A stretch of DNA of 64,000 nt from Pyrinomonadaceae bacterium (GCA_035537255.1 DATLMN010000065.1:826-64825); one strand, 5' to 3'. Shown: positions 1 through 64,000, numbered from the stretch's first letter. The notes: generated by a model not told the origin, from the sequence alone. Numbers and translations are program-made.

Positions 1-162
1 GCGCAACTGGAAACGCTGATGCGCGATTGCGAAGATGCCATCAACGGAGCGCCCATCAGCGCCCGCCGCTCACTTGAATTGATCACACGCCTGCGCGAGG
101 TCGAGCGCTCGCTTGGCCTCAGGATGCGCGCACGCGAAATCAAGCAGGCCAAAGAAAGATGA
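1..162 (+). CDS. 3' end of an upstream CDS (hypothetical, last 53 aa)
   Basis: Frame +1 is open from the window edge to TGA at 160-162 (...LRMRAREIKQAKER*). No recognisable domain in the visible part. Confidence 0.35.
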   Translation, partial: AQLETLMRDCEDAINGAPISARRSLELITRLREVERSLGLRMRAREIKQAKER

Positions 163-165
163 CTC

Positions 166-262
166 AATTTTGAATTTTAGATTTTGGATTTCGGATTGAA
201 AGACATATCCTATTGCGTCGAAGTCGCTAGCTAATCCAAGAGCCAATTCTAAAATCTAAAAT
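166..262. repeat. Heptamer-arm inverted repeat, family A copy 1
   Basis: 5' arm TTTTGAA TTTTAGA TTTTGGA TTTCGGA; 3' arm AATCCAAGAGCCAATTCTAAAATCTAAAAT. Spans from 4 nt after TGA (160-162) to the ATG at 261. Confidence 0.85.
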
Positions 263-1214
263 GCTCCAACATGTCTCCTCGACAGTCGAACAGATTCTGA
301 CAGAGCTTCGCAAGATCGTCGTCGGCCAGGACGAGCCCATAGAGCAAATCATGGTCGCGCTGCTGGCCGAAGGGCACGCGCTGATCGAGGGCGTGCCGGG
401 CACGGCGAAGACTCTGACCGTCAAGACGCTCGCGCGTATCATCGGCGCAGGTTTTAGCCGCATACAGTTTACGCCAGACCTGATGCCTTCGGACATCACG
501 GGTACGAACGTCTTTAACGTCGCCACCTCGGATTTTACTCTGCGACGAGGGCCTGTCTTTACGGACATCCTGCTGGCGGACGAGATCAACCGCACACCGC
601 CGAAGACGCAGGCCGCGCTCCTTGAAGCGATGGAAGAGCGACAGGTCACGATTGACGGCGATCAGCATCCTCTCTCGCCGCTCTTTACCGTGCTTGCTAC
701 GGAAAATCCGATTGAGTACGAAGGCACGTACCCGCTCCCGGAAGCGCAGCTTGATCGCTTCCTGCTCAAAATCCTGCTCGACTATCCCAGTGAGCAGGCG
801 GAGCAACAGGTCGTCGCCAACTGGGACGCTGGCTTTAACGCGCGCCGCCTTGAACAGGTCGACATTCGCCCTCTGGCCGAGCCGGACGCCATCTCAAAGT
901 GTCGCATGGAAGTGCGCGAGGCACGCATGGAGCCTGGCGTGCAGCGTTACATCGTAGAGATCGTGCGCCGCACGCGCGCGCATCCATCCGTGCTTTACGG
1001 CGCGAGCCCACGCGCATCCGTTGCGCTCCTGCTCTGCACCAAGGCGCTCTCCGCACTTCGCGGCAGAGAATTCGCCACGCCCGACGACGTGCGCGACATC
1101 GCGCGACCCGTACTGCGCCACCGTTTATCGCTACGCGCCGAAGCAGAACTCGACGGCGCAACACCCGACGCCGTCATCACAGACATCTTGCAGACCGTTG
1201 AAGTACCAAGATGA
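261..1214 (+). CDS. MoxR-class AAA+ ATPase
   Basis: 317-aa ORF with Walker A GVPGTAKT and [27 protein letters not shown], typical of MoxR-type ATPases. Followed by a DUF58 gene as in MoxR/Bat-type operons. The ATG sits inside the 3' arm of repeat A1 and has no SD. Confidence 0.9.
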
Positions 1215-1338
1215 TTCCATTTTGGATTTTAGATTTTGGGTTTTGGATTGGCACGTTACGCAGGTTGAAAGCCTCGATTCCAAAATTCAACATAACGAAT
1301 CGCTAATCTAAAATCCAAAATCTAAAATCCAAAATTGA
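1215..1338. repeat. Heptamer-arm inverted repeat, family A copy 2
   Basis: 5' arm TTTTGGA TTTTAGA TTTTGGG TTTTGGA; 3' arm TAATCTA AAATCCA AAATCTA AAATCCA AAATT. Starts right after the moxR stop (1212-1214) and ends 4-6 nt before the ATG at 1342. Confidence 0.9.
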
Positions 1339-1341
1339 CCG

Positions 1342-2661
1342 ATGCGTTTCGTTTTCACCAAACTCTTTTACGTGTTGCTCGCGGTGGGCTTTATTCCGTT
1401 GTCGCTCTCCTGGGGGCGGCCCATTTTGCGCTGGGCGACGCTTTTCTTTGACATAGTGCTGATTACGCTGGCGCTGATCGACGCGCGTATGAGCCGCTGG
1501 CCTGCGGGTGTCGAGGTCTTGCGCGAGTTCGGCGGGCGCTTTGCCGTCGGCGCGGAGACGGAGGTGCGAGTCCGTGTGCTGAATAACACTGCGAGCGCAG
1601 TCACTGTCTGGGTGAAGGACGAGTTTCCGCCGGAGATGGAGTTGAAGGGTTTGCGTGAGGCGCGCATTCGTGTGCAAGCGCTGGAGACGGCCGCGCTCCA
1701 TTACGAGTTGAAGCCGCCAAAACGCGGGCGCTTCGTTTTCGGCCACACGGCCCTGCGTTATCTTTCGCGTTTTGGTCTGGCGTGGTGTCAAAGGCACGTG
1801 GGCGAGCCCTTCGCCGTCAAGGTCTATCCGAATATGCGGCGGGCGCGCGAAGCGGAGTTGAAGGCGCTGGGTGCGCGCTCGCTGGTGGCCGCGCATCGTC
1901 GTTCTTCCTGGCGCGGCGAGGGTCGCGAGTTTGAATCTTTGCGCGACTATGTGCGCGGGGACGAACTGCGTCATGTCTCATGGACGGCGACCGCACGACG
2001 CGGCAGGCTCGTCACACGTCAGTACCAGATAGAGCGCGATCAAACCATTCTGGTGGCTTTGGACGCCGGGCGTTTGATGACGGCGCGCATAGAGCGCGAG
2101 ACGAAACTCGATCTGGCGATTCATGCGACGCTGGCGCTGATGTCTGCGGCGGCGCGCGGCGGCGACAATGCCGGAATAGTCGTCTTCGGTCGGCGCATCA
2201 AATCTTACCTGCCGCCCAAACGCGGCGGCGAGCACATGGACGCGGCCCTCGAAGCCCTCTACGCCGTCGAGCCGGAGATGATCGAGCCATCCTATGCGCG
2301 CGCCTTCGAGTTCATCGCCGCCAACTGTAAGCGGCGCGCTCTGGTCGTCGTCCTCACAGACCTCGTGGACGAAGAGGGCTCGCGCGAGCTGCTGACATCG
2401 CTCAAGCTTTTGCGCCCGCGACATCTGCCGCTCGTCGTCACCATAGGGGATCGCGACCTCAAGGAAGTCGTCCGCCACACGCCCGCAACGACGCGCGACC
2501 TTTTCACGCAATCCGTCGCCGAAGAGATTATCCATCAACGCGAGGCAGCGCTGCGCCGCGTCGAATCACAGGGCGGCCTCGCGCTCGACGTAACAGCCGC
2601 CGCACTCGCGCCGACGCTTCTGGAAAAGTACTTGCAGGTCAAAGAGCGAGGACTACTTTAA
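1342..2661 (+). CDS. DUF58 domain protein (MoxR partner, vWA-like)
   Basis: 439-aa ORF with N-terminal TM helices and the DUF58 signature REFESLRDYVRGDELRHVSW..RRGRLVTRQYQIERD. Lies directly downstream of the MoxR gene. Confidence 0.85.
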   Translation: MRFVFTKLFYVLLAVGFIPLSLSWGRPILRWATLFFDIVLITLALIDARMSRWPAGVEVLREFGGRFAVGAETEVRVRVLNNTASAVTVWVKDEFPPEMELKGLREARIRVQALETAALHYELKPPKRGRFVFGHTALRYLSRFGLAWCQRHVGEPFAVKVYPNMRRAREAELKALGARSLVAAHRRSSWRGEGREFESLRDYVRGDELRHVSWTATARRGRLVTRQYQIERDQTILVALDAGRLMTARIERETKLDLAIHATLALMSAAARGGDNAGIVVFGRRIKSYLPPKRGGEHMDAALEALYAVEPEMIEPSYARAFEFIAANCKRRALVVVLTDLVDEEGSRELLTSLKLLRPRHLPLVVTIGDRDLKEVVRHTPATTRDLFTQSVAEEIIHQREAALRRVESQGGLALDVTAAALAPTLLEKYLQVKERGLL

Positions 2662-2816
2662 AAGGGATGAGGGCGGAGGGATGAGGGATGAAAGAAATGC
2701 TGATTCAACTAGCTCAGTTGGTAGAGCGGCAGACTCTTAATCTGTGGTGCAGTAGTTCGAGCATACTTGAATAACTTCTCATTCATCCCTCATCCCTCCG
2801 CCCTCATCCCTTTTTT
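2662..2816. repeat. Heptamer-arm inverted repeat, family C copy 1 (carries the tRNA-like core at its apex)
   Basis: 5' arm GGGATGA GGGCGGA GGGATGA GGGATGA (2664-2691); 3' arm TCATCCC TCATCCC TCCGCCC TCATCCC (2783-2810). Confidence 0.9.
2702..2773 (+). tRNA. tRNA-Lys(CTT)-like element, non-canonical acceptor and T arms (probable pseudo-tRNA or tRNA-like structure)
   Basis: The D arm TAGCTCAGTTGGTAGAGC and the anticodon arm GCAGA-CTCTTAA-TCTGT (anticodon CTT at 2736-2738) are canonical. The T arm is AGTAG-TTCGAGC-ATACT with a G53:A61 mismatch. The acceptor only pairs as 6 A/T bp (ATTCAA/TTGAAT) with a 1-nt register shift. No CCA is encoded. Confidence 0.5.
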
Positions 2817-3770
2817 CTCCTCTTCTCTGCCGACGAGTAATAGATAGCTGTAGAGGGCTATGCCGGTCAGAGCGGCGACGCTGAATTTGATCGCGGGATG
2901 AATGGGCGCGGGAGAGATAAAGCCTTCGATGATTCCGGCCAGCACGAGCAGCGCGGCGCAACCGGCGATGAGGCGGACGGCTTCGAGGCCGCGCGTCTTC
3001 AGAGCATCGGCACGCGACAAATCGCCTGGCACGAGCAGCGCGCTTCCGATCAGGAGGCCCGCGCCTCCGGCGATAAAGATACAGGAAAGCTCTATCACGC
3101 CGTGCCCGACGACGAAAGCGAGCAGGTCATTGCCGTAGCCCGCGCGATAGACGAGCGCGAAGAGCGCGCCGAAGAGCGCACCGTTGTAGGCCATCAGATA
3201 GAGCGTGCCGACGCCGAACATCGCGCCCAGCGCAAAGGCGTAAAAAGTGACGCCGATGTTGTTCGTCAGAATCTCGCTTGAGCCGACCTGATTCGCCTCA
3301 TTCAAATCTTCCCACCAGTGTATGCGCGCGTCGACGATGTGACGCATCATCGGATGAATCCCGGCGAACTCTGAAAACTCCGGATCGCGCCAAGTGCCGA
3401 CAAATCCAATGAGGGCGAAGACCCAGAAGAAGGCGAACGTAATGGCCGTGTAGCGCCATGTGCGGCGAAACGTTTGCGGAAAGTCGCGCGTGAAAAAATC
3501 TCGCACACGGCGTCCGCCCTGCGCGTCTGCCTGATAGATGCGGCCATGCGCGCGAATGACCAGACTGTTCAGATAGTTGACCAGACGCGGGTCGCGCGAT
3601 TCGGCGCGCGCAATCGCCAGGTCAGAGGCCGTGCGGCGATAGATGCGCCCCAGCTCTCGCACCTCCTCGCGATTCAAACGACGCAAAGACGAACGATCCA
3701 GCAGCGCCAGTAAATCCTCCAGCCGCTGCCAGGCATTTCGACGCGCTAAGATAAATCGATTAGAAGACAT
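2790..3770 (-). CDS. SpoIIM/DUF95-like integral membrane protein
   Basis: 326-aa ORF. N-terminal soluble region (..RLEDLL..LRRLNREEVRELGRIYRRTASDLAIAR) followed by multiple TM helices, typical of the DUF95 proteins found beside MoxR/DUF58 genes. The last ~8 codons and the stop codon lie inside repeat C1. Confidence 0.7.
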   Translation of the reverse strand: MSSNRFILARRNAWQRLEDLLALLDRSSLRRLNREEVRELGRIYRRTASDLAIARAESRDPRLVNYLNSLVIRAHGRIYQADAQGGRRVRDFFTRDFPQTFRRTWRYTAITFAFFWVFALIGFVGTWRDPEFSEFAGIHPMMRHIVDARIHWWEDLNEANQVGSSEILTNNIGVTFYAFALGAMFGVGTLYLMAYNGALFGALFALVYRAGYGNDLLAFVVGHGVIELSCIFIAGGAGLLIGSALLVPGDLSRADALKTRGLEAVRLIAGCAALLVLAGIIEGFISPAPIHPAIKFSVAALTGIALYSYLLLVGREEEKKGMRAEG

Positions 3771-3774
3771 GTGG

Positions 3775-3874
3775 ATAGTTTTCAGTTTTCAGCAATCAGT
3801 TTTCAGAAGTTGAAAGCCGCACGACAGGTGTTAATATAAACGCTGGTCGCTGAAAACTAAAAACTGAAAACTAT
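3775..3874. repeat. Heptamer-arm inverted repeat, family B copy 1
   Basis: AGTTTTC AGTTTTC AGCAATC AGTTTTC ... GCTGAAAACTAAAAACTGAAAACT. Occupies the whole divergent gap between starts 3770 (-) and 3879 (+). Confidence 0.9.
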
Positions 3875-3878
3875 TTGT

Positions 3879-5417
3879 ATGGATCGCCTCGTCGAATGTG
3901 TACCAAACTTTAGCGAAGGTCGCAAGCCTGAAGTGATCGAGCGGCTGGCTCAAACCGTCGAGTCTGTCGAAGGCGCGGTCGTCCTGGACACGCACATCGA
4001 CGCCGATCACAACCGCTCTGTGATTACGTTCGTCGCGGAAGCGGAACAGGTGGTCGAGGCCGCCGTGCGTGTGGTCGCGCTCGCCTCAGAGCTGATCGAT
4101 CTGCGCCAGCACAGGGGCGAGCACCCGCGTCTTGGCGCAACCGATGTACTGCCTTTTGTTCCCGTGCGCGGCGTGATGATGGAGGACTGCATACGATTGG
4201 CCCACGAGGCGGGCGAGCGCATAGCCTTTGAGCTTGGCATTCCCGTCTACTTTTATGAGCGCGCCGCGCGCCGTCCTGATCGTGTGAATCTGGAAGACGT
4301 GCGCCGTGGCGGCTACGAGCTGCTGCGCGAAGAGATCGCAAGCGTAGAGCGCCGCGCGCCGGACGTGGGCCCACCACGACTGCATGAAAACGCCGGGGCC
4401 ATCGTCGTCGGCGCGCGACCTCTGCTCGTCGCCTATAACGTCAATCTGCAAACCGACGATATATCAATCGCCAGACGAATTGCGCACGCCGTGCGCGGGC
4501 GCGATGGAGGCTTACGCTATCTTAAAGCGCTCGGCTTCGAGCTTCAGACGCGCGGTATTGTGCAGGTCTCCATGAACCTGATCGATTACGAGAAGACGCA
4601 GCTTCATCACGCCTTCGAGGCCGTGCGCCGCGAGGCGTTGCGTTACGGCGTCTCTATCGTGGGCAGCGAGATCGTAGGGCTTATCCCGCAGGCCGCGCTC
4701 GACCGCGCCGCCGAATATCATTTACAGATTGAGAATTTCGCGCCCGGACTGGTGCTCGAAAATCGGATCGCAGCGGCGTTCACTGGTAAGGGCGAAAAGG
4801 AGACCGTCAGGGATTTCGCGCAGGCCGTGGCGAGCGCAGAGCCTGCGCCGGGCGGTGGCGCGGCTGCTGCACAGGCGGCATCGCTTGGCGCGGCGCTCGG
4901 CGAGATGATCGGCCACCTGACTGAGGGGCGTGAAAAATTCGCAGACGTGCAGCAAGAGATAGAGGAAGCGCTCGCAGAGTTAGCGCCGTTGCGCAATCAT
5001 CTGCGCCTTGCGGCCGCGCGCGATGCGGAGAGTTTTCAGCGCGTCGTGGATGCGCGCGGCCTTCCGCGTTCGACGGAAGATGAGAGAGTCCTGCGCGCCA
5101 GCGAGATAGAGGCGGCCTTGAAGGGCGCGGCGACCGTGCCGCTTGAGATTGCCAAGTTGGCGGTGCAGGTGCTTGAGCTGCTTGAAACCCTGTCGGAGAT
5201 CGGCAATCCGGTTGCCCTGTCGGACGCCGCCACGGGCGCGCAGCTAGCTCTGGCCTCGGTCGCCTCCGCGCGCTACAACGTGCTCGTCAATACGGCGGAG
5301 ATTGAAGATGAAGAGTTTGCCAGGGAGCATCGTTCGCGCGCAGATGATCTCATGGAGCGCGCGAGGGGAAGCGCCGCGCGCGTCGAAGCCATGTTTATGG
5401 ATTCAATCAAAGCTTGA
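3879..5417 (+). CDS. ftcD: Bifunctional glutamate formimidoyltransferase / formimidoyltetrahydrofolate cyclodeaminase
   Basis: N-terminus MDRLVECVPNFSEGR.. is the formiminotransferase signature. The C-terminal ~190 aa (..PAPGGGAAAAQAASLGAALGEMIG..) match the cyclodeaminase domain. Confidence 0.8.
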   Translation: MDRLVECVPNFSEGRKPEVIERLAQTVESVEGAVVLDTHIDADHNRSVITFVAEAEQVVEAAVRVVALASELIDLRQHRGEHPRLGATDVLPFVPVRGVMMEDCIRLAHEAGERIAFELGIPVYFYERAARRPDRVNLEDVRRGGYELLREEIASVERRAPDVGPPRLHENAGAIVVGARPLLVAYNVNLQTDDISIARRIAHAVRGRDGGLRYLKALGFELQTRGIVQVSMNLIDYEKTQLHHAFEAVRREALRYGVSIVGSEIVGLIPQAALDRAAEYHLQIENFAPGLVLENRIAAAFTGKGEKETVRDFAQAVASAEPAPGGGAAAAQAASLGAALGEMIGHLTEGREKFADVQQEIEEALAELAPLRNHLRLAAARDAESFQRVVDARGLPRSTEDERVLRASEIEAALKGAATVPLEIAKLAVQVLELLETLSEIGNPVALSDAATGAQLALASVASARYNVLVNTAEIEDEEFAREHRSRADDLMERARGSAARVEAMFMDSIKA

Positions 5418-5503
5418 GCCGATATTCCAAGAGGGCAATCCGAGCATCCCTTCGGTTTCGTATATTATTTTGAAGTCTGAATGAATTTGGAGAGTAGACG
5501 AAG

Positions 5504-6031
5504 ATGAACAGACGATTTTTTCTCAAATCCGCACTGACGCTCACGGCCGTCGCGGGTCTTTCTAGATTCTCAATCGTAGAGGTTTTGGCCCAGAACAATT
5601 CTACTGGGAAGAGTGCTTCGGCGCATCTGCCGTTTGCGAAGGTGATTAAAACAGATGCCGAGTGGAAACAACTGCTGACGCCCGAGCAATACTACGTCAC
5701 GCGGCAGAAGGGCACGGAAGCTCCCTATTCGAGCCCGCTCAACGATATTCACGAGAAAGGTGTTTTCCAGTGCGTCTCCTGCTCGCTGCCGCTGTTTAGC
5801 TCAAGTGCGAAGTTCGATTCAAAAACGGGCTGGCCGAGTTTCTGGACACCCATCAACAAAGTCAACGTGCGCGAAGAAGTTGATCGCAGCCTGCCGGAAG
5901 TGCGCACGGAAGTCCTCTGCAACCGCTGCGACGCGCACCTGGGGCACGTCTTCGACGACGGCCCTCCGCCGACCGGCCTGCGCTACTGCATGAACGGCGT
6001 GGCGATGAAGTTTGTCAGGAAGCGAAAATAA
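5504..6031 (+). CDS. msrB: Peptide-methionine (R)-S-oxide reductase MsrB with twin-arginine signal peptide
   Basis: N-terminus [18 protein letters not shown] (Tat-like RRFFLK). Two CxxC zinc motifs (CVSC, CNRC). GWPSFW and the catalytic RYCMNG are present. Confidence 0.9.
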
Positions 6032-6071
6032 GTGAAGACCTGTTGCAGAGATTAATGCGCGGAAAGAAATT

Positions 6072-6201
6072 AACAGGGATGGACAGAGATTGTCAGGATA
6101 AAAAACAGGAAGAAAGCATTCGTGCTTTACATCTGAAATTTAAAAACTCAACTCATCTTGTTGAGCTTTGCTTTTATCCTGCTTATCCTGTCCATCCTGT
6201 T
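6072..6201. repeat. Inverted repeat family D copy 1
   Basis: AACAGGGATGGACAGAGATTGTCAGGATAAAAA ... CTTTTATCCTGCTTATCCTGTCCATCCTGTT. Lies between the convergent msrB and hydrolase genes. Confidence 0.85.
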
Positions 6202-6254
6202 TGATTCTGCTTCGCGCGACTTGTCCCTATATTTTCATTAGCGACCTTTAATCG

Positions 6255-7283
6255 TCACAGATGCTTTTTGAAGAACGAAGCGATCTTCCAGCCGTCCAGA
6301 TAAACCCAGGGTTTCTCGCCGCTCGTGTAGTGCCCGCACGGAAGCCATGCCACATCGAGCGCGATTCCTGCGCGCCTTGTCTCTTCAATCACGTCGCGCG
6401 AGAGATCGACCGGGAAGGTCAGGTCGTGTCGCGCGGCGATAAAGCGCATCGGTCGCGGCCTGATATTCAAAAGGCGTTTGATAAAGGGCAGCGGCGAAAT
6501 CGGCAGCCAGTATTCGCGCAGCTCTTCGAGCGTTACATCTTCGCCGAATCCGGCCTTCACATGCTGTGTCGAGATGCCGCGCCACACGACATCCGCGAAA
6601 TAACCCGAGACGTGGTTAAAGACGCCGACATCTATCTGTTCTTCGTGAGCGTAAGCCAGAAAAGCCGTGCATGAGCCGATGCTCGTGCCCATGATGCCGA
6701 TCCGGTTGTAGCCTTGATGGTCGATCAGCCAGCGCACAGCCGCGCGCGCATCCAAAACCGCCTGACGCATGGATTGAATCGTGCGACCGATGTTCGAGCT
6801 GACGAGATGATCCGCCCGCTCAAGCTCTAAGGGACGGCGCGCCTCGTGATACGGAAGCGTGAGGCGCAGCGCAGAGATGCCTAGCCTGGCGAGCAGGCGA
6901 CCGAGTTCCATGTGGCTGTGCGGCTGCGCGTTCCACTGCGGAAGAATCACTATGGCCGGGCGACGATCATCCTTTGTCCTGTGCTGGCGGGCGGGGAAAA
7001 AGTGCGCACGCACAGTATTGTTTTCCGTTGACGGAGTCCGTATGGCGCTCGTCCAGGTGAGCTGTTGGCCCAACAGTTGATAGTCTTCAATCGGCGGCAG
7101 CGCATAAAATTCTTCGCTTCCTTCTAGGGCACGGCGCGCGTGTTCGCGCAACAGCTCGCGCGGGTCGTCTCCGTTCGCGTGATCCGTAATGAAAGACGTG
7201 CCCCACTCAAAGGGACGCACCACTCTGTTTTTATCGCGCTGCGAAAGATGGCGCTCGCGCGCGCGTATCAACCGTCCGAGCAA
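6255..7283 (-). CDS. Alpha/beta-fold hydrolase
   Basis: 342-aa ORF with nucleophile elbow GTSIG and a late conserved His (LPCGHY). No closer family assignment is possible by eye. Confidence 0.6.
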   Translation of the reverse strand: MLGRLIRARERHLSQRDKNRVVRPFEWGTSFITDHANGDDPRELLREHARRALEGSEEFYALPPIEDYQLLGQQLTWTSAIRTPSTENNTVRAHFFPARQHRTKDDRRPAIVILPQWNAQPHSHMELGRLLARLGISALRLTLPYHEARRPLELERADHLVSSNIGRTIQSMRQAVLDARAAVRWLIDHQGYNRIGIMGTSIGSCTAFLAYAHEEQIDVGVFNHVSGYFADVVWRGISTQHVKAGFGEDVTLEELREYWLPISPLPFIKRLLNIRPRPMRFIAARHDLTFPVDLSRDVIEETRRAGIALDVAWLPCGHYTSGEKPWVYLDGWKIASFFKKHL

Positions 7284-7370
7284 ATCCTTTTCACTGCCTC
7301 TCGTAAACTTTTACCGTCCCTCAACGGGTTCGAGCCCTGCGACGAGCGAACCATCCTAAAGAAAAGAGCT

Positions 7371-7421
7371 GTAAAAGTAAAAAGCAGAGGCGAAGGGAAC
7401 TCTCATTCCTTCGCCTCTGCT
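7371..7421 (-). terminator. Rho-independent terminator of the S8 (pseudo)gene
   Basis: Minus strand: GCAGAGGCGAAGG-aatgagagttc-CCTTCGCCTCTGC followed by TTTTTACTTTTAC. Confidence 0.8.
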
Positions 7422-7451
7422 CTTAAACCCTAAAGGGTTCTTCCCCTCAGC

Positions 7452-8977
7452 TTATGGCCGCTGCATCCAGAAGTTGTAGCTGCCGCTGCCGCTGTAAGAA
7501 ACGATACGCCAGGTGTAATAACCCGCCGTGCCGGTGTAGGTGACGTTCTCGGTTGAGGTGGCGCTTGTCCCGCTCGCCACATTGACCCACGTCGAGCCGT
7601 TCCACTTTTGCAGGTACAGGTCGAAGTCAGCACCCGAAGTTGGCCCACGCAGCCAGCCTCTGTGCGTGCCGGAGACTGAGCTGTAATAGTAAGTGCCGTC
7701 CGGCTGGAACTGAGCCGCGCCTGTGCCAGAGAGAGAGCCGCTGTAGGCTTCGCAGGCCGTGCAGGGAGCGCCACCTGTGCCGCCGCCAGTGGTCAGCAGC
7801 GAGTAGAGAAGGAGATTCGGCGAGCCCGTGCCGATTCCAGTCAGGCGGCCGGAGGTCGCCGTGCTGGTAATCGCGCTCGCAACGGTCGCGGGCGAGGCGG
7901 TCGGGTTGTTTTGTAGATAGAGCGCCGCGACTCCGGCGACGTGCGGTGACGCCATCGAAGTGCCGCTGATCGTATTGGTCGCCGTATCACTCGTGTACCA
8001 TGACGAAGTAATGCTTGTGCCCGGCGCGAACAGATCAAGACACGTGCCGTAATTCGAGGTCGAAGCACGCGCATCCGTGCTCGTCGAGTTGCCGACAGTA
8101 ATCGCTGCGGCCACACGCGCAGGCGAATAGTTACAGGCGTTCAAACCGTCATTGCCGGCGGCAATCGCATAAGTCACGCCAGAGTTAATAGAGTTCTGCA
8201 CTGCCGTATCGAGCGTCGGCGACGCGCCGCCACCCAGACTCATGTTAGCGACAGCAGGGTTCTGGTGATTGGCCGTCACCCAGTCAACGCCAGCGATGAC
8301 GGTCGAGTCCGTGCCGTTGCCCGCGCAGTCGAGCACGCGCACCGCATGAAGGCTGACGCCTTTGGCGACGCCGTAGGTGCTGCCGCCGACAGTGCCCGCG
8401 ACATGCGTGCCGTGTCCGGCGCAGTCGTTGCCGTTCTGCCCGTCGCCGATGGAGTCGAAGACCTTGTTGGCGCGTCCGCCGAACTGTGTGTGGGTGGTGC
8501 GAATGCCTGTGTCTATGACGTAGACGTGAACGCCTGCGCCGGTCGGGGTGTAAGTGTAGTTGCCGTCGAGCGGACGGTCACGCTGGTCTATGCGGTCGAG
8601 TCCCCACGTTGCACCCGTCTGCGTTGTATCGCCGTGAATGATACCGTCCTCTTCCACGTACGCCACGCGCGCATCCTGACTGAGCGCCAGCGCATCCGCT
8701 TCAGCGATCTCGATTGAGAAACCGCTGACGGCGTGTTTGTAGACGTGCTTGACCTTACCGTTGTAGATCGCTGCGAGGTTCTCTGCGATCTCCTTCGCGG
8801 CTGAGCCTTCGCCTTTTGCCCGACGGCCCAATCTTCAAGCACTACGATGTAGCTGTTCTCTACCCTTTTCTCTTTTTTACGAATTTTGTCTTTAGAGCCT
8901 TGACCCTGAACCGAACCGGAAATGAACATCATGGCGCACATCGCCGCCAAGACCACCGCTGTCACAAATTTCTTCAT
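7452..8977 (-). pseudogene. Secreted S8 (subtilisin/proteinase-K-like) peptidase with I9 propeptide and C-terminal PPC-like domain, interrupted by a 1-nt frameshift
   Basis: ORF 8588..8995 encodes the SD (AAGGAG), the signal peptide MKKFVTAVVLAAMCAMMFISGSVQG and the propeptide start [15 protein letters not shown] 7452..8831 continues [29 protein letters not shown].. with the catalytic D, H (HGTHVAGT) and S ([11 protein letters not shown]). The two frames switch within ~8810-8834, next to a GGGCAAAAGG run. Confidence 0.7.
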
Positions 8978-9107
8978 CTTTACTCCTTCGCTCATGTTGA
9001 GAGGTTAATCGTGAGTGGTAAATAAATTAGCGAACGGGGCTGTCGAAAAAACTCCTCCTTGATGAAGTACCTACGAGCTCCAAGTGGCGAGGCTTACGAG
9101 GTTCGTA

Positions 9108-9152
9108 GAAAAAGGGTGATGGGGAGCTTCCATGGAAGCTCCCCATCTTTTT
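9108..9152 (-). terminator. Rho-independent terminator of S8/PA peptidase gene (bidirectional-type)
   Basis: Perfect palindrome GATGGGGAGCTTCCATGGAAGCTCCCCATC, flanked by A5 on one side and ACCCTTTTTC on the other on the minus strand. Confidence 0.8.
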
Positions 9153-9160
9153 AATCGTGG

Positions 9161-10849
9161 TTACTTGCCTGTCCGCGCCATCGCGGCATCGGCGTTAACC
9201 AGACCATTACCGAACGTTGTGTCATAGCCCGCCGCGCCGAGGTCTGTGGCGGACTTCTTCAGCGCGTCTTCAATCGCAGCAGCCGTATAAGTGGGATTGG
9301 CTGCCCAGATCAGAGCCGCGACACCTGTGACATGCGGCGTCGCCATAGACGTGCCGCTGTTGTAATCCCAGTTGGTCGCCTTGTTGACGACTGTGCCGTT
9401 CGTGCCAGCCTGAGCGATAAGCGTCGCGCCCGTCACGTCCGAGACGGTCACGGCGGGAACCCATGCGCGTCCGTCCGTAGTGGTGGCTGCGCCGAGCGTG
9501 CCGCCGAAATCTCCTGCCACGTTGTTGTAAACGATGGCCGCGACTGCTCCGGCGTTCATCGCGTTCTGGACTTTTTCGGCAAAGCTGAGCGTGCCCCGCT
9601 GGATAACCGCGATGTTACCCGAGACGGAAGCCGGAAATTCGCCGACCTGACCGAGGCCGCAGTTGACCAGCGTGCGTGTGATGCCGTTGGTCTGACCCGC
9701 GAAAGTCATCCCGAAGGCCGCGAAAGTCGCGGTGCTCGTCACGGAAGTGTCAAAGCCCTGTCCAAGCGGCACACTGGAAGCAACGTCGACGCCCGGGCCG
9801 ACCAGGTCTATGGCCGTCGTTCCGCGATTCGAGAAGCTCGCAATGGCATTGTTCTTATCCACAGCGCCGACCGCGAGGTTGACCGTGTAGGCCGCAGGAT
9901 AGCTGACCTGATTGGTGAAACCGTCGTTGCCCGTGGCCGCGACGATGATCGCGCCGTACTTGTTGCGGCAGTCGTTATAGAAGCGCTGCTCGGAAAGGGA
10001 AGGAGCGCCGCCGCCTAGACTCATGTTGACGAGGTCGACCTTCGGCCCTGCGGCGTCAGAGACGAGCCACTTGACACCGGCCATGATGCCGGAGCTTGAG
10101 CCTGTCGCAGTGCCGCTGGCCGCATCGCCCTTGAGGACGCGCGCATGATACAGACGCGCACTGTAGGCAGCGCCGTAGACGCCATAGTTGCTGCCCCTGA
10201 CGCCTAGAATCGTTCCGGCCACGTGCGTGCCGTGCGACTCCAAGGGATCGTTATTCCACCAGGGATTGCCGTCCCTTTCGAACGTGTCGTAACCGGCCAC
10301 GTAGTTGGCCGCGATGTCCGGATGCGTGTAGTCCAGACCCGTGTCGGCGATGCCTACTTTAAAGCTCGCGCCGGAATATCCGCGCGCGTGAACGTTGGTC
10401 GTCTTTGTAGTTACCAAGCCGTAAAGGCCGTTGGTAGCGGTCGGCACGAGTTCGCTGGTCGTGAGGTCTGAGAGTCCCATCGCGTAGCGCATGGGTTCCT
10501 GTTCGACGTATTCGACGTTGGGATTATTTTGAAGTGCGGCAAGCTGATTGGGATTATGAATCTCTATAGCAATGAATCTTTGTTCGGGGAACTCGTGACG
10601 CACTGTAGCGCCGTGAGACTTAACCATCGCGCGGTTGGCGGCTGTCACGCCGTTTTTGAAAGAGACGAAATACCTGCCTTCGGCAAAGTCCGGGCGATGC
10701 GAGGCGGCTGCTGATTGTGTCTGATCCGAGAAGCGACCGCCTGAAGGGCCATCCAGGCGATTACGCCCCTGCTGACCAACGACAAGGACAGAAGCAAGCG
10801 TCATAGCGCATAAAGCTACTGCAAGGGATAACGCGAAAACTTTCTTCAT
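9161..10849 (-). CDS. Secreted S8 peptidase with inserted PA domain
   Basis: Signal peptide MKKVFALSLAVALCAMTLA. Catalytic motifs [20 protein letters not shown] and GTSMATPHVTG. PA-like insert ..GNIAVIQRGTLSFAEKVQNAMNAGAVAAIVYNN. Confidence 0.85.
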   Translation of the reverse strand: MKKVFALSLAVALCAMTLASVLVVGQQGRNRLDGPSGGRFSDQTQSAAASHRPDFAEGRYFVSFKNGVTAANRAMVKSHGATVRHEFPEQRFIAIEIHNPNQLAALQNNPNVEYVEQEPMRYAMGLSDLTTSELVPTATNGLYGLVTTKTTNVHARGYSGASFKVGIADTGLDYTHPDIAANYVAGYDTFERDGNPWWNNDPLESHGTHVAGTILGVRGSNYGVYGAAYSARLYHARVLKGDAASGTATGSSSGIMAGVKWLVSDAAGPKVDLVNMSLGGGAPSLSEQRFYNDCRNKYGAIIVAATGNDGFTNQVSYPAAYTVNLAVGAVDKNNAIASFSNRGTTAIDLVGPGVDVASSVPLGQGFDTSVTSTATFAAFGMTFAGQTNGITRTLVNCGLGQVGEFPASVSGNIAVIQRGTLSFAEKVQNAMNAGAVAAIVYNNVAGDFGGTLGAATTTDGRAWVPAVTVSDVTGATLIAQAGTNGTVVNKATNWDYNSGTSMATPHVTGVAALIWAANPTYTAAAIEDALKKSATDLGAAGYDTTFGNGLVNADAAMARTGK

Positions 10850-11199
10850 CTAAATCTCCTCTGAATTTGGAAGTAAGGGTTGGTGAGAGAGGAGGCCCGT
10901 CTTCGACGGCCTCGATTGCTGGGGGAGGATAGCGCGCAAAATGATACCCACGGCACAAGTATTAAGGTAGAGAAGACGTAACTCTCCGCCGGAGCGCGAG
11001 GTTATGAATTTTTCGTTTTATTAGCCGCCCCGTTACCGCTCAGATTGAGATCAAACTTATGGCACAGGCCGGCGAAGTGAGTTACAGGCAGCCTCTGACT
11101 GTAGGGGGATGCGCAGTATAACTACCCTTCTTGATTAATGCAAGGCGGGATTGCAAATATTCTTGCAACGGGGAAAATATTTTTCCGGGAGGGTACGCC

Positions 11200-12783
11200 C
11201 TAGCGTCTACGCTCAAGTAAACGCCGCCACATTTGGGGCAAAAGGAGGGCTGTCTGCGAGACTCTACCCGTGCTGAAACGGCGCGCAAAGCCCCTAAAAA
11301 GGCTTGCGGCCTGCGGTGTATAGCCGAACCACCAGAGGTCTCTAATCCCGCTCAGGCGATTGACGTGGACGTGCTGCGGCGTGACCAGTTCCAACAGCCC
11401 CAAGCGGCCATGCGTGCGCCCCAGGCCGCTCTGTTTGACGCCGCCCCAGGGGGTTTGCGCCACCCCGTGTGTGTAGAGCACTTCGTTGACCATCACCGTG
11501 CCCGCTTCCAGGCGTTCGGCTATGCGGCGTCCGCGCGCCACATTTCGCGTCCACACGCTGGCAGTTAGACCGAAGACGCTATCATTGGCTAAAGAGACGG
11601 CCTCGTCCTCCGTCTTAAAAGTCATCAGGGGCAGCACAGGCCCGAAGGTCTCCTCGCGCATGACCATCATCCTGTGATCGACGCCTGAGAGGATTGTCGG
11701 CTGATAAAACGGGCCTTCCAGACCTTCTGTGCGCGCGCCGCCCGTCAGCGCGCGTGCTCCCTGATTGATCGCGTCTTTGACATGCTCTTCGACGATTGAG
11801 AGTTGTCGCTCGCTGGACATCGCGCCGATGTCCGTATCCTCTGTCGTCCCCTTATTCTGGCGAAGCGCGCGCGTCTCCTTGATAATGCGTTCGATAAACT
11901 GCGGAGCGATGCTTTCATGCACGTAGAGGCGCTCGACCGAAGCGCAGGCTTGGCCGGAATTACTGAACGCGCCCCACACGGCTGCGCTCGCGGCCGTCTC
12001 TAGGTCTGCATCCTCAAGCACGATCATGGGGTCTTTGCCGCCAAGCTCTAAAACGACCGGAATCAGATGGCGCGCGGCACGCTCGGCGACGCGTCGTCCC
12101 GTCGCCACGCTTCCCGTAAACATGATCTTGTCAACGCCCGCGTCGACGAGCGCCGCGCCCGTCTGTCCCTCGCCAGTCACCACGTGCAGCAATCCTTCGG
12201 GCAAACCTGCGCGCGCGAATATATCTTTGATCTTAAGTCCCGTCAGCGGCGTCAATTCGCTCGGCTTCAACACGACAGCATTGCCCGCCATCAGTGCCAT
12301 CACCACTTCGCCCAGGGGGATGGCCCAGGGGAAATTCCAGGGAGAGATGATACCGACCACGCCCAGCGGTTTGTAGATGATGCGCGACGAGCGCGCCATT
12401 AGGCCGTATTGTCCGATGTCTACCTTTTCCGGTTTGAGCAGACGCGCGGTGTTGCGCGCGAAGAATTGCATCAGGTCGAGCGTCGGCGTGATCTCCATCG
12501 AGATGGCTTCGATCAAGGGCTTACCCGTCTCTCTGGAAATGAGGCGTGCGATCTCTTCAATCTCTTCGAGCGCGACTTGGCGGGCACGCGTGATAAAGCG
12601 CCCGCGCTCTCCGTAAGAGAGCTTGGCCCAAGCGCTCTGCGCCGCGCGCGCACTCCTTACCGCCTCAGCAACATCTTCCGCAGAGGCTATTGATACGCGC
12701 CCTATCTCTTCGCCCGTCGCCGGATCGCGCGAGACGATTTCCGCAGCTTGCTTTGTCTCTCTGTCGAGTGTTTGCGTGCTCAT
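11200..12783 (-). CDS. NAD(P)-dependent aldehyde dehydrogenase family protein (with C-terminal extension)
   Basis: 527-aa ORF with ELGGKDP and FSNSGQACASVER (catalytic Cys) motifs. Confidence 0.85.
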   Translation of the reverse strand: MSTQTLDRETKQAAEIVSRDPATGEEIGRVSIASAEDVAEAVRSARAAQSAWAKLSYGERGRFITRARQVALEEIEEIARLISRETGKPLIEAISMEITPTLDLMQFFARNTARLLKPEKVDIGQYGLMARSSRIIYKPLGVVGIISPWNFPWAIPLGEVVMALMAGNAVVLKPSELTPLTGLKIKDIFARAGLPEGLLHVVTGEGQTGAALVDAGVDKIMFTGSVATGRRVAERAARHLIPVVLELGGKDPMIVLEDADLETAASAAVWGAFSNSGQACASVERLYVHESIAPQFIERIIKETRALRQNKGTTEDTDIGAMSSERQLSIVEEHVKDAINQGARALTGGARTEGLEGPFYQPTILSGVDHRMMVMREETFGPVLPLMTFKTEDEAVSLANDSVFGLTASVWTRNVARGRRIAERLEAGTVMVNEVLYTHGVAQTPWGGVKQSGLGRTHGRLGLLELVTPQHVHVNRLSGIRDLWWFGYTPQAASLFRGFARRFSTGRVSQTALLLPQMWRRLLERRR

Positions 12784-12999
12784 TCTCGTATGTGTCTCTC
12801 GTCCGGCTACGGATTATCGCTCATAAAGAGTCGCGGGCGAAAGGGTAAATCAACACGCGGGCTCTAAAAAGTGGCTTGAGACTTTGGCCCATATATCCCT
12901 GATCCTGGTTTCCGTGCGGCCAGTAATCTCAGTTACAATGTCCGTTCACCGCCAGTGCCGCGAAAAATTAGTTCTTATCCAGAAGGAGAAGAAGCCATC

Positions 13000-14295
13000 A
13001 TGCCAAGACCACAGCTCGCGCAGTTTATGGAGCGTTTGGGCCAGGACTCAGTCGCCATCATCAGTAGCGCTCCCGAAGCCACGCGCTCGAACGACACGAA
13101 CTATCGCTATCGTCAAAACTCCGACTTCTATTACCTGACGGGCTTTGACGAGCCCGAAGCAATCGCCGTCATTGCTCCGAACAAGGAACAGAAATTCACG
13201 CTGTTTGTCCGGCCGCGCGATCCCGAAAGAGAGATTTGGGACGGCCGCCGCGCCGGAGTCGAGGGAGCGCTCAAAGAGTACGGCGCGGACGCTGCCTTTC
13301 CCATCTCGGAATTCAGAGAAAAACTGGTCGACCTCATCAGCAACGCGCGCAACCTCTATTATCGCATCGGCGCTGGCAACCCTGAGCTTGACGACCAGCT
13401 CATACGACAGATCGCGAGTATGCGTATCCTCGGGCGCAAAAACATCAATCCGCCGGAAGCCATCATAGACCCCGGCGCAATCCTGCACGAGATGCGCCTG
13501 ATCAAAAGCGCGGACGAGATAGAGCTGATGCAGCGCGCCGCAGACATCGCCGCAGAGGCTCATGTCGAAGCGATGAAACAGGTGCGCCCCGGCATGATGG
13601 AATACGAGATCGAAGCTCTGCTCGAATTCAATTTCCGCAAGAACGGCGCAAACGCTCCGGCCTACACTTCCATCTGCGGCGGTGGGCCAAACGCGACCGT
13701 GCTTCACTACGTCACCAACGATGCGAAGCTGCGCGACGGCGACCTCCTGCTGGTCGACGCGGGAGCGGAATACAAGGGTTATGCTTCGGACATCACGCGC
13801 ACTTTCCCGGTCAACGGGCGTTACACCCCGGCGCAGCGCGACATCTACGATCTGGTGCTGGCCACGCAAGTTGATTGCGTCAAGCGTGCGCGTCCCGGCG
13901 TTACTATGGACGAGCTGAAAAATCATTCGATAGAGATGTTGACGGAAGGCATGGTGCGTTTGGGCTTGCTTGAGGGCGAGCCTTCTAAGCTGATCGAAGA
14001 GGAGAAATACAAACAGTTCTACATGCACGGGCTCGGCCACTTTCTAGGCATAGACGTGCATGACGTGGGCCGCTATTACCACGATGGTGAGTCGCGACGC
14101 CTTGAGCCCGGCATGGTCATCACGGTCGAACCGGGCCTCTACGTCTCGGAGAATACTGAGAACATCCCGGACAAGTATCGCGGCATAGGCGTGCGCATCG
14201 AAGACGACGTGCTCATCACAGAGGACGGCCAGCGCGTGCTCTCAAGCAAAGTGCCCAAGCAGGCCGAAGAGATCGAACAGTTAATGGCGCGCTAA
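13000..14295 (+). CDS. pepP: Xaa-Pro aminopeptidase (M24B)
   Basis: Motifs HGLGHFLGIDVHD, VITVEPGLY and GVRIEDDV. ATG at 13000 is preceded by AGGAG at 12984-12988. The ORF-track start at 12955 lacks an SD. Confidence 0.85.
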   Translation: MPRPQLAQFMERLGQDSVAIISSAPEATRSNDTNYRYRQNSDFYYLTGFDEPEAIAVIAPNKEQKFTLFVRPRDPEREIWDGRRAGVEGALKEYGADAAFPISEFREKLVDLISNARNLYYRIGAGNPELDDQLIRQIASMRILGRKNINPPEAIIDPGAILHEMRLIKSADEIELMQRAADIAAEAHVEAMKQVRPGMMEYEIEALLEFNFRKNGANAPAYTSICGGGPNATVLHYVTNDAKLRDGDLLLVDAGAEYKGYASDITRTFPVNGRYTPAQRDIYDLVLATQVDCVKRARPGVTMDELKNHSIEMLTEGMVRLGLLEGEPSKLIEEEKYKQFYMHGLGHFLGIDVHDVGRYYHDGESRRLEPGMVITVEPGLYVSENTENIPDKYRGIGVRIEDDVLITEDGQRVLSSKVPKQAEEIEQLMAR

Positions 14296-14335
14296 GAGCG
14301 TGAAGGAACAAGCGCCGCCAAAGCGATAGAGTGAC

Positions 14336-14551
14336 AGCCCCTGAAAGGGGCGAAAGAATATAGCCCACGGCTGATGCCGCGGGGACAAGTGTCATACAGA
14401 GAGTAAGAGCCCCGAAGGGGCGAAAGAGATTCGTGTTTAAGATTTACTCAACACGGATTTCTCTCGCCCCTCCGGGGCTCTGATTTTTGTTTAGCCGTGT
14501 GCCCATGACTCACGTCATGGTCTACATTACGCTCGCCCCTTGCAGGGGCTT
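14336..14551. repeat. MITE-like multi-hairpin element R, copy 1
   Basis: About 215 bp. Sub-hairpins GCCCCTgaaAGGGGC, CCCACGGCtgatGCCGCGGG, a long central hairpin GAGCCCCGAAGGGGCGAAAGAGATTCGTGTT..AACACGGATTTCTCTCGCCCCTCCGGGGCTC, CCATGACtcacGTCATGG and GCCCCTtgcAGGGGC. Confidence 0.9.
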
Positions 14552-14568
14552 CACTACGCATGCGCCTT

Positions 14569-15276
14569 TCATGGGCTTGGAGTGGAATTATTCCGTGAGT
14601 GGGCATGGGGATTGGTCGGCATGATCCAGAGTTCGATGGTTAATTCTTCCAGACTGTCGCCCTCTCTCGTGTAGACACGATACGGTTCGATGCCGAGTTC
14701 GTCGACCAGATATTTTCTGGCACGCTCAAGACGCGCTTCGGCCTCACCGGCGACCATCTTCTCGCCGGAGCGGAGCGTGATGATGCCCATCGTATGCGGG
14801 TCGCCGCGTAACCTTGAGGCGAAGTTTCCGAGTCTGGCCTTCTCTTCTTCCAGAGATGCTGTGCCCAAAAACGTATCGAACTTTCGATCAGGGCAAAACG
14901 CCTTGACCTGCACGCCGTACGAAGCTGCTCTGGAACAACTCCCCCACTGGCCGCCGCCCACTTCGACGGTTGCTCTGAGGCCCACCTCAATATCCGCCGA
15001 AGCGTTCACGGTCGCGACCCTGATCGTCGGCGTGCCCTGACCGCTGATGATCCGGCCCGCCGAAACCGTCCAGTGATAGGTATGCTGAACATTCGGATCG
15101 ACGCCAAGGACGCCCGCCGTAAACGTCACCTCGGCATCCGGGCAGATAATTGCGCTCGGAGTTTCCATCGTAATCTCAGGACACTCTGATTGAGGAGGAG
15201 ATGTTGTTGTGTTGCCTGTGACCGGAATGAGGAGGGCTGGAATCAGCAATGAAAGAGAGATCAAAAAAGCTCGCAT
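14569..15276 (-). CDS. Secreted hypothetical protein, paralog 1 (Ig-like N domain plus OmpA-C-like-layout domain)
   Basis: Signal peptide MRAFLISLSLLIPALL. About 35% identical by eye to the neighbouring gene 15389..16150. SD AGGAG lies 9 nt before the ATG at 15276. An alternative upstream ATG is at 15297. Confidence 0.6.
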   Translation of the reverse strand: MRAFLISLSLLIPALLIPVTGNTTTSPPQSECPEITMETPSAIICPDAEVTFTAGVLGVDPNVQHTYHWTVSAGRIISGQGTPTIRVATVNASADIEVGLRATVEVGGGQWGSCSRAASYGVQVKAFCPDRKFDTFLGTASLEEEKARLGNFASRLRGDPHTMGIITLRSGEKMVAGEAEARLERARKYLVDELGIEPYRVYTREGDSLEELTIELWIMPTNPHAHSRNNSTPSP

Positions 15277-15297
15277 GGACTTACTACTCCTGTCCAT
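15275..15297 (-). promoter_or_regulatory. Conserved leader hairpin around the SD and start of paralog 1
   Basis: mRNA ATGGAC-AGGAGTAGTAA-GTCCAT-G. It differs from the paralog-2 leader at one loop position. Confidence 0.5.
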
Positions 15298-15388
15298 TAC
15301 TTTACGCCGCTTTTCCGTAGCTCTGCAACAAGTTTTTACTGAAGGGTCTGCTCTAAGAGTGAAAGCAGTTAATTTGTCGCCTTGAGGT

Positions 15389-16150
15389 TTAGCGATTCTG
15401 TTTTCGCGGGCGCTTTGGTTGGGCGGGGTCAGGAATGATCTCTACTTCGCCGGGGTCAATGGTGCTGGTAGCGTCAGGTTCAATGGGCGGGAAGTTGGCT
15501 GGCAATGCCCACAGCTCGACCGTCAGTTCTTCTCTGTAGCCGCCATCTATCGTCACAATGCGCGAGGCTTGAATCCCTCGCTCGTTGACCAGATGGTTTT
15601 TTGCACGATCCAGTCTCTTTTCAGCCTCATTGACTCTGGCGCGTCTTCCGGCATAGACCAGAATGTAACCGACGGCCGTTGACTCTTCGTGTAACTGAAA
15701 AGCGAAGTTATCGAGTCGCGCTTTCTCATCTTCGAAGTCAATATCACCATACTCGTCGAACTTACGAGGGTGGCCGGACACGATGATTTTCCTCGTGAAC
15801 GATGCTGTTTTCGGACACGTTCCTCTTATCCCACTGACTTCGACCGTCGCCGTGATTTGTCTGTCTGCTAGCCCCTTCGTATCAACTGTGATGCTGTTTG
15901 TCCCTTGTCCTTTGATGATTGTTCCTTCCGAAACTGTCCAGTTGAAGCCCGGCCGAAAGTTCGCATCGGCCCCGTTGATTTTGACGGTGAAGGTGGCGGG
16001 ATCGCCCTGCATTGTTGCATCCAGACACTTCTCGCACTCAATCGTGATGGCCGGGCATTCGGGCTTCACATGCGGCGCAGATGTTCCGGCCTCAAGAGTA
16101 AGTGGAGCGAGCGCGAGCAATAACGTCAGTGTGCAGAGGACTGGGCGCAT
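15389..16150 (-). CDS. Secreted hypothetical protein, paralog 2
   Basis: Same architecture as 14569..15276 (..NWTVSEGTIIKGQGTNSITV.. / ..DEKARLDNFAFQL..AEKRLDRAKNHLVNERGI..ELTVELW). SD AGGAG precedes the ATG at 16150. An alternative ATG is at 16171. Confidence 0.6.
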   Translation of the reverse strand: MRPVLCTLTLLLALAPLTLEAGTSAPHVKPECPAITIECEKCLDATMQGDPATFTVKINGADANFRPGFNWTVSEGTIIKGQGTNSITVDTKGLADRQITATVEVSGIRGTCPKTASFTRKIIVSGHPRKFDEYGDIDFEDEKARLDNFAFQLHEESTAVGYILVYAGRRARVNEAEKRLDRAKNHLVNERGIQASRIVTIDGGYREELTVELWALPANFPPIEPDATSTIDPGEVEIIPDPAQPKRPRKQNR

Positions 16151-16171
16151 GGACTTACTTCTCCTGTCCAT
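16149..16171 (-). promoter_or_regulatory. Conserved leader hairpin around the SD and start of paralog 2
   Basis: mRNA ATGGAC-AGGAGAAGTAA-GTCCAT-G: 6-bp stem, SD in the loop, start codon partly in the 3' stem. Confidence 0.5.
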
Positions 16172-17136
16172 TACTTTACGCTGTTGTTCGAGAGTTCAGC
16201 AACGATCTCGCGCACTGCCTGGCGGCCTCTTTCGACTTCGTCTGGTTTGAATGAGATTGCGCCGACGACGGCGTGGCCGCCACCGCCGTAGCGCTCGCAG
16301 ATCGAGGCTATGTTGTGCGTGCGCGGGCGCGGACTCCAGGGGTTCGAGCCCACGGAAATCTTCGTGCGAAGGGCCCCGCGCGTCAGCGCCACCGAATAGG
16401 TCGTCTCCGGATAAAGATAATAGGGAATAAATTTATTGAAGCCTTCTACACGCTCGTCGACCAGATCGAACTGCACGACGCCGTTGCTGTAAACGGCCTT
16501 GCGCCGGATCGCTTCGAGCGTGTCCAGATGACGATTGAAGATCGGGCGAAAGCGACGCTGTACCTCCTGGCTCAAAGCCACGTCGTCCAGGGGGCGTGTG
16601 ACCAACTCGCGTATAATGCGCTCGATAAAGAGATCGTCCGGGTCGCTTTCGATGACCTGCATCAATTGCAGGGCGGGTGCGCCAAGCTCCACGCACTGCG
16701 CTGCGGATTCGTAGAGCGCGCCGTCTATGATATGAGCCCAGCGGACGAGCGGCTCGTGCATCTCTTCGTGAAACTGGAAGCGCGTCTGTGCAATATCGCT
16801 GATCAGCTCAGTGCAGGACTTGCGCGTTGCGTCCAGAAATTTCTGGCCCGAGCGGTCGCGCCTGTAATGCTCTTCATCCTCTGTGGTGAGAAAGGCCGAC
16901 TGGTGATGATCGAACCACCAGGTCAGGCGCTCCGAGGTGGAGTATTTAAAATCGACGATGGCGTTCTCGTCGCCGTCGAACATCTCTTCGTCGAAGAGCG
17001 CTCCCGGTCGATGCAGCAGGCTGGTGTAAGCTACTTCCGCACGGTGGCGCACGCGCTCCGTGTAGAATCTAGTAAAGACTGCGGCCGAAGCCACGCCGTC
17101 AAAGCAGTGTCCGTGATAAAGTAAGCGAAGTCTCAT
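16171..17136 (-). CDS. DHH/DHHA1-family phosphoesterase-like protein (NrnB-like)
   Basis: N-terminal LLYHGHCFDGVASA (motif I-like, one Asp replaced by Cys), FDHHQ (DHH motif) and GGGGHAVVGA (DHHA1 GGGH). Confidence 0.55.
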   Translation of the reverse strand: MRLRLLYHGHCFDGVASAAVFTRFYTERVRHRAEVAYTSLLHRPGALFDEEMFDGDENAIVDFKYSTSERLTWWFDHHQSAFLTTEDEEHYRRDRSGQKFLDATRKSCTELISDIAQTRFQFHEEMHEPLVRWAHIIDGALYESAAQCVELGAPALQLMQVIESDPDDLFIERIIRELVTRPLDDVALSQEVQRRFRPIFNRHLDTLEAIRRKAVYSNGVVQFDLVDERVEGFNKFIPYYLYPETTYSVALTRGALRTKISVGSNPWSPRPRTHNIASICERYGGGGHAVVGAISFKPDEVERGRQAVREIVAELSNNSVK

Positions 17137-17237
17137 AAGTACCAGCTCAGCGGAAGTCCCTTGTGGATAAAATTTCTGAAGTGCGTCATCTTAGCAGCAG
17201 TGCGGTTTGATTGAAAAACGGAGAGGGACATTAGAGG

Positions 17238-17657
17238 ATGTCTGACACGGAGCGCGTGCGCGAGACCAACGACCGTTTCTATGCGGCGATGAATTCGCTG
17301 GACATCAGCGAGATGGACGAAGTGTGGATGGACGACACTGCGGCCGTCTGCGTGCATCCGGGCCGCGAAGCCATCCTCGGCTACGAGCGCATACGCGAAA
17401 GCTGGCTGATGATCTTTGCCGCGACAGACTCTATGATGATCGCCTCGACCAACGAGCTTGTAACGGTCGCGGGCGACATTGCCTGGGTCGCCTGTACCGA
17501 GACCATTTCGATCATGACGGACGAAGGGCTGGCGGCCGCCGCCGCGCAGGCCACAAACATCTTTCGTCGCCGTAATGATGGCTGGCGCATGATCCTGCAT
17601 CATGCCTCGCCAGTGCCTTTGACCACGCAAGACGAATGGCCCGATGTGATTAATTGA
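17238..17657 (+). CDS. SnoaL-like / NTF2-fold protein
   Basis: 139 aa with ..NDRFYAAMNSLDISEMDEVW..GWRMILHHAS, typical of DUF4440/SnoaL-like small proteins. Confidence 0.65.
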   Translation: MSDTERVRETNDRFYAAMNSLDISEMDEVWMDDTAAVCVHPGREAILGYERIRESWLMIFAATDSMMIASTNELVTVAGDIAWVACTETISIMTDEGLAAAAAQATNIFRRRNDGWRMILHHASPVPLTTQDEWPDVIN

Positions 17658-17680
17658 GGAATACAGGAAAGAACCACGAA

Positions 17681-17757
17681 AAAAAGCAGATGTCAGATGT
17701 CAGATGCTGGATGCTAGTCAAAGCATTTCTCTAACATCTAACATCCGGCATCTGCTC
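17681..17757. repeat. Heptamer-arm inverted repeat, family G
   Basis: GCAGATG TCAGATG TCAGATG CTGGATG CTAG ... CTAACAT CTAACAT CCGGCAT CTGC. Lies between two convergent genes. Confidence 0.9.
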
Positions 17758-17758
17758 T

Positions 17759-18418
17759 TTATTGTTGCTTGCAGGGCGTGACGGCAGTAGTTGATGTTTG
17801 GGGTTGTTGCAGGAAGGCTGCCGGCTTGGCGTCTAATCCAAGACGCTCGCGTATAAACTTCTCGACATCGGCTTCGATCAGCTCGCCGTTGACGACCCAG
17901 GCCGATTCCGTCAACACGTCGCCTGTCTTTTTCAATTTCGACGGCTCAAGAAAGATGTTCCAGGGCGAGCCCCAGCGGCGCGTATCTCCCGCCAGTTGTC
18001 GATAACCGTAATGCGTCGTCTTGTCGCGATCTTCGCGCGCTTCGGATTCCGTCACCACGGTATAGGGCGCGCCCGCTTCGCCGAAGTATGCGCGCGCATC
18101 TGCGGCGGTAGCGTACTCGCTGACGGCGACGACATCCAAGCCCTGCGCCCTGTACTTCTCATAGAGGCGTGCGGCCACCGGCGCTTCGTTGCGCCAGTTG
18201 GGACACCACGGCGCGAAATAGACGACCATCACTAGACGCTTGCCCTGCACGAGCGAGCGCAGGTTGACGGGCGAGCCGTCCTTCACACTCTTATACGTCC
18301 AGTCCTTGTAGTTAACCGTCTTCTCTACGAGCGGCGAGTATTCATGACCGTCCTGCGCGCTTGCCGACACGGGCGCGAGCGCGAATATAAGAGCGACGAA
18401 GAAAAAAAGTCTGCGCAT
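17759..18418 (-). CDS. Secreted thioredoxin-fold protein with monothiol WCPNW motif
   Basis: Signal peptide MRRLFFFVALIFALAPVSASA. Redoxin-like VMVVYFAPWCPNWRNEAP, where the second Cys of CxxC is replaced by Trp. Confidence 0.7.
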   Translation of the reverse strand: MRRLFFFVALIFALAPVSASAQDGHEYSPLVEKTVNYKDWTYKSVKDGSPVNLRSLVQGKRLVMVVYFAPWCPNWRNEAPVAARLYEKYRAQGLDVVAVSEYATAADARAYFGEAGAPYTVVTESEAREDRDKTTHYGYRQLAGDTRRWGSPWNIFLEPSKLKKTGDVLTESAWVVNGELIEADVEKFIRERLGLDAKPAAFLQQPQTSTTAVTPCKQQ

Positions 18419-18434
18419 TGATACTACTCCAAGA

Positions 18435-18501
18435 TAGTTTTCAGTTTTCAGTAATCAGTTTTCAGTTAAAACAAAAAGCTGAAAACTCAAAACTGAAAAC
18501 T
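18435..18501. repeat. Heptamer-arm inverted repeat, family B copy 2
   Basis: AGTTTTC AGTTTTC AGTAATC AGTTTTC ... GCTGAAAACTCAAAACTGAAAACT. Lies between the CcdA-Trx stop and the Trx-like gene start. Confidence 0.9.
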
Positions 18502-18503
18502 GT

Positions 18504-19742
18504 TCATTGATTCCTCGCTGTGACCGGCGTTTCGTCTAGCAGCGGCTTGATGGCGTCTTCAAAGACTTTGCGGCCGCGCGCGCCGATGATCTTCTGTCGA
18601 ATGCGACCTTCGCGGTCGATGATATAAGTCGTCGGCAAAGAGGGAATACCGCCGAACAGAGATTGCACGCCCTCGCCGTTCATCAGGATCGTGTAGTCCT
18701 GCGGCAGCTCCTGCTGAAATTCCCTGACGCCCTCCTCTGTGTCGTCCCAGGAAACGCCGATGATCGTCAATCCCTGATCTTTTAAATCCTTCTGCATAGC
18801 GTTCAGCTCTGGAATCTCTGCGCGACAGGGGCCGCACCATGTGGCCCAGAAGTTGAGCATCACGACGCGCCCGCGCAGCTCGCTCAAGTGAAACTGCTGG
18901 CCTTCGAGCTTGTTCAAAGCGAAGTCCGGGGCGGGCGCAAACGTGCTGTTCGCGGGCGCGGGCGGCGCGTTTGCTTCAAGAGGCGCTGGCGGTTCAAACT
19001 TTATGTAGGATTCCAGATTAGGTATAAATTTTGCGATTACGCTCGCCATTCGAGTTGTATAGTTGGCGGCCACCACGATGCCGATCATAATCAGCATCAC
19101 GCCGGAGAAAACCTCAACCTTGTGCAGGTGCTTGCGAAACTTTGAGTAGAAGCCCAGGAAACGATTGATGCCGAGTCCCGTCAAGAGAAACGGCAGCGCC
19201 AGACCCGCCGCGTAGAAAGAAGAGAGCATGAGGCCGCTCTTCCATCCACCGCTTGTCGCCGCCAGGCCAATGATGCCGCCCAGGATTGGGCCAATGCACG
19301 GCGTCCATCCGGCGGCAAAGGCCATCCCCAGGGTCAGCGACCCGAGCATCCCGCGCGGCTTCTGCTGCGAAAAGAAACGCGTGTCTTTGTAAAGCGCGCC
19401 GATCTTCAGGACGCCGATCAATTGTAAACCAAATCCGATGATGATCAGCCCGCCCGCGATGCGCAACCATTGATTGGCGAGAACCGCAGAGCCAATCAAT
19501 CCGGCGAGCGCTCCTAAAGAGATGAAGATCATCGAAAGCCCCGCGTTGAAGGCGAGCGAGTTTAAGATCACTGCGCGCCGAGCACCCGCGCGCGAGCCGT
19601 CTTCACCTTTCAGGCGGTCAATGCTCACGCCGGAAATCAGCGAGATATAGCCTGGGACGAGCGGCAGCACGCAGGGCGAGATAAACGAAGCGACGCCCGC
19701 GATGAAAGCAATCGGAATGATGGAGATGTAAGAACTATCCAT
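18504..19742 (-). CDS. CcdA/DsbD-type transmembrane thiol-disulfide transporter fused to a C-terminal TlpA-like thioredoxin domain
   Basis: N-terminal FISPCVLPLVPGYISL and ..GWTPCIGPILG (the two CcdA Cys motifs) in a polytopic domain. The C-terminal domain has LNFWATWCGPCRAEIPEL. Confidence 0.85.
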   Translation of the reverse strand: MDSSYISIIPIAFIAGVASFISPCVLPLVPGYISLISGVSIDRLKGEDGSRAGARRAVILNSLAFNAGLSMIFISLGALAGLIGSAVLANQWLRIAGGLIIIGFGLQLIGVLKIGALYKDTRFFSQQKPRGMLGSLTLGMAFAAGWTPCIGPILGGIIGLAATSGGWKSGLMLSSFYAAGLALPFLLTGLGINRFLGFYSKFRKHLHKVEVFSGVMLIMIGIVVAANYTTRMASVIAKFIPNLESYIKFEPPAPLEANAPPAPANSTFAPAPDFALNKLEGQQFHLSELRGRVVMLNFWATWCGPCRAEIPELNAMQKDLKDQGLTIIGVSWDDTEEGVREFQQELPQDYTILMNGEGVQSLFGGIPSLPTTYIIDREGRIRQKIIGARGRKVFEDAIKPLLDETPVTARNQ

Positions 19743-19880
19743 AATTTTTAAGGAAGCTCAGCTGCTTTTTAATCCTCGCGCTGCTGGCCGGAAGATTCTT
19801 CCACACGTTCCGTGGCCGTGCGGCCGAACCCTTGCCCCCACCTTGGAAGATACGACCGACAGTATAGCAAAGGTTTCGTC

Positions 19881-20405
19881 TCAAGGCGGAGGCGCGAGCG
19901 CCTCTCTGGCACTCAGCCGCTTAGCCCCAGACCTTCTCCACAACGCGACATTTAAATAGATGCCCGACAAAGCGGACAAACAGGAGAGCGCCGACATTAA
20001 TATGAGCAGGTAAACCTGCCACGCTCCGGCGAAGAAATAGAAATGCGCCTGGCGAAAATAGCGCGTCATCCATCCGGGCGGCGGCGTCTGAATAACCGCG
20101 CCGGTCTCCGCATCGATCAGCAGCGAATCCGCGCCCATCCCACCCACGGCCTGATACACTGGCCGCCCGTCGCGCACCAGCAGCGTCAGCGCCGTCGTCG
20201 GCAACTCTCTTCCGGCGTACTCGTTGGCGCGCCTGATCGCCTCCACCGTCGTGATGCGGACACGCGCCGCATCTATCTTCTCAACCTTCCCGCCCTCGAC
20301 AGCGCCCGGCCATGCGTACAGCAACCCGCTCGAAGCCCAGGCCAGAACGGGCAAGGCCACAATAATTCCCAACCACGTATGCGCACGATAAATAAGAGAT
20401 CGCAT
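19881..20405 (-). CDS. PepSY-domain membrane protein
   Basis: N-terminal YRAHTWLGIIVALPVLAWASSG (PepSY-associated TM helix style), a central PepSY-like segment and a C-terminal TM helix. Confidence 0.5.
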   Translation of the reverse strand: MRSLIYRAHTWLGIIVALPVLAWASSGLLYAWPGAVEGGKVEKIDAARVRITTVEAIRRANEYAGRELPTTALTLLVRDGRPVYQAVGGMGADSLLIDAETGAVIQTPPPGWMTRYFRQAHFYFFAGAWQVYLLILMSALSCLSALSGIYLNVALWRRSGAKRLSAREALAPPP

Positions 20406-20581
20406 AAAGAGAGTGACGAGCGATGTGTGGCAAGTAGAGCGCGAAAGCGTACCCTTTCAAATACCGCCTGACAATAAGAGCATAAACTCCGGCGTTCCTC
20501 ATTAAAGGAATGATAGTTGTTTTACCGAAGCGCCTGCCACAATTTTTGGATTATCACGATGGTCAACGTTCAGCTCGATTT

Positions 20582-21589
20582 TCAGGGCGTCTGCTCAGGA
20601 GCTTTCTCTGGCGGCTTATTCTGCTGCTCAATCTCCTGCCATGGAATTTTATTGGGGGCCTCGTTGGTTTTATGGCCATAGAAAAGTCCCATCACATGTT
20701 TGTCATACTCCTTCTCGGCCTCTGCCACTCCCCACGCGCCCTCCCGGCACAGGAACAATACCAGACCGCTCAGAAGGACGAGAATAATAAAACGGGTCGC
20801 GAAAGTCTTCCAATTATCGGTGACAGGCCCCACCGACTCTGTTTGAGCGCTACCCTCGGAAGTTGCGTCGATGACACTAGCACTATCTTCAGAAGTTGGG
20901 TCAGTAACTTTATCGCCACCCTCGGAAGTTGCCTCGGCAACTCTAAGGGTTCTGGCTTTTATCCACCTGAAAAGAGCCTCCAGCCCTGCCAAAGCGGTGA
21001 GCAGTAGAAGAGTACCCAGCAGAAATAGCCCGTTAAAGACGGCTCCGCGCAGCACTACTATTCGACTATGCAGCGGCATGAGGACTTCATGGCCCTTGGG
21101 CGAATTGAAGACCTTATACTTCTGAAAATTATAGATCGAATGATAGCCCTTCGTTACTTCTTCCATTACTTCTTCCGTCGGTTTTGGCCCAGCCAACTTT
21201 ACCTTTCTTTCGATCTCCTTAATATCCGGCAGGCCGGGGAAGTCCTTCGGGTCTAACTTATAAAATTTGTCCTTGTAATACGCCTTCATCATCACATCAG
21301 TCCGTATTTCGCCATCTGCCTTTATTTCTACGCCTGAAATATTACGGCTCTCGTTAAAGAGCTTATCCGCGAGAGGAAAAATCACTGTGCCCAGGCAATA
21401 AGCTAAGCCCAGTATGAATGTGCCGATCAGGGCAAAGGGCTGCTCGTTGTTCTTCAGGAAGCCCCGCACTTTGTTAAAGAGATTCTTCCTTGTAAATAAA
21501 TAGTAGAGAATATAAGCAAGGATAAGCAGCCAGGGAATAGCCATCAGGCCAACGACGACTGTTTCGAATGCCAGCTTAATATCTTCCAT
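20582..21589 (-). CDS. Hypothetical polytopic membrane protein (AT-richer gene)
   Basis: ATG at 21589 is preceded by AGGAG. About 4 predicted TM helices and an acidic TSE(G/D)-repeat segment. No recognisable family. Confidence 0.55.
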   Translation of the reverse strand: MEDIKLAFETVVVGLMAIPWLLILAYILYYLFTRKNLFNKVRGFLKNNEQPFALIGTFILGLAYCLGTVIFPLADKLFNESRNISGVEIKADGEIRTDVMMKAYYKDKFYKLDPKDFPGLPDIKEIERKVKLAGPKPTEEVMEEVTKGYHSIYNFQKYKVFNSPKGHEVLMPLHSRIVVLRGAVFNGLFLLGTLLLLTALAGLEALFRWIKARTLRVAEATSEGGDKVTDPTSEDSASVIDATSEGSAQTESVGPVTDNWKTFATRFIILVLLSGLVLFLCREGAWGVAEAEKEYDKHVMGLFYGHKTNEAPNKIPWQEIEQQNKPPEKAPEQTP

Positions 21590-21872
21590 GATTTTCTCCT
21601 GATGCGGCGTGAGTCCTTCGGCGGACACTTGCGGATACAATCCCAGAGCCCAAAGACAGTTGAAAAACCATCTCCGTTACCAACTCTCTTCAACAGAGCG
21701 ACTGCGCGAGGAGCGTATGAGCAGCCCGGAAGAGTTCTATAATTATATGACTGAAGCTTTAGTTACGTTTCAAATGATTGAATGTCTGTTTTTAGACGCG
21801 AGAGTCCGTAGAAGTGGTCAGCCGTTATAAGATGAGTTCGGGCGATCAGCTTAATTGATCGCCCCGCGCCCT

Positions 21873-23333
21873 TTACTGCTCTTGAATCAGTTTCTCAAGC
21901 ATGGCGGCAACCTCATGCGCCGTGCCCTGATCTCCGCCGGTGTCTATGAAGCGGACGATGCCGCGACGGTCTATCAGCACGGCGGTCGGAATACCCATCA
22001 CGCCGTAGTTGAGCATGTTGTCCTCGTTGGCGGCAATCGCGATGCCGTAGGGCAGAGCGTGCTCTTTCTTGAATTTCTCGACGAAGGTCACCTCTTCGGG
22101 CTGACTCACCGCGCGACCGGCGGCCGTGCCGTAGTACTGCGTCATGCCGACGATGACCAATCCCTTGTCCTTATATTTCTCGTACCAGGCTTTGAGATGC
22201 GGGAAGGCTATGATGCAAGGGCCGCACCAGGTGGCCCAGAAATCCAGAAGCACTACACGCCCGCGAAGCTCGGAGATTTTCAGCGGCTGCTGGTCTATCC
22301 ACCTAACAATAGTAATCTCCGGCGCGACTTCGCCCTGAACGCGTAGCTGGCGCTTCTTGCGCCCCAGACTGTAGAGAAGATTGCGCTGTGTGGCCGCGTC
22401 CTTTACCTTCGCGTTGACGAAGGCAATGGATTCGTCAATCATCTTCATCGCTTCGGGTTTGCGCCCGCTCTCGATCAGAATTTCAGAGAGCTTCGCGGTG
22501 GTGTCAGCATAAAGGCGCACGGACTGTGAAAGGAGCGCCGCACTGCGAATCTCTTCCAGGACAGCAATCGCTTCGTCCGTTCTCTTCTTTTCAGCATAGA
22601 TGTCTGCGAGCAGAGTCCCCGCCGTATAGAGCGAGAAGTCGCGCGCCGTTGGGTTCGACGCGAGCGGCTTGACCAGCTTGGCGGCTTTGAATGCTTCTTC
22701 GGCGTGAGACGTGGCGCGCTCTGTCTGTCCAGCTTTGCGGTAAGCCGTGGTCAGCGATTTTTCGATGGCGACTCTCTCACTTGGCTTCTGCGGCTCGTGC
22801 GCGACGTAGGCGGCGAGCGCGCTCTCTGCATCCTCAAGACGATCCGTGCGGGCGGCGCGTTGCGCGACGATGTAGCGCGCGCCCTGCGCCTTCTCGCCCG
22901 ACGGAGCGGGGTCTGCGGCCAGATATTTTTTCAGTGCGTCGAGCGTCCCTTCAGCATTGTCCGCCATGTTGTGCAGCATTCCCAGAAAGTAAAAGTCTTC
23001 GCCCGCGAGAGCGGCGCGTGTTTGAAGCTGCGCGGCGTAACGCGCGGCCATCTCGCGCTGCTCCTGCAAAGTCTTCTCCAACAGCTTCGGATCGAAAGGC
23101 ACTTTCTTATCGGAGAACTCTTTAAACTTGTTCTGCGCGTAGTTGGCCGCCTCTTCAAAAAGAGCAGAGGCCGCGCGGCCATCCGGGTTCGTGGCAGTCG
23201 TCGTTTTAGCCGCAGACGTTTTGACCTCGTTTCCCGCCTGCGCGTAGATACCTGCGGGGCGCAGCGACGCCGCTCCCGTCAAGAGCAACATGAAAGCAAG
23301 ACTGATCGACCTAAAGCTGATAGACTTTTTCAT
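21873..23333 (-). CDS. Secreted TPR-like domain protein fused to a TlpA/ResA-type thioredoxin
   Basis: Signal peptide. Helical repeat region of ~330 aa. C-terminal VVLLDFWATWCGPCIIAFPHL. Confidence 0.8.
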   Translation of the reverse strand: MKKSISFRSISLAFMLLLTGAASLRPAGIYAQAGNEVKTSAAKTTTATNPDGRAASALFEEAANYAQNKFKEFSDKKVPFDPKLLEKTLQEQREMAARYAAQLQTRAALAGEDFYFLGMLHNMADNAEGTLDALKKYLAADPAPSGEKAQGARYIVAQRAARTDRLEDAESALAAYVAHEPQKPSERVAIEKSLTTAYRKAGQTERATSHAEEAFKAAKLVKPLASNPTARDFSLYTAGTLLADIYAEKKRTDEAIAVLEEIRSAALLSQSVRLYADTTAKLSEILIESGRKPEAMKMIDESIAFVNAKVKDAATQRNLLYSLGRKKRQLRVQGEVAPEITIVRWIDQQPLKISELRGRVVLLDFWATWCGPCIIAFPHLKAWYEKYKDKGLVIVGMTQYYGTAAGRAVSQPEEVTFVEKFKKEHALPYGIAIAANEDNMLNYGVMGIPTAVLIDRRGIVRFIDTGGDQGTAHEVAAMLEKLIQEQ

Positions 23334-23361
23334 CCTTCGAATTTTTTCCTTAAGTCCTTAA

Positions 23362-24555
23362 TTAACCTGAAACGGCGACGCTCTGTTGGAAACGCTCCGG
23401 CGTAAATGGTTCGAGCAATCTTGGACGCACGCCGGTCGTGATCTCCAACGCAAGCAGCTCGCCCGTAATGGGCGCAAGCAAGATACCGTTGCGATAATGG
23501 CCGGTCGCGTAATAGAGCCCGGGGGTCTCCGCGCAGCCGCCAATCACAGGCCACTCGTCCGAGCCGACAGCGCGCGGACGCAAGCCCGCCCAGGCATCCA
23601 ATAACGGCAGCCCTTCGACGAGCGGCGCAATCTCTAACGCGTGTCGTGTGATTGCATGGATGCCTCCGCCCGTGACGCGCTTTTCAAAACCGGCGCGCTC
23701 CGTGGTCGAACCCGCGAGCAAGCGTCCATCCATACGCGGAACCAGATAACCGCGCGGGCTGTAGACGACGTGGCGGAAGGGACGCGCCTCTGTCTCAAAG
23801 CAGAGCATCTGTCCCCGCACAGGCTCGACGCGAAGCAGTGGCGGAGCAGTAGCAGCAACAGAACTGCTGTCTCCCGTCGTTTGAATAAAAGAGACCCAAG
23901 CGCCAGCCGCGACGATGACTATGGGTGTGCTTATCGTCCCGCGCGAGGTGTGAACGCCGGTGACGCGCCCGGCGCTCGTCAATACTGATTCGACGTTTGT
24001 ACCCGTCAGCAAGCGCACTCCGCTTAGCTCTGCGAAGCGAGCGAGCGCGGCTACAAGAAGACGATTCTCTACCTGCGCGTCCTGCGGAAAACGTAGCGCA
24101 CGGCTCGCGTGTGGCGATAAGCCAGGCTCTAAACGGCGCGCCTCTTCAACGCTCAACTCTTCGACGGCGAGCCCGGCGCTTCTTTGCCAACGATAGCGCG
24201 CCTCCATCTCACGCTCGTCCTCTTCCGTAAAGCCGAGGTAAAGCGTGCCCGTTCTTTCAAGCTCGATGTCTATGCCGGTCTCTTCCAGAAGCTCTGCGGC
24301 CAAGGTTGAATAGAGAGAGCGACTCGCCAGCGCCAGCTCAAGAAAAGCGTCCGCGCTGTCGGCTTCAACCTGAGCGGCGAGCATTCCGGCAGCCGCCGAT
24401 GAAGCCTCAGCGCCGGGACGCTCACGCTCAATCAAAACTATGCGCTTTACACCGCGACGCGCGAGCGAGCGTGCCACGATCAGTCCGATCACGCCGCCGC
24501 CGATAATGATGGCGTCCGCCGTCTCCCTCGCCTCTGTTGATTCCTGATCTCGCAT
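23362..24555 (-). CDS. thiO: FAD-dependent glycine oxidase-like oxidoreductase (ThiO/DAO family)
   Basis: DAIIIGGGVIGLIVARSLARRG dinucleotide fold, and C-terminal ..TGHYRNGILLAPITGE typical of ThiO. The start is uncertain (ATG 24555 or GTG 24588). Confidence 0.65.
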   Translation of the reverse strand: MRDQESTEARETADAIIIGGGVIGLIVARSLARRGVKRIVLIERERPGAEASSAAAGMLAAQVEADSADAFLELALASRSLYSTLAAELLEETGIDIELERTGTLYLGFTEEDEREMEARYRWQRSAGLAVEELSVEEARRLEPGLSPHASRALRFPQDAQVENRLLVAALARFAELSGVRLLTGTNVESVLTSAGRVTGVHTSRGTISTPIVIVAAGAWVSFIQTTGDSSSVAATAPPLLRVEPVRGQMLCFETEARPFRHVVYSPRGYLVPRMDGRLLAGSTTERAGFEKRVTGGGIHAITRHALEIAPLVEGLPLLDAWAGLRPRAVGSDEWPVIGGCAETPGLYYATGHYRNGILLAPITGELLALEITTGVRPRLLEPFTPERFQQSVAVSG

Positions 24556-24587
24556 TGATACGGAGTTGCTGGTATGATTGCGAACCA

Positions 24588-24709
24588 CAGAAGTCAGAAA
24601 TCAGGACTCAGAATTCAGAATAGAGGCGCGGCAGGTGCTTCTTACCTTGAACTATGATTCCTGAACGACGCTCTTCTACTGACTCCTGAATTCTGAGTCC
24701 TGAGTCCTA
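24588..24709. repeat. Heptamer-arm inverted repeat, family F
   Basis: TCAGAAA TCAGGAC TCAGAAT TCAGAAT ... CTACTGA CTCCTGA ATTCTGA GTCCTGA GTCCT. Lies in the divergent gap between thiO-like and IDH. Confidence 0.9.
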
Positions 24710-24713
24710 TCTT

Positions 24714-25715
<1,002 letters not shown>

Positions 25716-25720
25716 TTAGC

Positions 25721-25937
25721 AAGCCCCTGCAAGGGCTAAAGAATGTAGCCCACGGCGTCAGCCGTGGGGGACAAGTGTCATACAGAGAGTGAGAGCCCCG
25801 AAGGGGCGAAAGAGATTCGTGTTTGAGATTTACTCAACACGGATTTCTGTCGCCCCTCCGGGGCTCTGAATTTTGTTTAGCCGTGTGCCCATGACTTACG
25901 TCATGGTCTACATTACGCTCGCCCTTTGCAGAGGCTT
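25721..25937. repeat. MITE-like multi-hairpin element R, copy 2
   Basis: Collinear with copy 1 with only scattered substitutions (roughly 95% identity by eye, not computed). Confidence 0.9.
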
Positions 25938-25950
25938 TTCATACTTTTAC

Positions 25951-27228
25951 TTAAGCCGTGGGTTTCGCGCGTAAGACCCAGATACTGCGACGGTCATTCG
26001 CGCTTGTGATGTAGCCTATGAAGAGTTGATCGCCCGTCAAGGCTGCCGAAGGCAACTCCGCGCTCGTCGCAAGCGGAGCGTTTTCTTTACCTTCAGTGGC
26101 GAGCGGTGCGGCCATCAAGCGCGGAGTGCCGCCGTCGTTGTTTCCCCAGACTGCTAACAGTTTGCCCGCCTCGTTCGACAGCAAGAGCGGATTGCCGAAT
26201 GCCTGTCCGCCGGCGAAAAGCTTTCTCTCCGAAAAAGTCTTTCCCTGATCGCGCGACTCTGCCCAGTAGAGTCCGGTCGTGCCGCGCTCGCCCTCCGTGT
26301 ACCACATGACGCTCAGCGTGCCGTCGCTCGCAACCGACAACGCAGGGCCTGAGACTGGACATCCGGCGATCAACCATTTGTCATCGCTGACGATCACTGG
26401 ATTGGAATACGTCGCGCCGCTGTCCGCCGATGAAGCGATGGCGATGTGACGATACTCGCCCGGCAGCACCTGCCGCCAACCGATATAGACACGACCGTCA
26501 GCGCCCATCGCGACAGAAGTCTTGCAGCACGGACAGGCTTCACCCGCGATGCGTTGATTTTTAGAGAACGAGCGCCCGCCGTCCGTCGAGAAGGCCGTAA
26601 AGACCTCTTTGTTCTGTTCCATCTGCTCCATCTTTTTCCCGCCCGCCGCGTGTTGCTCGGCAGCCGGTTTGAGATTGCGCTCGTCCAGCCACGCCAGATG
26701 AATACGACCATCCTGACTCACGGCGAGCGAATGCATACCATGCTCTCCAGGCTTCTCGTCATCGTTGACTTTAGTGGGCGGCGCAAAGGAGCGTCCGCCA
26801 TCACGTGAGGCCGAGAGATAAAGAATGCTCGCGTGTGCCTTCGTCGCGTCGCGCGCGGCCCAACCGACATAGACAGTTCCGTCGGCTGCGACAGAGAGCG
26901 TCGGCGCATCACCGCGCCAGGCCGTGGCTTCGCCCGCATTCGGATTGACGCGCACAGGCTCGCCCATAGGCTTTCCTTCGCGGTCGATCTGCGCGACCAT
27001 CACGTCCGCTTCCTTTTTGGGACGATGCTCGACCCACGTGACAAAGGCCGTGCCCTGCGGGCCTGCCGCGACCGCAGGCTCTGCCGAATCTGCATTCTCA
27101 AGAGAGATGCGCACAGGCTCGGCCAGCTTTGCGACCGCCGCCGAGTCTCTACTGAAATACCGCGTGCAAGAAGCGGACGTGAGCCCGAGTAACACGACGC
27201 ATGCGAGGATCGCTTTTATTCTTGTCAT
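25951..27228 (-). CDS. BNR/Asp-box repeat beta-propeller (sialidase-like fold) protein
   Basis: Signal or lipoprotein-like N-terminus. Four Asp-boxes (SRDGGRSF, STDGGRSF, SADSGATY, SRDQGKTF). Confidence 0.7.
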   Translation of the reverse strand: MTRIKAILACVVLLGLTSASCTRYFSRDSAAVAKLAEPVRISLENADSAEPAVAAGPQGTAFVTWVEHRPKKEADVMVAQIDREGKPMGEPVRVNPNAGEATAWRGDAPTLSVAADGTVYVGWAARDATKAHASILYLSASRDGGRSFAPPTKVNDDEKPGEHGMHSLAVSQDGRIHLAWLDERNLKPAAEQHAAGGKKMEQMEQNKEVFTAFSTDGGRSFSKNQRIAGEACPCCKTSVAMGADGRVYIGWRQVLPGEYRHIAIASSADSGATYSNPVIVSDDKWLIAGCPVSGPALSVASDGTLSVMWYTEGERGTTGLYWAESRDQGKTFSERKLFAGGQAFGNPLLLSNEAGKLLAVWGNNDGGTPRLMAAPLATEGKENAPLATSAELPSAALTGDQLFIGYITSANDRRSIWVLRAKPTA

Positions 27229-27240
27229 TAAACTTCTCCC

Positions 27241-30096
27241 TTAAAAATTGAAACGCAGGCCCAACTGAAACTGGCGCGGGTCGAAGGCAGCCGTCGGCTG
27301 ACCAAATGTTGGAAGCGGAGTCGCGCCGGTGCCGAACGTATTATTCGGGATGGAAAGGTTCGCGCGGTTGAGCACGTTGAAGCCTTCGGCGAGCACTTCC
27401 AGTGCAGTGTGATCCGTCAAGCGAAACCGGCGACTAAGGCGCAGGTCTAGCGAGGCGAAGTCGAAGCCGAGACCGCTGTTGCGTCCCACCCCTGCGGGAC
27501 GGTCGTTAGTGATCGTATCAAAGTTACGGTCATTGCCCGTCAGGATATTGAAAGGAAGGCGCGAGGCGTAAGTAAAAATATAGCTCAACCGAAAGCCTCG
27601 GAGCAGTAGGCTAATTCCTTCATTACTTCCTGCCGCTTGCGGCGCTTCGAGCGTACCACTGATGACGAAGCGGTGGCGCTGGTCATTCTCGGAGAGCCCT
27701 CTTTCATCGCGTAGATTAAAATTGTCCTGCGGCGTCGAGAAGAAAAAATTTCCCGCCGTGTCTATCGTCTTCGAGAGCGTGTAGGAGACTCTGAGACTGG
27801 CCCAGCGCGCAGCGCGCTTATTAAAGGCGACCACCATCCCGTTGTAATAAGAGTCCCCGGAACTCTCAAAGCGCGAGATGTTGCCCCAGTTCGGATCGGG
27901 CCTACCAAGATTAGCCACGCCCGCAGATGCCGGAAAGCGCGCCACGTTGATGTTGCGCGAGACTATCAAGTGACGCCCGCGCAGGTACAGGTATCCGATG
28001 GAAACGGAAGCATTGCCCGGCAGCTCGCGCTCAATCTGTAGATTGGCCTGCTCGCTGTAGCTGTTCTCAATCTGCGGGTCTATGCGCGTGATGTTGGGCT
28101 TCGTCGTCAGCGTTGCAGGCTGCGCCGCCAGCACGTTCGGAAAGAGGGGCGCGCCCGCTTGCGTCGGCGACAATTGCACGACGATGTACTTAGAGCCGTC
28201 GCGTTGCAGCGCGTTCGATGTAGCCCGCAGCGGAATACGGTCGAAGTAAAGTCCGAAGCTTGCGCGCAAGACCGTCTTGCCGCTACCCGGAGCAAAGGCT
28301 AGCCCCAATCGCGGCGCTAGATTGTTGGTGTCCGTCTCAACCGGGTCGGGCAAAAACTGCGCGTCGTAACGCAAGCCCGCGTTGATCGTTAAATCACTGC
28401 GCGGTCGCCACTCGTCCTGTATAAAGAGACCGATGTTAGGATTCCACTGCGACTGGCTCTGTGCTCCGAAGGCCTGCTGAAAACTGCTGTAATTGCCCGC
28501 CAGAAAATTGTTGAGCGCCGAAATCTGATCAGCCCCTGCGCCTGACGGCGAGAAGGTATAGACGCCTTGGAGCGCGCCTGGAAAAAGAATATTCACGCGG
28601 TTGTAGAGAAAATCCACGCCGCCTTTGATGGAATGCGCGCCGCGCTCCGTAGAGATGCTGTCGACCACTTCGTAGAGGTCTATGCCGCGCGCCAGCGGCG
28701 AGAAGGTCGCCGTGCCGAAGCTCGCCACGCCAGCGATGTTGACGGCAGGCCCTTTCGCATCGTTGACGGGCGCATCCAGCCGACTGTGAGTGTACTGAAA
28801 GCGCGCCTCGCCCAGCGTACGATTGCTGATGGTTGTGACGTTGCTCAAGACAAACGTCTGATCGCGATTGAGCAGCGCCGTGCCTCGACTGACAGCATTG
28901 AGTCCGCCGACGTTGCGCGAATTCGCGGCCTTGATGTCGTAGAGACTGTAACGCGCCGTCAGTTGATTTGATTCGTTGAGCTTGTGATCTACGCGCGCGA
29001 AAAAGTTTGTCGTGTCGTAGCCGGAGGGCACGATGCCCGTCTCTATGCGCGGGCCGCTGTAGCCGAGTTGATCTAAACGATTATTGATCCTCAGGACATT
29101 GACGGGCGCAATCGTGATGACCGTAGAGTCGTTACGACGCGTCTGCTCGAAATTGGCGAAAAGAAATGTGCGGTCGCGCAGAAGCGGGCCGCCGATGCTC
29201 GCTCCGTACTGCGCTTGCGTGAGCAGGTCTTTGCGCGGCGCGAGTGGATTGCGCGCGTCGAATCGCTGGTTACGAAAGAACCCGTAGAGTCGCCCGCGCC
29301 AGTCGTTCGTTCCCGATTGCGTCAGGATGTTAACGACGCCGCTAGAGGCTCGCCCGAACTCCGCTATGCCACCCGATGTGACCACCTGAAACTCGCGTAT
29401 CACGTCCTGGCTGTAGTATGTGCCCGTCAGGTCTGCCGCGTCGTCATTTGCCGAGAGGCCGTCGACGACGAAGCTGTTGCCGAGGTTTCGCTGACCGGCG
29501 ATGGAGAGCCCCTGTCCGGGCACGGCGGAGGTCTCCGCAAACCGCTGGTTACTGCCAGTGTTGGTGCGCGAAACGCCCGGGACGAGCAGCGCAAGGTCCA
29601 GGTAGTTCCGGCCATTCAAGGGCAGCTCGTCAATCTCGCGCGGAATGATGGTTTCCGCGACCTGCGTGCGCACAGATTCGATGACGGGAAGATCGGCTGT
29701 GATCTGAACGCTCTCCGCCAAGCCCGCGACCGCGAGCCTGACGGGCACATCAATCGTCTGGCCCACGGTCAACGTTAGATTCTTTCGTACAGTCTCGAAC
29801 CCTGTGTGCTCGATTACCAGAAGGTATGCGCCGACCGGCAAGTAAGCGAAGCGGTAATGCCCCTCACCGTCGCTCGCAGTCGTCCGATTCTGGTTGGTCT
29901 CAAGATTCGTGACGGTGAGTTTTGCGCCGATCAGCGCCGCGCCGTTTGTGTCCTCTACGCGACCGCTGAGCGTGGCGGAGGTGACGTTTTGCTGCGCCTG
30001 CGCCGTGGACAGACAAATCCAAAATGCGGTCAACACGGACAGACAAATGACGAGCCGTGTGGGCCAACCTCCGGCCTGCCTTGAATGAGAGATCAT
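27241..30096 (-). CDS. TonB-dependent receptor with N-terminal CarboxypepD_reg-like domain
   Basis: 951 aa with a signal peptide and LSGRVEDTNGAALIGAKLTVTNLETNQNRTTASDGEGHYRF. The size fits plug plus barrel. C-terminal ..LGLRFNF. Confidence 0.85.
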   Translation of the reverse strand: MISHSRQAGGWPTRLVICLSVLTAFWICLSTAQAQQNVTSATLSGRVEDTNGAALIGAKLTVTNLETNQNRTTASDGEGHYRFAYLPVGAYLLVIEHTGFETVRKNLTLTVGQTIDVPVRLAVAGLAESVQITADLPVIESVRTQVAETIIPREIDELPLNGRNYLDLALLVPGVSRTNTGSNQRFAETSAVPGQGLSIAGQRNLGNSFVVDGLSANDDAADLTGTYYSQDVIREFQVVTSGGIAEFGRASSGVVNILTQSGTNDWRGRLYGFFRNQRFDARNPLAPRKDLLTQAQYGASIGGPLLRDRTFLFANFEQTRRNDSTVITIAPVNVLRINNRLDQLGYSGPRIETGIVPSGYDTTNFFARVDHKLNESNQLTARYSLYDIKAANSRNVGGLNAVSRGTALLNRDQTFVLSNVTTISNRTLGEARFQYTHSRLDAPVNDAKGPAVNIAGVASFGTATFSPLARGIDLYEVVDSISTERGAHSIKGGVDFLYNRVNILFPGALQGVYTFSPSGAGADQISALNNFLAGNYSSFQQAFGAQSQSQWNPNIGLFIQDEWRPRSDLTINAGLRYDAQFLPDPVETDTNNLAPRLGLAFAPGSGKTVLRASFGLYFDRIPLRATSNALQRDGSKYIVVQLSPTQAGAPLFPNVLAAQPATLTTKPNITRIDPQIENSYSEQANLQIERELPGNASVSIGYLYLRGRHLIVSRNINVARFPASAGVANLGRPDPNWGNISRFESSGDSYYNGMVVAFNKRAARWASLRVSYTLSKTIDTAGNFFFSTPQDNFNLRDERGLSENDQRHRFVISGTLEAPQAAGSNEGISLLLRGFRLSYIFTYASRLPFNILTGNDRNFDTITNDRPAGVGRNSGLGFDFASLDLRLSRRFRLTDHTALEVLAEGFNVLNRANLSIPNNTFGTGATPLPTFGQPTAAFDPRQFQLGLRFNF

Positions 30097-30391
30097 AACT
30101 TTTCGCTCCCGCGCCTAAGAGACAAGAATCCGCTCGAAAAAATTCGTCCGGACGCGCTTTCCTTTGAAAGAGAAGCACGTCTTCCTTACTACTCGCGCCG
30201 GGTGCTCCCGCTGCGGATTCTTAGTTCCGCGAAGCAAAGAGCAATCCTAACGGCTGTAGCTTACAGGGACAGATTTTTACGCTGACTTTTGAGCGACACA
30301 CAGAAGCTACGCAGCATTGATAGACCGCAAATGGAAACGCCCGCGCATCCCTCTTCTGGAAAGAGATGATGCGACTCTTTTTGGCGCTCTA

Positions 30392-31000
30392 TCAGCCTAT
30401 GTTTATGCTCGCGGGTTCTGGTGCTGTGGCAGTGGGCGGCGCGCGCGGGCGAGATTGTCGGCAGATGACGGCGGGCAAAGTTTGAAGCTTGAAATTTTGT
30501 TCCGTAAGGGAAGCGAGCGTCGGCGGGCGCGGCCTGTGGTTAGCCGCGAGAACTGCTACGCTGCGCCCTCGCCTGACCTGCGACAGGTTAGAGACGGCAG
30601 CGGCGGCGCACTCCGGCGAGCAGGGGCGGATCAAAACATGCGCTTTCATGCTCGGCGGCCGAGGCGGTCGCGCGGCGCGTCCTGTCGATGCGCTATCCGT
30701 TGAAGAATGTGCGTTCGTTCCGCAATGCGATGAGGTTGATGCGTCGGCCTCTATAATCTCAGGAGCAGTCGTGCTGTTCGTCTCGGTTGCTTCCGCGTGA
30801 TGATGATCTTCGCTGGCGGTTACGCTGTGCGTTTGCGCCTCGCTCTCTTCGGAGAAGGCGTGGCTGCAAGAGCCTGCGGCATGCATCGGCTTGCCAGCGC
30901 AGCAACTCATCGTACAGGTTTGCTGCGCCGACGAGAGAGAGGCCGGAACGACGCCCGCTAGAAGCGCGAGCGCCAGGCCCGCCGCCAGCACAATACGCAT
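30392..31000 (-). CDS. Hypothetical secreted Cys/His-rich protein
   Basis: MRIVLAAGLALALLAGVVPASLSSAQ signal, then TCTMSCCAGKPMHAAGSCSH and EDHHHAE. Third-codon-position GC looks genuine at the 5' end, but the C-terminal half is low-complexity. Confidence 0.4.
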   Translation of the reverse strand: MRIVLAAGLALALLAGVVPASLSSAQQTCTMSCCAGKPMHAAGSCSHAFSEESEAQTHSVTASEDHHHAEATETNSTTAPEIIEADASTSSHCGTNAHSSTDSASTGRAARPPRPPSMKAHVLIRPCSPECAAAAVSNLSQVRRGRSVAVLAANHRPRPPTLASLTEQNFKLQTLPAVICRQSRPRAPPTATAPEPASINIG

Positions 31001-31184
31001 GACGTTGACGCAGATCAGCTTCGGATAGTAGAGCCTGGAAGGCACAGCCGGGATTTCCTCAAAGTGCGCGAGGCGTACAGAGATCGCAGGCGCATACTCT
31101 CACAGGAGCTTTTAAAAGATCAAGGTTTATGCTGTGAACTGAAAGGTTCGTGTAGCCTTCGATACTCTTGGAAACAACATCGGG

Positions 31185-31432
31185 AAGCCCCTGATAAGAG
31201 GCGATAGAATGTAGCCCATGACGTAAGTGGGGAAAGCAGTCAAGCAAAGAGTGAGAGCCCCGAAGGGGCGACAGAAATCCGATGTTGAGTATCTTTCAAA
31301 GATGAATCTCTTTCGCCCCTTCGGGGCTCTCACTCTTTGTATCAACTGTCCCCAAGGCTGACGCCGTGGGCTACACTCTATCGCCCCCTTCGGGGCTTGC
31401 TTGGCTGCATTTTGCCGCCCCTTCTGGGCTTT
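31185..31432. repeat. MITE-like multi-hairpin element R, copy 3 (inverted, more diverged)
   Basis: Same modules in the opposite order (..TAGCCCATGACGTAAGTGGGG..GAGAGCCCCGAAGGGGCGACAG..CCCCAAGGCTGACGCCGTGGGCTA..). Confidence 0.8.
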
Positions 31433-31444
31433 TTCATTCCCTTT

Positions 31445-32797
31445 CTAATTGACCAGACCGCCGTTTTCCAGCGCCGTGTAAGTGTCCGGCGAATAGAGTC
31501 CGAGCCAGGGGTCGTTGCCGGGCGTCAGGAAAAGCTCCGCATAAACCTTCTCGTTGAGGGCGTCGACGGTCATGTTCCGCGCACGATTAGCCAGCCAAGC
31601 ATGTATTCTGTTGCGCAGCACGTATTCGTTGCGCACAGTATCGAGCGCCATGTTGCGCTCAAGTTTTTCCACGATGCGCTCTAAGAGCTGAGCGTCTGCG
31701 GGAGTTTTGGCGCTCGCGTTCTCTACTATCGCAGCCGGAGTCTGGCGAGCGATCAGCGCAATGCTACGCTCGTCAAGACGCGCGTCCGCCGCATGTAGCG
31801 CAGCGATCTTGGCCCACGTGGCCTCGTCCATCACGGCCTCAAGCTCCCTGGCATCGGTCGTCATGGCCCTGAGGATATTTACTTCGACGACCATTTTAGT
31901 CATGGCGACGGGAGCGATCTCAAGCGCGTCGGGGTTTTGACGCCTCGCGGAGACTCTGGCGAGCACAGTGTCTGGCACGCGGCCTCCGCTTCTTTGCACA
32001 TCCGTTGACCAATCGGCGGCCGTCTGGTTAACGCGCGTTCTGTGATAACGATAAAAAGCTTCCGTCTGTTGCGCTTCAGTTTTTCCGGCGTACTGCTTGA
32101 CTACTTCTTCCGATTGGGCCAACCCGCGCAGAAAAGCCTTTGGGCCATACAGGCCCGGCAGCGCATCGACGACCCGGCCCTGCGTGTCCAGGATGTAGTG
32201 GATGCTGTTGCCCGTCAGAGTGCGCTCAAGCTTGCGGCCGTCGCCAAAATCTATCGTCACGCGCGGCGCGGGTCGCACGGATTTCCAGTGCAGGATAAAG
32301 CGCTCGCGTAAATTATCCGAGACCTCGCGATTGGCGTAGAGCACCGTGCGAAAGAAGCGACTGTTGGCGCAACTAAATTCTTCATTGAGATTGCCGAGCA
32401 ATCTTAAAGAGAGGATAGGTTTGCCACTGGCGGCGGCGGCACGCTTGGCCTGCTCAAAGTCCGTGTACCAGTAGAGACCGGAAGCGTAGCTGTCGCGCTG
32501 CTGGCTGACGGCATCGAGCGCCGCGCTTAACCGCAGCCACTCGGGACTCGTATCCCTCTGGACATTCGTATTCAGCGTATGACGCTTGATCTCATCATTG
32601 TAGATTTCCATGAGGGCGCTCAAGCCCGCCGGGCCCATCTCGCGCAAGCCCTTGATGGCCGTGGTCGATTCCGAAGAGTTTTCAGAGATGGCCTGGCGGG
32701 CAAGCGCCTCCGGCGTCGTCGCGGAATAAGCAACTTGCGCGAAACAGAGGCCGAAAACAACAAACAGCAGGATTGAAGGGAAAGATTTGAAGCGCAT
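31445..32797 (-). CDS. Hypothetical secreted protein
   Basis: ATG at 32797 is preceded by AGGAG. Signal peptide MRFKSFPSILLFVVFGLCFAQVAYS. No family recognised. Confidence 0.55.
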   Translation of the reverse strand: MRFKSFPSILLFVVFGLCFAQVAYSATTPEALARQAISENSSESTTAIKGLREMGPAGLSALMEIYNDEIKRHTLNTNVQRDTSPEWLRLSAALDAVSQQRDSYASGLYWYTDFEQAKRAAAASGKPILSLRLLGNLNEEFSCANSRFFRTVLYANREVSDNLRERFILHWKSVRPAPRVTIDFGDGRKLERTLTGNSIHYILDTQGRVVDALPGLYGPKAFLRGLAQSEEVVKQYAGKTEAQQTEAFYRYHRTRVNQTAADWSTDVQRSGGRVPDTVLARVSARRQNPDALEIAPVAMTKMVVEVNILRAMTTDARELEAVMDEATWAKIAALHAADARLDERSIALIARQTPAAIVENASAKTPADAQLLERIVEKLERNMALDTVRNEYVLRNRIHAWLANRARNMTVDALNEKVYAELFLTPGNDPWLGLYSPDTYTALENGGLVN

Positions 32798-32995
32798 AAC
32801 GGTCTCCTTAAAAAGCGAGCAGGATATTCGGCGAGGTGCTTTTGTGCTTTGAATACGCATAGGCCCTTGATGGTTGTCCCTTAAGGAAAAACTAAAGGCA
32901 TAAGTATAGAAGGCCCGTGGCCTCTACTTTTGCCTTTGTCTCTGCGGTTTTTTTGCGATTTTAGAGCGGGTTGCGGTTGAGAGTATGTAAGAACG

Positions 32996-33098
32996 TTCAC
33001 CGCAGAGGCGCAGAGTTTACGCAGAGCAGACGCAGAGAGTGGAATTTAATTCTCTGCGTCTGCTCTGCGCCTTTCTCTCTGTGCGTCTCTGCGGTGAA
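32996..33098. repeat. Inverted repeat family H copy 1 (CAGAG-unit arms)
   Basis: TTCACCGCAGAGGCGCAGAGTTTACGCAGAGCAGACGCAGAGAG ... CTCTGCGTCTGCTCTGCGCC..CTCTGTGCGTCTCTGCGGTGAA. Confidence 0.85.
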
Positions 33099-33132
33099 TT
33101 GATTCGCGCTTTACTTTCAGCTGAAAATTGTT

Positions 33133-36099
33133 CTAAGCGACGGGAGTCGTCACTGCCGAGGCCGCCTCGTAATCGCCCGCGACGACGACCGTCAGGTGTT
33201 CGGGCCTGAAGTATTTGCGAATCGCCGCGTTGACCTCCTCAACTGTGACCGCCTGAATGATCTGCGGATAGCGGTCTATGTAGTCCACACCCAGACCGTA
33301 AAACTCTGCATTCCACAGCGCACGCGAGAGCCCAGCGTTGGTCGCGAGCCCGACTTTGAAAGAGCCTATGGCCGAAGATTTTTCATCCGCCAGCTCGTCC
33401 TCCCTTATGCCATGCTCGACGTAATCGCGCAGCACTGTGAGCGCAGAGTTGATAGCCTTCTCTACATTCTGTGGATTGACAGTGACGCCTACGTACCAGG
33501 GGCCGGCCGCCAGCGTCGGCGCGCGAAAGATGGAATTGATACCGTAGGTCAAACCCTCTTTGTCACGTACCTGTAGTCCAAGACGCGAGGAGAGCGTCGA
33601 TTGGCCCAACGCGCTGTTGGCGATTATCGCTGCGTAGTAATCCGAAGAGTCGCGGCGCAGCGGCGCGGCCGTTCCGATCAGCACATCAACGCTCGCCTTC
33701 TCTTTGAGGATGACGACTTCGCGTCGCGAGCCCTGTTGCTGTTCCGGGTCTCGGACGCTGATGTCGACGCTTTCAGGCCCTCCGAAGGAATCGAACGCTT
33801 CCGTGAACTGTGAGCGAACTTCATCCGCAGAGACATCGCCCGTCGTGACCAGGATGAGCGAGCGTCCGCCGTAATATTTTTGATAAAAGGCGCGTACATC
33901 TTCCACCGTGATCGAGTTGATGCTTTCGATCAGACGCTCGCCCGGCGGAACGAAGAAGGGATGCTCAGGGTCGAAGATGACCCCTGTGAAGCGCTCGTAG
34001 CCGCGATAGCGAGTGTTGGCCTGTTGCTCCTGAATCGAGGCGATTGATTGCTGCTTGAGCTTCTCCAATTCGTCTGCGGGGAACGCCGGCTCGCGCAACT
34101 CCTCTGCGAGCGCGCGGATCACTAGCGGTAAATCTTTGGCGAGCGCGCGTGCCACGAAGTTGACGGCGAAAGGGTCTGTCGAAAAATCCATCTCGGCCCC
34201 GACCGATTCAAGATCGCTGGCGAGTTGTAGCTTATCGCGCCGCAAAGTTCCGCGCTCAAGCATACCGGCCGTCAGATTCGCCAGCCCGGGCTTAGAGCGC
34301 GGCTCAAAATAAGAGCCCGCGCGAAGAGAGCCGCGCACGGAAACTGTCGGTGTCGCATGATTTTCCAGCACGAGCAAGGTTGCGCCCGTCTCAAGCTGTG
34401 TGCGCGCAACTCTTGAAGCAAGATTTGATTGGCCCACACTCTTAGGCGTATTCGCTTCAGCCGCGTCCGAAGATTTACTGCCGCGTCCTCCTGCTTGCCC
34501 CCGCTGCGCCGTCTCCTGCGGAGTCACGGAGCCGCCGCTGCCAGAGCCACGACCGCCATCCATCTCGCCATTAGACCTATCAAACGCAGCGCTCGGCTCA
34601 TCAGCTTCGGGCTCGTCATAAAACTTGACGCTGCGGCGCGGGAAGAGATCGCGAAGCGATGTGGCTTGACTGCTGCTTATGGCGCTCACTGATCCGTCTC
34701 CGTTACCGCTGCCGTTTCCATTGCCGCCGCCATTACTGTTACTGCCCGGCTGCTTCGGAATAAAATGGCCGACCGTGCGATTGTCTTCCGTGAAGTAGGT
34801 GCGCGCCACACGCGCCGTGTCCGCGCGCGTCACCTTCGCGATGTTCGTCGTGTAATCCTTGTAGAAGCGCCAGTCTGCGACGGCTTCGGCCTCGGACAAC
34901 TGAACGGCGATGGCGTAAGTTCCGTCGCTGTTATAAGCCTGCTGCGCGATGATCTGTTGTTTGGCCTTTTCGACTTCGGCTTCGGTCAAGCCTTCGCGCG
35001 CGACTCTATCCAACTCCAGGAGGATTTTTTCTTCGACCACTTTGGGCTCGACGCCCGGCGTCACGAGCGCGACCGCGTTGAAGAGTCCAGGGTCGCGATG
35101 CTGATCCGTATTGGCGTAAGCGTGAACGGCGAGCTGCGTCTCGACCAGCGATTGATAAAGGCGGCTGGTGATGCCTTGCGAGAGCGCGACCGAGAGCACG
35201 ACGAGCGGATAAATATCGTTCTCGACGGGCGGGGCTGCGGCACGCTCTGCCAGCTCACTGTTCGAGAGCACGTTCATTTGCCCTAGCACGCCCGGCGTAT
35301 GAAAGGCTATCTGCACGACGGCCAGCTCGCCGACGCGGCGAATCACCAGACGGCGCTCGCCCTGTTGCGGCGGCTCTTCTGTGTAAACTTCCGGGATCGG
35401 CTCTGTCGAAGCCTGATACGCACCGAAATAATTTTTGATTAGATCGAGCACCATCGCGCGTTCGAAATCGCCGACGATAATCACCGTCGCATTGTTCGGG
35501 TGATAAAAGGTGTCGTAGAAGGCCTTGAGGCGAGAGGTCGGCACGCCCTCGACATCAGCGCGCCAGCCGATGGTCGGATGATGATAGGGATGCTCGCGAA
35601 ACGCTGCGGCGTAGACGGCTTCGTCCAGAACTTCGGTCGGCTCGTTCTGTCCGCGCTCTAATTCGTTTCTGACCACGGTCATCTCGGACTGCCTGTCCTC
35701 GTCCGCGATCAGAGAGTTACGCATGCGGTCTGCTTCCAACTTTATCGCCAGCTCGATCTGATCCGACGGGACGGTCTGAAAATAGTTCGTGCGGTCGTAC
35801 CAGGTGGTCGCGTTAAAGTCCGCTCCGATCTTTTGCAGAGTGGCGGCGATCTGCGTATTGCTGGCCTTGTTAAAGGTCGGCGTGCCCTTGAACATCATAT
35901 GCTCAAGCAGATGCGTCGAGCCGGTGTAGCCTACGGCCTCGTTGCGCGAGCCGACCTTGTAGAGCACCAGCACGGTCGCCACGGGCGCAACTCGGTTTTC
36001 CAACAGCAACACTTTCATCCCGTTTTCCAGTCGGTACTCTTCGATCCCGTCCGCAGCCGCGACAAACTGGACGCCGTCCGGTAATTGTTCGTTCTCCAC
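33133..36099 (-). CDS. M16 (pitrilysin/insulinase) family peptidase, two M16 units fused
   Basis: HLLEHMMFKG (inverted zinc motif HxxEH) in the N-terminal unit and a second, inactive-type M16 unit. The two are separated by ~120 aa of Gly/Asn/Ser-rich low-complexity linker. Confidence 0.85.
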   Translation of the reverse strand: MENEQLPDGVQFVAAADGIEEYRLENGMKVLLLENRVAPVATVLVLYKVGSRNEAVGYTGSTHLLEHMMFKGTPTFNKASNTQIAATLQKIGADFNATTWYDRTNYFQTVPSDQIELAIKLEADRMRNSLIADEDRQSEMTVVRNELERGQNEPTEVLDEAVYAAAFREHPYHHPTIGWRADVEGVPTSRLKAFYDTFYHPNNATVIIVGDFERAMVLDLIKNYFGAYQASTEPIPEVYTEEPPQQGERRLVIRRVGELAVVQIAFHTPGVLGQMNVLSNSELAERAAAPPVENDIYPLVVLSVALSQGITSRLYQSLVETQLAVHAYANTDQHRDPGLFNAVALVTPGVEPKVVEEKILLELDRVAREGLTEAEVEKAKQQIIAQQAYNSDGTYAIAVQLSEAEAVADWRFYKDYTTNIAKVTRADTARVARTYFTEDNRTVGHFIPKQPGSNSNGGGNGNGSGNGDGSVSAISSSQATSLRDLFPRRSVKFYDEPEADEPSAAFDRSNGEMDGGRGSGSGGSVTPQETAQRGQAGGRGSKSSDAAEANTPKSVGQSNLASRVARTQLETGATLLVLENHATPTVSVRGSLRAGSYFEPRSKPGLANLTAGMLERGTLRRDKLQLASDLESVGAEMDFSTDPFAVNFVARALAKDLPLVIRALAEELREPAFPADELEKLKQQSIASIQEQQANTRYRGYERFTGVIFDPEHPFFVPPGERLIESINSITVEDVRAFYQKYYGGRSLILVTTGDVSADEVRSQFTEAFDSFGGPESVDISVRDPEQQQGSRREVVILKEKASVDVLIGTAAPLRRDSSDYYAAIIANSALGQSTLSSRLGLQVRDKEGLTYGINSIFRAPTLAAGPWYVGVTVNPQNVEKAINSALTVLRDYVEHGIREDELADEKSSAIGSFKVGLATNAGLSRALWNAEFYGLGVDYIDRYPQIIQAVTVEEVNAAIRKYFRPEHLTVVVAGDYEAASAVTTPVA

Positions 36100-36265
36100 A
36101 GCGATTGTTTCTCCTTCTTATCAATAAAGCGAGCGGCAGATAAATACGTTTGATCTGACGCGCTCCGGTCTTACTTTATGGCCTTGATTAAAATGTTCTA
36201 CGGAGAGACTACCCAAAGCGTTTCGTTCGGGGCAAGCTTGGAGAGGGCTTTTCCACCCCGCCCGT

Positions 36266-37630
36266 CTAGAAATTTTCCAGCACGAGGAGCGCCGTTTCGC
36301 CGCCGCCCGAAGAGACGTTGCAGAGCGAAGAGGCCGAGAGACGCACCAGCGCGCCCTCTACACGGTTGAGAAAGAGGAAGGGATTGAAGTCTATAAACAT
36401 CTCGTCTGTGAAGAGGCTGTCCGCCGTGAACATCGCCATGCGCGCTTTCTCGACCATGACGCGCTCCTGCACAACGAAGGAGTTTTGGAGAGCGAGCCGG
36501 ATGGCTTCCTCCCAAGCAGAGGTATCCGTCTCCCAGCCGATCACCACGCCATGACCGCCGTAATCGTCATTGGGTTTGATGACCAGACGCTCGCGCTCTT
36601 TCAGCAACACATCCAGAAGATCACGCTCCGCGCCACGGTAGGTCGTTTTACCGTCGCGCACGCGCCGCGTCCAGGGAATATGTTTAAGTATGCAGGCAAC
36701 CTGCTCCGGCGTGAACAGATAATGGTACGCTGGATCGCTGAGGATGGCGAAGCCCGCCTTCTTGTGGGCCAACTTTGTGCGGAAGGAGTTAATCAGGCAG
36801 ACCTTGTGCTCAATGTAAGCGCGCGCGAGCGGATGCGTCTCGTCGAACTTTTCCAGAAATTCATGAATAATGACGCGCTTGTAAAGAATATCTATCCGAA
36901 AATCTCCGGCGCGAAGCTCCTGGCCGTCGTATTCAAGAGAGCGCGGGTCTGCGATGATTGTCCTGTAGCCTTCCGCTTCAAAGTAATCTTTCAAAATCTC
37001 GAACTCGCTGGCGGTCGAGACGCCCTCCCAGTCGACGATGGCGATCTGCGCGTGCTCGCTCCTGTGGCCGCTCCACTCGCGATAGGTTTCGAGCATCGCA
37101 CGCAGTAGAGCTTGGTGCGGGCGCGGCAGCCAGTGTGCGCCGTGCTCTGCGAGAAACTCTTTCATGTGCGGTAGACCAAAGAGCACCTTTTCAAGCTGCA
37201 TCTGGTCGGCAATCCCCGCTGGGCTTTCGGCGTTGTATTCCAGAAACTGAAAATCCTCGCCGTCAAGATAAGCATCCAGACGGCTGGTCACGCAAAGCGT
37301 CTGGTATCCGGGATCGAAGCGCGCCATTCTCTTTTCGCGCTCGGTCAAATCCAGCTCGTTCATCAGCGCATCATCCTGAAGCGCCGCGTGGGCCAACCGC
37401 TCAAAGGCTGCGGCGAGCGTCTCTGCGGCACGCGCGACGCGCGTGTACTGCGAGCGCGAGAGAATCAGCGGGCGAAGAAAGGGACACGTGGGGCGCTCGT
37501 CATGCAGCAGTCCAAGCTCGCGCTGCGTATTGAGCAACTGCTCGAACAGTGGTGGGCCAATCGAGGCATCGCGCGCGATGCGCTCGTCCAGCCGACTAAC
37601 GGTTGAAGCAAGCTGCTTCGGGTTTGACAT
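36266..37630 (-). CDS. Circularly permuted ATP-grasp family protein
   Basis: ..RLDAYLDGEDFQFLEYNAESPAG.. and C-terminal ..ALVRLSASSLCNVSSGGGETALLV resemble the CP-ATP-grasp (DUF404/407-type) pattern. ATG at 37630 with GGAG upstream. Confidence 0.55.
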   Translation of the reverse strand: MSNPKQLASTVSRLDERIARDASIGPPLFEQLLNTQRELGLLHDERPTCPFLRPLILSRSQYTRVARAAETLAAAFERLAHAALQDDALMNELDLTEREKRMARFDPGYQTLCVTSRLDAYLDGEDFQFLEYNAESPAGIADQMQLEKVLFGLPHMKEFLAEHGAHWLPRPHQALLRAMLETYREWSGHRSEHAQIAIVDWEGVSTASEFEILKDYFEAEGYRTIIADPRSLEYDGQELRAGDFRIDILYKRVIIHEFLEKFDETHPLARAYIEHKVCLINSFRTKLAHKKAGFAILSDPAYHYLFTPEQVACILKHIPWTRRVRDGKTTYRGAERDLLDVLLKERERLVIKPNDDYGGHGVVIGWETDTSAWEEAIRLALQNSFVVQERVMVEKARMAMFTADSLFTDEMFIDFNPFLFLNRVEGALVRLSASSLCNVSSGGGETALLVLENF

Positions 37631-37746
37631 ATTCGAAGGTCTCCAACGGGGGAGCAGGAAGAGGCAGATCATGCGAGGCGACGGACGGTACTAATCTAAC
37701 GGACTATGACGCTCTTGCTAAACCTTATCACAGAATCATCTTGGCT

Positions 37747-37947
37747 GCTTCAGCAATCGAAGCAAGAGTGGTAGGTCAATTTGAATAATTGAATAAGCAT
37801 TGCACCAGAGACTCACCACAGAGACACAGAGGACACGTAGATGACACAGAGAGTCAGTATCACTCAAACCTCCGTGCTTCCTCTGTGCCTCTGTGGTGAA
37901 TGGCAGCTTTCATCACTCTCAATTTCAAATTGACCCACTACTGAAGC
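37747..37947. repeat. Nested inverted repeat, family H-like core inside an outer palindrome
   Basis: Core CACCACAGAGACACAGAGGACACG ... CGTGCTTCCTCTGTGCCTCTGTGGTG. Outer arms AGTGGTAGGTCAATTTGAA / TTCAAATTGACCCACTACT. Confidence 0.75.
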
Positions 37948-38112
37948 GAGAGCGGCAGCCGTCTAAATTTCGGTGGCGGACGCCGAAGTAATAGTCTAAG
38001 ATTCCGGCCAAGCGATTCCCCTGTTTCCCTCTTTGATGTCAGGCCCAAGGGTTTGCCGCTCCTGACGGCGAACCCGATTCGATAATCCGCGCAAGGGGAA
38101 GAATCTTAACTT

Positions 38113-39555
38113 ATGCTGAGACGAAAAAGCGCTGCCACGCTGCTCATATTTTTGTTGATCCTGACACAGCCTTCCTGCCGTAGTCTTTTGGGCGACAGAA
38201 GCGCCGAGAGCGGCAAGACTGCGAGCGGAAGACCCGCGCCGCATTTTAAGCCTGGCTTTAATCTTTTCACGCCGGAGCAGGACATGGAGCTTGGCCGCCG
38301 CTCTGCGCAGCAGATCGCGCAGCAGGTGCCGCTCCTGCGCGACGACAGAATCAACGGTTACATACAGCAGCTCGGCAAACGGCTCGCTGGAAAAGCTCCG
38401 GGCTTTCCCTTCACTTACCAGTTCGCCGTCATCGCTACCAAAGAGATCAACGCCTTCGCGCTTCCAGGCGGTTACATCTTCGTCAACGCGGGCACGCTCG
38501 CCGCCGCCAAAAACGAGGGCGAGCTGGCTGGCGTCATCGCGCACGAAATCTCTCACGTCGCGCTGCGTCATGGGACTAACCAGGCATCTAAAGCATACGT
38601 CGCGCAGCGCGGCATAGACATCCTGCGCACCATCGCCGGCGGCAGCCAGAGCGCAGACGAGATTATTCAGACCATCGGCGGAGCGGGCGCGAACATGGTC
38701 TTTCTCAAGTTCGGCCGCACGGCAGAGACGCAGGCAGACATAGAGGGCGCGCACATCATGGCCGACACAGGCTATGACCCGCGCGACATGGCAAATTTTT
38801 TTAAGACTCTTCAGGAAAAAAGTCGCGGCCAGAGAGTGCCGGAAATGTTGAGCGATCATCCGGACCCGGGCAATCGCATCGAAAGCATCAACAGGGAGAT
38901 GGCGAAGCTGCGCCTGAGCCAGAATCCCATACACAACTCGAACGAGTTTCAACAGGCGAAGGCTCTGCTGACGGGCGGAGGCGGCGACGGCGCACTCAAT
39001 TCGTCGAGCCAGCCGACGCGCACTGGCCCAAGCGATCCCGGCGACAACAAACCCGGCGCGAGACCTACAGCGCCCTCCGCTTCTTTGCGCGAGTTTCAAT
39101 CACCCGACGGCGCGTTCGCACTGCGCTATCCCGATAATTGGGATGTAGTGACAGCCGATAATGTGCAGATGATCTTTGCTCCGCCCGGCGCGTACGGACA
39201 AAAAGACGAAGCAGTCTTTGTCACGCACGGTCTCTTTGTCGGCGCGGTCGCGCCCCCTGCAAGCGATCTGGAAACAGCCAACCGGCAATTTATACAGCAG
39301 CAGATTGAGATGAATCCTGATTTTCGTGTGCTGCGCGCACCTGAGGCCATCAACTTCGGCGGGAGACGCGGCTACGCCACGGTCGTCGGCGGCCCATCGG
39401 CCATCACGGGCGTGATGGAGATCGACATTATCCACACGACGGCCACGTCGGACGGAAAATTGTTCTACCTGATCGCGATGGCTCCCGAAGACGAGTTCGA
39501 GACGTACAGGCAGACCTTCGAGCAGATTATCGCGAGCCTTCGACTGGCTGGATAA
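38113..39555 (+). CDS. Secreted M48-family zinc metallopeptidase with C-terminal extra domain
   Basis: Signal peptide. HEISHVALRHG (HExxH) and downstream ..EADIEGAHIMADTGYDP. Confidence 0.85.
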   Translation: MLRRKSAATLLIFLLILTQPSCRSLLGDRSAESGKTASGRPAPHFKPGFNLFTPEQDMELGRRSAQQIAQQVPLLRDDRINGYIQQLGKRLAGKAPGFPFTYQFAVIATKEINAFALPGGYIFVNAGTLAAAKNEGELAGVIAHEISHVALRHGTNQASKAYVAQRGIDILRTIAGGSQSADEIIQTIGGAGANMVFLKFGRTAETQADIEGAHIMADTGYDPRDMANFFKTLQEKSRGQRVPEMLSDHPDPGNRIESINREMAKLRLSQNPIHNSNEFQQAKALLTGGGGDGALNSSSQPTRTGPSDPGDNKPGARPTAPSASLREFQSPDGAFALRYPDNWDVVTADNVQMIFAPPGAYGQKDEAVFVTHGLFVGAVAPPASDLETANRQFIQQQIEMNPDFRVLRAPEAINFGGRRGYATVVGGPSAITGVMEIDIIHTTATSDGKLFYLIAMAPEDEFETYRQTFEQIIASLRLAG

Positions 39556-39584
39556 GAGCAGTATAATGAGAAACTGAGGAGGCT

Positions 39585-40145
39585 TTGATAAGCGCCACTA
39601 TGAATAAGCTAATTCTTTCAATCGTCTTTCTGCTTTTGTGTTACCCGGCGGTAATGGCTCAACCTGCTGATGTACAGAAAACTGACGCACCCATATCGTT
39701 GCGCTTTGAATATGAGGATAAATGCGGCAGCCCTCTAGTTGAAAGTATGATTTGGTCATTGGTTGAAGGCACAGTTATCAAGGTCGTTGACGGTGATACC
39801 ATCTTAATGCTGACGAAAGAGAATAAACGTCGGCGGATTGATTTAGCTGCTGTTGATGCATCTGCCGCAGATGATGCTGCGCGCCGGATGCTTAATGAGC
39901 TTGTGTTGAACCGAGCAGTCAATGTGCTCGTTAATCCGAGCAACGTCAAATCCAAAAAAGTTTCCGGCGTTGTTAAGACAGTAGGAGCAGATGTCAATCG
40001 TGCTTTGATACAGGCTGGCGCAGCCCGTTATAAAGAACCAGCGCCATACAGCATGTCAAACCATGCATCTTGCGTTTATAGAATAACGGAGAGTGAAGCG
40101 CGGGAAGCAAAGCGCGGTTTATGGCAGACAGTTGTTTCCCGTTAG
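39585..40145 (+). CDS. Secreted staphylococcal-nuclease-like (SNase/OB-fold) protein, catalytic residues apparently missing
   Basis: VEGTVIKVVDGDTILM...GLWQ layout of thermonuclease homologues. The RL.GID.PE motif is replaced by IDLAAVDASA. The start is uncertain (TTG 39585 or ATG 39600). Confidence 0.5.
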   Translation: MISATMNKLILSIVFLLLCYPAVMAQPADVQKTDAPISLRFEYEDKCGSPLVESMIWSLVEGTVIKVVDGDTILMLTKENKRRRIDLAAVDASAADDAARRMLNELVLNRAVNVLVNPSNVKSKKVSGVVKTVGADVNRALIQAGAARYKEPAPYSMSNHASCVYRITESEAREAKRGLWQTVVSR

Positions 40146-40212
40146 TCAGCTCGAACGAAGCGCGGTCAATCCTGAAAGACTTCAGTACCGGCGAGTGGCG
40201 TAATGGAAAAGA

Positions 40213-41535
40213 GTGATGAGGAGAAAACTCATTTCAGCTTCTATGGCCGGGTTCTGTCTAATGGTTTGTCTAAGCGACGGCGCTTTACTCTCCGCGCCTC
40301 TCACACGGCGGAGCGCGCAAACCCTTAAAGAGAAGGAAGCGACAAAGCGCGACGCCTTTAATAATCGGATCGCAGAACTGAGGGCGCTTTACGAAGCGCA
40401 TCAATGGTTCAAGCTGCGTGATGCTGTACAGGCAACAGATGCGCCTGTGTTTTATCGCGGCGCTGTCGCTGCTGCTTTTAACGACATCAAGCAGGCGGAG
40501 AAGAGTCTTCAGGCAGTCATCAACTCCGCGCCGCAAGCAGGGCTGGTATCCGAGGCGCGCGAATTATTGATCAATACTTACATGCGTGCGGGGCTTTACA
40601 GGCAGTCTCTCTCAGAGACCGAACAGGCGCGTGTGCTGAAGCCGAATGATAACGGCCTGAAAAACGCGCGCATACTCTTCTCCACTTTCAGCCAATACCC
40701 GGAGCAGACTGTTTCAGCACGCCGCTTCTCCGAACTCCGCTACGCCATGAAGGAGGGCAATCTCTTTATCCCTGTGAAGGTCAACGGCAAGCAGGCCAGT
40801 TACATTGTTGACACGGGCGCAAACTTCTCACTGATCAGCGAGACGGAAGCCAAACGCCTGGGGCTTAACATCAGTGAGCGAAGCGGAGCCAGGATAGGCG
40901 ATTCGTCAGGCCTTGACTTAGATTTTCGCGTGGCCGTTGCAGACCGCCTGACAGTGGGTCGCATGCGGCTCAGACACGTCCCCTTTTTTGTGATGCGCGA
41001 CGATCAGCAGCCGTTTGTAGACCTTCCTGCGGGCGAGCGCGGAATCATCGGCCTGCCTGTGCTGCTGGCTTTCCAGACCGTGCGCTGGAATCGTGAAGGC
41101 AAGTTCGAGATCGGCTTTGCGCCGCGCGCGACGCCCACACGCAAATCCAATCTGTGCTTTGAAGGTCTACAGCCCATCGTCGAAGCGGAGTTCCGGCAGA
41201 GCAAGATCAATATATTTCTGGACACCGGCGCGACACACACGCGCGCTCTGCCTCTGTTTGCCAGAGAGTTCGCCGCCTTTGTTAACGAAGCCGGAAAGAA
41301 AGGCTCGCAGCGCGTGACTGGCGTCGGCGGTAGTGTGGATGTCGAGACCATACGGCTGCCCGAATTGAGGCTTCGCATCAACGGCTCAGAGGTCGCGTTG
41401 AGTCCCGCCGAAGTGCTTTTGAGGGAGACTGCTTCCGGCCTTAGCTGGTCTCACGTCTGGGCGGGTATGGACCTGCTCAATCAGGCGCGCGTAGTGACGC
41501 TCGATTTCAAGTCGATGACGCTTACCCTTGAGTAA
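40213..41535 (+). CDS. Secreted protein with two retropepsin-like aspartic protease domains
   Basis: Signal peptide and a helical N-domain. Two DTG motifs (YIVDTGANFSLIS and IFLDTGATHTRAL) about 130 aa apart. Confidence 0.7.
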   Translation: MMRRKLISASMAGFCLMVCLSDGALLSAPLTRRSAQTLKEKEATKRDAFNNRIAELRALYEAHQWFKLRDAVQATDAPVFYRGAVAAAFNDIKQAEKSLQAVINSAPQAGLVSEARELLINTYMRAGLYRQSLSETEQARVLKPNDNGLKNARILFSTFSQYPEQTVSARRFSELRYAMKEGNLFIPVKVNGKQASYIVDTGANFSLISETEAKRLGLNISERSGARIGDSSGLDLDFRVAVADRLTVGRMRLRHVPFFVMRDDQQPFVDLPAGERGIIGLPVLLAFQTVRWNREGKFEIGFAPRATPTRKSNLCFEGLQPIVEAEFRQSKINIFLDTGATHTRALPLFAREFAAFVNEAGKKGSQRVTGVGGSVDVETIRLPELRLRINGSEVALSPAEVLLRETASGLSWSHVWAGMDLLNQARVVTLDFKSMTLTLE

Positions 41536-41802
41536 ATCAACTAGAGACGCGCGCCTGACAACTCATTCAACCCCGACGCCTCTCTTAGCAAAGCTTTCAT
41601 CATCTCCCTCTACTGTCTGCAAGAATGTTTTTTGCGCGGCGCGCGTTGCTTCAGGCGACACGTTACCACCGTCATTTAATTAGACAAGCGTCAGAAAAAT
41701 ATTGCACCTCCAAGACTGCTTACTGATGAAACTCTCCATCCTTGGCGCAGTGATAATACCGGTATGGCTGTTGCTCCTCTGCTTGCCTGAGGAGGAATTT
41801 AT

Positions 41803-42744
41803 ATGAAAAGCGTGGCGCGTCTGAGATTATTATTCACCGTCGTTGCTGCTGTGCTGTTGTTGTCTGCTCTCACGCTGGCAATCCCGCAGCAGGATTCTAC
41901 AAGAACGGATTGGACGCCGCCCTCTTCACGCAAAGCGAAGACGCCTTTTGCTCCCAAGCCATTCGGCGGAGACAATATCTTCCGGGGCGAAGCCGAAGTT
42001 TGGCTGGCGGATGCCATCGAAAAACTGGAAGGCGGGATTTTTACACCCGTCGATGACAGGGCTGTCCCTGACTATGTCTCGCAAGTTGGCAACTATCTTG
42101 TTTCGCACTCGGTCGCTCCGACAAAGCAATACAAGTTCATCGTCACTACGGATTGGATGCCGGATGCCATGACGGCCGGAGGCGGACGCATTTATATCAG
42201 TCGTGGAATGCTCGAACTGCTCGAAAGCGAAGACGAACTAGCGGGCGTGCTGGCACACGAGATTGCTCACGACGCGTTCAGTCATGCCGCCAGGACTGTC
42301 ACGCGACAAATGTTCTGGATGACCGGAACGAGAAAAGTAAAAACGCCCGCTGAGGTCGAGGCTGCTCTGGAGAAATTATGGACTGAATATCAGAAGAAAC
42401 CGATAACAGCGATTGGCGAGAAGTTGTTAGGGTTCGCTCGGTTTGACGAGTTGGAAGCTGATCGCGCCGCTTTCTACAACCTTTATAAAGCTGGCTATAA
42501 CCCTTACGCCCTTGTCACTGTCTTAAAGCGAATGGCGCGGGAAGACAAGCAGGAGATGGGTCAGAATCAATACTACTTGTATCAATTTCTGGTTCTTCTC
42601 TTCGGCAATCACCCGCCTTCCGCCCAACGCTCGATGGCTATTTCGTGGGAATCGAACTTTCTCAAAATGCCAGACCGTGATTCTCGTCATAAAAGCGCAG
42701 CCTTTGATGCTATGAAGTTAAGAATTAAGAGTCTGCCGAAATAA
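41803..42744 (+). CDS. Secreted M48-family zinc metallopeptidase
   Basis: SD GAGGAGG, a signal peptide, and HEIAHDAFSH (HExxH) with downstream ..FDELEADRAAF. Confidence 0.8.
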   Translation: MKSVARLRLLFTVVAAVLLLSALTLAIPQQDSTRTDWTPPSSRKAKTPFAPKPFGGDNIFRGEAEVWLADAIEKLEGGIFTPVDDRAVPDYVSQVGNYLVSHSVAPTKQYKFIVTTDWMPDAMTAGGGRIYISRGMLELLESEDELAGVLAHEIAHDAFSHAARTVTRQMFWMTGTRKVKTPAEVEAALEKLWTEYQKKPITAIGEKLLGFARFDELEADRAAFYNLYKAGYNPYALVTVLKRMAREDKQEMGQNQYYLYQFLVLLFGNHPPSAQRSMAISWESNFLKMPDRDSRHKSAAFDAMKLRIKSLPK

Positions 42745-42943
42745 ATTTGCATCTTCTGTGTCAAGGCAGAGCCCGGATGCTCGAACAAAGCGCCACCGCT
42801 CAAAGCTTGCCTTCCATGCACGGTTCTCAGATTTCATCCGGCTTGTCGCTTTCGTCTGGCGGCGGGTTGCCTCTGTCATCCGGCGCTGGCATTTTGAGCC
42901 TCACGCGGATAATCTTATCTCCTACAATCGATTGTTCGGGTGA

Positions 42944-44320
42944 ATGCTTATGAAAAGAATCTTCATTGTGGCAGCGCTCTGCTGCTTTTTCCTGATTCCT
43001 TCAAAGGGCTACGCGTGTAGCTGCGCGACGGGTGATCCGGCTTCCGAATTTAATGACGCGAAGGCGATCTTCATCGGACAAATGCTCGGCGGGAATGAAA
43101 AGTTGTCCGTGAAAGACAGCAAAGGCAAATCCCATTCTATCGAAGCCGGGGACGTGCGTTTTATGGTGGAAGAAATCTTCAAGGGAGACGTGGCGGGCGA
43201 GACCACAATTCAGGTTGCCAGTCATAATGGTACGAGCTGTGGCCCTTATGGGCTCAAGCGTGGCGAGCGATACCTTGTTTACGTGTACAGCAGTGAGGAG
43301 GATGAAAAGATTCTTTACACGGGCGTTTGCACACGAACGGTGGCAGTTAGCAGCAACTATGCCAAAGAGGATTTGGATTTCCTGCGCAATCTTCCGGCAG
43401 CCGGAACAGGCGGTAATCTACAGGGAAGTATCTGGGCCGATCTGCGCGAAGGCGGAGCGACTCCGCTCCCGAACGTCAAAGTCAATATCCGCAACGCTGA
43501 CAATCAAGTCATAACGGTGAGCACCGACAAGGACGGCAAATTTGAGTTGAAGAAATTGAAGGCGGGCAAGTACAGAGTCGAACCAGAGTTCCCGGCAAAC
43601 TATACGAGTGAAAATGAATTTGCCGAAGTCAAAGTTGATGATCGAGGGACGGCCAGCGTAGGCTTTGAAGCCTACATCAACGGCAGAGTCTCAGGGCGCA
43701 TTATTGATCGCGAGGGCCAGGGCTTCAATTCAATATTTCTTCATCTGGTCGGAGGGGATAAATCTGTTTACGGACATTCTACCGGCGAGGGCGGAGGTTT
43801 CGAGGCGCAGGGTATTCCTCCGGGAGAATACGTCCTGTACCTTGAAATGCATCACGCCGATTACCAAAAGAACAGAAACTTCTATTACCCCGGAACTTTT
43901 CAGCGTGAAGAGGCGACGGTCATCAAAGTCGGCTTAGGGGAGAAGGTTGAAGGGATAGAGTTTCTTCTGCCCGACGAATTTAAGGTTCGCACCGTTGAAG
44001 GTCAGGTCGTGTGGGAAGACGGTCAGCCCGCCGCCGATGTGGAAGTAATATTGCTCTGCCCGGCCAGCGTCAAGCCGAATGGCTTTGTCGTTGAATTTAC
44101 CCCGAACCAGACACAAACCGATAAGCAGGGACGATTTCGGATTGAAGGCTTGACAGGCGAATCCTACTGGATTGAAGCACGCGGATCAAAAGCTGATGGC
44201 AAAAAGGACGAATTAATTGAAGCACATTCGCCGTCAAGAAAAATTATCTTGAGTGAAAATCTGAAAAACATCAGCCTCGTGTTGTCTGAGAGAGGGTTAG
44301 CGGGTGGCTGCGAAAAGTAG
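42944..44320 (+). CDS. Secreted protein: TIMP/NTR-like N-terminal module followed by three CarboxypepD_reg-like (transthyretin-like) domains
   Basis: The signal peptide ends ..SKGYA|CSC, so the mature protein starts Cys-Ser-Cys. Cys are at mature positions 1, 3, 75 and 105. Three repeats follow of the type G.V.D..G.P...V.V......T.TD..G.F....L..G.Y. Confidence 0.6.
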   Translation: MLMKRIFIVAALCCFFLIPSKGYACSCATGDPASEFNDAKAIFIGQMLGGNEKLSVKDSKGKSHSIEAGDVRFMVEEIFKGDVAGETTIQVASHNGTSCGPYGLKRGERYLVYVYSSEEDEKILYTGVCTRTVAVSSNYAKEDLDFLRNLPAAGTGGNLQGSIWADLREGGATPLPNVKVNIRNADNQVITVSTDKDGKFELKKLKAGKYRVEPEFPANYTSENEFAEVKVDDRGTASVGFEAYINGRVSGRIIDREGQGFNSIFLHLVGGDKSVYGHSTGEGGGFEAQGIPPGEYVLYLEMHHADYQKNRNFYYPGTFQREEATVIKVGLGEKVEGIEFLLPDEFKVRTVEGQVVWEDGQPAADVEVILLCPASVKPNGFVVEFTPNQTQTDKQGRFRIEGLTGESYWIEARGSKADGKKDELIEAHSPSRKIILSENLKNISLVLSERGLAGGCEK

Positions 44321-44362
44321 TTTTTCCAAAATCGTTGCTCGATTTATCAACCGGCTTTTCCA

Positions 44363-45685
44363 TCAAGAGTTTTGAGCTGTTGTGATGGCGACCGCTTGCT
44401 CTTTTTCCGTTTGCTCCGCCGTTGGCCCAAAGGGAAGCTCAATCGCGAAGGTCGAGCCCTCGCCCGGCTTTGAATCGACGCTGACTTCGCCGCCGTGCGC
44501 GCGCGCCAGATGCTTGACGATAGCGAGGCCAAGGCCCGTCCCACCCACATCGCGAGAGCGCGAGTGGTCAACCCTGTAGAAGCGCTCGAAGATGCGCGTC
44601 AGTTGCTCCGAACGAATGCCGTCGCCCGTGTCGCGCACAGTGATGCGGTCACGCTCGGCCTTCTGCTCATGCCTGATCGTGACCGTCCCACCCTCGCGAT
44701 TAAATTTGATCGCGTTATCGATCAGGTTGGTCAGCATCTGTTCCAGACGACGAGGGTCTGCGTAGACGCTCACTTCTGTTGGGACTTCATTGTTGATCGA
44801 GACGTGCGCGGCTTCGGCACGCGCGGCGAGTGCAGTCCTCACGTCTTCCACCAGCGGGCGCAAGCTAACAGGTTTGGGATGAACCGGAGATGTTCCGGCC
44901 TCTATGGCAGATAGTTCCAGAATGTCTTCGATGAGGCTGCGCATGCGCTCTGCGTTGCGGCGAATTACACTGAGGAAGCGCTGGTTATTTTCCGTGTCGT
45001 TGATCGCTCCGTCTTCTAGAGTCTCGACGAAGGCTAGGATCGCCGCGAGCGGCGTGCGCAGCTCGTGCGAGACGTTGGAGAGAAATTCCTGGCGCACGCG
45101 CTCCAATCTTTCGAGCCGCGTGATGTCGAAGAAGACGCCGACAGCCCCGCGCGTCTTTATATCATCGCTTAAGTGCAAAGGAATGACGCGCAGGCTGAAG
45201 ATTCTGCGATCTTCTGCCGCAAGCATCTCGACTCTGGCGTTGGCCTGCGTGTTCTGCTTCAGCGCCTCGGAAAATGCCGCATGGATGGACGGGTTGCGCG
45301 TCAGCTCAGACAAGGCTCTGTCTTCGAGCGGGCCTTCGACGTGGCTGAAAATCTCAAGCGCCGCGCGATTCGAGGCGACCACGAGCATCGCTTGATCGAC
45401 GACGACCATGCCTTCGCGCATGTTCTTCATCGTCGCTTCGAGCAGACGCGATGCGCGCTCGGCATCATCGACGGCGCTCCGGCCCTGCTCAAATACGCTC
45501 GAAGCCGCAACCCTTGAGCGACTCTTCTCATCCTGATTGCGAAAGAGCAGACGCCCGAAGGCGATGCCCGCGAGAATGGCGCAAAGCAGCGCCAGCCCCG
45601 TGCGCAGATTCAGGGGATGCGTCACCAGCAGCGCCGCGACACCCGCACCGCAAACAAAAAGCGCAAACCACAGACGAAGAGACAT
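44363..45685 (-). CDS. phoR: Phosphate-regulon sensor histidine kinase
   Basis: TM region, PAS-like segment, H-box SHELRTPLAAI and the HATPase motif GGTGLGLAIVKHL. Adjacent to phoB, phoU and pstSCAB. Confidence 0.8.
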   Translation of the reverse strand: MSLRLWFALFVCGAGVAALLVTHPLNLRTGLALLCAILAGIAFGRLLFRNQDEKSRSRVAASSVFEQGRSAVDDAERASRLLEATMKNMREGMVVVDQAMLVVASNRAALEIFSHVEGPLEDRALSELTRNPSIHAAFSEALKQNTQANARVEMLAAEDRRIFSLRVIPLHLSDDIKTRGAVGVFFDITRLERLERVRQEFLSNVSHELRTPLAAILAFVETLEDGAINDTENNQRFLSVIRRNAERMRSLIEDILELSAIEAGTSPVHPKPVSLRPLVEDVRTALAARAEAAHVSINNEVPTEVSVYADPRRLEQMLTNLIDNAIKFNREGGTVTIRHEQKAERDRITVRDTGDGIRSEQLTRIFERFYRVDHSRSRDVGGTGLGLAIVKHLARAHGGEVSVDSKPGEGSTFAIELPFGPTAEQTEKEQAVAITTAQNS

Positions 45686-45797
45686 AAAAATAAGGGATGA
45701 AGGATGAGGGATGAGGGATGAAGTAAAGACGGACTGAATGATTCAACACTTGGTCGGTTCAATCATTCATCCCTCACGCTGCCGCCCTCATCCCTTC
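45686..45797. repeat. Heptamer-arm inverted repeat, family C copy 2
   Basis: GGGATGA AGGATGA GGGATGA GGGATGA ... TTCATCCCTCACGCTGCCGCCCTCATCCC, with inner palindrome GAATGATT/AATCATTC. Lies between phoB and phoR. Confidence 0.9.
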
Positions 45798-46482
45798 TAT
45801 TGGCGCATCCGACAAAGCGATAGCCAACGCCGATGACTGTTTCCAGGCACGAGCCGCAGTCGCCAAGCTTTTGTCTAAGGCGACGAATATGTACGTCCAG
45901 AGTGCGCGTGTCGCCGTAATACTGGTGTCCCCAGACATCGTCCAGGAGTCGCTGGCGCGTCGCGACGCGACCGGCGCTCTTTGCCAGCATGGAGAGCAGC
46001 GCAAACTCCTTGCGTGTGAGCTTGACGCTCTCGCCGTCGCAAGTGACCTGCATATCTGCGAAATCAATCTGTAGACGACTGTCCTCGTAACGCGCGCTCT
46101 GATTATCGTCTGTGCGGCGCAACACTGCGCGAACGCGCGCCATCAGCTCGCGCACGGAGAAAGGCTTCGCAATGTAGTCGTCAGCGCCAAGATCAAGCCC
46201 GGCTACACGATCAGCCTCAGAGACGCGCGCCGTCAACATAATAATCGGGGTGCGTCGCGTCGCGGGCTCGCGCCTGAGGCGGCGGCACAACTCCATGCCG
46301 CTCATTCCCGGCAGCATCAAATCCAGAATCACGAGCGCCGGTGGACTCTTGACATCGAGCGCCGCCGCCAGGCCCTTTTCGCCCGTCTCGGCAATTCGCA
46401 CCTCAAGCCCGTCGCGCTCTAGATTGTAGCGCAGGCTCTCCGCAATATCCGCGTCATCTTCGACGATCAGTATAGGTCGCAT
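45763..46482 (-). CDS. phoB: OmpR-family response regulator (PhoB-like)
   Basis: Receiver domain ILIVEDD..DLMLPG..; winged-helix C-terminus ..IGVGYRF. The last ~11 codons and the stop are encoded by repeat C2. Confidence 0.8.
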   Translation of the reverse strand: MRPILIVEDDADIAESLRYNLERDGLEVRIAETGEKGLAAALDVKSPPALVILDLMLPGMSGMELCRRLRREPATRRTPIIMLTARVSEADRVAGLDLGADDYIAKPFSVRELMARVRAVLRRTDDNQSARYEDSRLQIDFADMQVTCDGESVKLTRKEFALLSMLAKSAGRVATRQRLLDDVWGHQYYGDTRTLDVHIRRLRQKLGDCGSCLETVIGVGYRFVGCANRRDEGGSVRDE

Positions 46483-46593
46483 AAAAGCAGGGATGAGGGC
46501 GGAGGGATGAGGGATGAAAGGGGTTGAGCGAATGATTCATTTGTAATGTGATTCAGCGGTTCATCCCTCATCCTTCATCCCTCATCCCTTCGT
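46483..46593. repeat. Heptamer-arm inverted repeat, family C copy 3
   Basis: GGGATGA GGGCGGA GGGATGA GGGATGA ... TCATCCC TCATCCT TCATCCC TCATCCC. Lies between phoU and phoB. Confidence 0.9.
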
Positions 46594-47253
46594 TCAGTTG
46601 CTGTGTTTGATAAAGGCGGCTTCGGTCATGTAAACGGTCAGCTCGCAGATGTCCGTGACGTAATCGCCGATGCGTTCGATGTGTTTGGCGACGAAGAGCA
46701 GTCGCGCGGCGCGCGTCGTCGTCGCAGGGTCTTGGGTCATCAGCTCGATCAGATCGTGAAAGATGCCATTATAGAGTTCGTCTATCTGGTCGTCCCGCGC
46801 GATGACTCTGCGCGCGGCCGCCGCATCATTGGTAGTGAAGGCGTTAAGTGCAGCATGCAGCATGCTGGCCGCGTGCTCTGCCATCAGCGGCAGATCGACG
46901 TGGGTTTTGAGTTGCGGCTCATCGTTAAGGTCAATGGTGGCGCGGGCGATGTTGCAGGCGTGATCGGCGATGCGTTCCAGGAGCGGCGTGATCTTCGCCA
47001 CGGAGATGACGAAGCGCAGGTCGCGCGCCGCCGGTTGACGCAGCGCGATGGTGTCGACGCAGAGACGATCTATTTCCAGCTCAAGTTGATCTATCTCGTC
47101 ATCGCCCGCGAGAACTTCACGCGCCGTCGCGCTATCGCGTTCGACCAGCGCGTACATAGCTCTCTGAAGCGCCGTCTCCGTCTCGCCGCCCAGCAGCAGC
47201 ACGCGGTCACGTAAAACGCCCAGCTCGCGATCAAGTAATCTATGCTGTTCCAT
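46594..47253 (-). CDS. phoU: Phosphate signalling complex protein PhoU
   Basis: 219 aa with the two PhoU repeats containing E/DxxxD-type motifs (..RIADHACNIA.. / ..RIGDYVTDIC..). Confidence 0.9.
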   Translation of the reverse strand: MEQHRLLDRELGVLRDRVLLLGGETETALQRAMYALVERDSATAREVLAGDDEIDQLELEIDRLCVDTIALRQPAARDLRFVISVAKITPLLERIADHACNIARATIDLNDEPQLKTHVDLPLMAEHAASMLHAALNAFTTNDAAAARRVIARDDQIDELYNGIFHDLIELMTQDPATTTRAARLLFVAKHIERIGDYVTDICELTVYMTEAAFIKHSN

Positions 47254-47347
47254 AACTCAATTTTGGATTTTAGATTTTGGATTAACGAACGGATTGAATG
47301 AAGCTGACGGCTCTATCTCTCAATCCAAAATCCAAAATCTAAAATTA
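47254..47347. repeat. Heptamer-arm inverted repeat, family A copy 3
   Basis: TTTTGGA TTTTAGA TTTTGGA ... AATCCAAAATCCAAAATCTAAAATT. Fills the pstB-stop to phoU-start gap. Confidence 0.9.
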
Positions 47348-48205
47348 ACCAAACCGTCCGGTAATGTAATCCTCCGTCAGCTTCTCTTCGGGATTGGTGA
47401 ACATGCGCTCTGTGGCGTTGACCTCTATCAGTTTACCCAGCCAGAAGAAGGCCGTCTTGTCGGAGACGCGCGCCGCCTGCTGCATATTATGCGTAACGAT
47501 GACAATAGTGTACTGCTCTTTGAGGCCGACGATCAGCTCTTCGATCTTTTGCGTCGCAATCGGATCGAGCGCCGATGCGGGCTCGTCCATCAATACGACT
47601 TCGGGACGCACAGCCAGCGCACGCGCGATACAAAGACGCTGTTGTTGCCCGCCTGACAGACCGAGCGCTGATGATTTCAAACGGTCTTTCACTTCGGGCC
47701 AGAGCGCCGCATCCAGCAGCGCCTGTTCGACTCTCTCGTGCAGCTCCGCCTTGTTCGCCGCCAGTCGATTGATGCGCAGACCGTAAGCGACGTTGTCGAA
47801 GATGGATTTCGGGAACGGGTTAGACTTTTGAAAAACCATCCCGACTTTGCGACGCAGTTCGACGACATCCGTGTCGGGCGCGTAGATGTCTTGCCCGTCA
47901 ATCTCGATTATCCCTTCGGCGCGTGTGCCGGGAATGGTATCGTTCATGCGATTCAATGTGCGCAGGAACGTAGACTTGCCGCAGCCGGACGGCCCGATCA
48001 GAGCCATCACGCCGCGCTCAGGGATGTTCAGAGAGATATTGTAGAGCGCCTGCGCCCGGCCGTAAAAAAAGTTCAGCTCGCGTACGCCGATTTTTATCTC
48101 GGAAGGGGCGCGCTCCATTTGCTTGCTCACCCGTTCCCGCTCGTCATCAGGAAGTGATTCAGCCATACGGGGCACGCTCACCATTTTTTGAGCTGGCATT
48201 GACAT
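47345..48205 (-). CDS. pstB: Phosphate ABC transporter ATP-binding protein
   Basis: GPSGCGKST Walker [10 protein letters not shown] signature and VLMDEP Walker B. The N-terminal region is typical of PstB. ATG 48205 was chosen because the longer ORF would read through repeat E. Confidence 0.9.
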
Positions 48206-48213
48206 TTTAAATA

Positions 48214-48303
48214 CAGTGACAAGTGACGAGTGGCGACTGACAAGTAAGAAGTCAAAAGCTTTTTCACTGCTTGTCACTTGTCACTTGCCACTCTTCACTG
48301 CTT
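48214..48303. repeat. Heptamer-arm inverted repeat, family E
   Basis: ACAGTGA CAAGTGA CGAGTGG CGACTGA CAAGTAA ... CACTGCTTGTCACTTGTCACTTGCCACTCTTCACTG. Lies between pstA and pstB. Confidence 0.9.
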
Positions 48304-48304
48304 T

Positions 48305-49153
48305 TCAAACTTTCTGGCGCGTAAAGAAGCGCACGGCGATATTGATTAAGAGAATCATCGTCATCAGGACAAGCGTGGCGGCCCAGGCCTGCGCGTGCCA
48401 TTCATCGTAGGGCGAGATGGCGTAATTGTATATCTGCACGGTCAGGCTGGCGATGGGCTGATCCAGATAACCCTCGAAAAAGAAGCGGCTGCCAAACGCC
48501 GTAAACAAAAGCGGCGCTGTCTCGCCGGAGACGCGCGCGATGGCTAGCATCGCCCCCGTCGCAATGCCAGAGCTTGCGGCGGGCAGCACTACTCCCAACG
48601 TCACTCTCCACTGCGGCGCACCCAGGGCGAGCGCCCCCTCGCGCAAAGATGTCGGAACTAAGCGAATCATCTCTTCGGTCGTGCGCGTGACAATCGGAAT
48701 CATAATCAGCGCCAGAGCAATACCACCTGCGAGCGCTGAGAAATGTTTCTGCGGAATGACGATCAGCGTATAAACGAAGACGCCGACGACGATAGAAGGC
48801 ACGCCCGTCAGAGTGTCCGTGACGAAACGCACAGTATGACCAAACCAGCCGTCGCCGTACTCCGCCAGATAAATGCCCGCTGCGATTCCCACTGGCAGAC
48901 CGATCACAGAAGCCAGCCCGAGCAGCAAGAGCGTGCCCGTGATGGCATTGCCGATACCGCCGCCTTCGCCCACGGGGCGCGGCCTGTCCATCAGGAACTG
49001 TAGGTTGATCGAAGTAACGCCGCGCATCAATATGTAACCGAGGATAACTATCAGCACGGCACTGACCGTCAACGCACAAAAGGCCGCGAGCCCTGTCATC
49101 ACAGTGCTCACGATTCTTCGCCGACCGATTTTTCTTCCCTGCCGCTCTTTCAT
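48305..49153 (-). CDS. pstA: Phosphate ABC transporter permease PstA
   Basis: Polytopic permease with an EAA-type loop (..REGALALGAPQWRV..). ATG 49153 overlaps the pstC stop codon (ATGA). Confidence 0.9.
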   Translation of the reverse strand: MKERQGRKIGRRRIVSTVMTGLAAFCALTVSAVLIVILGYILMRGVTSINLQFLMDRPRPVGEGGGIGNAITGTLLLLGLASVIGLPVGIAAGIYLAEYGDGWFGHTVRFVTDTLTGVPSIVVGVFVYTLIVIPQKHFSALAGGIALALIMIPIVTRTTEEMIRLVPTSLREGALALGAPQWRVTLGVVLPAASSGIATGAMLAIARVSGETAPLLFTAFGSRFFFEGYLDQPIASLTVQIYNYAISPYDEWHAQAWAATLVLMTMILLINIAVRFFTRQKV

Positions 49154-50163
49154 GTCGCCCTCGCCGTGCCGCTCGTCCCACGCGTCACGCTCCACACCAG
49201 AAGCTTCGCCAGTCCGTTGACGATAAAAGTAACGACAAACAGAATAAGGCCGATCTCGACCAGCGCGCTCAGGTACAGATCGCCGGTTGCTTCCGTAAAC
49301 TCGTTGGCGATGACGGACGCTATTGTGTAAGAGGGCGCAAAGAGCGAGGCGCTGATCTCCGGTCGATTGCCTATGACCATCGTGACGGCCATCGTCTCAC
49401 CTATGGCGCGTCCCAGCCCCAGAATAATTGCGCCCGCTATTCCCGAAGCGGCGTTAGCCAGCACGACTCTGGTCATCTCCCAACGTGTTGCGCCGAGCGC
49501 AAGCGCCGCCTCGCGCTGCGACGTGGGCACTGCCGAGAGCACATCGCGCACGACCGCCGTGATGATCGGCGTAATCATGATGGCGAGAATGATACCGCCC
49601 GTCAGGAGCCCTATGCCCGTGATGGGCCCACTGAAGAGCGGCAGCCATCCGAGATAGCTTTGAAGCAACGGCTCGACGTGTATGCGCAGCAGGGGCGCAA
49701 GCACGAAGATGCCCCACAGCCCGTAGACGACGGAAGGAATCGCCGCCAGCAGCTCGACCAGAAAGGCCAGCGGGCGCGCAAGGCGCGGCGGCGCTTGCTC
49801 GACCAGAAAGATCGCGACGCCGAGCGAGAATGGCACGGCGATCAGCAGCGCGATCAGCGAAGAGACGACCGTCCCGTAGATAAAGGGCAGCGCGCCGAAC
49901 CGCCCCATCACAGGATTCCACTCGCGCCCCGTCAAAAAGCCAAAGCCGAACTCGCGCAGAGACAGACTGGAATTCGTAGCCATAGAGGCGATCATCAACG
50001 AGACGATCAATAAAATAAGCGCCGCGCTCGCCAGCAGGATCAGTCGAAACACGGCATCGCCCGTCGTGCCCGTCGCAGAGAGCGTGCGCCGCCATCTCCA
50101 CACACGCGCCAACGCGCCGTACGCGGCCGCAGGACTCTGAACATTTTGCTGCGAGCTAGACAT
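49150..50163 (-). CDS. pstC: Phosphate ABC transporter permease PstC
   Basis: Polytopic permease with ..QREAALALGATRWE.. Position is between pstS and pstA. Confidence 0.9.
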   Translation of the reverse strand: MSSSQQNVQSPAAAYGALARVWRWRRTLSATGTTGDAVFRLILLASAALILLIVSLMIASMATNSSLSLREFGFGFLTGREWNPVMGRFGALPFIYGTVVSSLIALLIAVPFSLGVAIFLVEQAPPRLARPLAFLVELLAAIPSVVYGLWGIFVLAPLLRIHVEPLLQSYLGWLPLFSGPITGIGLLTGGIILAIMITPIITAVVRDVLSAVPTSQREAALALGATRWEMTRVVLANAASGIAGAIILGLGRAIGETMAVTMVIGNRPEISASLFAPSYTIASVIANEFTEATGDLYLSALVEIGLILFVVTFIVNGLAKLLVWSVTRGTSGTARAT

Positions 50164-50256
50164 AAAAAGCAGGGATGAGGGCGGAGGGATGAGGGATGAA
50201 GGAAGAACAGTTCAACTTGAATAATTTCTTATTCATCCCTCATCCTTCATCCCTTA
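50164..50256. repeat. Heptamer-arm inverted repeat, family C copy 4
   Basis: GGGATGA GGGCGGA GGGATGA GGGATGA AGGAAGA ... TTCATCCC TCATCCT TCATCCC. Lies between pstS and pstC. Its loop ..GTTCAAC|TTGAATAA.. equals the C1 loop without the tRNA-like core. Confidence 0.9.
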
Positions 50257-51339
50257 TCTCAGTGGTTTCCCGCCTGTGGTTATCGAGTTGATCTTGGCTT
50301 CGGCGCGCTTGACAATCTCTGCGGGCAGCGGCGCGTACTGCAAATCTCTGGCGAACTGCTCGCCCTCGTGTATGCCCCACCAGAGAAAGTCGACGAGCGC
50401 CTTGCCTTTGGCGGCGTCCTTTTGCTCTTTGTAGGCGAGGATGTAAGTGTAGCTTGAGATCGGGTAAGCACTTGCGCCGCTCGCGTTAGTGATCTGTACG
50501 CGCAGGTCTTCGGGAGTTGTCGCCACGGATTCGGCAGCCGCCGCCGTCACAGCATCGAGGCTCGGCAGGACGAAATTGCCGGAGCTGTTTTTGATCTGCG
50601 CGGCGGGCAGCTTGTTCTGCACGGCGTAGGCCAGCTCGACGTAGCCGATAGTGTTCGGCGTTTGCTTGACCTGACCCGTCACGCCCTCGTTGCCTTTGCC
50701 GCCCAGGCCTACGGGCCATTGCGGCGAAGTCCCCGTCCCGACCTTCTCTTTCCACTCTGCGCTGACCTTCGACAGATAGTCCGTGAAGACTGCGCTCGTG
50801 CCGCTGCCGTCCGAGCGATGCACGACAGTGATGTCTGCGGCTGGAAGATTAGCGTTCGCGTTATCGGCCTTGATGCGTGGATCGTCCCAGCGCTTGATCT
50901 TGCCCAGAAAGATGTCCGCGATTACGTCGGGCGAGAAACGCAGCGCTTCCGAGACACCGGACAGGTTGTAGGTCACGACAACAGCGCCGAGCACCGTCGG
51001 GATATGAAGAATTTCGCCGGGCGCTTTCTTCAAATCTTCGTCCTTCATGGGCGAGTCGGACGCGCCGAAATCGATTGTCTGATCCTGTATCTGCTTGATG
51101 CCGCCGCCCGATCCGATTGACTGATAATCCATCTGGACATTCGGATTGATCTTGCCGTATTCGCTCAGCCATTTTTGATAAAGCGGATTGGGAAAAGTCG
51201 CGCCCGCGCCTTGCAGCCGCACCTTTCCGCCGCCACCTCCTGCGCCCCCTTGCTGGCCGCTACAGTTAAAGGAGAGCGCTGCCAATGACAGGATTATCAA
51301 GGCAAGCGTCGCGCGTCGAATCTCTCTGGATAGGGGCAC
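50254..51339 (-). CDS. pstS: Phosphate-binding protein PstS
   Basis: GAGATFPNPLYQKW and HRSDGSGTS motifs. GTG start at 51339 with AGGAG 9-10 nt upstream. Confidence 0.9.
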   Translation of the reverse strand: MPLSREIRRATLALIILSLAALSFNCSGQQGGAGGGGGKVRLQGAGATFPNPLYQKWLSEYGKINPNVQMDYQSIGSGGGIKQIQDQTIDFGASDSPMKDEDLKKAPGEILHIPTVLGAVVVTYNLSGVSEALRFSPDVIADIFLGKIKRWDDPRIKADNANANLPAADITVVHRSDGSGTSAVFTDYLSKVSAEWKEKVGTGTSPQWPVGLGGKGNEGVTGQVKQTPNTIGYVELAYAVQNKLPAAQIKNSSGNFVLPSLDAVTAAAAESVATTPEDLRVQITNASGASAYPISSYTYILAYKEQKDAAKGKALVDFLWWGIHEGEQFARDLQYAPLPAEIVKRAEAKINSITTGGKPLR

Positions 51340-51396
51340 TTGGATGATCTCCTAGCTTCTTCTCGATTGTTGAACAGGACATTAGAGCTTAAGCCC

Positions 51397-51440
51397 TGGA
51401 TGTTAAATCCATCTGAACTTCATCGAAACTTTATGTGAAC
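51397..51440 (-). promoter_or_regulatory. Pho-box-like array upstream of pstS (four 11-bp phased repeats)
   Basis: Minus strand: GTTCACATAAA GTTTCGATGAA GTTCAGATGGA TTTAACATCCA, then 12 nt and TAATGT (-10-like). Lies 58-101 nt upstream of the GTG start. Confidence 0.6.
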
Positions 51441-51486
51441 AAAACGTCGTGCAAGCCGAGCGGTCTAGACTCTCAAAGCAGATTCA

Positions 51487-51579
51487 AACAGGGATGGACA
51501 GAGATTGTCAGGATAAAAACGACGAGTGAGAAGATTAAAAGCCTGCTCCTTGCTCGTCACTTATTACTCGTCACTGCTC
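51487..51579. repeat. Chimeric repeat: family D half-element joined to a family E-like half
   Basis: 33 nt identical to D1 (AACAGGGATGGACAGAGATTGTCAGGATAAAAA), then GACGAGTGAG...CTCGTCACTTATTACTCGTCACTG resembling family E units. The two halves are not mutually complementary. Confidence 0.75.
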
Positions 51580-54500
51580 TTAAAAGTTGAAGCGCACGGC
51601 GAACTGAATCTGGCGGCTTGTGCCAAGGCCGACGGTGCGCTCGACCGTTTGCCGCAGCAGACCGAATGTGCCGCCCGCCGCCGACTGTGTGTAGGGTTGT
51701 CCGGGTTGTGTTCCTGTGCCGACAGAGTAAAGTCCCGTCGCCGTGTTGAAGCTGACCGTCGGGAGCGCCAGATTCAAGCGGGACGCTGGAACGTCGAAGT
51801 TCGTAAAGTTAAAGATATTGAAGAACTCCGCGCGCAGCTCTACGTTCTTGCTCTCCGTCAGGCGGATACGCTTGTTGAGGATAAAGTCTACCTGCTTGAA
51901 ATTTGGCCCGCGCAAAGCGTTGCGCGCCAGATCGCCGAATGTGCCGGGCAGCGGCGTGGCAAAGGCCGCAGGGTTCAGAATGCTGCGGTCATTGTTCAAG
52001 TAAGGATCGACGCCGGGGATCAAGTCCGGGCGTCGAACGTTGCGCGATGCCCCACCGCCGGGCGTATTGACGACGGCGATAAAGCCCGGCGGCAGCGGAT
52101 TCGCCGCGTTGATCGTGCCCGGCAGTTGCGCCACAAAGCCTTGGGCCAACAGCGTCGTCGCACCACCCGCGCCCGTCGGCACGACACATCCTCCCGCCGT
52201 GACACATTGCATCACCAAGTCAGGGCGCACAATGCCGATCTCAAGTGGAAGACCGCTGCGAGCATTAATGATCGTGCCGATTTCCAGATTGCCCAGAAGC
52301 TTATCAAGGACGCCGCCCATGTCGAGCGTTTTGCCGCTGCCGACCGGCAGCAGATAAAGCGCGCTGAAGTTAAAGGTATGACGCACGTCGAAATTGTTGT
52401 AGCTTCGGTCATAATCGAACTCATCAAGAGCGCGGGCATTGTTGGCCGCCGTGCGCGCTTCGTTTGAACCGGCTGTATTACCGATTGAGCGCCCGAAAGT
52501 GTACTGCGCGTTCAGGGTCAAGCCTGTGCTAAAACGGCGCGCAAGCTGAACCTGCAAAGCGTTGTAGCTGTCAGAGCCTCCGCTCGTTTTGTAGTCAACC
52601 TCCGCAAAGGGATTGTTGACGGAGCTTGTGCCGGAGACGAGCGAGAACTCGCGCACGGTGTTGACGGCGATGACACGGCCCGTCGCAGCGTCCGTGCGAT
52701 TGATGATGCCAAAGCCTGTGGGCAACTGCGTGCCGTTAACAATCGTAGTTTGGCCCGGCAAAATCTGATTGGTGACACTGCGCAAAAATAGATTGCGTCC
52801 CTGACTGCCGACGTAACCGATGGTCGCCACCATCTTGTAAGGCAACTCCTGCTGGATGGAGAAGCTGTACTGGTAAACCTTCTCAGGGATCGTGTACTCG
52901 GACGCATAAGCGCGCGGCTGGAATGAGCGGTTCAAGGGATTAGCGACGAAGTTTGAGATGATCGCGTTGATGGCGGCGGTCTGATCCGGATTGAACGTGA
53001 GCAGTGGGCCGCTCGTTAAGGTCGAGCTGATGCGGTCTGATTCAATCGGCTGAATCTGATCTTCCGTCTGTCCAGGCCCGTAAAAGATGCCGAACCCTCC
53101 GCGCAGAACTGTTCGACCACCGCCGAAGAATCCGTCGCTGTTAGGGCGCGGCGACCAGCTCAAAGCGAGGCGTGGGCCAAAGTTGGTCTTGGAAGCTTTG
53201 AAGGCCGCTTCCGTCGGGTCACGCAGGATGCCGCGATCAACGTCGAACAGGATTTGCAGGTCGCGTGCTTCGCGCAGCGGCGTGTAATACTCATAGCGCA
53301 ATCCGTAATTCAAGGTCAGGTTCTGTCTGATCTTCCATTCATCCTGCGCGTAGGCGATGTAGTATTCCTGCTCCGCCTTGCGCTGACCCGTCGCGCCGTT
53401 GTTGAAGGGGCTCGGCGCGCTCACATCGCCGAGGTATTGGATGGACTGCGGCTGGTTGAGCAGAAAGCTGTTGATGTTCGAGAAGGTGTAGGTCGTGCCG
53501 CCCTGCCTGTCCGTGTAGAGGCGAATCAAACGAACTTCGCCGCCGAACTTGTAGTTGTGATTCCCCTTCGTCCAGTTCAGATTGTCTATAAAGGAGAGCG
53601 AGTAAGGCGTGTAGGGCTGACCGCGGCCGTTCGTCGCAGAGTTGGCGCGCACCAGTCCGCCGGGCGATGCCATGCCTGCGTTCGTGCCCTGTCCTGGGAG
53701 CGCGAAGCCTGCGACCGAGCCGGAGATGTTGATCGAGAGCTGCGACAGATCAATCCCGTTCACGACGGGCGCGACTCCGTTGACGCGCGTATACGCTTCG
53801 TTAAATCCGACCTTGAACTCGTTGACGACCGTCGGTTTCAGGATGGATTGAAATGCGAGGACTGCGTTCTGCGGATTGGCGACGAAGTTTATATGGCGAC
53901 CCGTGACGCCTTCGGGCTGATCGTTTCTGCCCTGATCGCGGAATAAGCGAAAATAAAAGGAGTGCTTCTGGTTAAAGCGGTTGTCGAAGCGAAAGGCAAC
54001 GGCATTTTCATCTACCTTGGTGGTTGATTGAAGCTGAACTGTATCGAAGAGGTCTGGGCCAACGCGCAGCACCGAGACAGCAGGATCACGAAAGGCGGAG
54101 ATCAAAGGCAGAATGGCAGCGTTACACGCGATTGTTCCAGTGCCCACAGGCGCGGCGCAGATTCTCGAAGCCTGACCCGGAACAGTCTCAATCGAATTGA
54201 TTCCGGCCCGCAGGCGATAGCCTTCGTAAGAGAAGAAGAAAAACGCTTTGTCCCTGATGATTGGCCCACCGATAGAGCCGCCGAATTGATTGAGACGCAG
54301 AGGCGATTTCTTTCCGATAATATTATCGAAAAAGTTGGCGGCATCGAGCGCGTCGTTGCGCAGGTACTCGAACAGCGAGCCGTGAAACTCGTTGCCGCCG
54401 GATTTCGTCACGACGTTGATCTGCCCGCCCGTGCCAGTGCCGTACTCTGCCGGATAGTTACTTGAATCCACGCGAAACTCCTGCACGTTCTCCAGAGAGG

Positions 54501-55173
54501 ATTGCAGGCGAAACGGCGAAGGGACTTCACCGTTAAGATTGCCCGGGCTGGCGTCTATAACGGCAGAGCCCTCTATGCCGTCGTAGCGAACAATATTTTG
54601 TTCGACGGCGCGGCCGGAAAAGCGTATGTCGCCGAACGTGCCGGAACCTGTATTGACGGAGCCGGGCGCTTGCAGATAGAGCTGCGAAAGCTGTCTGCCA
54701 TTAAGCGGCAGACCCACGACCTCGCGCTCGCTGACGTTCGCGCCCATACGCGCCGAGCTGGTATCAATCAAGTCTTCCGACGCACCGGCGCTAACGTCAA
54801 CAGAGGCGGCGACGCCTGTGGCCTGCAACGTGAGATCAAGATTTAGCTCCTGCCCGACAGACAACTGAACGTTATTGATCGTCGCAGAAAGGTTCGTGCC
54901 GCTGACAGTGACCGTATAGGTCGATGCCTTGAGCGGAGAGACAATGTATGTTCCCGATTCAGACGAAACGGCAGTGCGCTCTTCGCCCGTGCGCTCATTC
55001 TTCACGGTAATGTCTGCGCCTTGCACGAGTCCGCCGTTGATGTCCTTGACCGTGCCGACGATGCGGCCTGTATCGGTCTGAGCGAAAACTATTGGGGCAA
55101 TAAAAAATAGCGCCAGCAGCGCTATCAGAAAAGATCGGGGGCGAAGGGGGCGCTCCGCCTGTAGCTTAATCAT
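51580..55173 (-). CDS. TonB-dependent receptor with CarboxypepD_reg-like N-domain, probably Pho-regulated
   Basis: About 1197 aa. AGGAG lies 7 nt before the ATG at 55173. Signal peptide, TGRIVGTVKDINGGLVQGADITVKNERTGEERTAVSSESGTYIV, and C-terminal ..FAVRFNF. Confidence 0.85.
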   Translation of the reverse strand: MIKLQAERPLRPRSFLIALLALFFIAPIVFAQTDTGRIVGTVKDINGGLVQGADITVKNERTGEERTAVSSESGTYIVSPLKASTYTVTVSGTNLSATINNVQLSVGQELNLDLTLQATGVAASVDVSAGASEDLIDTSSARMGANVSEREVVGLPLNGRQLSQLYLQAPGSVNTGSGTFGDIRFSGRAVEQNIVRYDGIEGSAVIDASPGNLNGEVPSPFRLQSSLENVQEFRVDSSNYPAEYGTGTGGQINVVTKSGGNEFHGSLFEYLRNDALDAANFFDNIIGKKSPLRLNQFGGSIGGPIIRDKAFFFFSYEGYRLRAGINSIETVPGQASRICAAPVGTGTIACNAAILPLISAFRDPAVSVLRVGPDLFDTVQLQSTTKVDENAVAFRFDNRFNQKHSFYFRLFRDQGRNDQPEGVTGRHINFVANPQNAVLAFQSILKPTVVNEFKVGFNEAYTRVNGVAPVVNGIDLSQLSINISGSVAGFALPGQGTNAGMASPGGLVRANSATNGRGQPYTPYSLSFIDNLNWTKGNHNYKFGGEVRLIRLYTDRQGGTTYTFSNINSFLLNQPQSIQYLGDVSAPSPFNNGATGQRKAEQEYYIAYAQDEWKIRQNLTLNYGLRYEYYTPLREARDLQILFDVDRGILRDPTEAAFKASKTNFGPRLALSWSPRPNSDGFFGGGRTVLRGGFGIFYGPGQTEDQIQPIESDRISSTLTSGPLLTFNPDQTAAINAIISNFVANPLNRSFQPRAYASEYTIPEKVYQYSFSIQQELPYKMVATIGYVGSQGRNLFLRSVTNQILPGQTTIVNGTQLPTGFGIINRTDAATGRVIAVNTVREFSLVSGTSSVNNPFAEVDYKTSGGSDSYNALQVQLARRFSTGLTLNAQYTFGRSIGNTAGSNEARTAANNARALDEFDYDRSYNNFDVRHTFNFSALYLLPVGSGKTLDMGGVLDKLLGNLEIGTIINARSGLPLEIGIVRPDLVMQCVTAGGCVVPTGAGGATTLLAQGFVAQLPGTINAANPLPPGFIAVVNTPGGGASRNVRRPDLIPGVDPYLNNDRSILNPAAFATPLPGTFGDLARNALRGPNFKQVDFILNKRIRLTESKNVELRAEFFNIFNFTNFDVPASRLNLALPTVSFNTATGLYSVGTGTQPGQPYTQSAAGGTFGLLRQTVERTVGLGTSRQIQFAVRFNF

Positions 55174-55332
55174 AGAAATCTCCTGTGGCCCATGCTTCAT
55201 GTTGAAGGAAATGTGCATCGGCGGAAAAGAGAGTCCGCCGTCAGTTTGTTTATCAGAACAGGTTTCGCAGAGCTTTTTGTTTAGTCACAAGTGCGAACAA
55301 GGAATGTTGCTTCAAGGAAGACAGACTATGTG

Positions 55333-55376
55333 GGCCGAGTTAAAAGGGCGTGAATAGCGCCTTAAATTTTCGTAAA
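55333..55376 (-). promoter_or_regulatory. Pho-box-like array upstream of the TonB-dependent receptor
   Basis: Minus strand: TTTACGAAAAT TTAAGGCGCTA TTCACGCCCTT TTAACTCGGCC, with a TT(T/A/C)A(C/G) core every 11 nt, about 160 nt upstream of ATG 55173. Confidence 0.5.
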
Positions 55377-55425
55377 CTTTTGGCGGGGCGGGAGGCTTGG
55401 AACTATCAACGGCTGACATCACAAA

Positions 55426-55461
55426 GGCGCTTTCAGATTGCGCACACAATCTGAAAGCGCC
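55426..55461 (-). terminator. Strong hairpin downstream of the small 4-Cys protein gene (possible terminator)
   Basis: 15-bp perfect stem GGCGCTTTCAGATTG-cgcaca-CAATCTGAAAGCGCC. The minus-strand tail TTTGTGATG is only weakly U-rich. Confidence 0.4.
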
Positions 55462-55604
55462 TGGAAAAAAGCCTTTCGAGAGCACACAAGCGGGCTTTGC
55501 TACTCGCCTGCGCGCGGCTCTACTTCAGAGACAGATAGAGCAGTATCTCTGCCGTGCTAGACACGCGACTTGTGAGGCTCTTGATTAACCATCGGACGTA
55601 AGAC

Positions 55605-55895
55605 TTAACAAGGAACCCAGCCATTACGACCAGGGTCTTGGCAGCAAATGTCAACGATTTCCGATGTCTGGTATTGCGAGCTTTGTCCGGTCAGAGTTCC
55701 CTGCCCATTACAGTTGACGTAACGACTGCCAATCACCTGTGTGTGGCTCGCGTCACTGTAATAGGTGATTTCATACGAGTACCTGGGCTGAGGTGTAGAA
55801 CTAACTTTACTCGACGGAAGGAAAGCACCCGTTAGCAACAGCGCCAGAAATGCTGCGAAAACAAACCGTCTCACTGCTCCAGAGAATAGTTTCAT
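55605..55895 (-). CDS. Small secreted 4-Cys protein
   Basis: 96 aa with a signal peptide. Mature part ..YEITYYSDASHTQVIGSRYVNCNGQGTL..DICCQDPGRNGWVPC. I have seen the YYSDA...C.G pattern in small secreted proteins, but I will not name a family. Confidence 0.5.
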   Translation of the reverse strand: MKLFSGAVRRFVFAAFLALLLTGAFLPSSKVSSTPQPRYSYEITYYSDASHTQVIGSRYVNCNGQGTLTGQSSQYQTSEIVDICCQDPGRNGWVPC

Positions 55896-56268
55896 GTCTC
55901 CTCCTAATTTTGTGATGGTGTGGTGAAGTTTATTGCGCCCCGAAAAGTCCAGATGTGTCCCTTCGCTAATAGGGCTTAGGGTAAGGCGACCAGCCGAAGC
56001 CGTATCATCGAGGGCTTTCAGCTCATCTTTACTTTATTATTAGGAGCGCAGTTCGTGGGGGAAGATTGAAAAACGTTTTTCCTGTCCAGTTGAGGTGAGC
56101 AACGTTTTTCGGGACTAATCTACTCTTCCGAACAAACAACGTCAAGAAAGTTCTTGATCGGGTAGCGGGTCAGTTTGAGATTGAATACACAGCCTGTTGA
56201 AACTCATCACCGCAAACACAAGAGGAAAGAGAAACCACTCGCCTGAATTTTATCAGGTCAATAAATCG

Positions 56269-56310
56269 AGAGGCCGGAGCGGAACACGTTTGGTTCTCAC
56301 TCCGGCCTCT
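56269..56310 (-). terminator. Hairpin downstream of gene 56339..56881 (possible terminator)
   Basis: AGAGGCCGGAG-(20 nt)-CTCCGGCCTCT. Minus-strand tail CGATTTATTG. Confidence 0.4.
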
Positions 56311-56338
56311 ATTGTGTGCTGTTGCGGCTGTCAGATGT

Positions 56339-56881
56339 TTAGTAACCTCTGTAGCCTTCGGTGTAGCCGTTGATGAACGCCTGACGGAAGTACTGCTGAT
56401 AGATATAGCGGTCGCCAAGACGAGAGCTATAGTCCTTAGAGGCTTCCCTATAGGTCTCCTCATCGTTGTAGTTGAAGCCTTCACCGCGCTCGCGGTCTCT
56501 GCGGCCTTCCTTGACGCCTTCATTAGCGCCGGCGTTGAGAGCGGTCTGGCGAAGCTGCAAAGAGCCTCCGTAGTTGCCATATCCATCATTGGAACGGCCG
56601 TTACCATAGTAACCACCATTGTTACCATAGTACCCGCCGTTGTTACCGTAGATACCGCCACTGCGCTGAGCACGACGCTGCTCGCGTCTCTGTTGACGCT
56701 CTAACTCACGCTGACGACGACGCTGTTCGCGTTCATAGTCGCGCTGACGCCTGTATTGATCATTCTGCCCATAGGGCCACTGCGCCTGTGCGGTCACACT
56801 GGTTGTGATGAATGTGCCAAATAGAAGAGAGAATGCCAGTAATGCTCCCCCAACTCTGTTCCGAATCTGTCTGCTTTTCAT
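56339..56881 (-). CDS. Secreted low-complexity protein (R/Q/E-rich helix plus GYYGNNG repeats plus Tyr-rich C-domain)
   Basis: Signal peptide, RRQRDYEREQRRRQRELERQQRREQRR, GGIYGNNGGYYGNNGGYYGNG, then ..YFRQAFINGYTEGYRGY. Confidence 0.55.
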   Translation of the reverse strand: MKSRQIRNRVGGALLAFSLLFGTFITTSVTAQAQWPYGQNDQYRRQRDYEREQRRRQRELERQQRREQRRAQRSGGIYGNNGGYYGNNGGYYGNGRSNDGYGNYGGSLQLRQTALNAGANEGVKEGRRDRERGEGFNYNDEETYREASKDYSSRLGDRYIYQQYFRQAFINGYTEGYRGY

Positions 56882-57697
56882 ATTCTAACCCCCCTTTGGT
56901 AAGTAACACTGGCAATCACCATGCCAGTAAAAACAACCGTCACCGACTAACAAGTTGCAGGTTGATTGCAATTCCGAGATTTACGGATTTACTTAAAAAA
57001 TAGCCTGTGTTTTTGACTATTTACGTCATTGATTTACTGATCGTCTTCAACATATTTGGTTTTAGATCATATGTATTACAAGAATCCTGGCATATCACCC
57101 AACACTTTCGCCGGTCGTTATATACTTTATAGTGCATACATCCGCTTAAATAGAAAAAAGGGCCGGCGACGCGCGTGCGCTGCCGGGTTGTTTTGTTGGC
57201 CCACCGAAGTTGAATTGAGAAAATAGATGCCGCAAGTAGTGAAAGCTACAGACCGCTGTCGTTTTATCTGTCAACGGCGATTTGATTCTGATCACACAGC
57301 CCGCCGACTAGTCTATATCCCAGACTAGCCAGTAACGCTTTTTCCTGTTTTTATAAAGGTGTGTCTAGAGAGGGGCGCGCGCCGGACGCGCCGTTTTGAG
57401 TGTGTTAGTTCGGATGGCGTTCAGGCTCTGTTGGTGATTGGCCCAGGCGTTCGTAACTAATATTTAATCGGCCATTAACCGTAAGTTTAGGGTGGGTGTT
57501 TATGATCTGGCCTGCACCCGCCCCTCACTTGTGTCTGGCTTGGGTTGTGCGAGGGCGCTTAAGTTCCTCGCACAACCCCAACTCATCAAGAGCTTTTAAG
57601 CCTGCCTCTCGCGCTGGCAGAAAACTCTAACAATCGTCGAGCGTTCCGGCTTGAAGAGTCATTTGCCTTGGCGGCTCACTGTCACGCCGGCTGTAGC

Positions 57698-57985
57698 TTA
57701 TGGTCTTCTGTTGCCGTTACCGTTACCGTTGCCCGCGCCCGTGCCACGTGCATTTGAATTCAAGTTGGATACACCGGCCGTGTTCGCATTACCGTTGTTG
57801 TTGACGACAGTCGCCACATTGGAATTGGGATTGACACGCGGACTGATGTTGGCGTTGGTCTCGACCACACCGTTTCTGGTGGCGTTGTTGCTAGCGCTGT
57901 TACTATTGTTACTATTGTCGCCGCCGCAGCCAGCCAAGAAGCTGGCGACGATGAGCGCGACCGGGAGAGCTAAGGTTCGTCGCAT
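57698..57985 (-). CDS. Asn-rich small lipoprotein
   Basis: MRRTLALPVALIVASFLAGC lipobox (LAGC), followed by an N/S/G-rich low-complexity tail. Confidence 0.5.
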   Translation of the reverse strand: MRRTLALPVALIVASFLAGCGGDNSNNSNSASNNATRNGVVETNANISPRVNPNSNVATVVNNNGNANTAGVSNLNSNARGTGAGNGNGNGNRRP

Positions 57986-58171
57986 TGAACTCCTCCTGTG
58001 CTTGTATCTATGAAATTACATGGAGAGACCGGGCAGGCCCGACGCGCATTTCAAGCGCTGTGACCACCCGACTTGAGTCCCTCTTACAGGGAACGAAGGT
58101 TTCCGGCCACCTCAAGCCTGAAAGCAAGCGTGGCCGGAATCTTTCATCCCACTACTACGGGCAGCAAATTT

Positions 58172-58711
58172 TTAGCGGTAGACATGCTCGCCGCGATTGC
58201 TGCGCCAGTCATTCTCGAAATACTCGGCATCCTCGTCATTGCGCGCATTGATGCCCATCACGATGCCGCCACTCTTGATGCCTTCTTCGTAATCCTTGAC
58301 ACGCTCTTCCGGGATACCAGCGCCAACGAGAGCGCCGATGATACCGCCGGTCGCGCCGCCAGCGCCTGCACCCGCCAGAGCGGCCGCAATCGGGCCTGCG
58401 ACGATCAATCCGAGACCGGGCAGAGCGACTGAAGTTCCGATGGCCGCGATGGCAGCCAGCGTTGCGCCGACAGTGCCGCCGATGGCCGCACCCGTGCCCG
58501 CACCTTCAAGGGCCTTGTTGCCAAGCTCTGTCTCTCTTCCGCCAACAAAATGTTTGTTGCGAGTCTCGTCCGACATCAAAAGATTCACGTCATCCTGGCT
58601 GTAGCCACGACTGGTGAGCGAGCCATAAGCGCGCTCGGCGCTTTCTCTGTCTCTGAATAGTCCGGTCACCGTGCGTGAACGACCTGCTGAAGTACCTGTT
58701 GTTTCTGCCAT
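58172..58711 (-). CDS. YflT/general-stress-protein-like domain protein with Gly-zipper membrane segment
   Basis: ..VTGLFRDRESAERAYGSLTSRGYSQDDVNLLM.. (YflT-like), a Gly/Ala-rich hydrophobic core, and ..GIPEERVKDYEEGIKSGGIVMGI.. Confidence 0.55.
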   Translation of the reverse strand: MAETTGTSAGRSRTVTGLFRDRESAERAYGSLTSRGYSQDDVNLLMSDETRNKHFVGGRETELGNKALEGAGTGAAIGGTVGATLAAIAAIGTSVALPGLGLIVAGPIAAALAGAGAGGATGGIIGALVGAGIPEERVKDYEEGIKSGGIVMGINARNDEDAEYFENDWRSNRGEHVYR

Positions 58712-59018
58712 TTTCTAAACCTCCGAGTCTAATTGTAAGTTGGATCAACGGTGCGATATGCCCTATTGCATACCGCTCGCTCCGTATGCTTTCGCATTTC
58801 AAAACAAACCGCCGCCACGCATTTCGGCCTTTAAAAACCGCCGCGTGTACGATTTTCGTTCCAAACTAAAGCGGCTATACAGGGTAAAAGCAAAAGACAG
58901 GCCACAACCTCTGGATTTGGGGCAAGGAAGGATTTGAGCAGACAATAATTCGACGACGCTTTTTGTAAAGCAGAGCGCGAACATTATGGCTTGCGCGCTT
59001 AGGCTCAAAAGCTAAACC

Positions 59019-60047
59019 TCAGCGCTCGATTTTCAGCGCGCTCAGATCAATCTGGTAGATGTCGCCCAGACCGTTGCGCGGCCCTCTGAGCCTGTTTGAC
59101 AGCTCCGTGTAGGTCAGAGGTTTTGGCGGCGTTTCACTCGTCGCATCTCTGGTGCTCGTCCAGAAAAAGTATTTTCCGTCGGGCGAGATTTTCGGCGACA
59201 GTTCGTTACCGCTCGAATTGATTTGATCGCCCAGATTGACCGGCTCCGTCCAGACGCCTTTGCGGTTGTAGCTCAAATAAAGATCAAAGCCTCCGCGCGC
59301 ATCTTTACGACCGCCGCACATAAAGATCAGAAAGCTCTCGTCAGGAGCGATCAAAGGCTCGAACTCGTTGAACTGTGTATTGAGTGTCGCGCCCAGGTTT
59401 TCCGCTGGCGCGTAACTGCCGTTGACGAGCCGAGAGCGATAGAGGTCCGTGCGACCTTTGCCGCCTTCACGATCCGAGCCGAAGTAGATCGTCCCGTTGG
59501 CCGCAATCGTCGGATACCACTCGTTGCCGGGGCTGTTGACGGGAGCGCCCAAGTTCACCGGCGCGCTCCATCCACTCGCGGTCATCTCCATCATCCAGAT
59601 GTCCAGATCATCTTTGGCTCGCGGGGCGGCAGCAGCCGTGCTGGCAAGCGGACGGTTCGAGATAAAGTAAAAGCGTTTTCCGTCCGGCGTGATAAAAGGG
59701 TCTGCGTCGGAGTATTGCCCGGAGAAGGGCGCGACCTCCGGCGTCGTCCAACGCCCATTCTTAAAATGCGAGACGACGATGGTCCAGAAGCTGAAGTTTG
59801 GATTGTTCTTCAGAAAGTAGACGGTTCTGCCGTCAGGCGTAAAAGCCGGATGCGACTCGTAATCGCCCGTACACAGCGTGCCCTCCGCAAAAATTGCAGG
59901 CTCACTCATCGATTTGGCGGAAGCGTAAGGATGAGCTGATCGATCATCCATCCGGCTTGCGCTCACAGTCTTCTGCCAGTCAGGGCAGAGCGCGCTGAAG
60001 AAGAGCAGCGAGGCGACAACGATTATCGAATACGCATACCTGTTCAT
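59019..60047 (-). CDS. PD40/TolB-like beta-propeller repeat protein
   Basis: Repeated ..P.(F/I)(T/S)PDG...(Y/F)F.S.R.. units (FTPDGRTVYF, ITPDGKRFYFISNR, ISPDGKYFFWTSTR). Confidence 0.7.
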   Translation of the reverse strand: MNRYAYSIIVVASLLFFSALCPDWQKTVSASRMDDRSAHPYASAKSMSEPAIFAEGTLCTGDYESHPAFTPDGRTVYFLKNNPNFSFWTIVVSHFKNGRWTTPEVAPFSGQYSDADPFITPDGKRFYFISNRPLASTAAAAPRAKDDLDIWMMEMTASGWSAPVNLGAPVNSPGNEWYPTIAANGTIYFGSDREGGKGRTDLYRSRLVNGSYAPAENLGATLNTQFNEFEPLIAPDESFLIFMCGGRKDARGGFDLYLSYNRKGVWTEPVNLGDQINSSGNELSPKISPDGKYFFWTSTRDATSETPPKPLTYTELSNRLRGPRNGLGDIYQIDLSALKIER

Positions 60048-60077
60048 GATTCAAGACACCTTTATCGTCATGTATGG

Positions 60078-60584
60078 TCATGATCCGGGAGCGGGCTCTG
60101 ATAAAGCCAGCTCGAAGCCGTACTCTATAGAGTTGTTGGCATCCTTCAGCTCGCGCTTGCCTGTTTGCAGAAAACCCATATTCGTGTAGAGACGATGAGC
60201 ATCAAGAAAGCGCGTGTCGCTCCAGAGAATCATCTGCCGCAGACCTGCGCGGCGCGTATGATCTATCGCCATCTGTACCAGCTGCCGCGCCCAGCCCTGC
60301 CGACGCAAGCTCCTGTGAACGTAGAGCGTCTTTAACTCGGCGGAGTCCGCGTGCAGCAGCACCGCGCCGCTCGCTTTAACGACGCCCTCATCTTCGACGA
60401 CCCACAACTCGCCGCCGCTTTCGCGAAAGTACTTTGCAGGGTCTGTCAGATACGGCTCATCCCGTTCGACATCGAGCGTGCAATCATACTCGCCGTAGAC
60501 CTCTGCGATCAGACGCTGGATGCCGTCGGTATCCTGCACTTGGGCAAGTCTGAGCCGTGGTGGCATAGATGAGAATCTCTGCAA
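60078..60584 (-). CDS. GNAT-family N-acetyltransferase
   Basis: 168 aa with ..LYVHRSLRRQGWARQLVQMAIDHTRRAG.. (acetyl-CoA binding motif A). Confidence 0.8.
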   Translation of the reverse strand: MQRFSSMPPRLRLAQVQDTDGIQRLIAEVYGEYDCTLDVERDEPYLTDPAKYFRESGGELWVVEDEGVVKASGAVLLHADSAELKTLYVHRSLRRQGWARQLVQMAIDHTRRAGLRQMILWSDTRFLDAHRLYTNMGFLQTGKRELKDANNSIEYGFELALSEPAPGS

Positions 60585-60621
60585 GGAAAGCTAAGCGCGC
60601 GCGAAATGCAAGCGCCTGTGG

Positions 60622-61065
60622 TCAGGCTAAAGCGCCGAGTTGTTTGAGCAGGAGCGCTCTGTCGAAATAAGCATTTTCACCCGCGAGCTTTCCCTCTTCA
60701 TCGAAAGTGTAGACGGTGCAGACGGCGACCTTGAAAGAGCGCCCCGTCGCCTGATAACCCTGCCACGTGCCCGTGTGTCTGCCGCTAAGGGTCTGTTCGA
60801 GGATGATGGCGTCATCGGCGATGTGTCGTCGCCTTACGTCAATTCGCAGATCGGAAAAGCCGCCGTTATCGTTGAACCCGAACTCTTCATGCAGAGAGCG
60901 AATGCCCTTGTGATTCTCGAACTTGTAGCCGTTGAGGATCATGATCGCTCCCCGTCCGAATGTCTCCATGATCGCTTCCAGCTCATGCGCATTCTCCGCG
61001 CGCAGATGTTCTTCCAGAAGCGCGACGCGCGTCCTCAACTGATCCTCAGACCATGCCTGCGACAT
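60622..61065 (-). CDS. SnoaL-like / ester-cyclase-type NTF2-fold protein
   Basis: ATG 61065 is preceded by GAGGAG. ..LSGRHTGTWQGYQATGRSFKVAVCTVYTFDEEGKLAGE.. is typical of ester cyclases. Confidence 0.65.
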   Translation of the reverse strand: MSQAWSEDQLRTRVALLEEHLRAENAHELEAIMETFGRGAIMILNGYKFENHKGIRSLHEEFGFNDNGGFSDLRIDVRRRHIADDAIILEQTLSGRHTGTWQGYQATGRSFKVAVCTVYTFDEEGKLAGENAYFDRALLLKQLGALA

Positions 61066-61262
61066 CTTTAATCTCCTCGCAGCTATTCTCTCCTTGAGCC
61101 GCCGTTCAAGATAGCGCAAATTGGAAGTGTTCGGCTATTGACTTGACACGTGTTCGGGTGTAAAAGCCAATCAAGTTTTCTGACACCCTAGCCCATCCTC
61201 GTTCATAGATGTGCCAGCAAGACAATTATTCAAAGCATGCTAAAGACGAAAGGAAATACGAA

Positions 61263-61922
61263 ATGGCTATTCGTTTAGGCGACACCGCGCCGGATTTCAC
61301 AGCACAAACCACAGAAGGCCCGCTCAAATTCCATGACTGGATAGGCGATAGTTGGGCCGTACTGTTTTCTCATCCCAAAGATTTTACTCCCGTCTGTACG
61401 ACGGAGCTGGGCGAGTGCGCGCGCCTCAAGCCGGAATTCGACCGCCGCAACGTCAAAGTCATAGGGCTGAGCGTCGACCCGGCAGACTCGCACGAAAAAT
61501 GGGCGGCCGATATTGAAGAGACTCAAGGGACGGCCCTGAACTTTCCGCTGATCGCAGATTCGGACCGCAAGGTCTCAGACCTCTATGACATGATTCATCC
61601 GAACGCGAGCGATACTTTTACCGTGCGCTCCGTCTATGTCATCGGGCCTGACAAAAAAGTGAAGCTGATGATCACATACCCTGCGAGCACGGGCCGCAAC
61701 TTCGACGAAATCCTGCGCGTCATAGACTCTCTGCAACTGACGGCCAACTACAGCGTCGCGACACCCGTCAACTGGAAAGACGGGGACGACGTGATTATCG
61801 TCCCCTCGATGTCGGACGAGGACGCGAAGGCGAAATTCCCTGCGGGCTGGACAGCGCACAAGCCCTACCTGAGAGTCACGCCGCAGCCTAACAAAGCGGA
61901 CGCAGCGAAAGGCGGCAAGTAA
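61263..61922 (+). CDS. 1-Cys peroxiredoxin (Prx6 type)
   Basis: MAIRLGDTAPDFTAQTTEG..WAVLFSHPKDFTPVCTTELG; the single PVCTTE motif and the length are typical of Prx6. Confidence 0.9.
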   Translation: MAIRLGDTAPDFTAQTTEGPLKFHDWIGDSWAVLFSHPKDFTPVCTTELGECARLKPEFDRRNVKVIGLSVDPADSHEKWAADIEETQGTALNFPLIADSDRKVSDLYDMIHPNASDTFTVRSVYVIGPDKKVKLMITYPASTGRNFDEILRVIDSLQLTANYSVATPVNWKDGDDVIIVPSMSDEDAKAKFPAGWTAHKPYLRVTPQPNKADAAKGGK

Positions 61923-61986
61923 GAAAGCCGCCCGCATTACGAAAGTAAAGTTAGACGCAAGACAAGATTGGTCAAATGATAGACGG

Positions 61987-62029
61987 CCACTCGCGAGTTT
62001 CACGTAAAGCTCGCGAGTGGTTTTCTTTT
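61987..62029 (+). terminator. Rho-independent terminator of the peroxiredoxin gene
   Basis: CCACTCGCGAG-tttcacgtaaag-CTCGCGAGTGG followed by TTTTCTTTT. Confidence 0.85.
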
Positions 62030-62289
62030 GAGAACTGAAAGGAGCAACAGAGTAACGGGACAGAGAGGGGTTGGCGGTGGGTAGTACGGGAAGCTACCCA
62101 CCTGCTCTTTGCGGGAATCCCCTGTCTTGGGCGATTCTCAACGAGGTACTTTAAGACAAAGATCAAATCGACGGATGTTTCCAGAAAACCGCCCTTCAAG
62201 CGCGGCCTCCCCGAGCGACTTTTCGGTGGCTTCGGTTTATAATTATCTTTTCCATAATTCAGCCATTAAAACCTTTAGAAGGAGTATTC

Positions 62290-64000
62290 ATGACCGCTGT
62301 AGAGAAGACAGGCAAGCGCCCCGCGAGCATCAGCTTTAAGGGCCGCATTCTTTTCCTGACCGACGATGTCTCTTTGATTCGCCGCCAGCTTGAACAGGGC
62401 GAAGACCTGCCCTTTGATCCCGATCAGGAGTTGATGAGCAATATCTCGACGGACGAGATTACGCCGGGCTGGGTCTGCTTTTATTACGACGAGACTTTGG
62501 GCCAGTACGTCTATGTCGGAATGCGCGAAGCGGCAGTGCAGAAGGATGAAGTTAAAAACGGCGGCTTCTCCGTCGTCGTCTCCGGTCTCTCGAAGGGCTG
62601 CGGCTCGTCGCGTGAGACAGCGCCTTATGCTGAAAAGTGGGCGGGCATCGAATTGGTCATCGCCAAATCAATCGAGAAGATTTACGGACAGAACTCGCAG
62701 AACATAGGTCTTCTGACCTCTACGGACTTTAGCCTTATCGAGCGCATACGCCGTGGCGAAGAGATTCCCTTAGAAGAGTTCACGCGCGGTCTGGACCCGA
62801 TCTCGAAATCAATCGTCGAGTATGGCGGCCTCTTCAATTACAACAAGGCGCGGCTTGCGGGCGATGTGCAGCCCCCGCCATTGGAAACCGGACGGCGACC
62901 GATGACGATTGTCGAGAAGATCATCGCTCGCCATGCTTTTGTGCGCGCAGGAGAGGTCGGTGTCAAAGCAGTCAAGCCCGGCGATGCGCTCTTTGCCGTC
63001 GCGGACGTGCGCTTCTCTCACGAGTACGTTACGCCGATGGCCGAATCCCTTTTTCGTCAGGCGCTCGGCGCAGACGCGCGCGTGACCGAGCCGGAATCCG
63101 TCTTCGCTTTCCGCGATCACCTGACATTCCTTGGACAGGTCATGCCGCCAAAGCAGCGCGAGATGGGATTGCTTGAGCGCGCAGACGGACTCGCCGTCAC
63201 GCAGGCGGAGTTCACCGTGCGTCAGAACATACGTCTCTACGGCGAGAACCCAGAGGGTGGCTCGGAAGCTATCTGTCACAACGCCGTGGTCGAAGACCTC
63301 GCGCTCCCGGGCCAGATCGTCATCGGCACGGACTCGCACACGTGCATGGCAGGCGTGCTCGGCTGCTTCGCCTTCGGCGTGGGCTCAACGGACATGGCCA
63401 ACGCCTGGTACACGAAAGACATACGCATACGCGTTCCGGAAACCGTGCGCTATGTGCTGAAAGGAAAGAAGCACGCAGACGTGACGGCCAAGGACGTGAT
63501 GCTTTATATCCTCGCGACTCCGTACATGAAATCGAGCAAGGGGATCGGCAAGGTGCTGGAGTTCGCGGGCGAGGGCTTGAAGGATTGGCCCATGGACGAG
63601 CGCGCGACCCTGACGAACATGGCAGTCGAAGCAGGAGGCACGACCGGCATCATAGAGCCTGACGAAGTGACGCTGGACTACATCGTACGCATGCGCGGCC
63701 TCGACGCGGAAGAGGTGCGCAAGGGCTTTCTCAAGAGCGATGAGGACGCAGAGTACGCCGAAGTCTTCGAGATCAATCTGGACGAGATACGGCCTATGGT
63801 CGCCACGCCCGGCGATCCGCGCAACGGCATACACATCACAGAGCTTCCCACAGAAGTGAAGATAGACATTGCATACGGCGGCTCTTGCACGGGCGGCAAG
63901 ATGGCGGACATGGATATGTACGCGGCCGTGCTCAAGCGCGCCGTCGAGCAAGGCCGAACGGTTGCGCCCGGCGTTCAGCTCTTTCTTCAATTCGGCTCGC
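62290..64000 (+). CDS. Aconitase-family hydro-lyase with swivel (LeuD-like) domain N-terminal to the catalytic (LeuC-like) domains; 3'-truncated by the window edge
   Basis: Not in the ORF track because there is no stop in the window. Hand translation from ATG 62290 (AAGGAG upstream): MTAVEKTGKRPASISFKGRILFLTDD..ISTDEITPG..GCGSSRE.. then ..MTIVEKIIARHA..GTDSHT..YGGSCTGGK.. Confidence 0.8.
   Translation, partial: MTAVEKTGKRPASISFKGRILFLTDDVSLIRRQLEQGEDLPFDPDQELMSNISTDEITPGWVCFYYDETLGQYVYVGMREAAVQKDEVKNGGFSVVVSGLSKGCGSSRETAPYAEKWAGIELVIAKSIEKIYGQNSQNIGLLTSTDFSLIERIRRGEEIPLEEFTRGLDPISKSIVEYGGLFNYNKARLAGDVQPPPLETGRRPMTIVEKIIARHAFVRAGEVGVKAVKPGDALFAVADVRFSHEYVTPMAESLFRQALGADARVTEPESVFAFRDHLTFLGQVMPPKQREMGLLERADGLAVTQAEFTVRQNIRLYGENPEGGSEAICHNAVVEDLALPGQIVIGTDSHTCMAGVLGCFAFGVGSTDMANAWYTKDIRIRVPETVRYVLKGKKHADVTAKDVMLYILATPYMKSSKGIGKVLEFAGEGLKDWPMDERATLTNMAVEAGGTTGIIEPDEVTLDYIVRMRGLDAEEVRKGFLKSDEDAEYAEVFEINLDEIRPMVATPGDPRNGIHITELPTEVKIDIAYGGSCTGGKMADMDMYAAVLKRAVEQGRTVAPGVQLFLQFGS

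Follow-up and report, generated by a model that had tools for sequence, protein, structure and literature searches.

Heptamer-arm hairpins at the Pho operon junctions of a Pyrinomonadaceae bacterium are probably copies of a lineage-wide superfamily of dispersed palindromic repeats

We analyzed a 64,000-nucleotide stretch of DNA from a Pyrinomonadaceae bacterium, hereafter the window, which bears a pstSCAB-phoU-phoB-phoR cluster on its minus strand. The genes and associated features of the cluster are as follows:

44363..45685, minus strand: phoR-like sensor histidine kinase (PnpS and PhoR best matches at 1e-108 and 1e-88, both under the equivalog cut-off; synteny kept)
45763..46482, minus strand: phoB response regulator (TIGR02154, 1.6e-71; start anchored at MRPILIVEDD)
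46594..47253, minus strand: phoU (TIGR02135, 211.9 bits, cut-off 130)
47345..48205, minus strand: pstB (TIGR00972, 394.8 bits; 37 N-terminal residues kept in many relatives)
48305..49153, minus strand: pstA (start overlaps the pstC stop, ATGA)
49150..50163, minus strand: pstC (TIGR02138, 311.7 bits)
50254..51339, minus strand: pstS (GTG start; AGGAG 8 nt upstream; TIGR00975, 409 bits)
51398..51440, minus strand: four direct repeats resembling GTTCAN and spaced at 11 nt, candidate Pho boxes in the pstS promoter (putative function)
51580..55173, minus strand: TonB-dependent-receptor-like outer-membrane protein (likely start ATG at 55173, preceded by AGGAG)

PstS, PstC, PstA, PstB and PhoU exceeded their NCBIfam equivalog cut-offs. 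PhoB and PhoR were best matches with scores under the cut-off, and their identities are backed by synteny conserved in 80 relatives. Translation of pstB probably begins at M1 or M3, judging by N-terminal conservation in those relatives. A reading made earlier from the sequence alone had contrasted Shine-Dalgarno (SD) motifs at the first genes with their absence inside the operon, and this contrast was borne out: AGGAG precedes pstS and the receptor ATG at 55173, but not the longest-ORF start of the receptor at 55218, while the internal Pho cistrons lack an SD.

The same sequence-only reading held that every open gap of the cluster is filled by a heptamer hairpin. We found strongly folding heptamer-arm hairpins of 80-115 bases at 5 of the 6 junctions; the sixth, the ATGA overlap of pstC and pstA at 49150-49153, is the only one without a hairpin. 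Predicted RNA folds at the filled junctions ranged from -31 to -50 kcal/mol (z -4.5 to -7.6), none of 200 shuffles equaled this stability, and a tandem-repeat (TRF) plus inverted-repeat scan recovered paired heptamer arrays at every filled site. The junction elements, and a further candidate upstream of pstS, are listed here without strand:

45687..45801: C2 hairpin, phoB/phoR (GGGATGA units; fold -46 kcal/mol, z -5.3)
46484..46594: C3 hairpin, phoU/phoB (GGGATGA units and one GGGCGGA unit; 35-nt arms, 86% complementary)
47259..47346: A3 hairpin, pstB/phoU (ATTTTGG/ATTTTAG units; 25-nt arms, 92% complementary; z -5.6)
48214..48300: E hairpin, pstA/pstB (AGTGACA/AGTGACG units; fold z -4.5)
50169..50258: C4 hairpin, pstS/pstC (GGGATGA units; z -5.4; aligns with the tRNA-Lys-flanking arms at 2663-2811)
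51481..51579: "D2 chimera", upstream of pstS (small GTGACGA-type hairpin fragment and a 33-nt piece)

Each of the five hairpins adjoins or contains a stop codon and ends close to a start codon. The TAA of pstS is followed directly by GGGATGAAGG, and C4 finishes with CATCCCTGCTTTTT and the ATG of pstC. At the E junction, the pstA TGA is followed by aaag and CAGTGAAGAGTGG, and the element finishes with GTCACTG, then tatttaaa and the ATG of pstB; the E loop, AAGTCAAAAGCTTTT, differs by one mismatch from the common loop core described below. The pstB stop TAA falls within the first ATTTTAG unit of A3, which finishes with CCAAAATTGAGTT and the ATG of phoU. C3, the most stable of the five (-50.4 kcal/mol, z -7.6), finishes with CATCCCTGCTTTT and the ATG of phoB, and its loop is homologous to those of phoU/phoB-junction elements in two relatives (L050 and L059). 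At the next junction, phoB takes its final ~13 codons and its stop from the 5' arm of C2, the PhoB model ending at residue 223 of 239, and this element finishes with CATCCCTTATTTTT and the ATG of phoR. The D2 chimera, which had been put forward as a hairpin element, proved to be a fragment: as a whole it displayed no significant fold (z +0.44), and its 33-nt piece is identical to part of an element at 6032-6254 (common AACAGGGATGGACAGAGATTGTCAGGATAAAAA).

Hairpins of this kind are not confined to the Pho cluster. The window contains 12 heptamer-arm hairpins, compared to 0 in shuffles, and a repeat detector found 20 heptamer arrays, each with an inverted partner, while in twenty composition-preserving shuffles the count was 0.35 arrays, none of them with a partner. 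Elements outside the cluster are as follows, again without strand:

174..262: A-type hairpin upstream of the MoxR gene (loop holds TTGAAAGACA)
1219..1335: A-type hairpin at the MoxR/DUF58 junction (fold z -8.8)
2663..2811: C-type arms around tRNA-Lys(CTT) (2702-2775)
3776..3873: AGTTTTC-type hairpin in a divergent gap (fold z -5.6)
17685..17756: CAGATGT-type hairpin
18436..18503: AGTTTTC-type hairpin in the DsbD-thioredoxin/redoxin gap (fold z -5.1)
24601..24708: CAGAATT/CAGGACT-type hairpin in a divergent gap (fold z -4.0)

Window elements measure 68-137 nt, with arms of 20-40 nt that are 73-100% complementary. Several types occur as dispersed copies that have variant units in common (four C-type, three A-type and two AGTTTTC-type): a GGGCGGA variant unit and its flanks are shared by C3, C4 and the tRNA-flanking element, and an AGYAATC unit by both AGTTTTC copies. 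Since the MoxR/DUF58 junction is filled as well, and the same elements occur in the DsbD/redoxin gap, in two divergent gaps and around a tRNA gene, the idea of a device specific to the Pho operon did not hold. Matches at Rfam gathering score in the window were limited to tRNA and Acido-Lenti-1, with none at the junctions, and neither a transposase domain nor a RAYT gene was present among the window ORFs.

We extended the census to 80 Pyrinomonadaceae (Acidobacteriota) relatives, using 20-kb loci centered on the pho cluster in which genes outside pho are crude longest-ORF calls. These loci contributed 183 further hairpins. All share one anatomy, a loop of 15-60 nt between two inverted arms that are each built of 3-6 tandem heptamers, yet the hairpins comprise 83 different heptamer consensus units and have no common terminal tetranucleotide. 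The loop often opens with a core, (T)TRAAAGACAA..GCTTTT. Allowing at most 1 mismatch, AAAGACAA was present in 46 of 189 loops compared to ~6 in shuffled loops, and it was seen in 29 unit types, directly next to the arm. An inverted partner accompanied 317 of 357 heptamer arrays (89%) but just 2% of period-5 and period-6 arrays, indicating that, among the repeat periods compared, hairpin formation is limited to period 7. The same idiosyncratic variant units recurred in copies at unrelated loci. Only 3 of 195 elements lay fully within called ORFs, and the median distance to the flanking ORFs was 3-15 nt. The sequence-only reading had counted four unrelated families at the Pho junctions; given their shared architecture and a loop core that spans many unit types, with E a single mismatch away, the hairpin families instead belong to one superfamily. 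Taken together, these findings suggest that the Pho hairpins probably belong to a superfamily of small palindromic repeats, non-coding and dispersed, that spans the lineage and resembles REP, ERIC and Correia elements.

Placement across genomes was measured on 120 GKGATGA hairpins from an unbiased metagenome sample. None of the 120 lay in a pst-pho cluster. By context, the counts were 29 for 81 convergent gaps, 41 for 296 same-strand gaps and 5 for 76 divergent gaps. Elements adjoin or overlap stop codons, favor convergent over same-strand gaps and are rare in divergent (promoter) gaps, and their orientation is random (15 sense, 17 antisense). Settling just past stop codons across Pyrinomonadaceae genomes likewise argues against a Pho-specific device. 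Intrinsic terminators were rejected: U-tracts are generally absent, at least 5 T within the 8 nt past the stem occurring for only 5 of 134 Pho-cluster elements, and a consensus scan flagged none. Nor was there any sign of a directional RNA function such as a sense-strand structured RNA under selection, since G·U counts were 245 for the sense and 345 for the antisense strand (p = 4e-5). The antisense fold was the more stable in 80 of the 134 elements, and the G·U trend toward antisense was seen outside pho as well.

Occupancy of the Pho junctions changes quickly. Depending on the junction, 9-55% of relatives carry an element, with different units; overall, 32% of 395 relative Pho junctions were filled, phoU/phoB reaching 55%, with 15 to 27 different units per main junction. 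At least 4 of the 6 junctions were filled in twelve relatives. Conversely, 23 of 81 loci, including that of Pyrinomonas methylaliphatogenes K22, were without any element, Pho spacers of at most 30 nt occurred in 13-52 relatives per junction, and the phoU/phoB spacer was 4-11 nt in a dozen relatives; the elements are dispensable, and these short and empty junctions count in part against the sequence-only reading. Closely related species differ by gains, losses and replacements of elements. In L066 and L069, whose phoU genes are 97.7% identical, pstB/phoU is filled in one and empty in the other, and the phoU/phoB junctions carry different unit types. Likewise, an empty site in L064 reads TAAAGGCAG/TTATG where L058, L037 and L041 are filled. 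A target-site duplication was found neither at window elements nor in the filled/empty pairs L064/L058 and L069/L066. Some elements persisted for long, at ~80% PhoU identity: C3 is shared with L050 and L059, and an AAAAATG element is shared by L037, L041 and L064.

Could the hairpins nevertheless be selected operon-internal regulators that set differential expression of pstS, pstCAB, phoU and phoBR by stabilizing mRNA segments, by RNase III/E processing or by partial termination, in the manner of REP or ERIC elements in some enterobacterial operons? At residual spacers of 1-15 nt, 74% of Pho junctions were filled, compared to 41% of other tight same-strand junctions in element-bearing genomes; below 40 nt, the values were 47% and 17% (Fisher p ~1e-8, a figure that ignores shared ancestry). 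This ~2-3-fold enrichment and the long-lived orthologous elements are compatible with selection at Pho junctions, and given the higher occupancy some regulatory contribution is conceivable. The heavily filled relatives and the unrelated unit types at the same junction, which look convergent, point the same way, and stems of 25-35 near-perfect bp would be expected to serve as RNase III substrates. However, the element-free loci, the short spacers of some relatives, the filled/empty difference between near-identical species, the scarcity of U-tracts, the random orientation and the antisense G·U asymmetry all speak against it, as does the presence of such elements in convergent and divergent gaps and beside a tRNA. 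We therefore regard selected regulators as unlikely. Of the sequence-only reading, the hairpins and their geometry stand and the raised Pho occupancy lends support, while the data do not back Pho specificity, intrinsic termination or unrelatedness of the families.

A different purpose, termination-reinitiation bridged by the hairpin, would have the stem pair the region of the stop codon with that of the start codon; the terminating ribosome would melt the stem base, free the SD-less start next to it and reinitiate there. The stop/start geometry noted earlier is real and recurs in relatives: among 99 filled phoU/phoB and pstB/phoU junctions, the stop codon lay in the stem base or within 3 nt of it at 88 and the start codon within about 3-4 nt of the stem at 64, and TAA...TTATG pairings recur. 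An SD preceded phoB at 0 of 55 filled junctions and at 3 of 17 short-spacer junctions, compared to the AGGAG of promoter-proximal pstS and the receptor. Since the geometry recurs and the filled phoB junctions lack an SD, hairpin-bridged coupling is a reasonable mechanism. As the elements' purpose it is possible but rather doubtful, because insertion of a self-pairing sequence into an ancestral 4-20-nt spacer would yield the same geometry trivially, SD-less starts are normal in the lineage (an SD-like core lies ahead of just 26% of crude gene calls, and phoB lacks one at empty sites too), reinitiation is impossible in the convergent gaps that also hold elements, and longest-ORF calling inflates the apparent closeness of stems outside anchored genes. 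A non-mobile origin, in which a local heptamer multiplied in place by replication slippage and then became palindromic, appears very unlikely. Heptanucleotides are the commonest long simple-sequence repeats of bacteria and are ascribed to polymerase slippage (Mrazek 2007, as summarized in PMC4679880), unit order and number differ between orthologous copies, and a few first units run in phase with the coding sequence and its stop codon, e.g. CGTGAGG-GCGTGA/GCCGTGAAC in L066. Overall, however, a test for phase or microhomology between the stop context and the units was null (mean 2.72 compared to 2.59, z 1.5), and slippage alone does not explain the inverted partner of most arrays. Arms with odd variant units and flanks common to different loci, and a loop core found in so many unit types, also count against it.

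Returning to the dispersed-repeat superfamily, we suggest that its elements spread by a mechanism recognizing structure or loop rather than arm sequence, given the 83 unit types and the lack of target-site duplications, and that the arms may evolve in concert through slippage and arm-to-arm correction or recombination. Within an operon, the transcript of a tight junction would form a long stem with about 80-110 nt looped out, and this would explain why elements are tolerated there. The fold would return the upstream stop and the SD-less start to a distance of a few nt, as in the ancestral 4-20-nt spacers; with both kept adjacent, termination-coupled initiation would survive. If RNase III cleavage, or a 3' hairpin that blocks exonucleases, alters Pst/Pho stoichiometry, this would be a by-product, perhaps co-opted, and probably not the defining trait of the element. 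It is conceivable, although quite improbable, that the hairpins constitute a new element class, defined by the conserved AAAGACAA..GCTTTT loop core, freely evolving 7-nt-periodic arms, mobilization by a structure- or loop-specific enzyme that leaves no target duplication, and stop-codon targeting, and co-opted as the standard operon-junction device of SD-poor Acidobacteria. With the stop region paired to the next start, internal cistrons would then be translated solely by termination-reinitiation across the stem base, with the phosphate operon as the most richly supplied example.

We found no published description of a heptamer-repeat hairpin family in Pyrinomonadaceae. Like MITEs (50-500 bp), the elements are small, bear inverted repeats, have no coding capacity and occur in multiple dispersed copies, but they lack the target-site duplication. 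ERIC/IRU sequences of Enterobacteria are ~127-bp imperfect palindromes with a conserved core, located in transcribed intergenic regions including operons; species differ in whether a given locus carries one, and in Yersinia they have been reported to affect mRNA stability. ERIC is nevertheless a single sequence family without heptamer periodicity, and no sequence relationship is expected. Correia/NEMIS elements of Neisseria are 100-150-bp inverted-repeat elements that are co-transcribed with their neighbors and form hairpins cleaved by RNase III; a protein, IHF, binds at a site in their center, and outward-facing promoters are sometimes present. Their fixed 26-bp terminal repeats and TA target duplication are absent here, where arms are variable and periodic. 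In split ribosome-binding sites and translational coupling, as in the phage T4 gene 38/25 hairpins and MS2 coat-replicase, a hairpin unites separated translation signals or hides a start codon that an upstream ribosome must first uncover, but those structures are single, locus-specific and conserved rather than copies of a dispersed repeat. REP/BIME and REPIN sequences of Proteobacteria, associated with RAYT transposases, are likewise abundant extragenic hairpin palindromes in transcribed spacers and at gene 3' ends, and the ORF-end-abutting location is shared by the present elements; REP termini can even supply stop codons to flanking ORFs (PMC3733652). A REPIN, too, is a ~100-nt hairpin of two inverted units. 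REPs differ in being 20-40-bp imperfect palindromes of one or few sequence types per genome, defined by a conserved GTAG or CGTC tag (PMC3733652), whereas the heptamer types described here have no common tag. In repeat unit, the elements resemble cyanobacterial STRRs and the TAACTGA heptamers of marine Beggiatoaceae, which also form head-to-tail intergenic heptamer arrays near starts, and several Pyrinomonadaceae units share an ACTG/CAGT core with TAACTGA. In the Beggiatoaceae genome these repeats lie mostly a few nt upstream of starts, in spacers that rarely have a canonical ribosome-binding site, and that genome contains 169 direct sets and one inverted set (PMC4679880). STRR and TAACTGA arrays are direct repeats, whereas the Pyrinomonadaceae arrays are overwhelmingly hairpin-paired and dozens of units coexist.

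On the minus strand of the window lie, in order, genes for a TonB-dependent-receptor-like protein, pstS, pstC, pstA, pstB, phoU, phoB and phoR. PstS, PstC, PstA, PstB and PhoU exceeded NCBIfam equivalog cut-offs, while PhoB and PhoR were best hits under the cut-off. Direct reading bore out every junction described in the sequence-only reading, and TRF together with an inverted-repeat scan found paired heptamer arrays at 5/5 open Pho junctions: hairpins C4 (pstS/pstC), E (pstA/pstB), A3 (pstB/phoU), C3 (phoU/phoB) and C2 (phoB/phoR, within which the phoB ORF ends). As RNA, these five fold with -31 to -50 kcal/mol (z -4.5 to -7.6). AGGAG likewise precedes pstS and the receptor gene (at ATG 55173) and is missing from the internal cistrons, as had been stated. 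The supposed D2 chimera upstream of pstS, however, is a mere fragment, comprising a small GTGACGA hairpin and 33 nt in common with an element at 6032-6254, and has no significant fold (z +0.44). Also upstream of pstS, at 51398-51440 (minus strand), four GTTCAN-like direct repeats with 11-nt spacing are followed by TCTAAT; by their sequence these look like Pho boxes and the -10 of a candidate PhoB-dependent promoter.

All 20 heptamer arrays in the window have an inverted partner and form 12 hairpins, compared to 0.35 arrays and 0 partnered in composition-preserving shuffles; the hairpin content is far above chance. The elements are not specific to the Pho cluster: seven other hairpins lie elsewhere in the window.

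Heptamer hairpins of the window outside the Pho cluster
Upstream of a MoxR gene: one hairpin
MoxR/DUF58 gap (classic operon pair): one hairpin
DsbD-thioredoxin/redoxin gap: one hairpin
Divergent gaps: two hairpins
17685-17756, gap on the minus strand: one hairpin
Surrounding tRNA-Lys: one hairpin

The tRNA-Lys(CTT) gene (2702-2775, plus strand; ARAGORN; Rfam tRNA 39 bits) occupies precisely the loop of a C-type heptamer hairpin at 2663-2811. The A+T content of its acceptor and T stems is unusually high. C4 aligns with this tRNA-bearing element as if a deletion had removed the tRNA body (…TTCAAC/TTGAATAA…), and TGATTCA(AC) is present in the C2 and C3 loops too. This tRNA locus may be the source of the C family, or the family may have captured it; alternatively, the arms round the tRNA may act as a processing stem. 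The window also holds a second, non-heptamer repeat family (14296-14568, 25716-25950 and 31046-31444) of long G+C-rich hairpins (~-0.5 kcal/mol per nt) with the core GAGCCCCGAAGGGGCGAAAGAGATTCGTGTT. An Rfam Acido-Lenti-1 match (31351-31397) falls within its third copy, and this 'sRNA' motif may here be part of a repeat element. Very stable long hairpins at 32861-33132 and 37673-38112 (-132 and -154 kcal/mol, folding each gap entire) consist of CAGAGxx/CTCTGxx-like units and may represent a larger form related to the heptamer hairpins. Few convincing ORFs were found in an unusually long stretch at 55219-57650 (gaps of 1120 and 769 nt), within which lies a 21-nt tandem repeat (56600-56660).

We found 195 heptamer-arm hairpins in 1.32 Mb of Pyrinomonadaceae/Blastocatellia loci, 3 of them fully within called ORFs. 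An inverted partner no more than 220 nt away accompanied 317/357 period-7 arrays but ~2% of period-5 and period-6 arrays, and arrays of period 8-11 were almost absent. The arms comprised 83 different consensus heptamers; in 81% of units, one or both strands contained a stop triplet, compared to 67% after shuffling unit letters. With one mismatch permitted, the loop core AAAGACAA occurred in 46/189 loops (~6 in shuffled loops) and across 29 unit types, directly adjoining an arm; a typical loop reads TGAAAGACAAAAGCTTT, and element E carries a one-mismatch version of the core. Moreover, an odd GGGCGGA unit with its flanking bases is common to C2, C3, C4 and the tRNA-Lys-flanking arms, and an AGYAATC unit to both AGTTTTC copies in the window. 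These shared variant units, flanks and loop core indicate that the elements are copies of one another rather than independent slippage products, making the previous assignment to four unrelated families untenable. A GATGA to GCGGA change recurs across unit types (GGGATGA/GGGCGGA, ACGATGA/ACGCGGA and ATGATGA/ATGCGGA; for example window 46495-46517 and relatives L015, L032, L037 and L064), a possible sign of a common constraint or of exchange among families. At phoU/phoB of relative L021 (1496-1664), the loop of a GTGACAA-type hairpin encloses a second hairpin, of CGTAAAT type; thus, elements can insert into one another.

A PhoU-seeded scan of species-representative genomes supplied 80 relative loci, all Pyrinomonadaceae or Blastocatellia (Acidobacteriota), with PhoU identities of 73-85% and conserved pstSCAB-phoU-phoBR synteny. 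An identical phoU region is present on a JGI soil metagenome contig.

Pho junctions filled by an element in the relatives
pstS/pstC: 33%
pstC/pstA: 9%
pstA/pstB: 34%
pstB/phoU: 34%
phoU/phoB: 55%
phoB/phoR: 20%

Each of the four most-filled junctions harbored 15-27 unit types. Four or more junctions were filled in 12 relatives, while 23 of the 81 loci (relatives plus window), Pyrinomonas methylaliphatogenes K22 among them, were element-free, and the phoU/phoB spacer measured 4-11 nt in a dozen relatives. Element turnover is fast: in L066 and L069, whose phoU genes are 97.7% identical, pstB/phoU is filled in one and empty in the other, and phoU/phoB carries a GAACCGT element in one and a GTGATGA element in the other. 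The empty site of L064 reads TAAAGGCAG followed by TTATG, and in L058, L037 and L041 an element lies between those flanks. No target-site duplication was visible in these filled versus empty comparisons. Some elements nonetheless persist, the C3 loop being recognizably homologous in L050 and L059.

Element density was 0.30 per kb within pst-pho spans compared to 0.07 per kb outside. Based on crude ORF calls and ignoring kinship, same-strand pairs with a residual spacer <40 nt (window excluded) were filled in 47% of cases in pho and 17% outside (Fisher p ~3e-8); for residual spacers of 1-15 nt in element-bearing loci, the corresponding values, subject to the same two limits, were 74% and 41%. 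Pho junctions are therefore special in part, but with 41% of tight non-pho junctions filled, the filling of tight junctions is a genome-wide habit. An unbiased metagenome sample provided 120 listed loci with GKGATGA hairpins (at least 120 exist), on contigs of 40-71% G+C, and the element type probably extends much beyond Pyrinomonadaceae. None of the 120 listed loci was a true pst-pho cluster, where <1 was expected. In these loci elements occupied 29/81 convergent, 41/296 same-strand and 5/76 divergent gaps, usually a few nucleotides from the flanking ORF ends, indicating that they are located after stop codons and keep clear of promoter regions. Two-component-system genes flank several of them on both sides (L104, L138 and L183).

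The stop codon lay in, or no more than 3 nt from, the stem base at 88/99 filled phoU/phoB and pstB/phoU junctions, and the start codon within ~3-4 nt of it at 64/99, TAA often being paired with the TTA of TTATG. An SD-like core preceded phoB at 0/55 filled versus 3/17 short junctions, and no more than 26% of crude gene calls overall have such a core; given this scarcity, the internal cistrons are probably coupling-dependent. A self-pairing insert would keep stop and start close. The proposal that the hairpins juxtapose stop and start codons thus survives as a plausible reason why elements are tolerated, although the geometry itself arises automatically upon insertion into a 4-20-nt spacer. A selected role at Pho junctions is possible, but we consider it rather unlikely.

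Intrinsic termination was ruled out, as a T-tract follows the stem in 5/134 Pho-cluster elements and a consensus terminator scan of the elements flagged none. Were pairing selected in the mRNA, G·U pairs should favor the sense fold; instead, Pho-cluster elements had 245 in the sense fold and 345 in the antisense fold (p = 4e-5), the sense fold was the less stable in 80/134, and same-strand elements outside pho showed the same trend (51 versus 72). This reversed bias speaks against pairing having been selected in the mRNA specifically, although the test is weak given stem length. A·C mismatches in stems were commoner on the sense strand, corresponding to G·U on the antisense, an asymmetry opposite to that expected from mRNA-level selection or sense-strand deamination. 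The orientation of the loop core matched that of the operon 15 times and opposed it 17 times; its occurrence in either direction runs counter to the loop as a promoter. The divergent 108-nt gap at 3771-3878 is all hairpin; at the stem base the two called starts pair with each other, and the loop contains a good sigma-70-type match (TTGAAA-16 nt-TAATAT) directed toward a formiminotransferase-cyclodeaminase gene; by this match, some elements may carry outward promoters.

With respect to origin, descent from an ancestral hairpin through gradual, compensatory change was rejected, as an orthologous pair (L061/L076) differs by uncompensated transitions and very close species have differing unit types. 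A test for templating of arms by, or microhomology targeting to, the stop-codon context gave no overall signal (z 1.5), its few strong matches being ORFs that end inside an element.

If the elements are only selfish repeats, they offer an unusually clean system for the evolution of palindromic repeats, with dozens of arm 'alleles' round a shared loop, strict 7-nt periodicity and turnover between near-identical species. A genuine junction role would account for the translation of SD-less internal cistrons in this phylum and give operon design a natural, portable 'insulated coupling' module. Since matched filled and empty Pho junctions exist in close relatives, the question is directly testable either way. 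Under the selfish reading, the elements also call for caution in annotating Acidobacteriota MAGs, as they shape stop codons, C-terminal tails and start calls.

Full-text literature searches gave no earlier description of such elements in Acidobacteria, and the 64-kb window contains no transposase or RAYT (REP-associated transposase) genes. As MITEs, REPs, terminators or members of any Rfam family, the elements fail at least one tested defining feature in each case. We interpret them as dispersed hairpin repeats of a REP/ERIC/Correia-like kind, distinguished by a modular build in which heptamer arms evolving in concert surround a common loop core. Tandem heptamer repeats in cyanobacteria and Beggiatoaceae, to which the arms show affinity, likewise lie just upstream of SD-poor starts (PMC4679880), and REP termini, like these elements, supply stop codons (PMC3733652).
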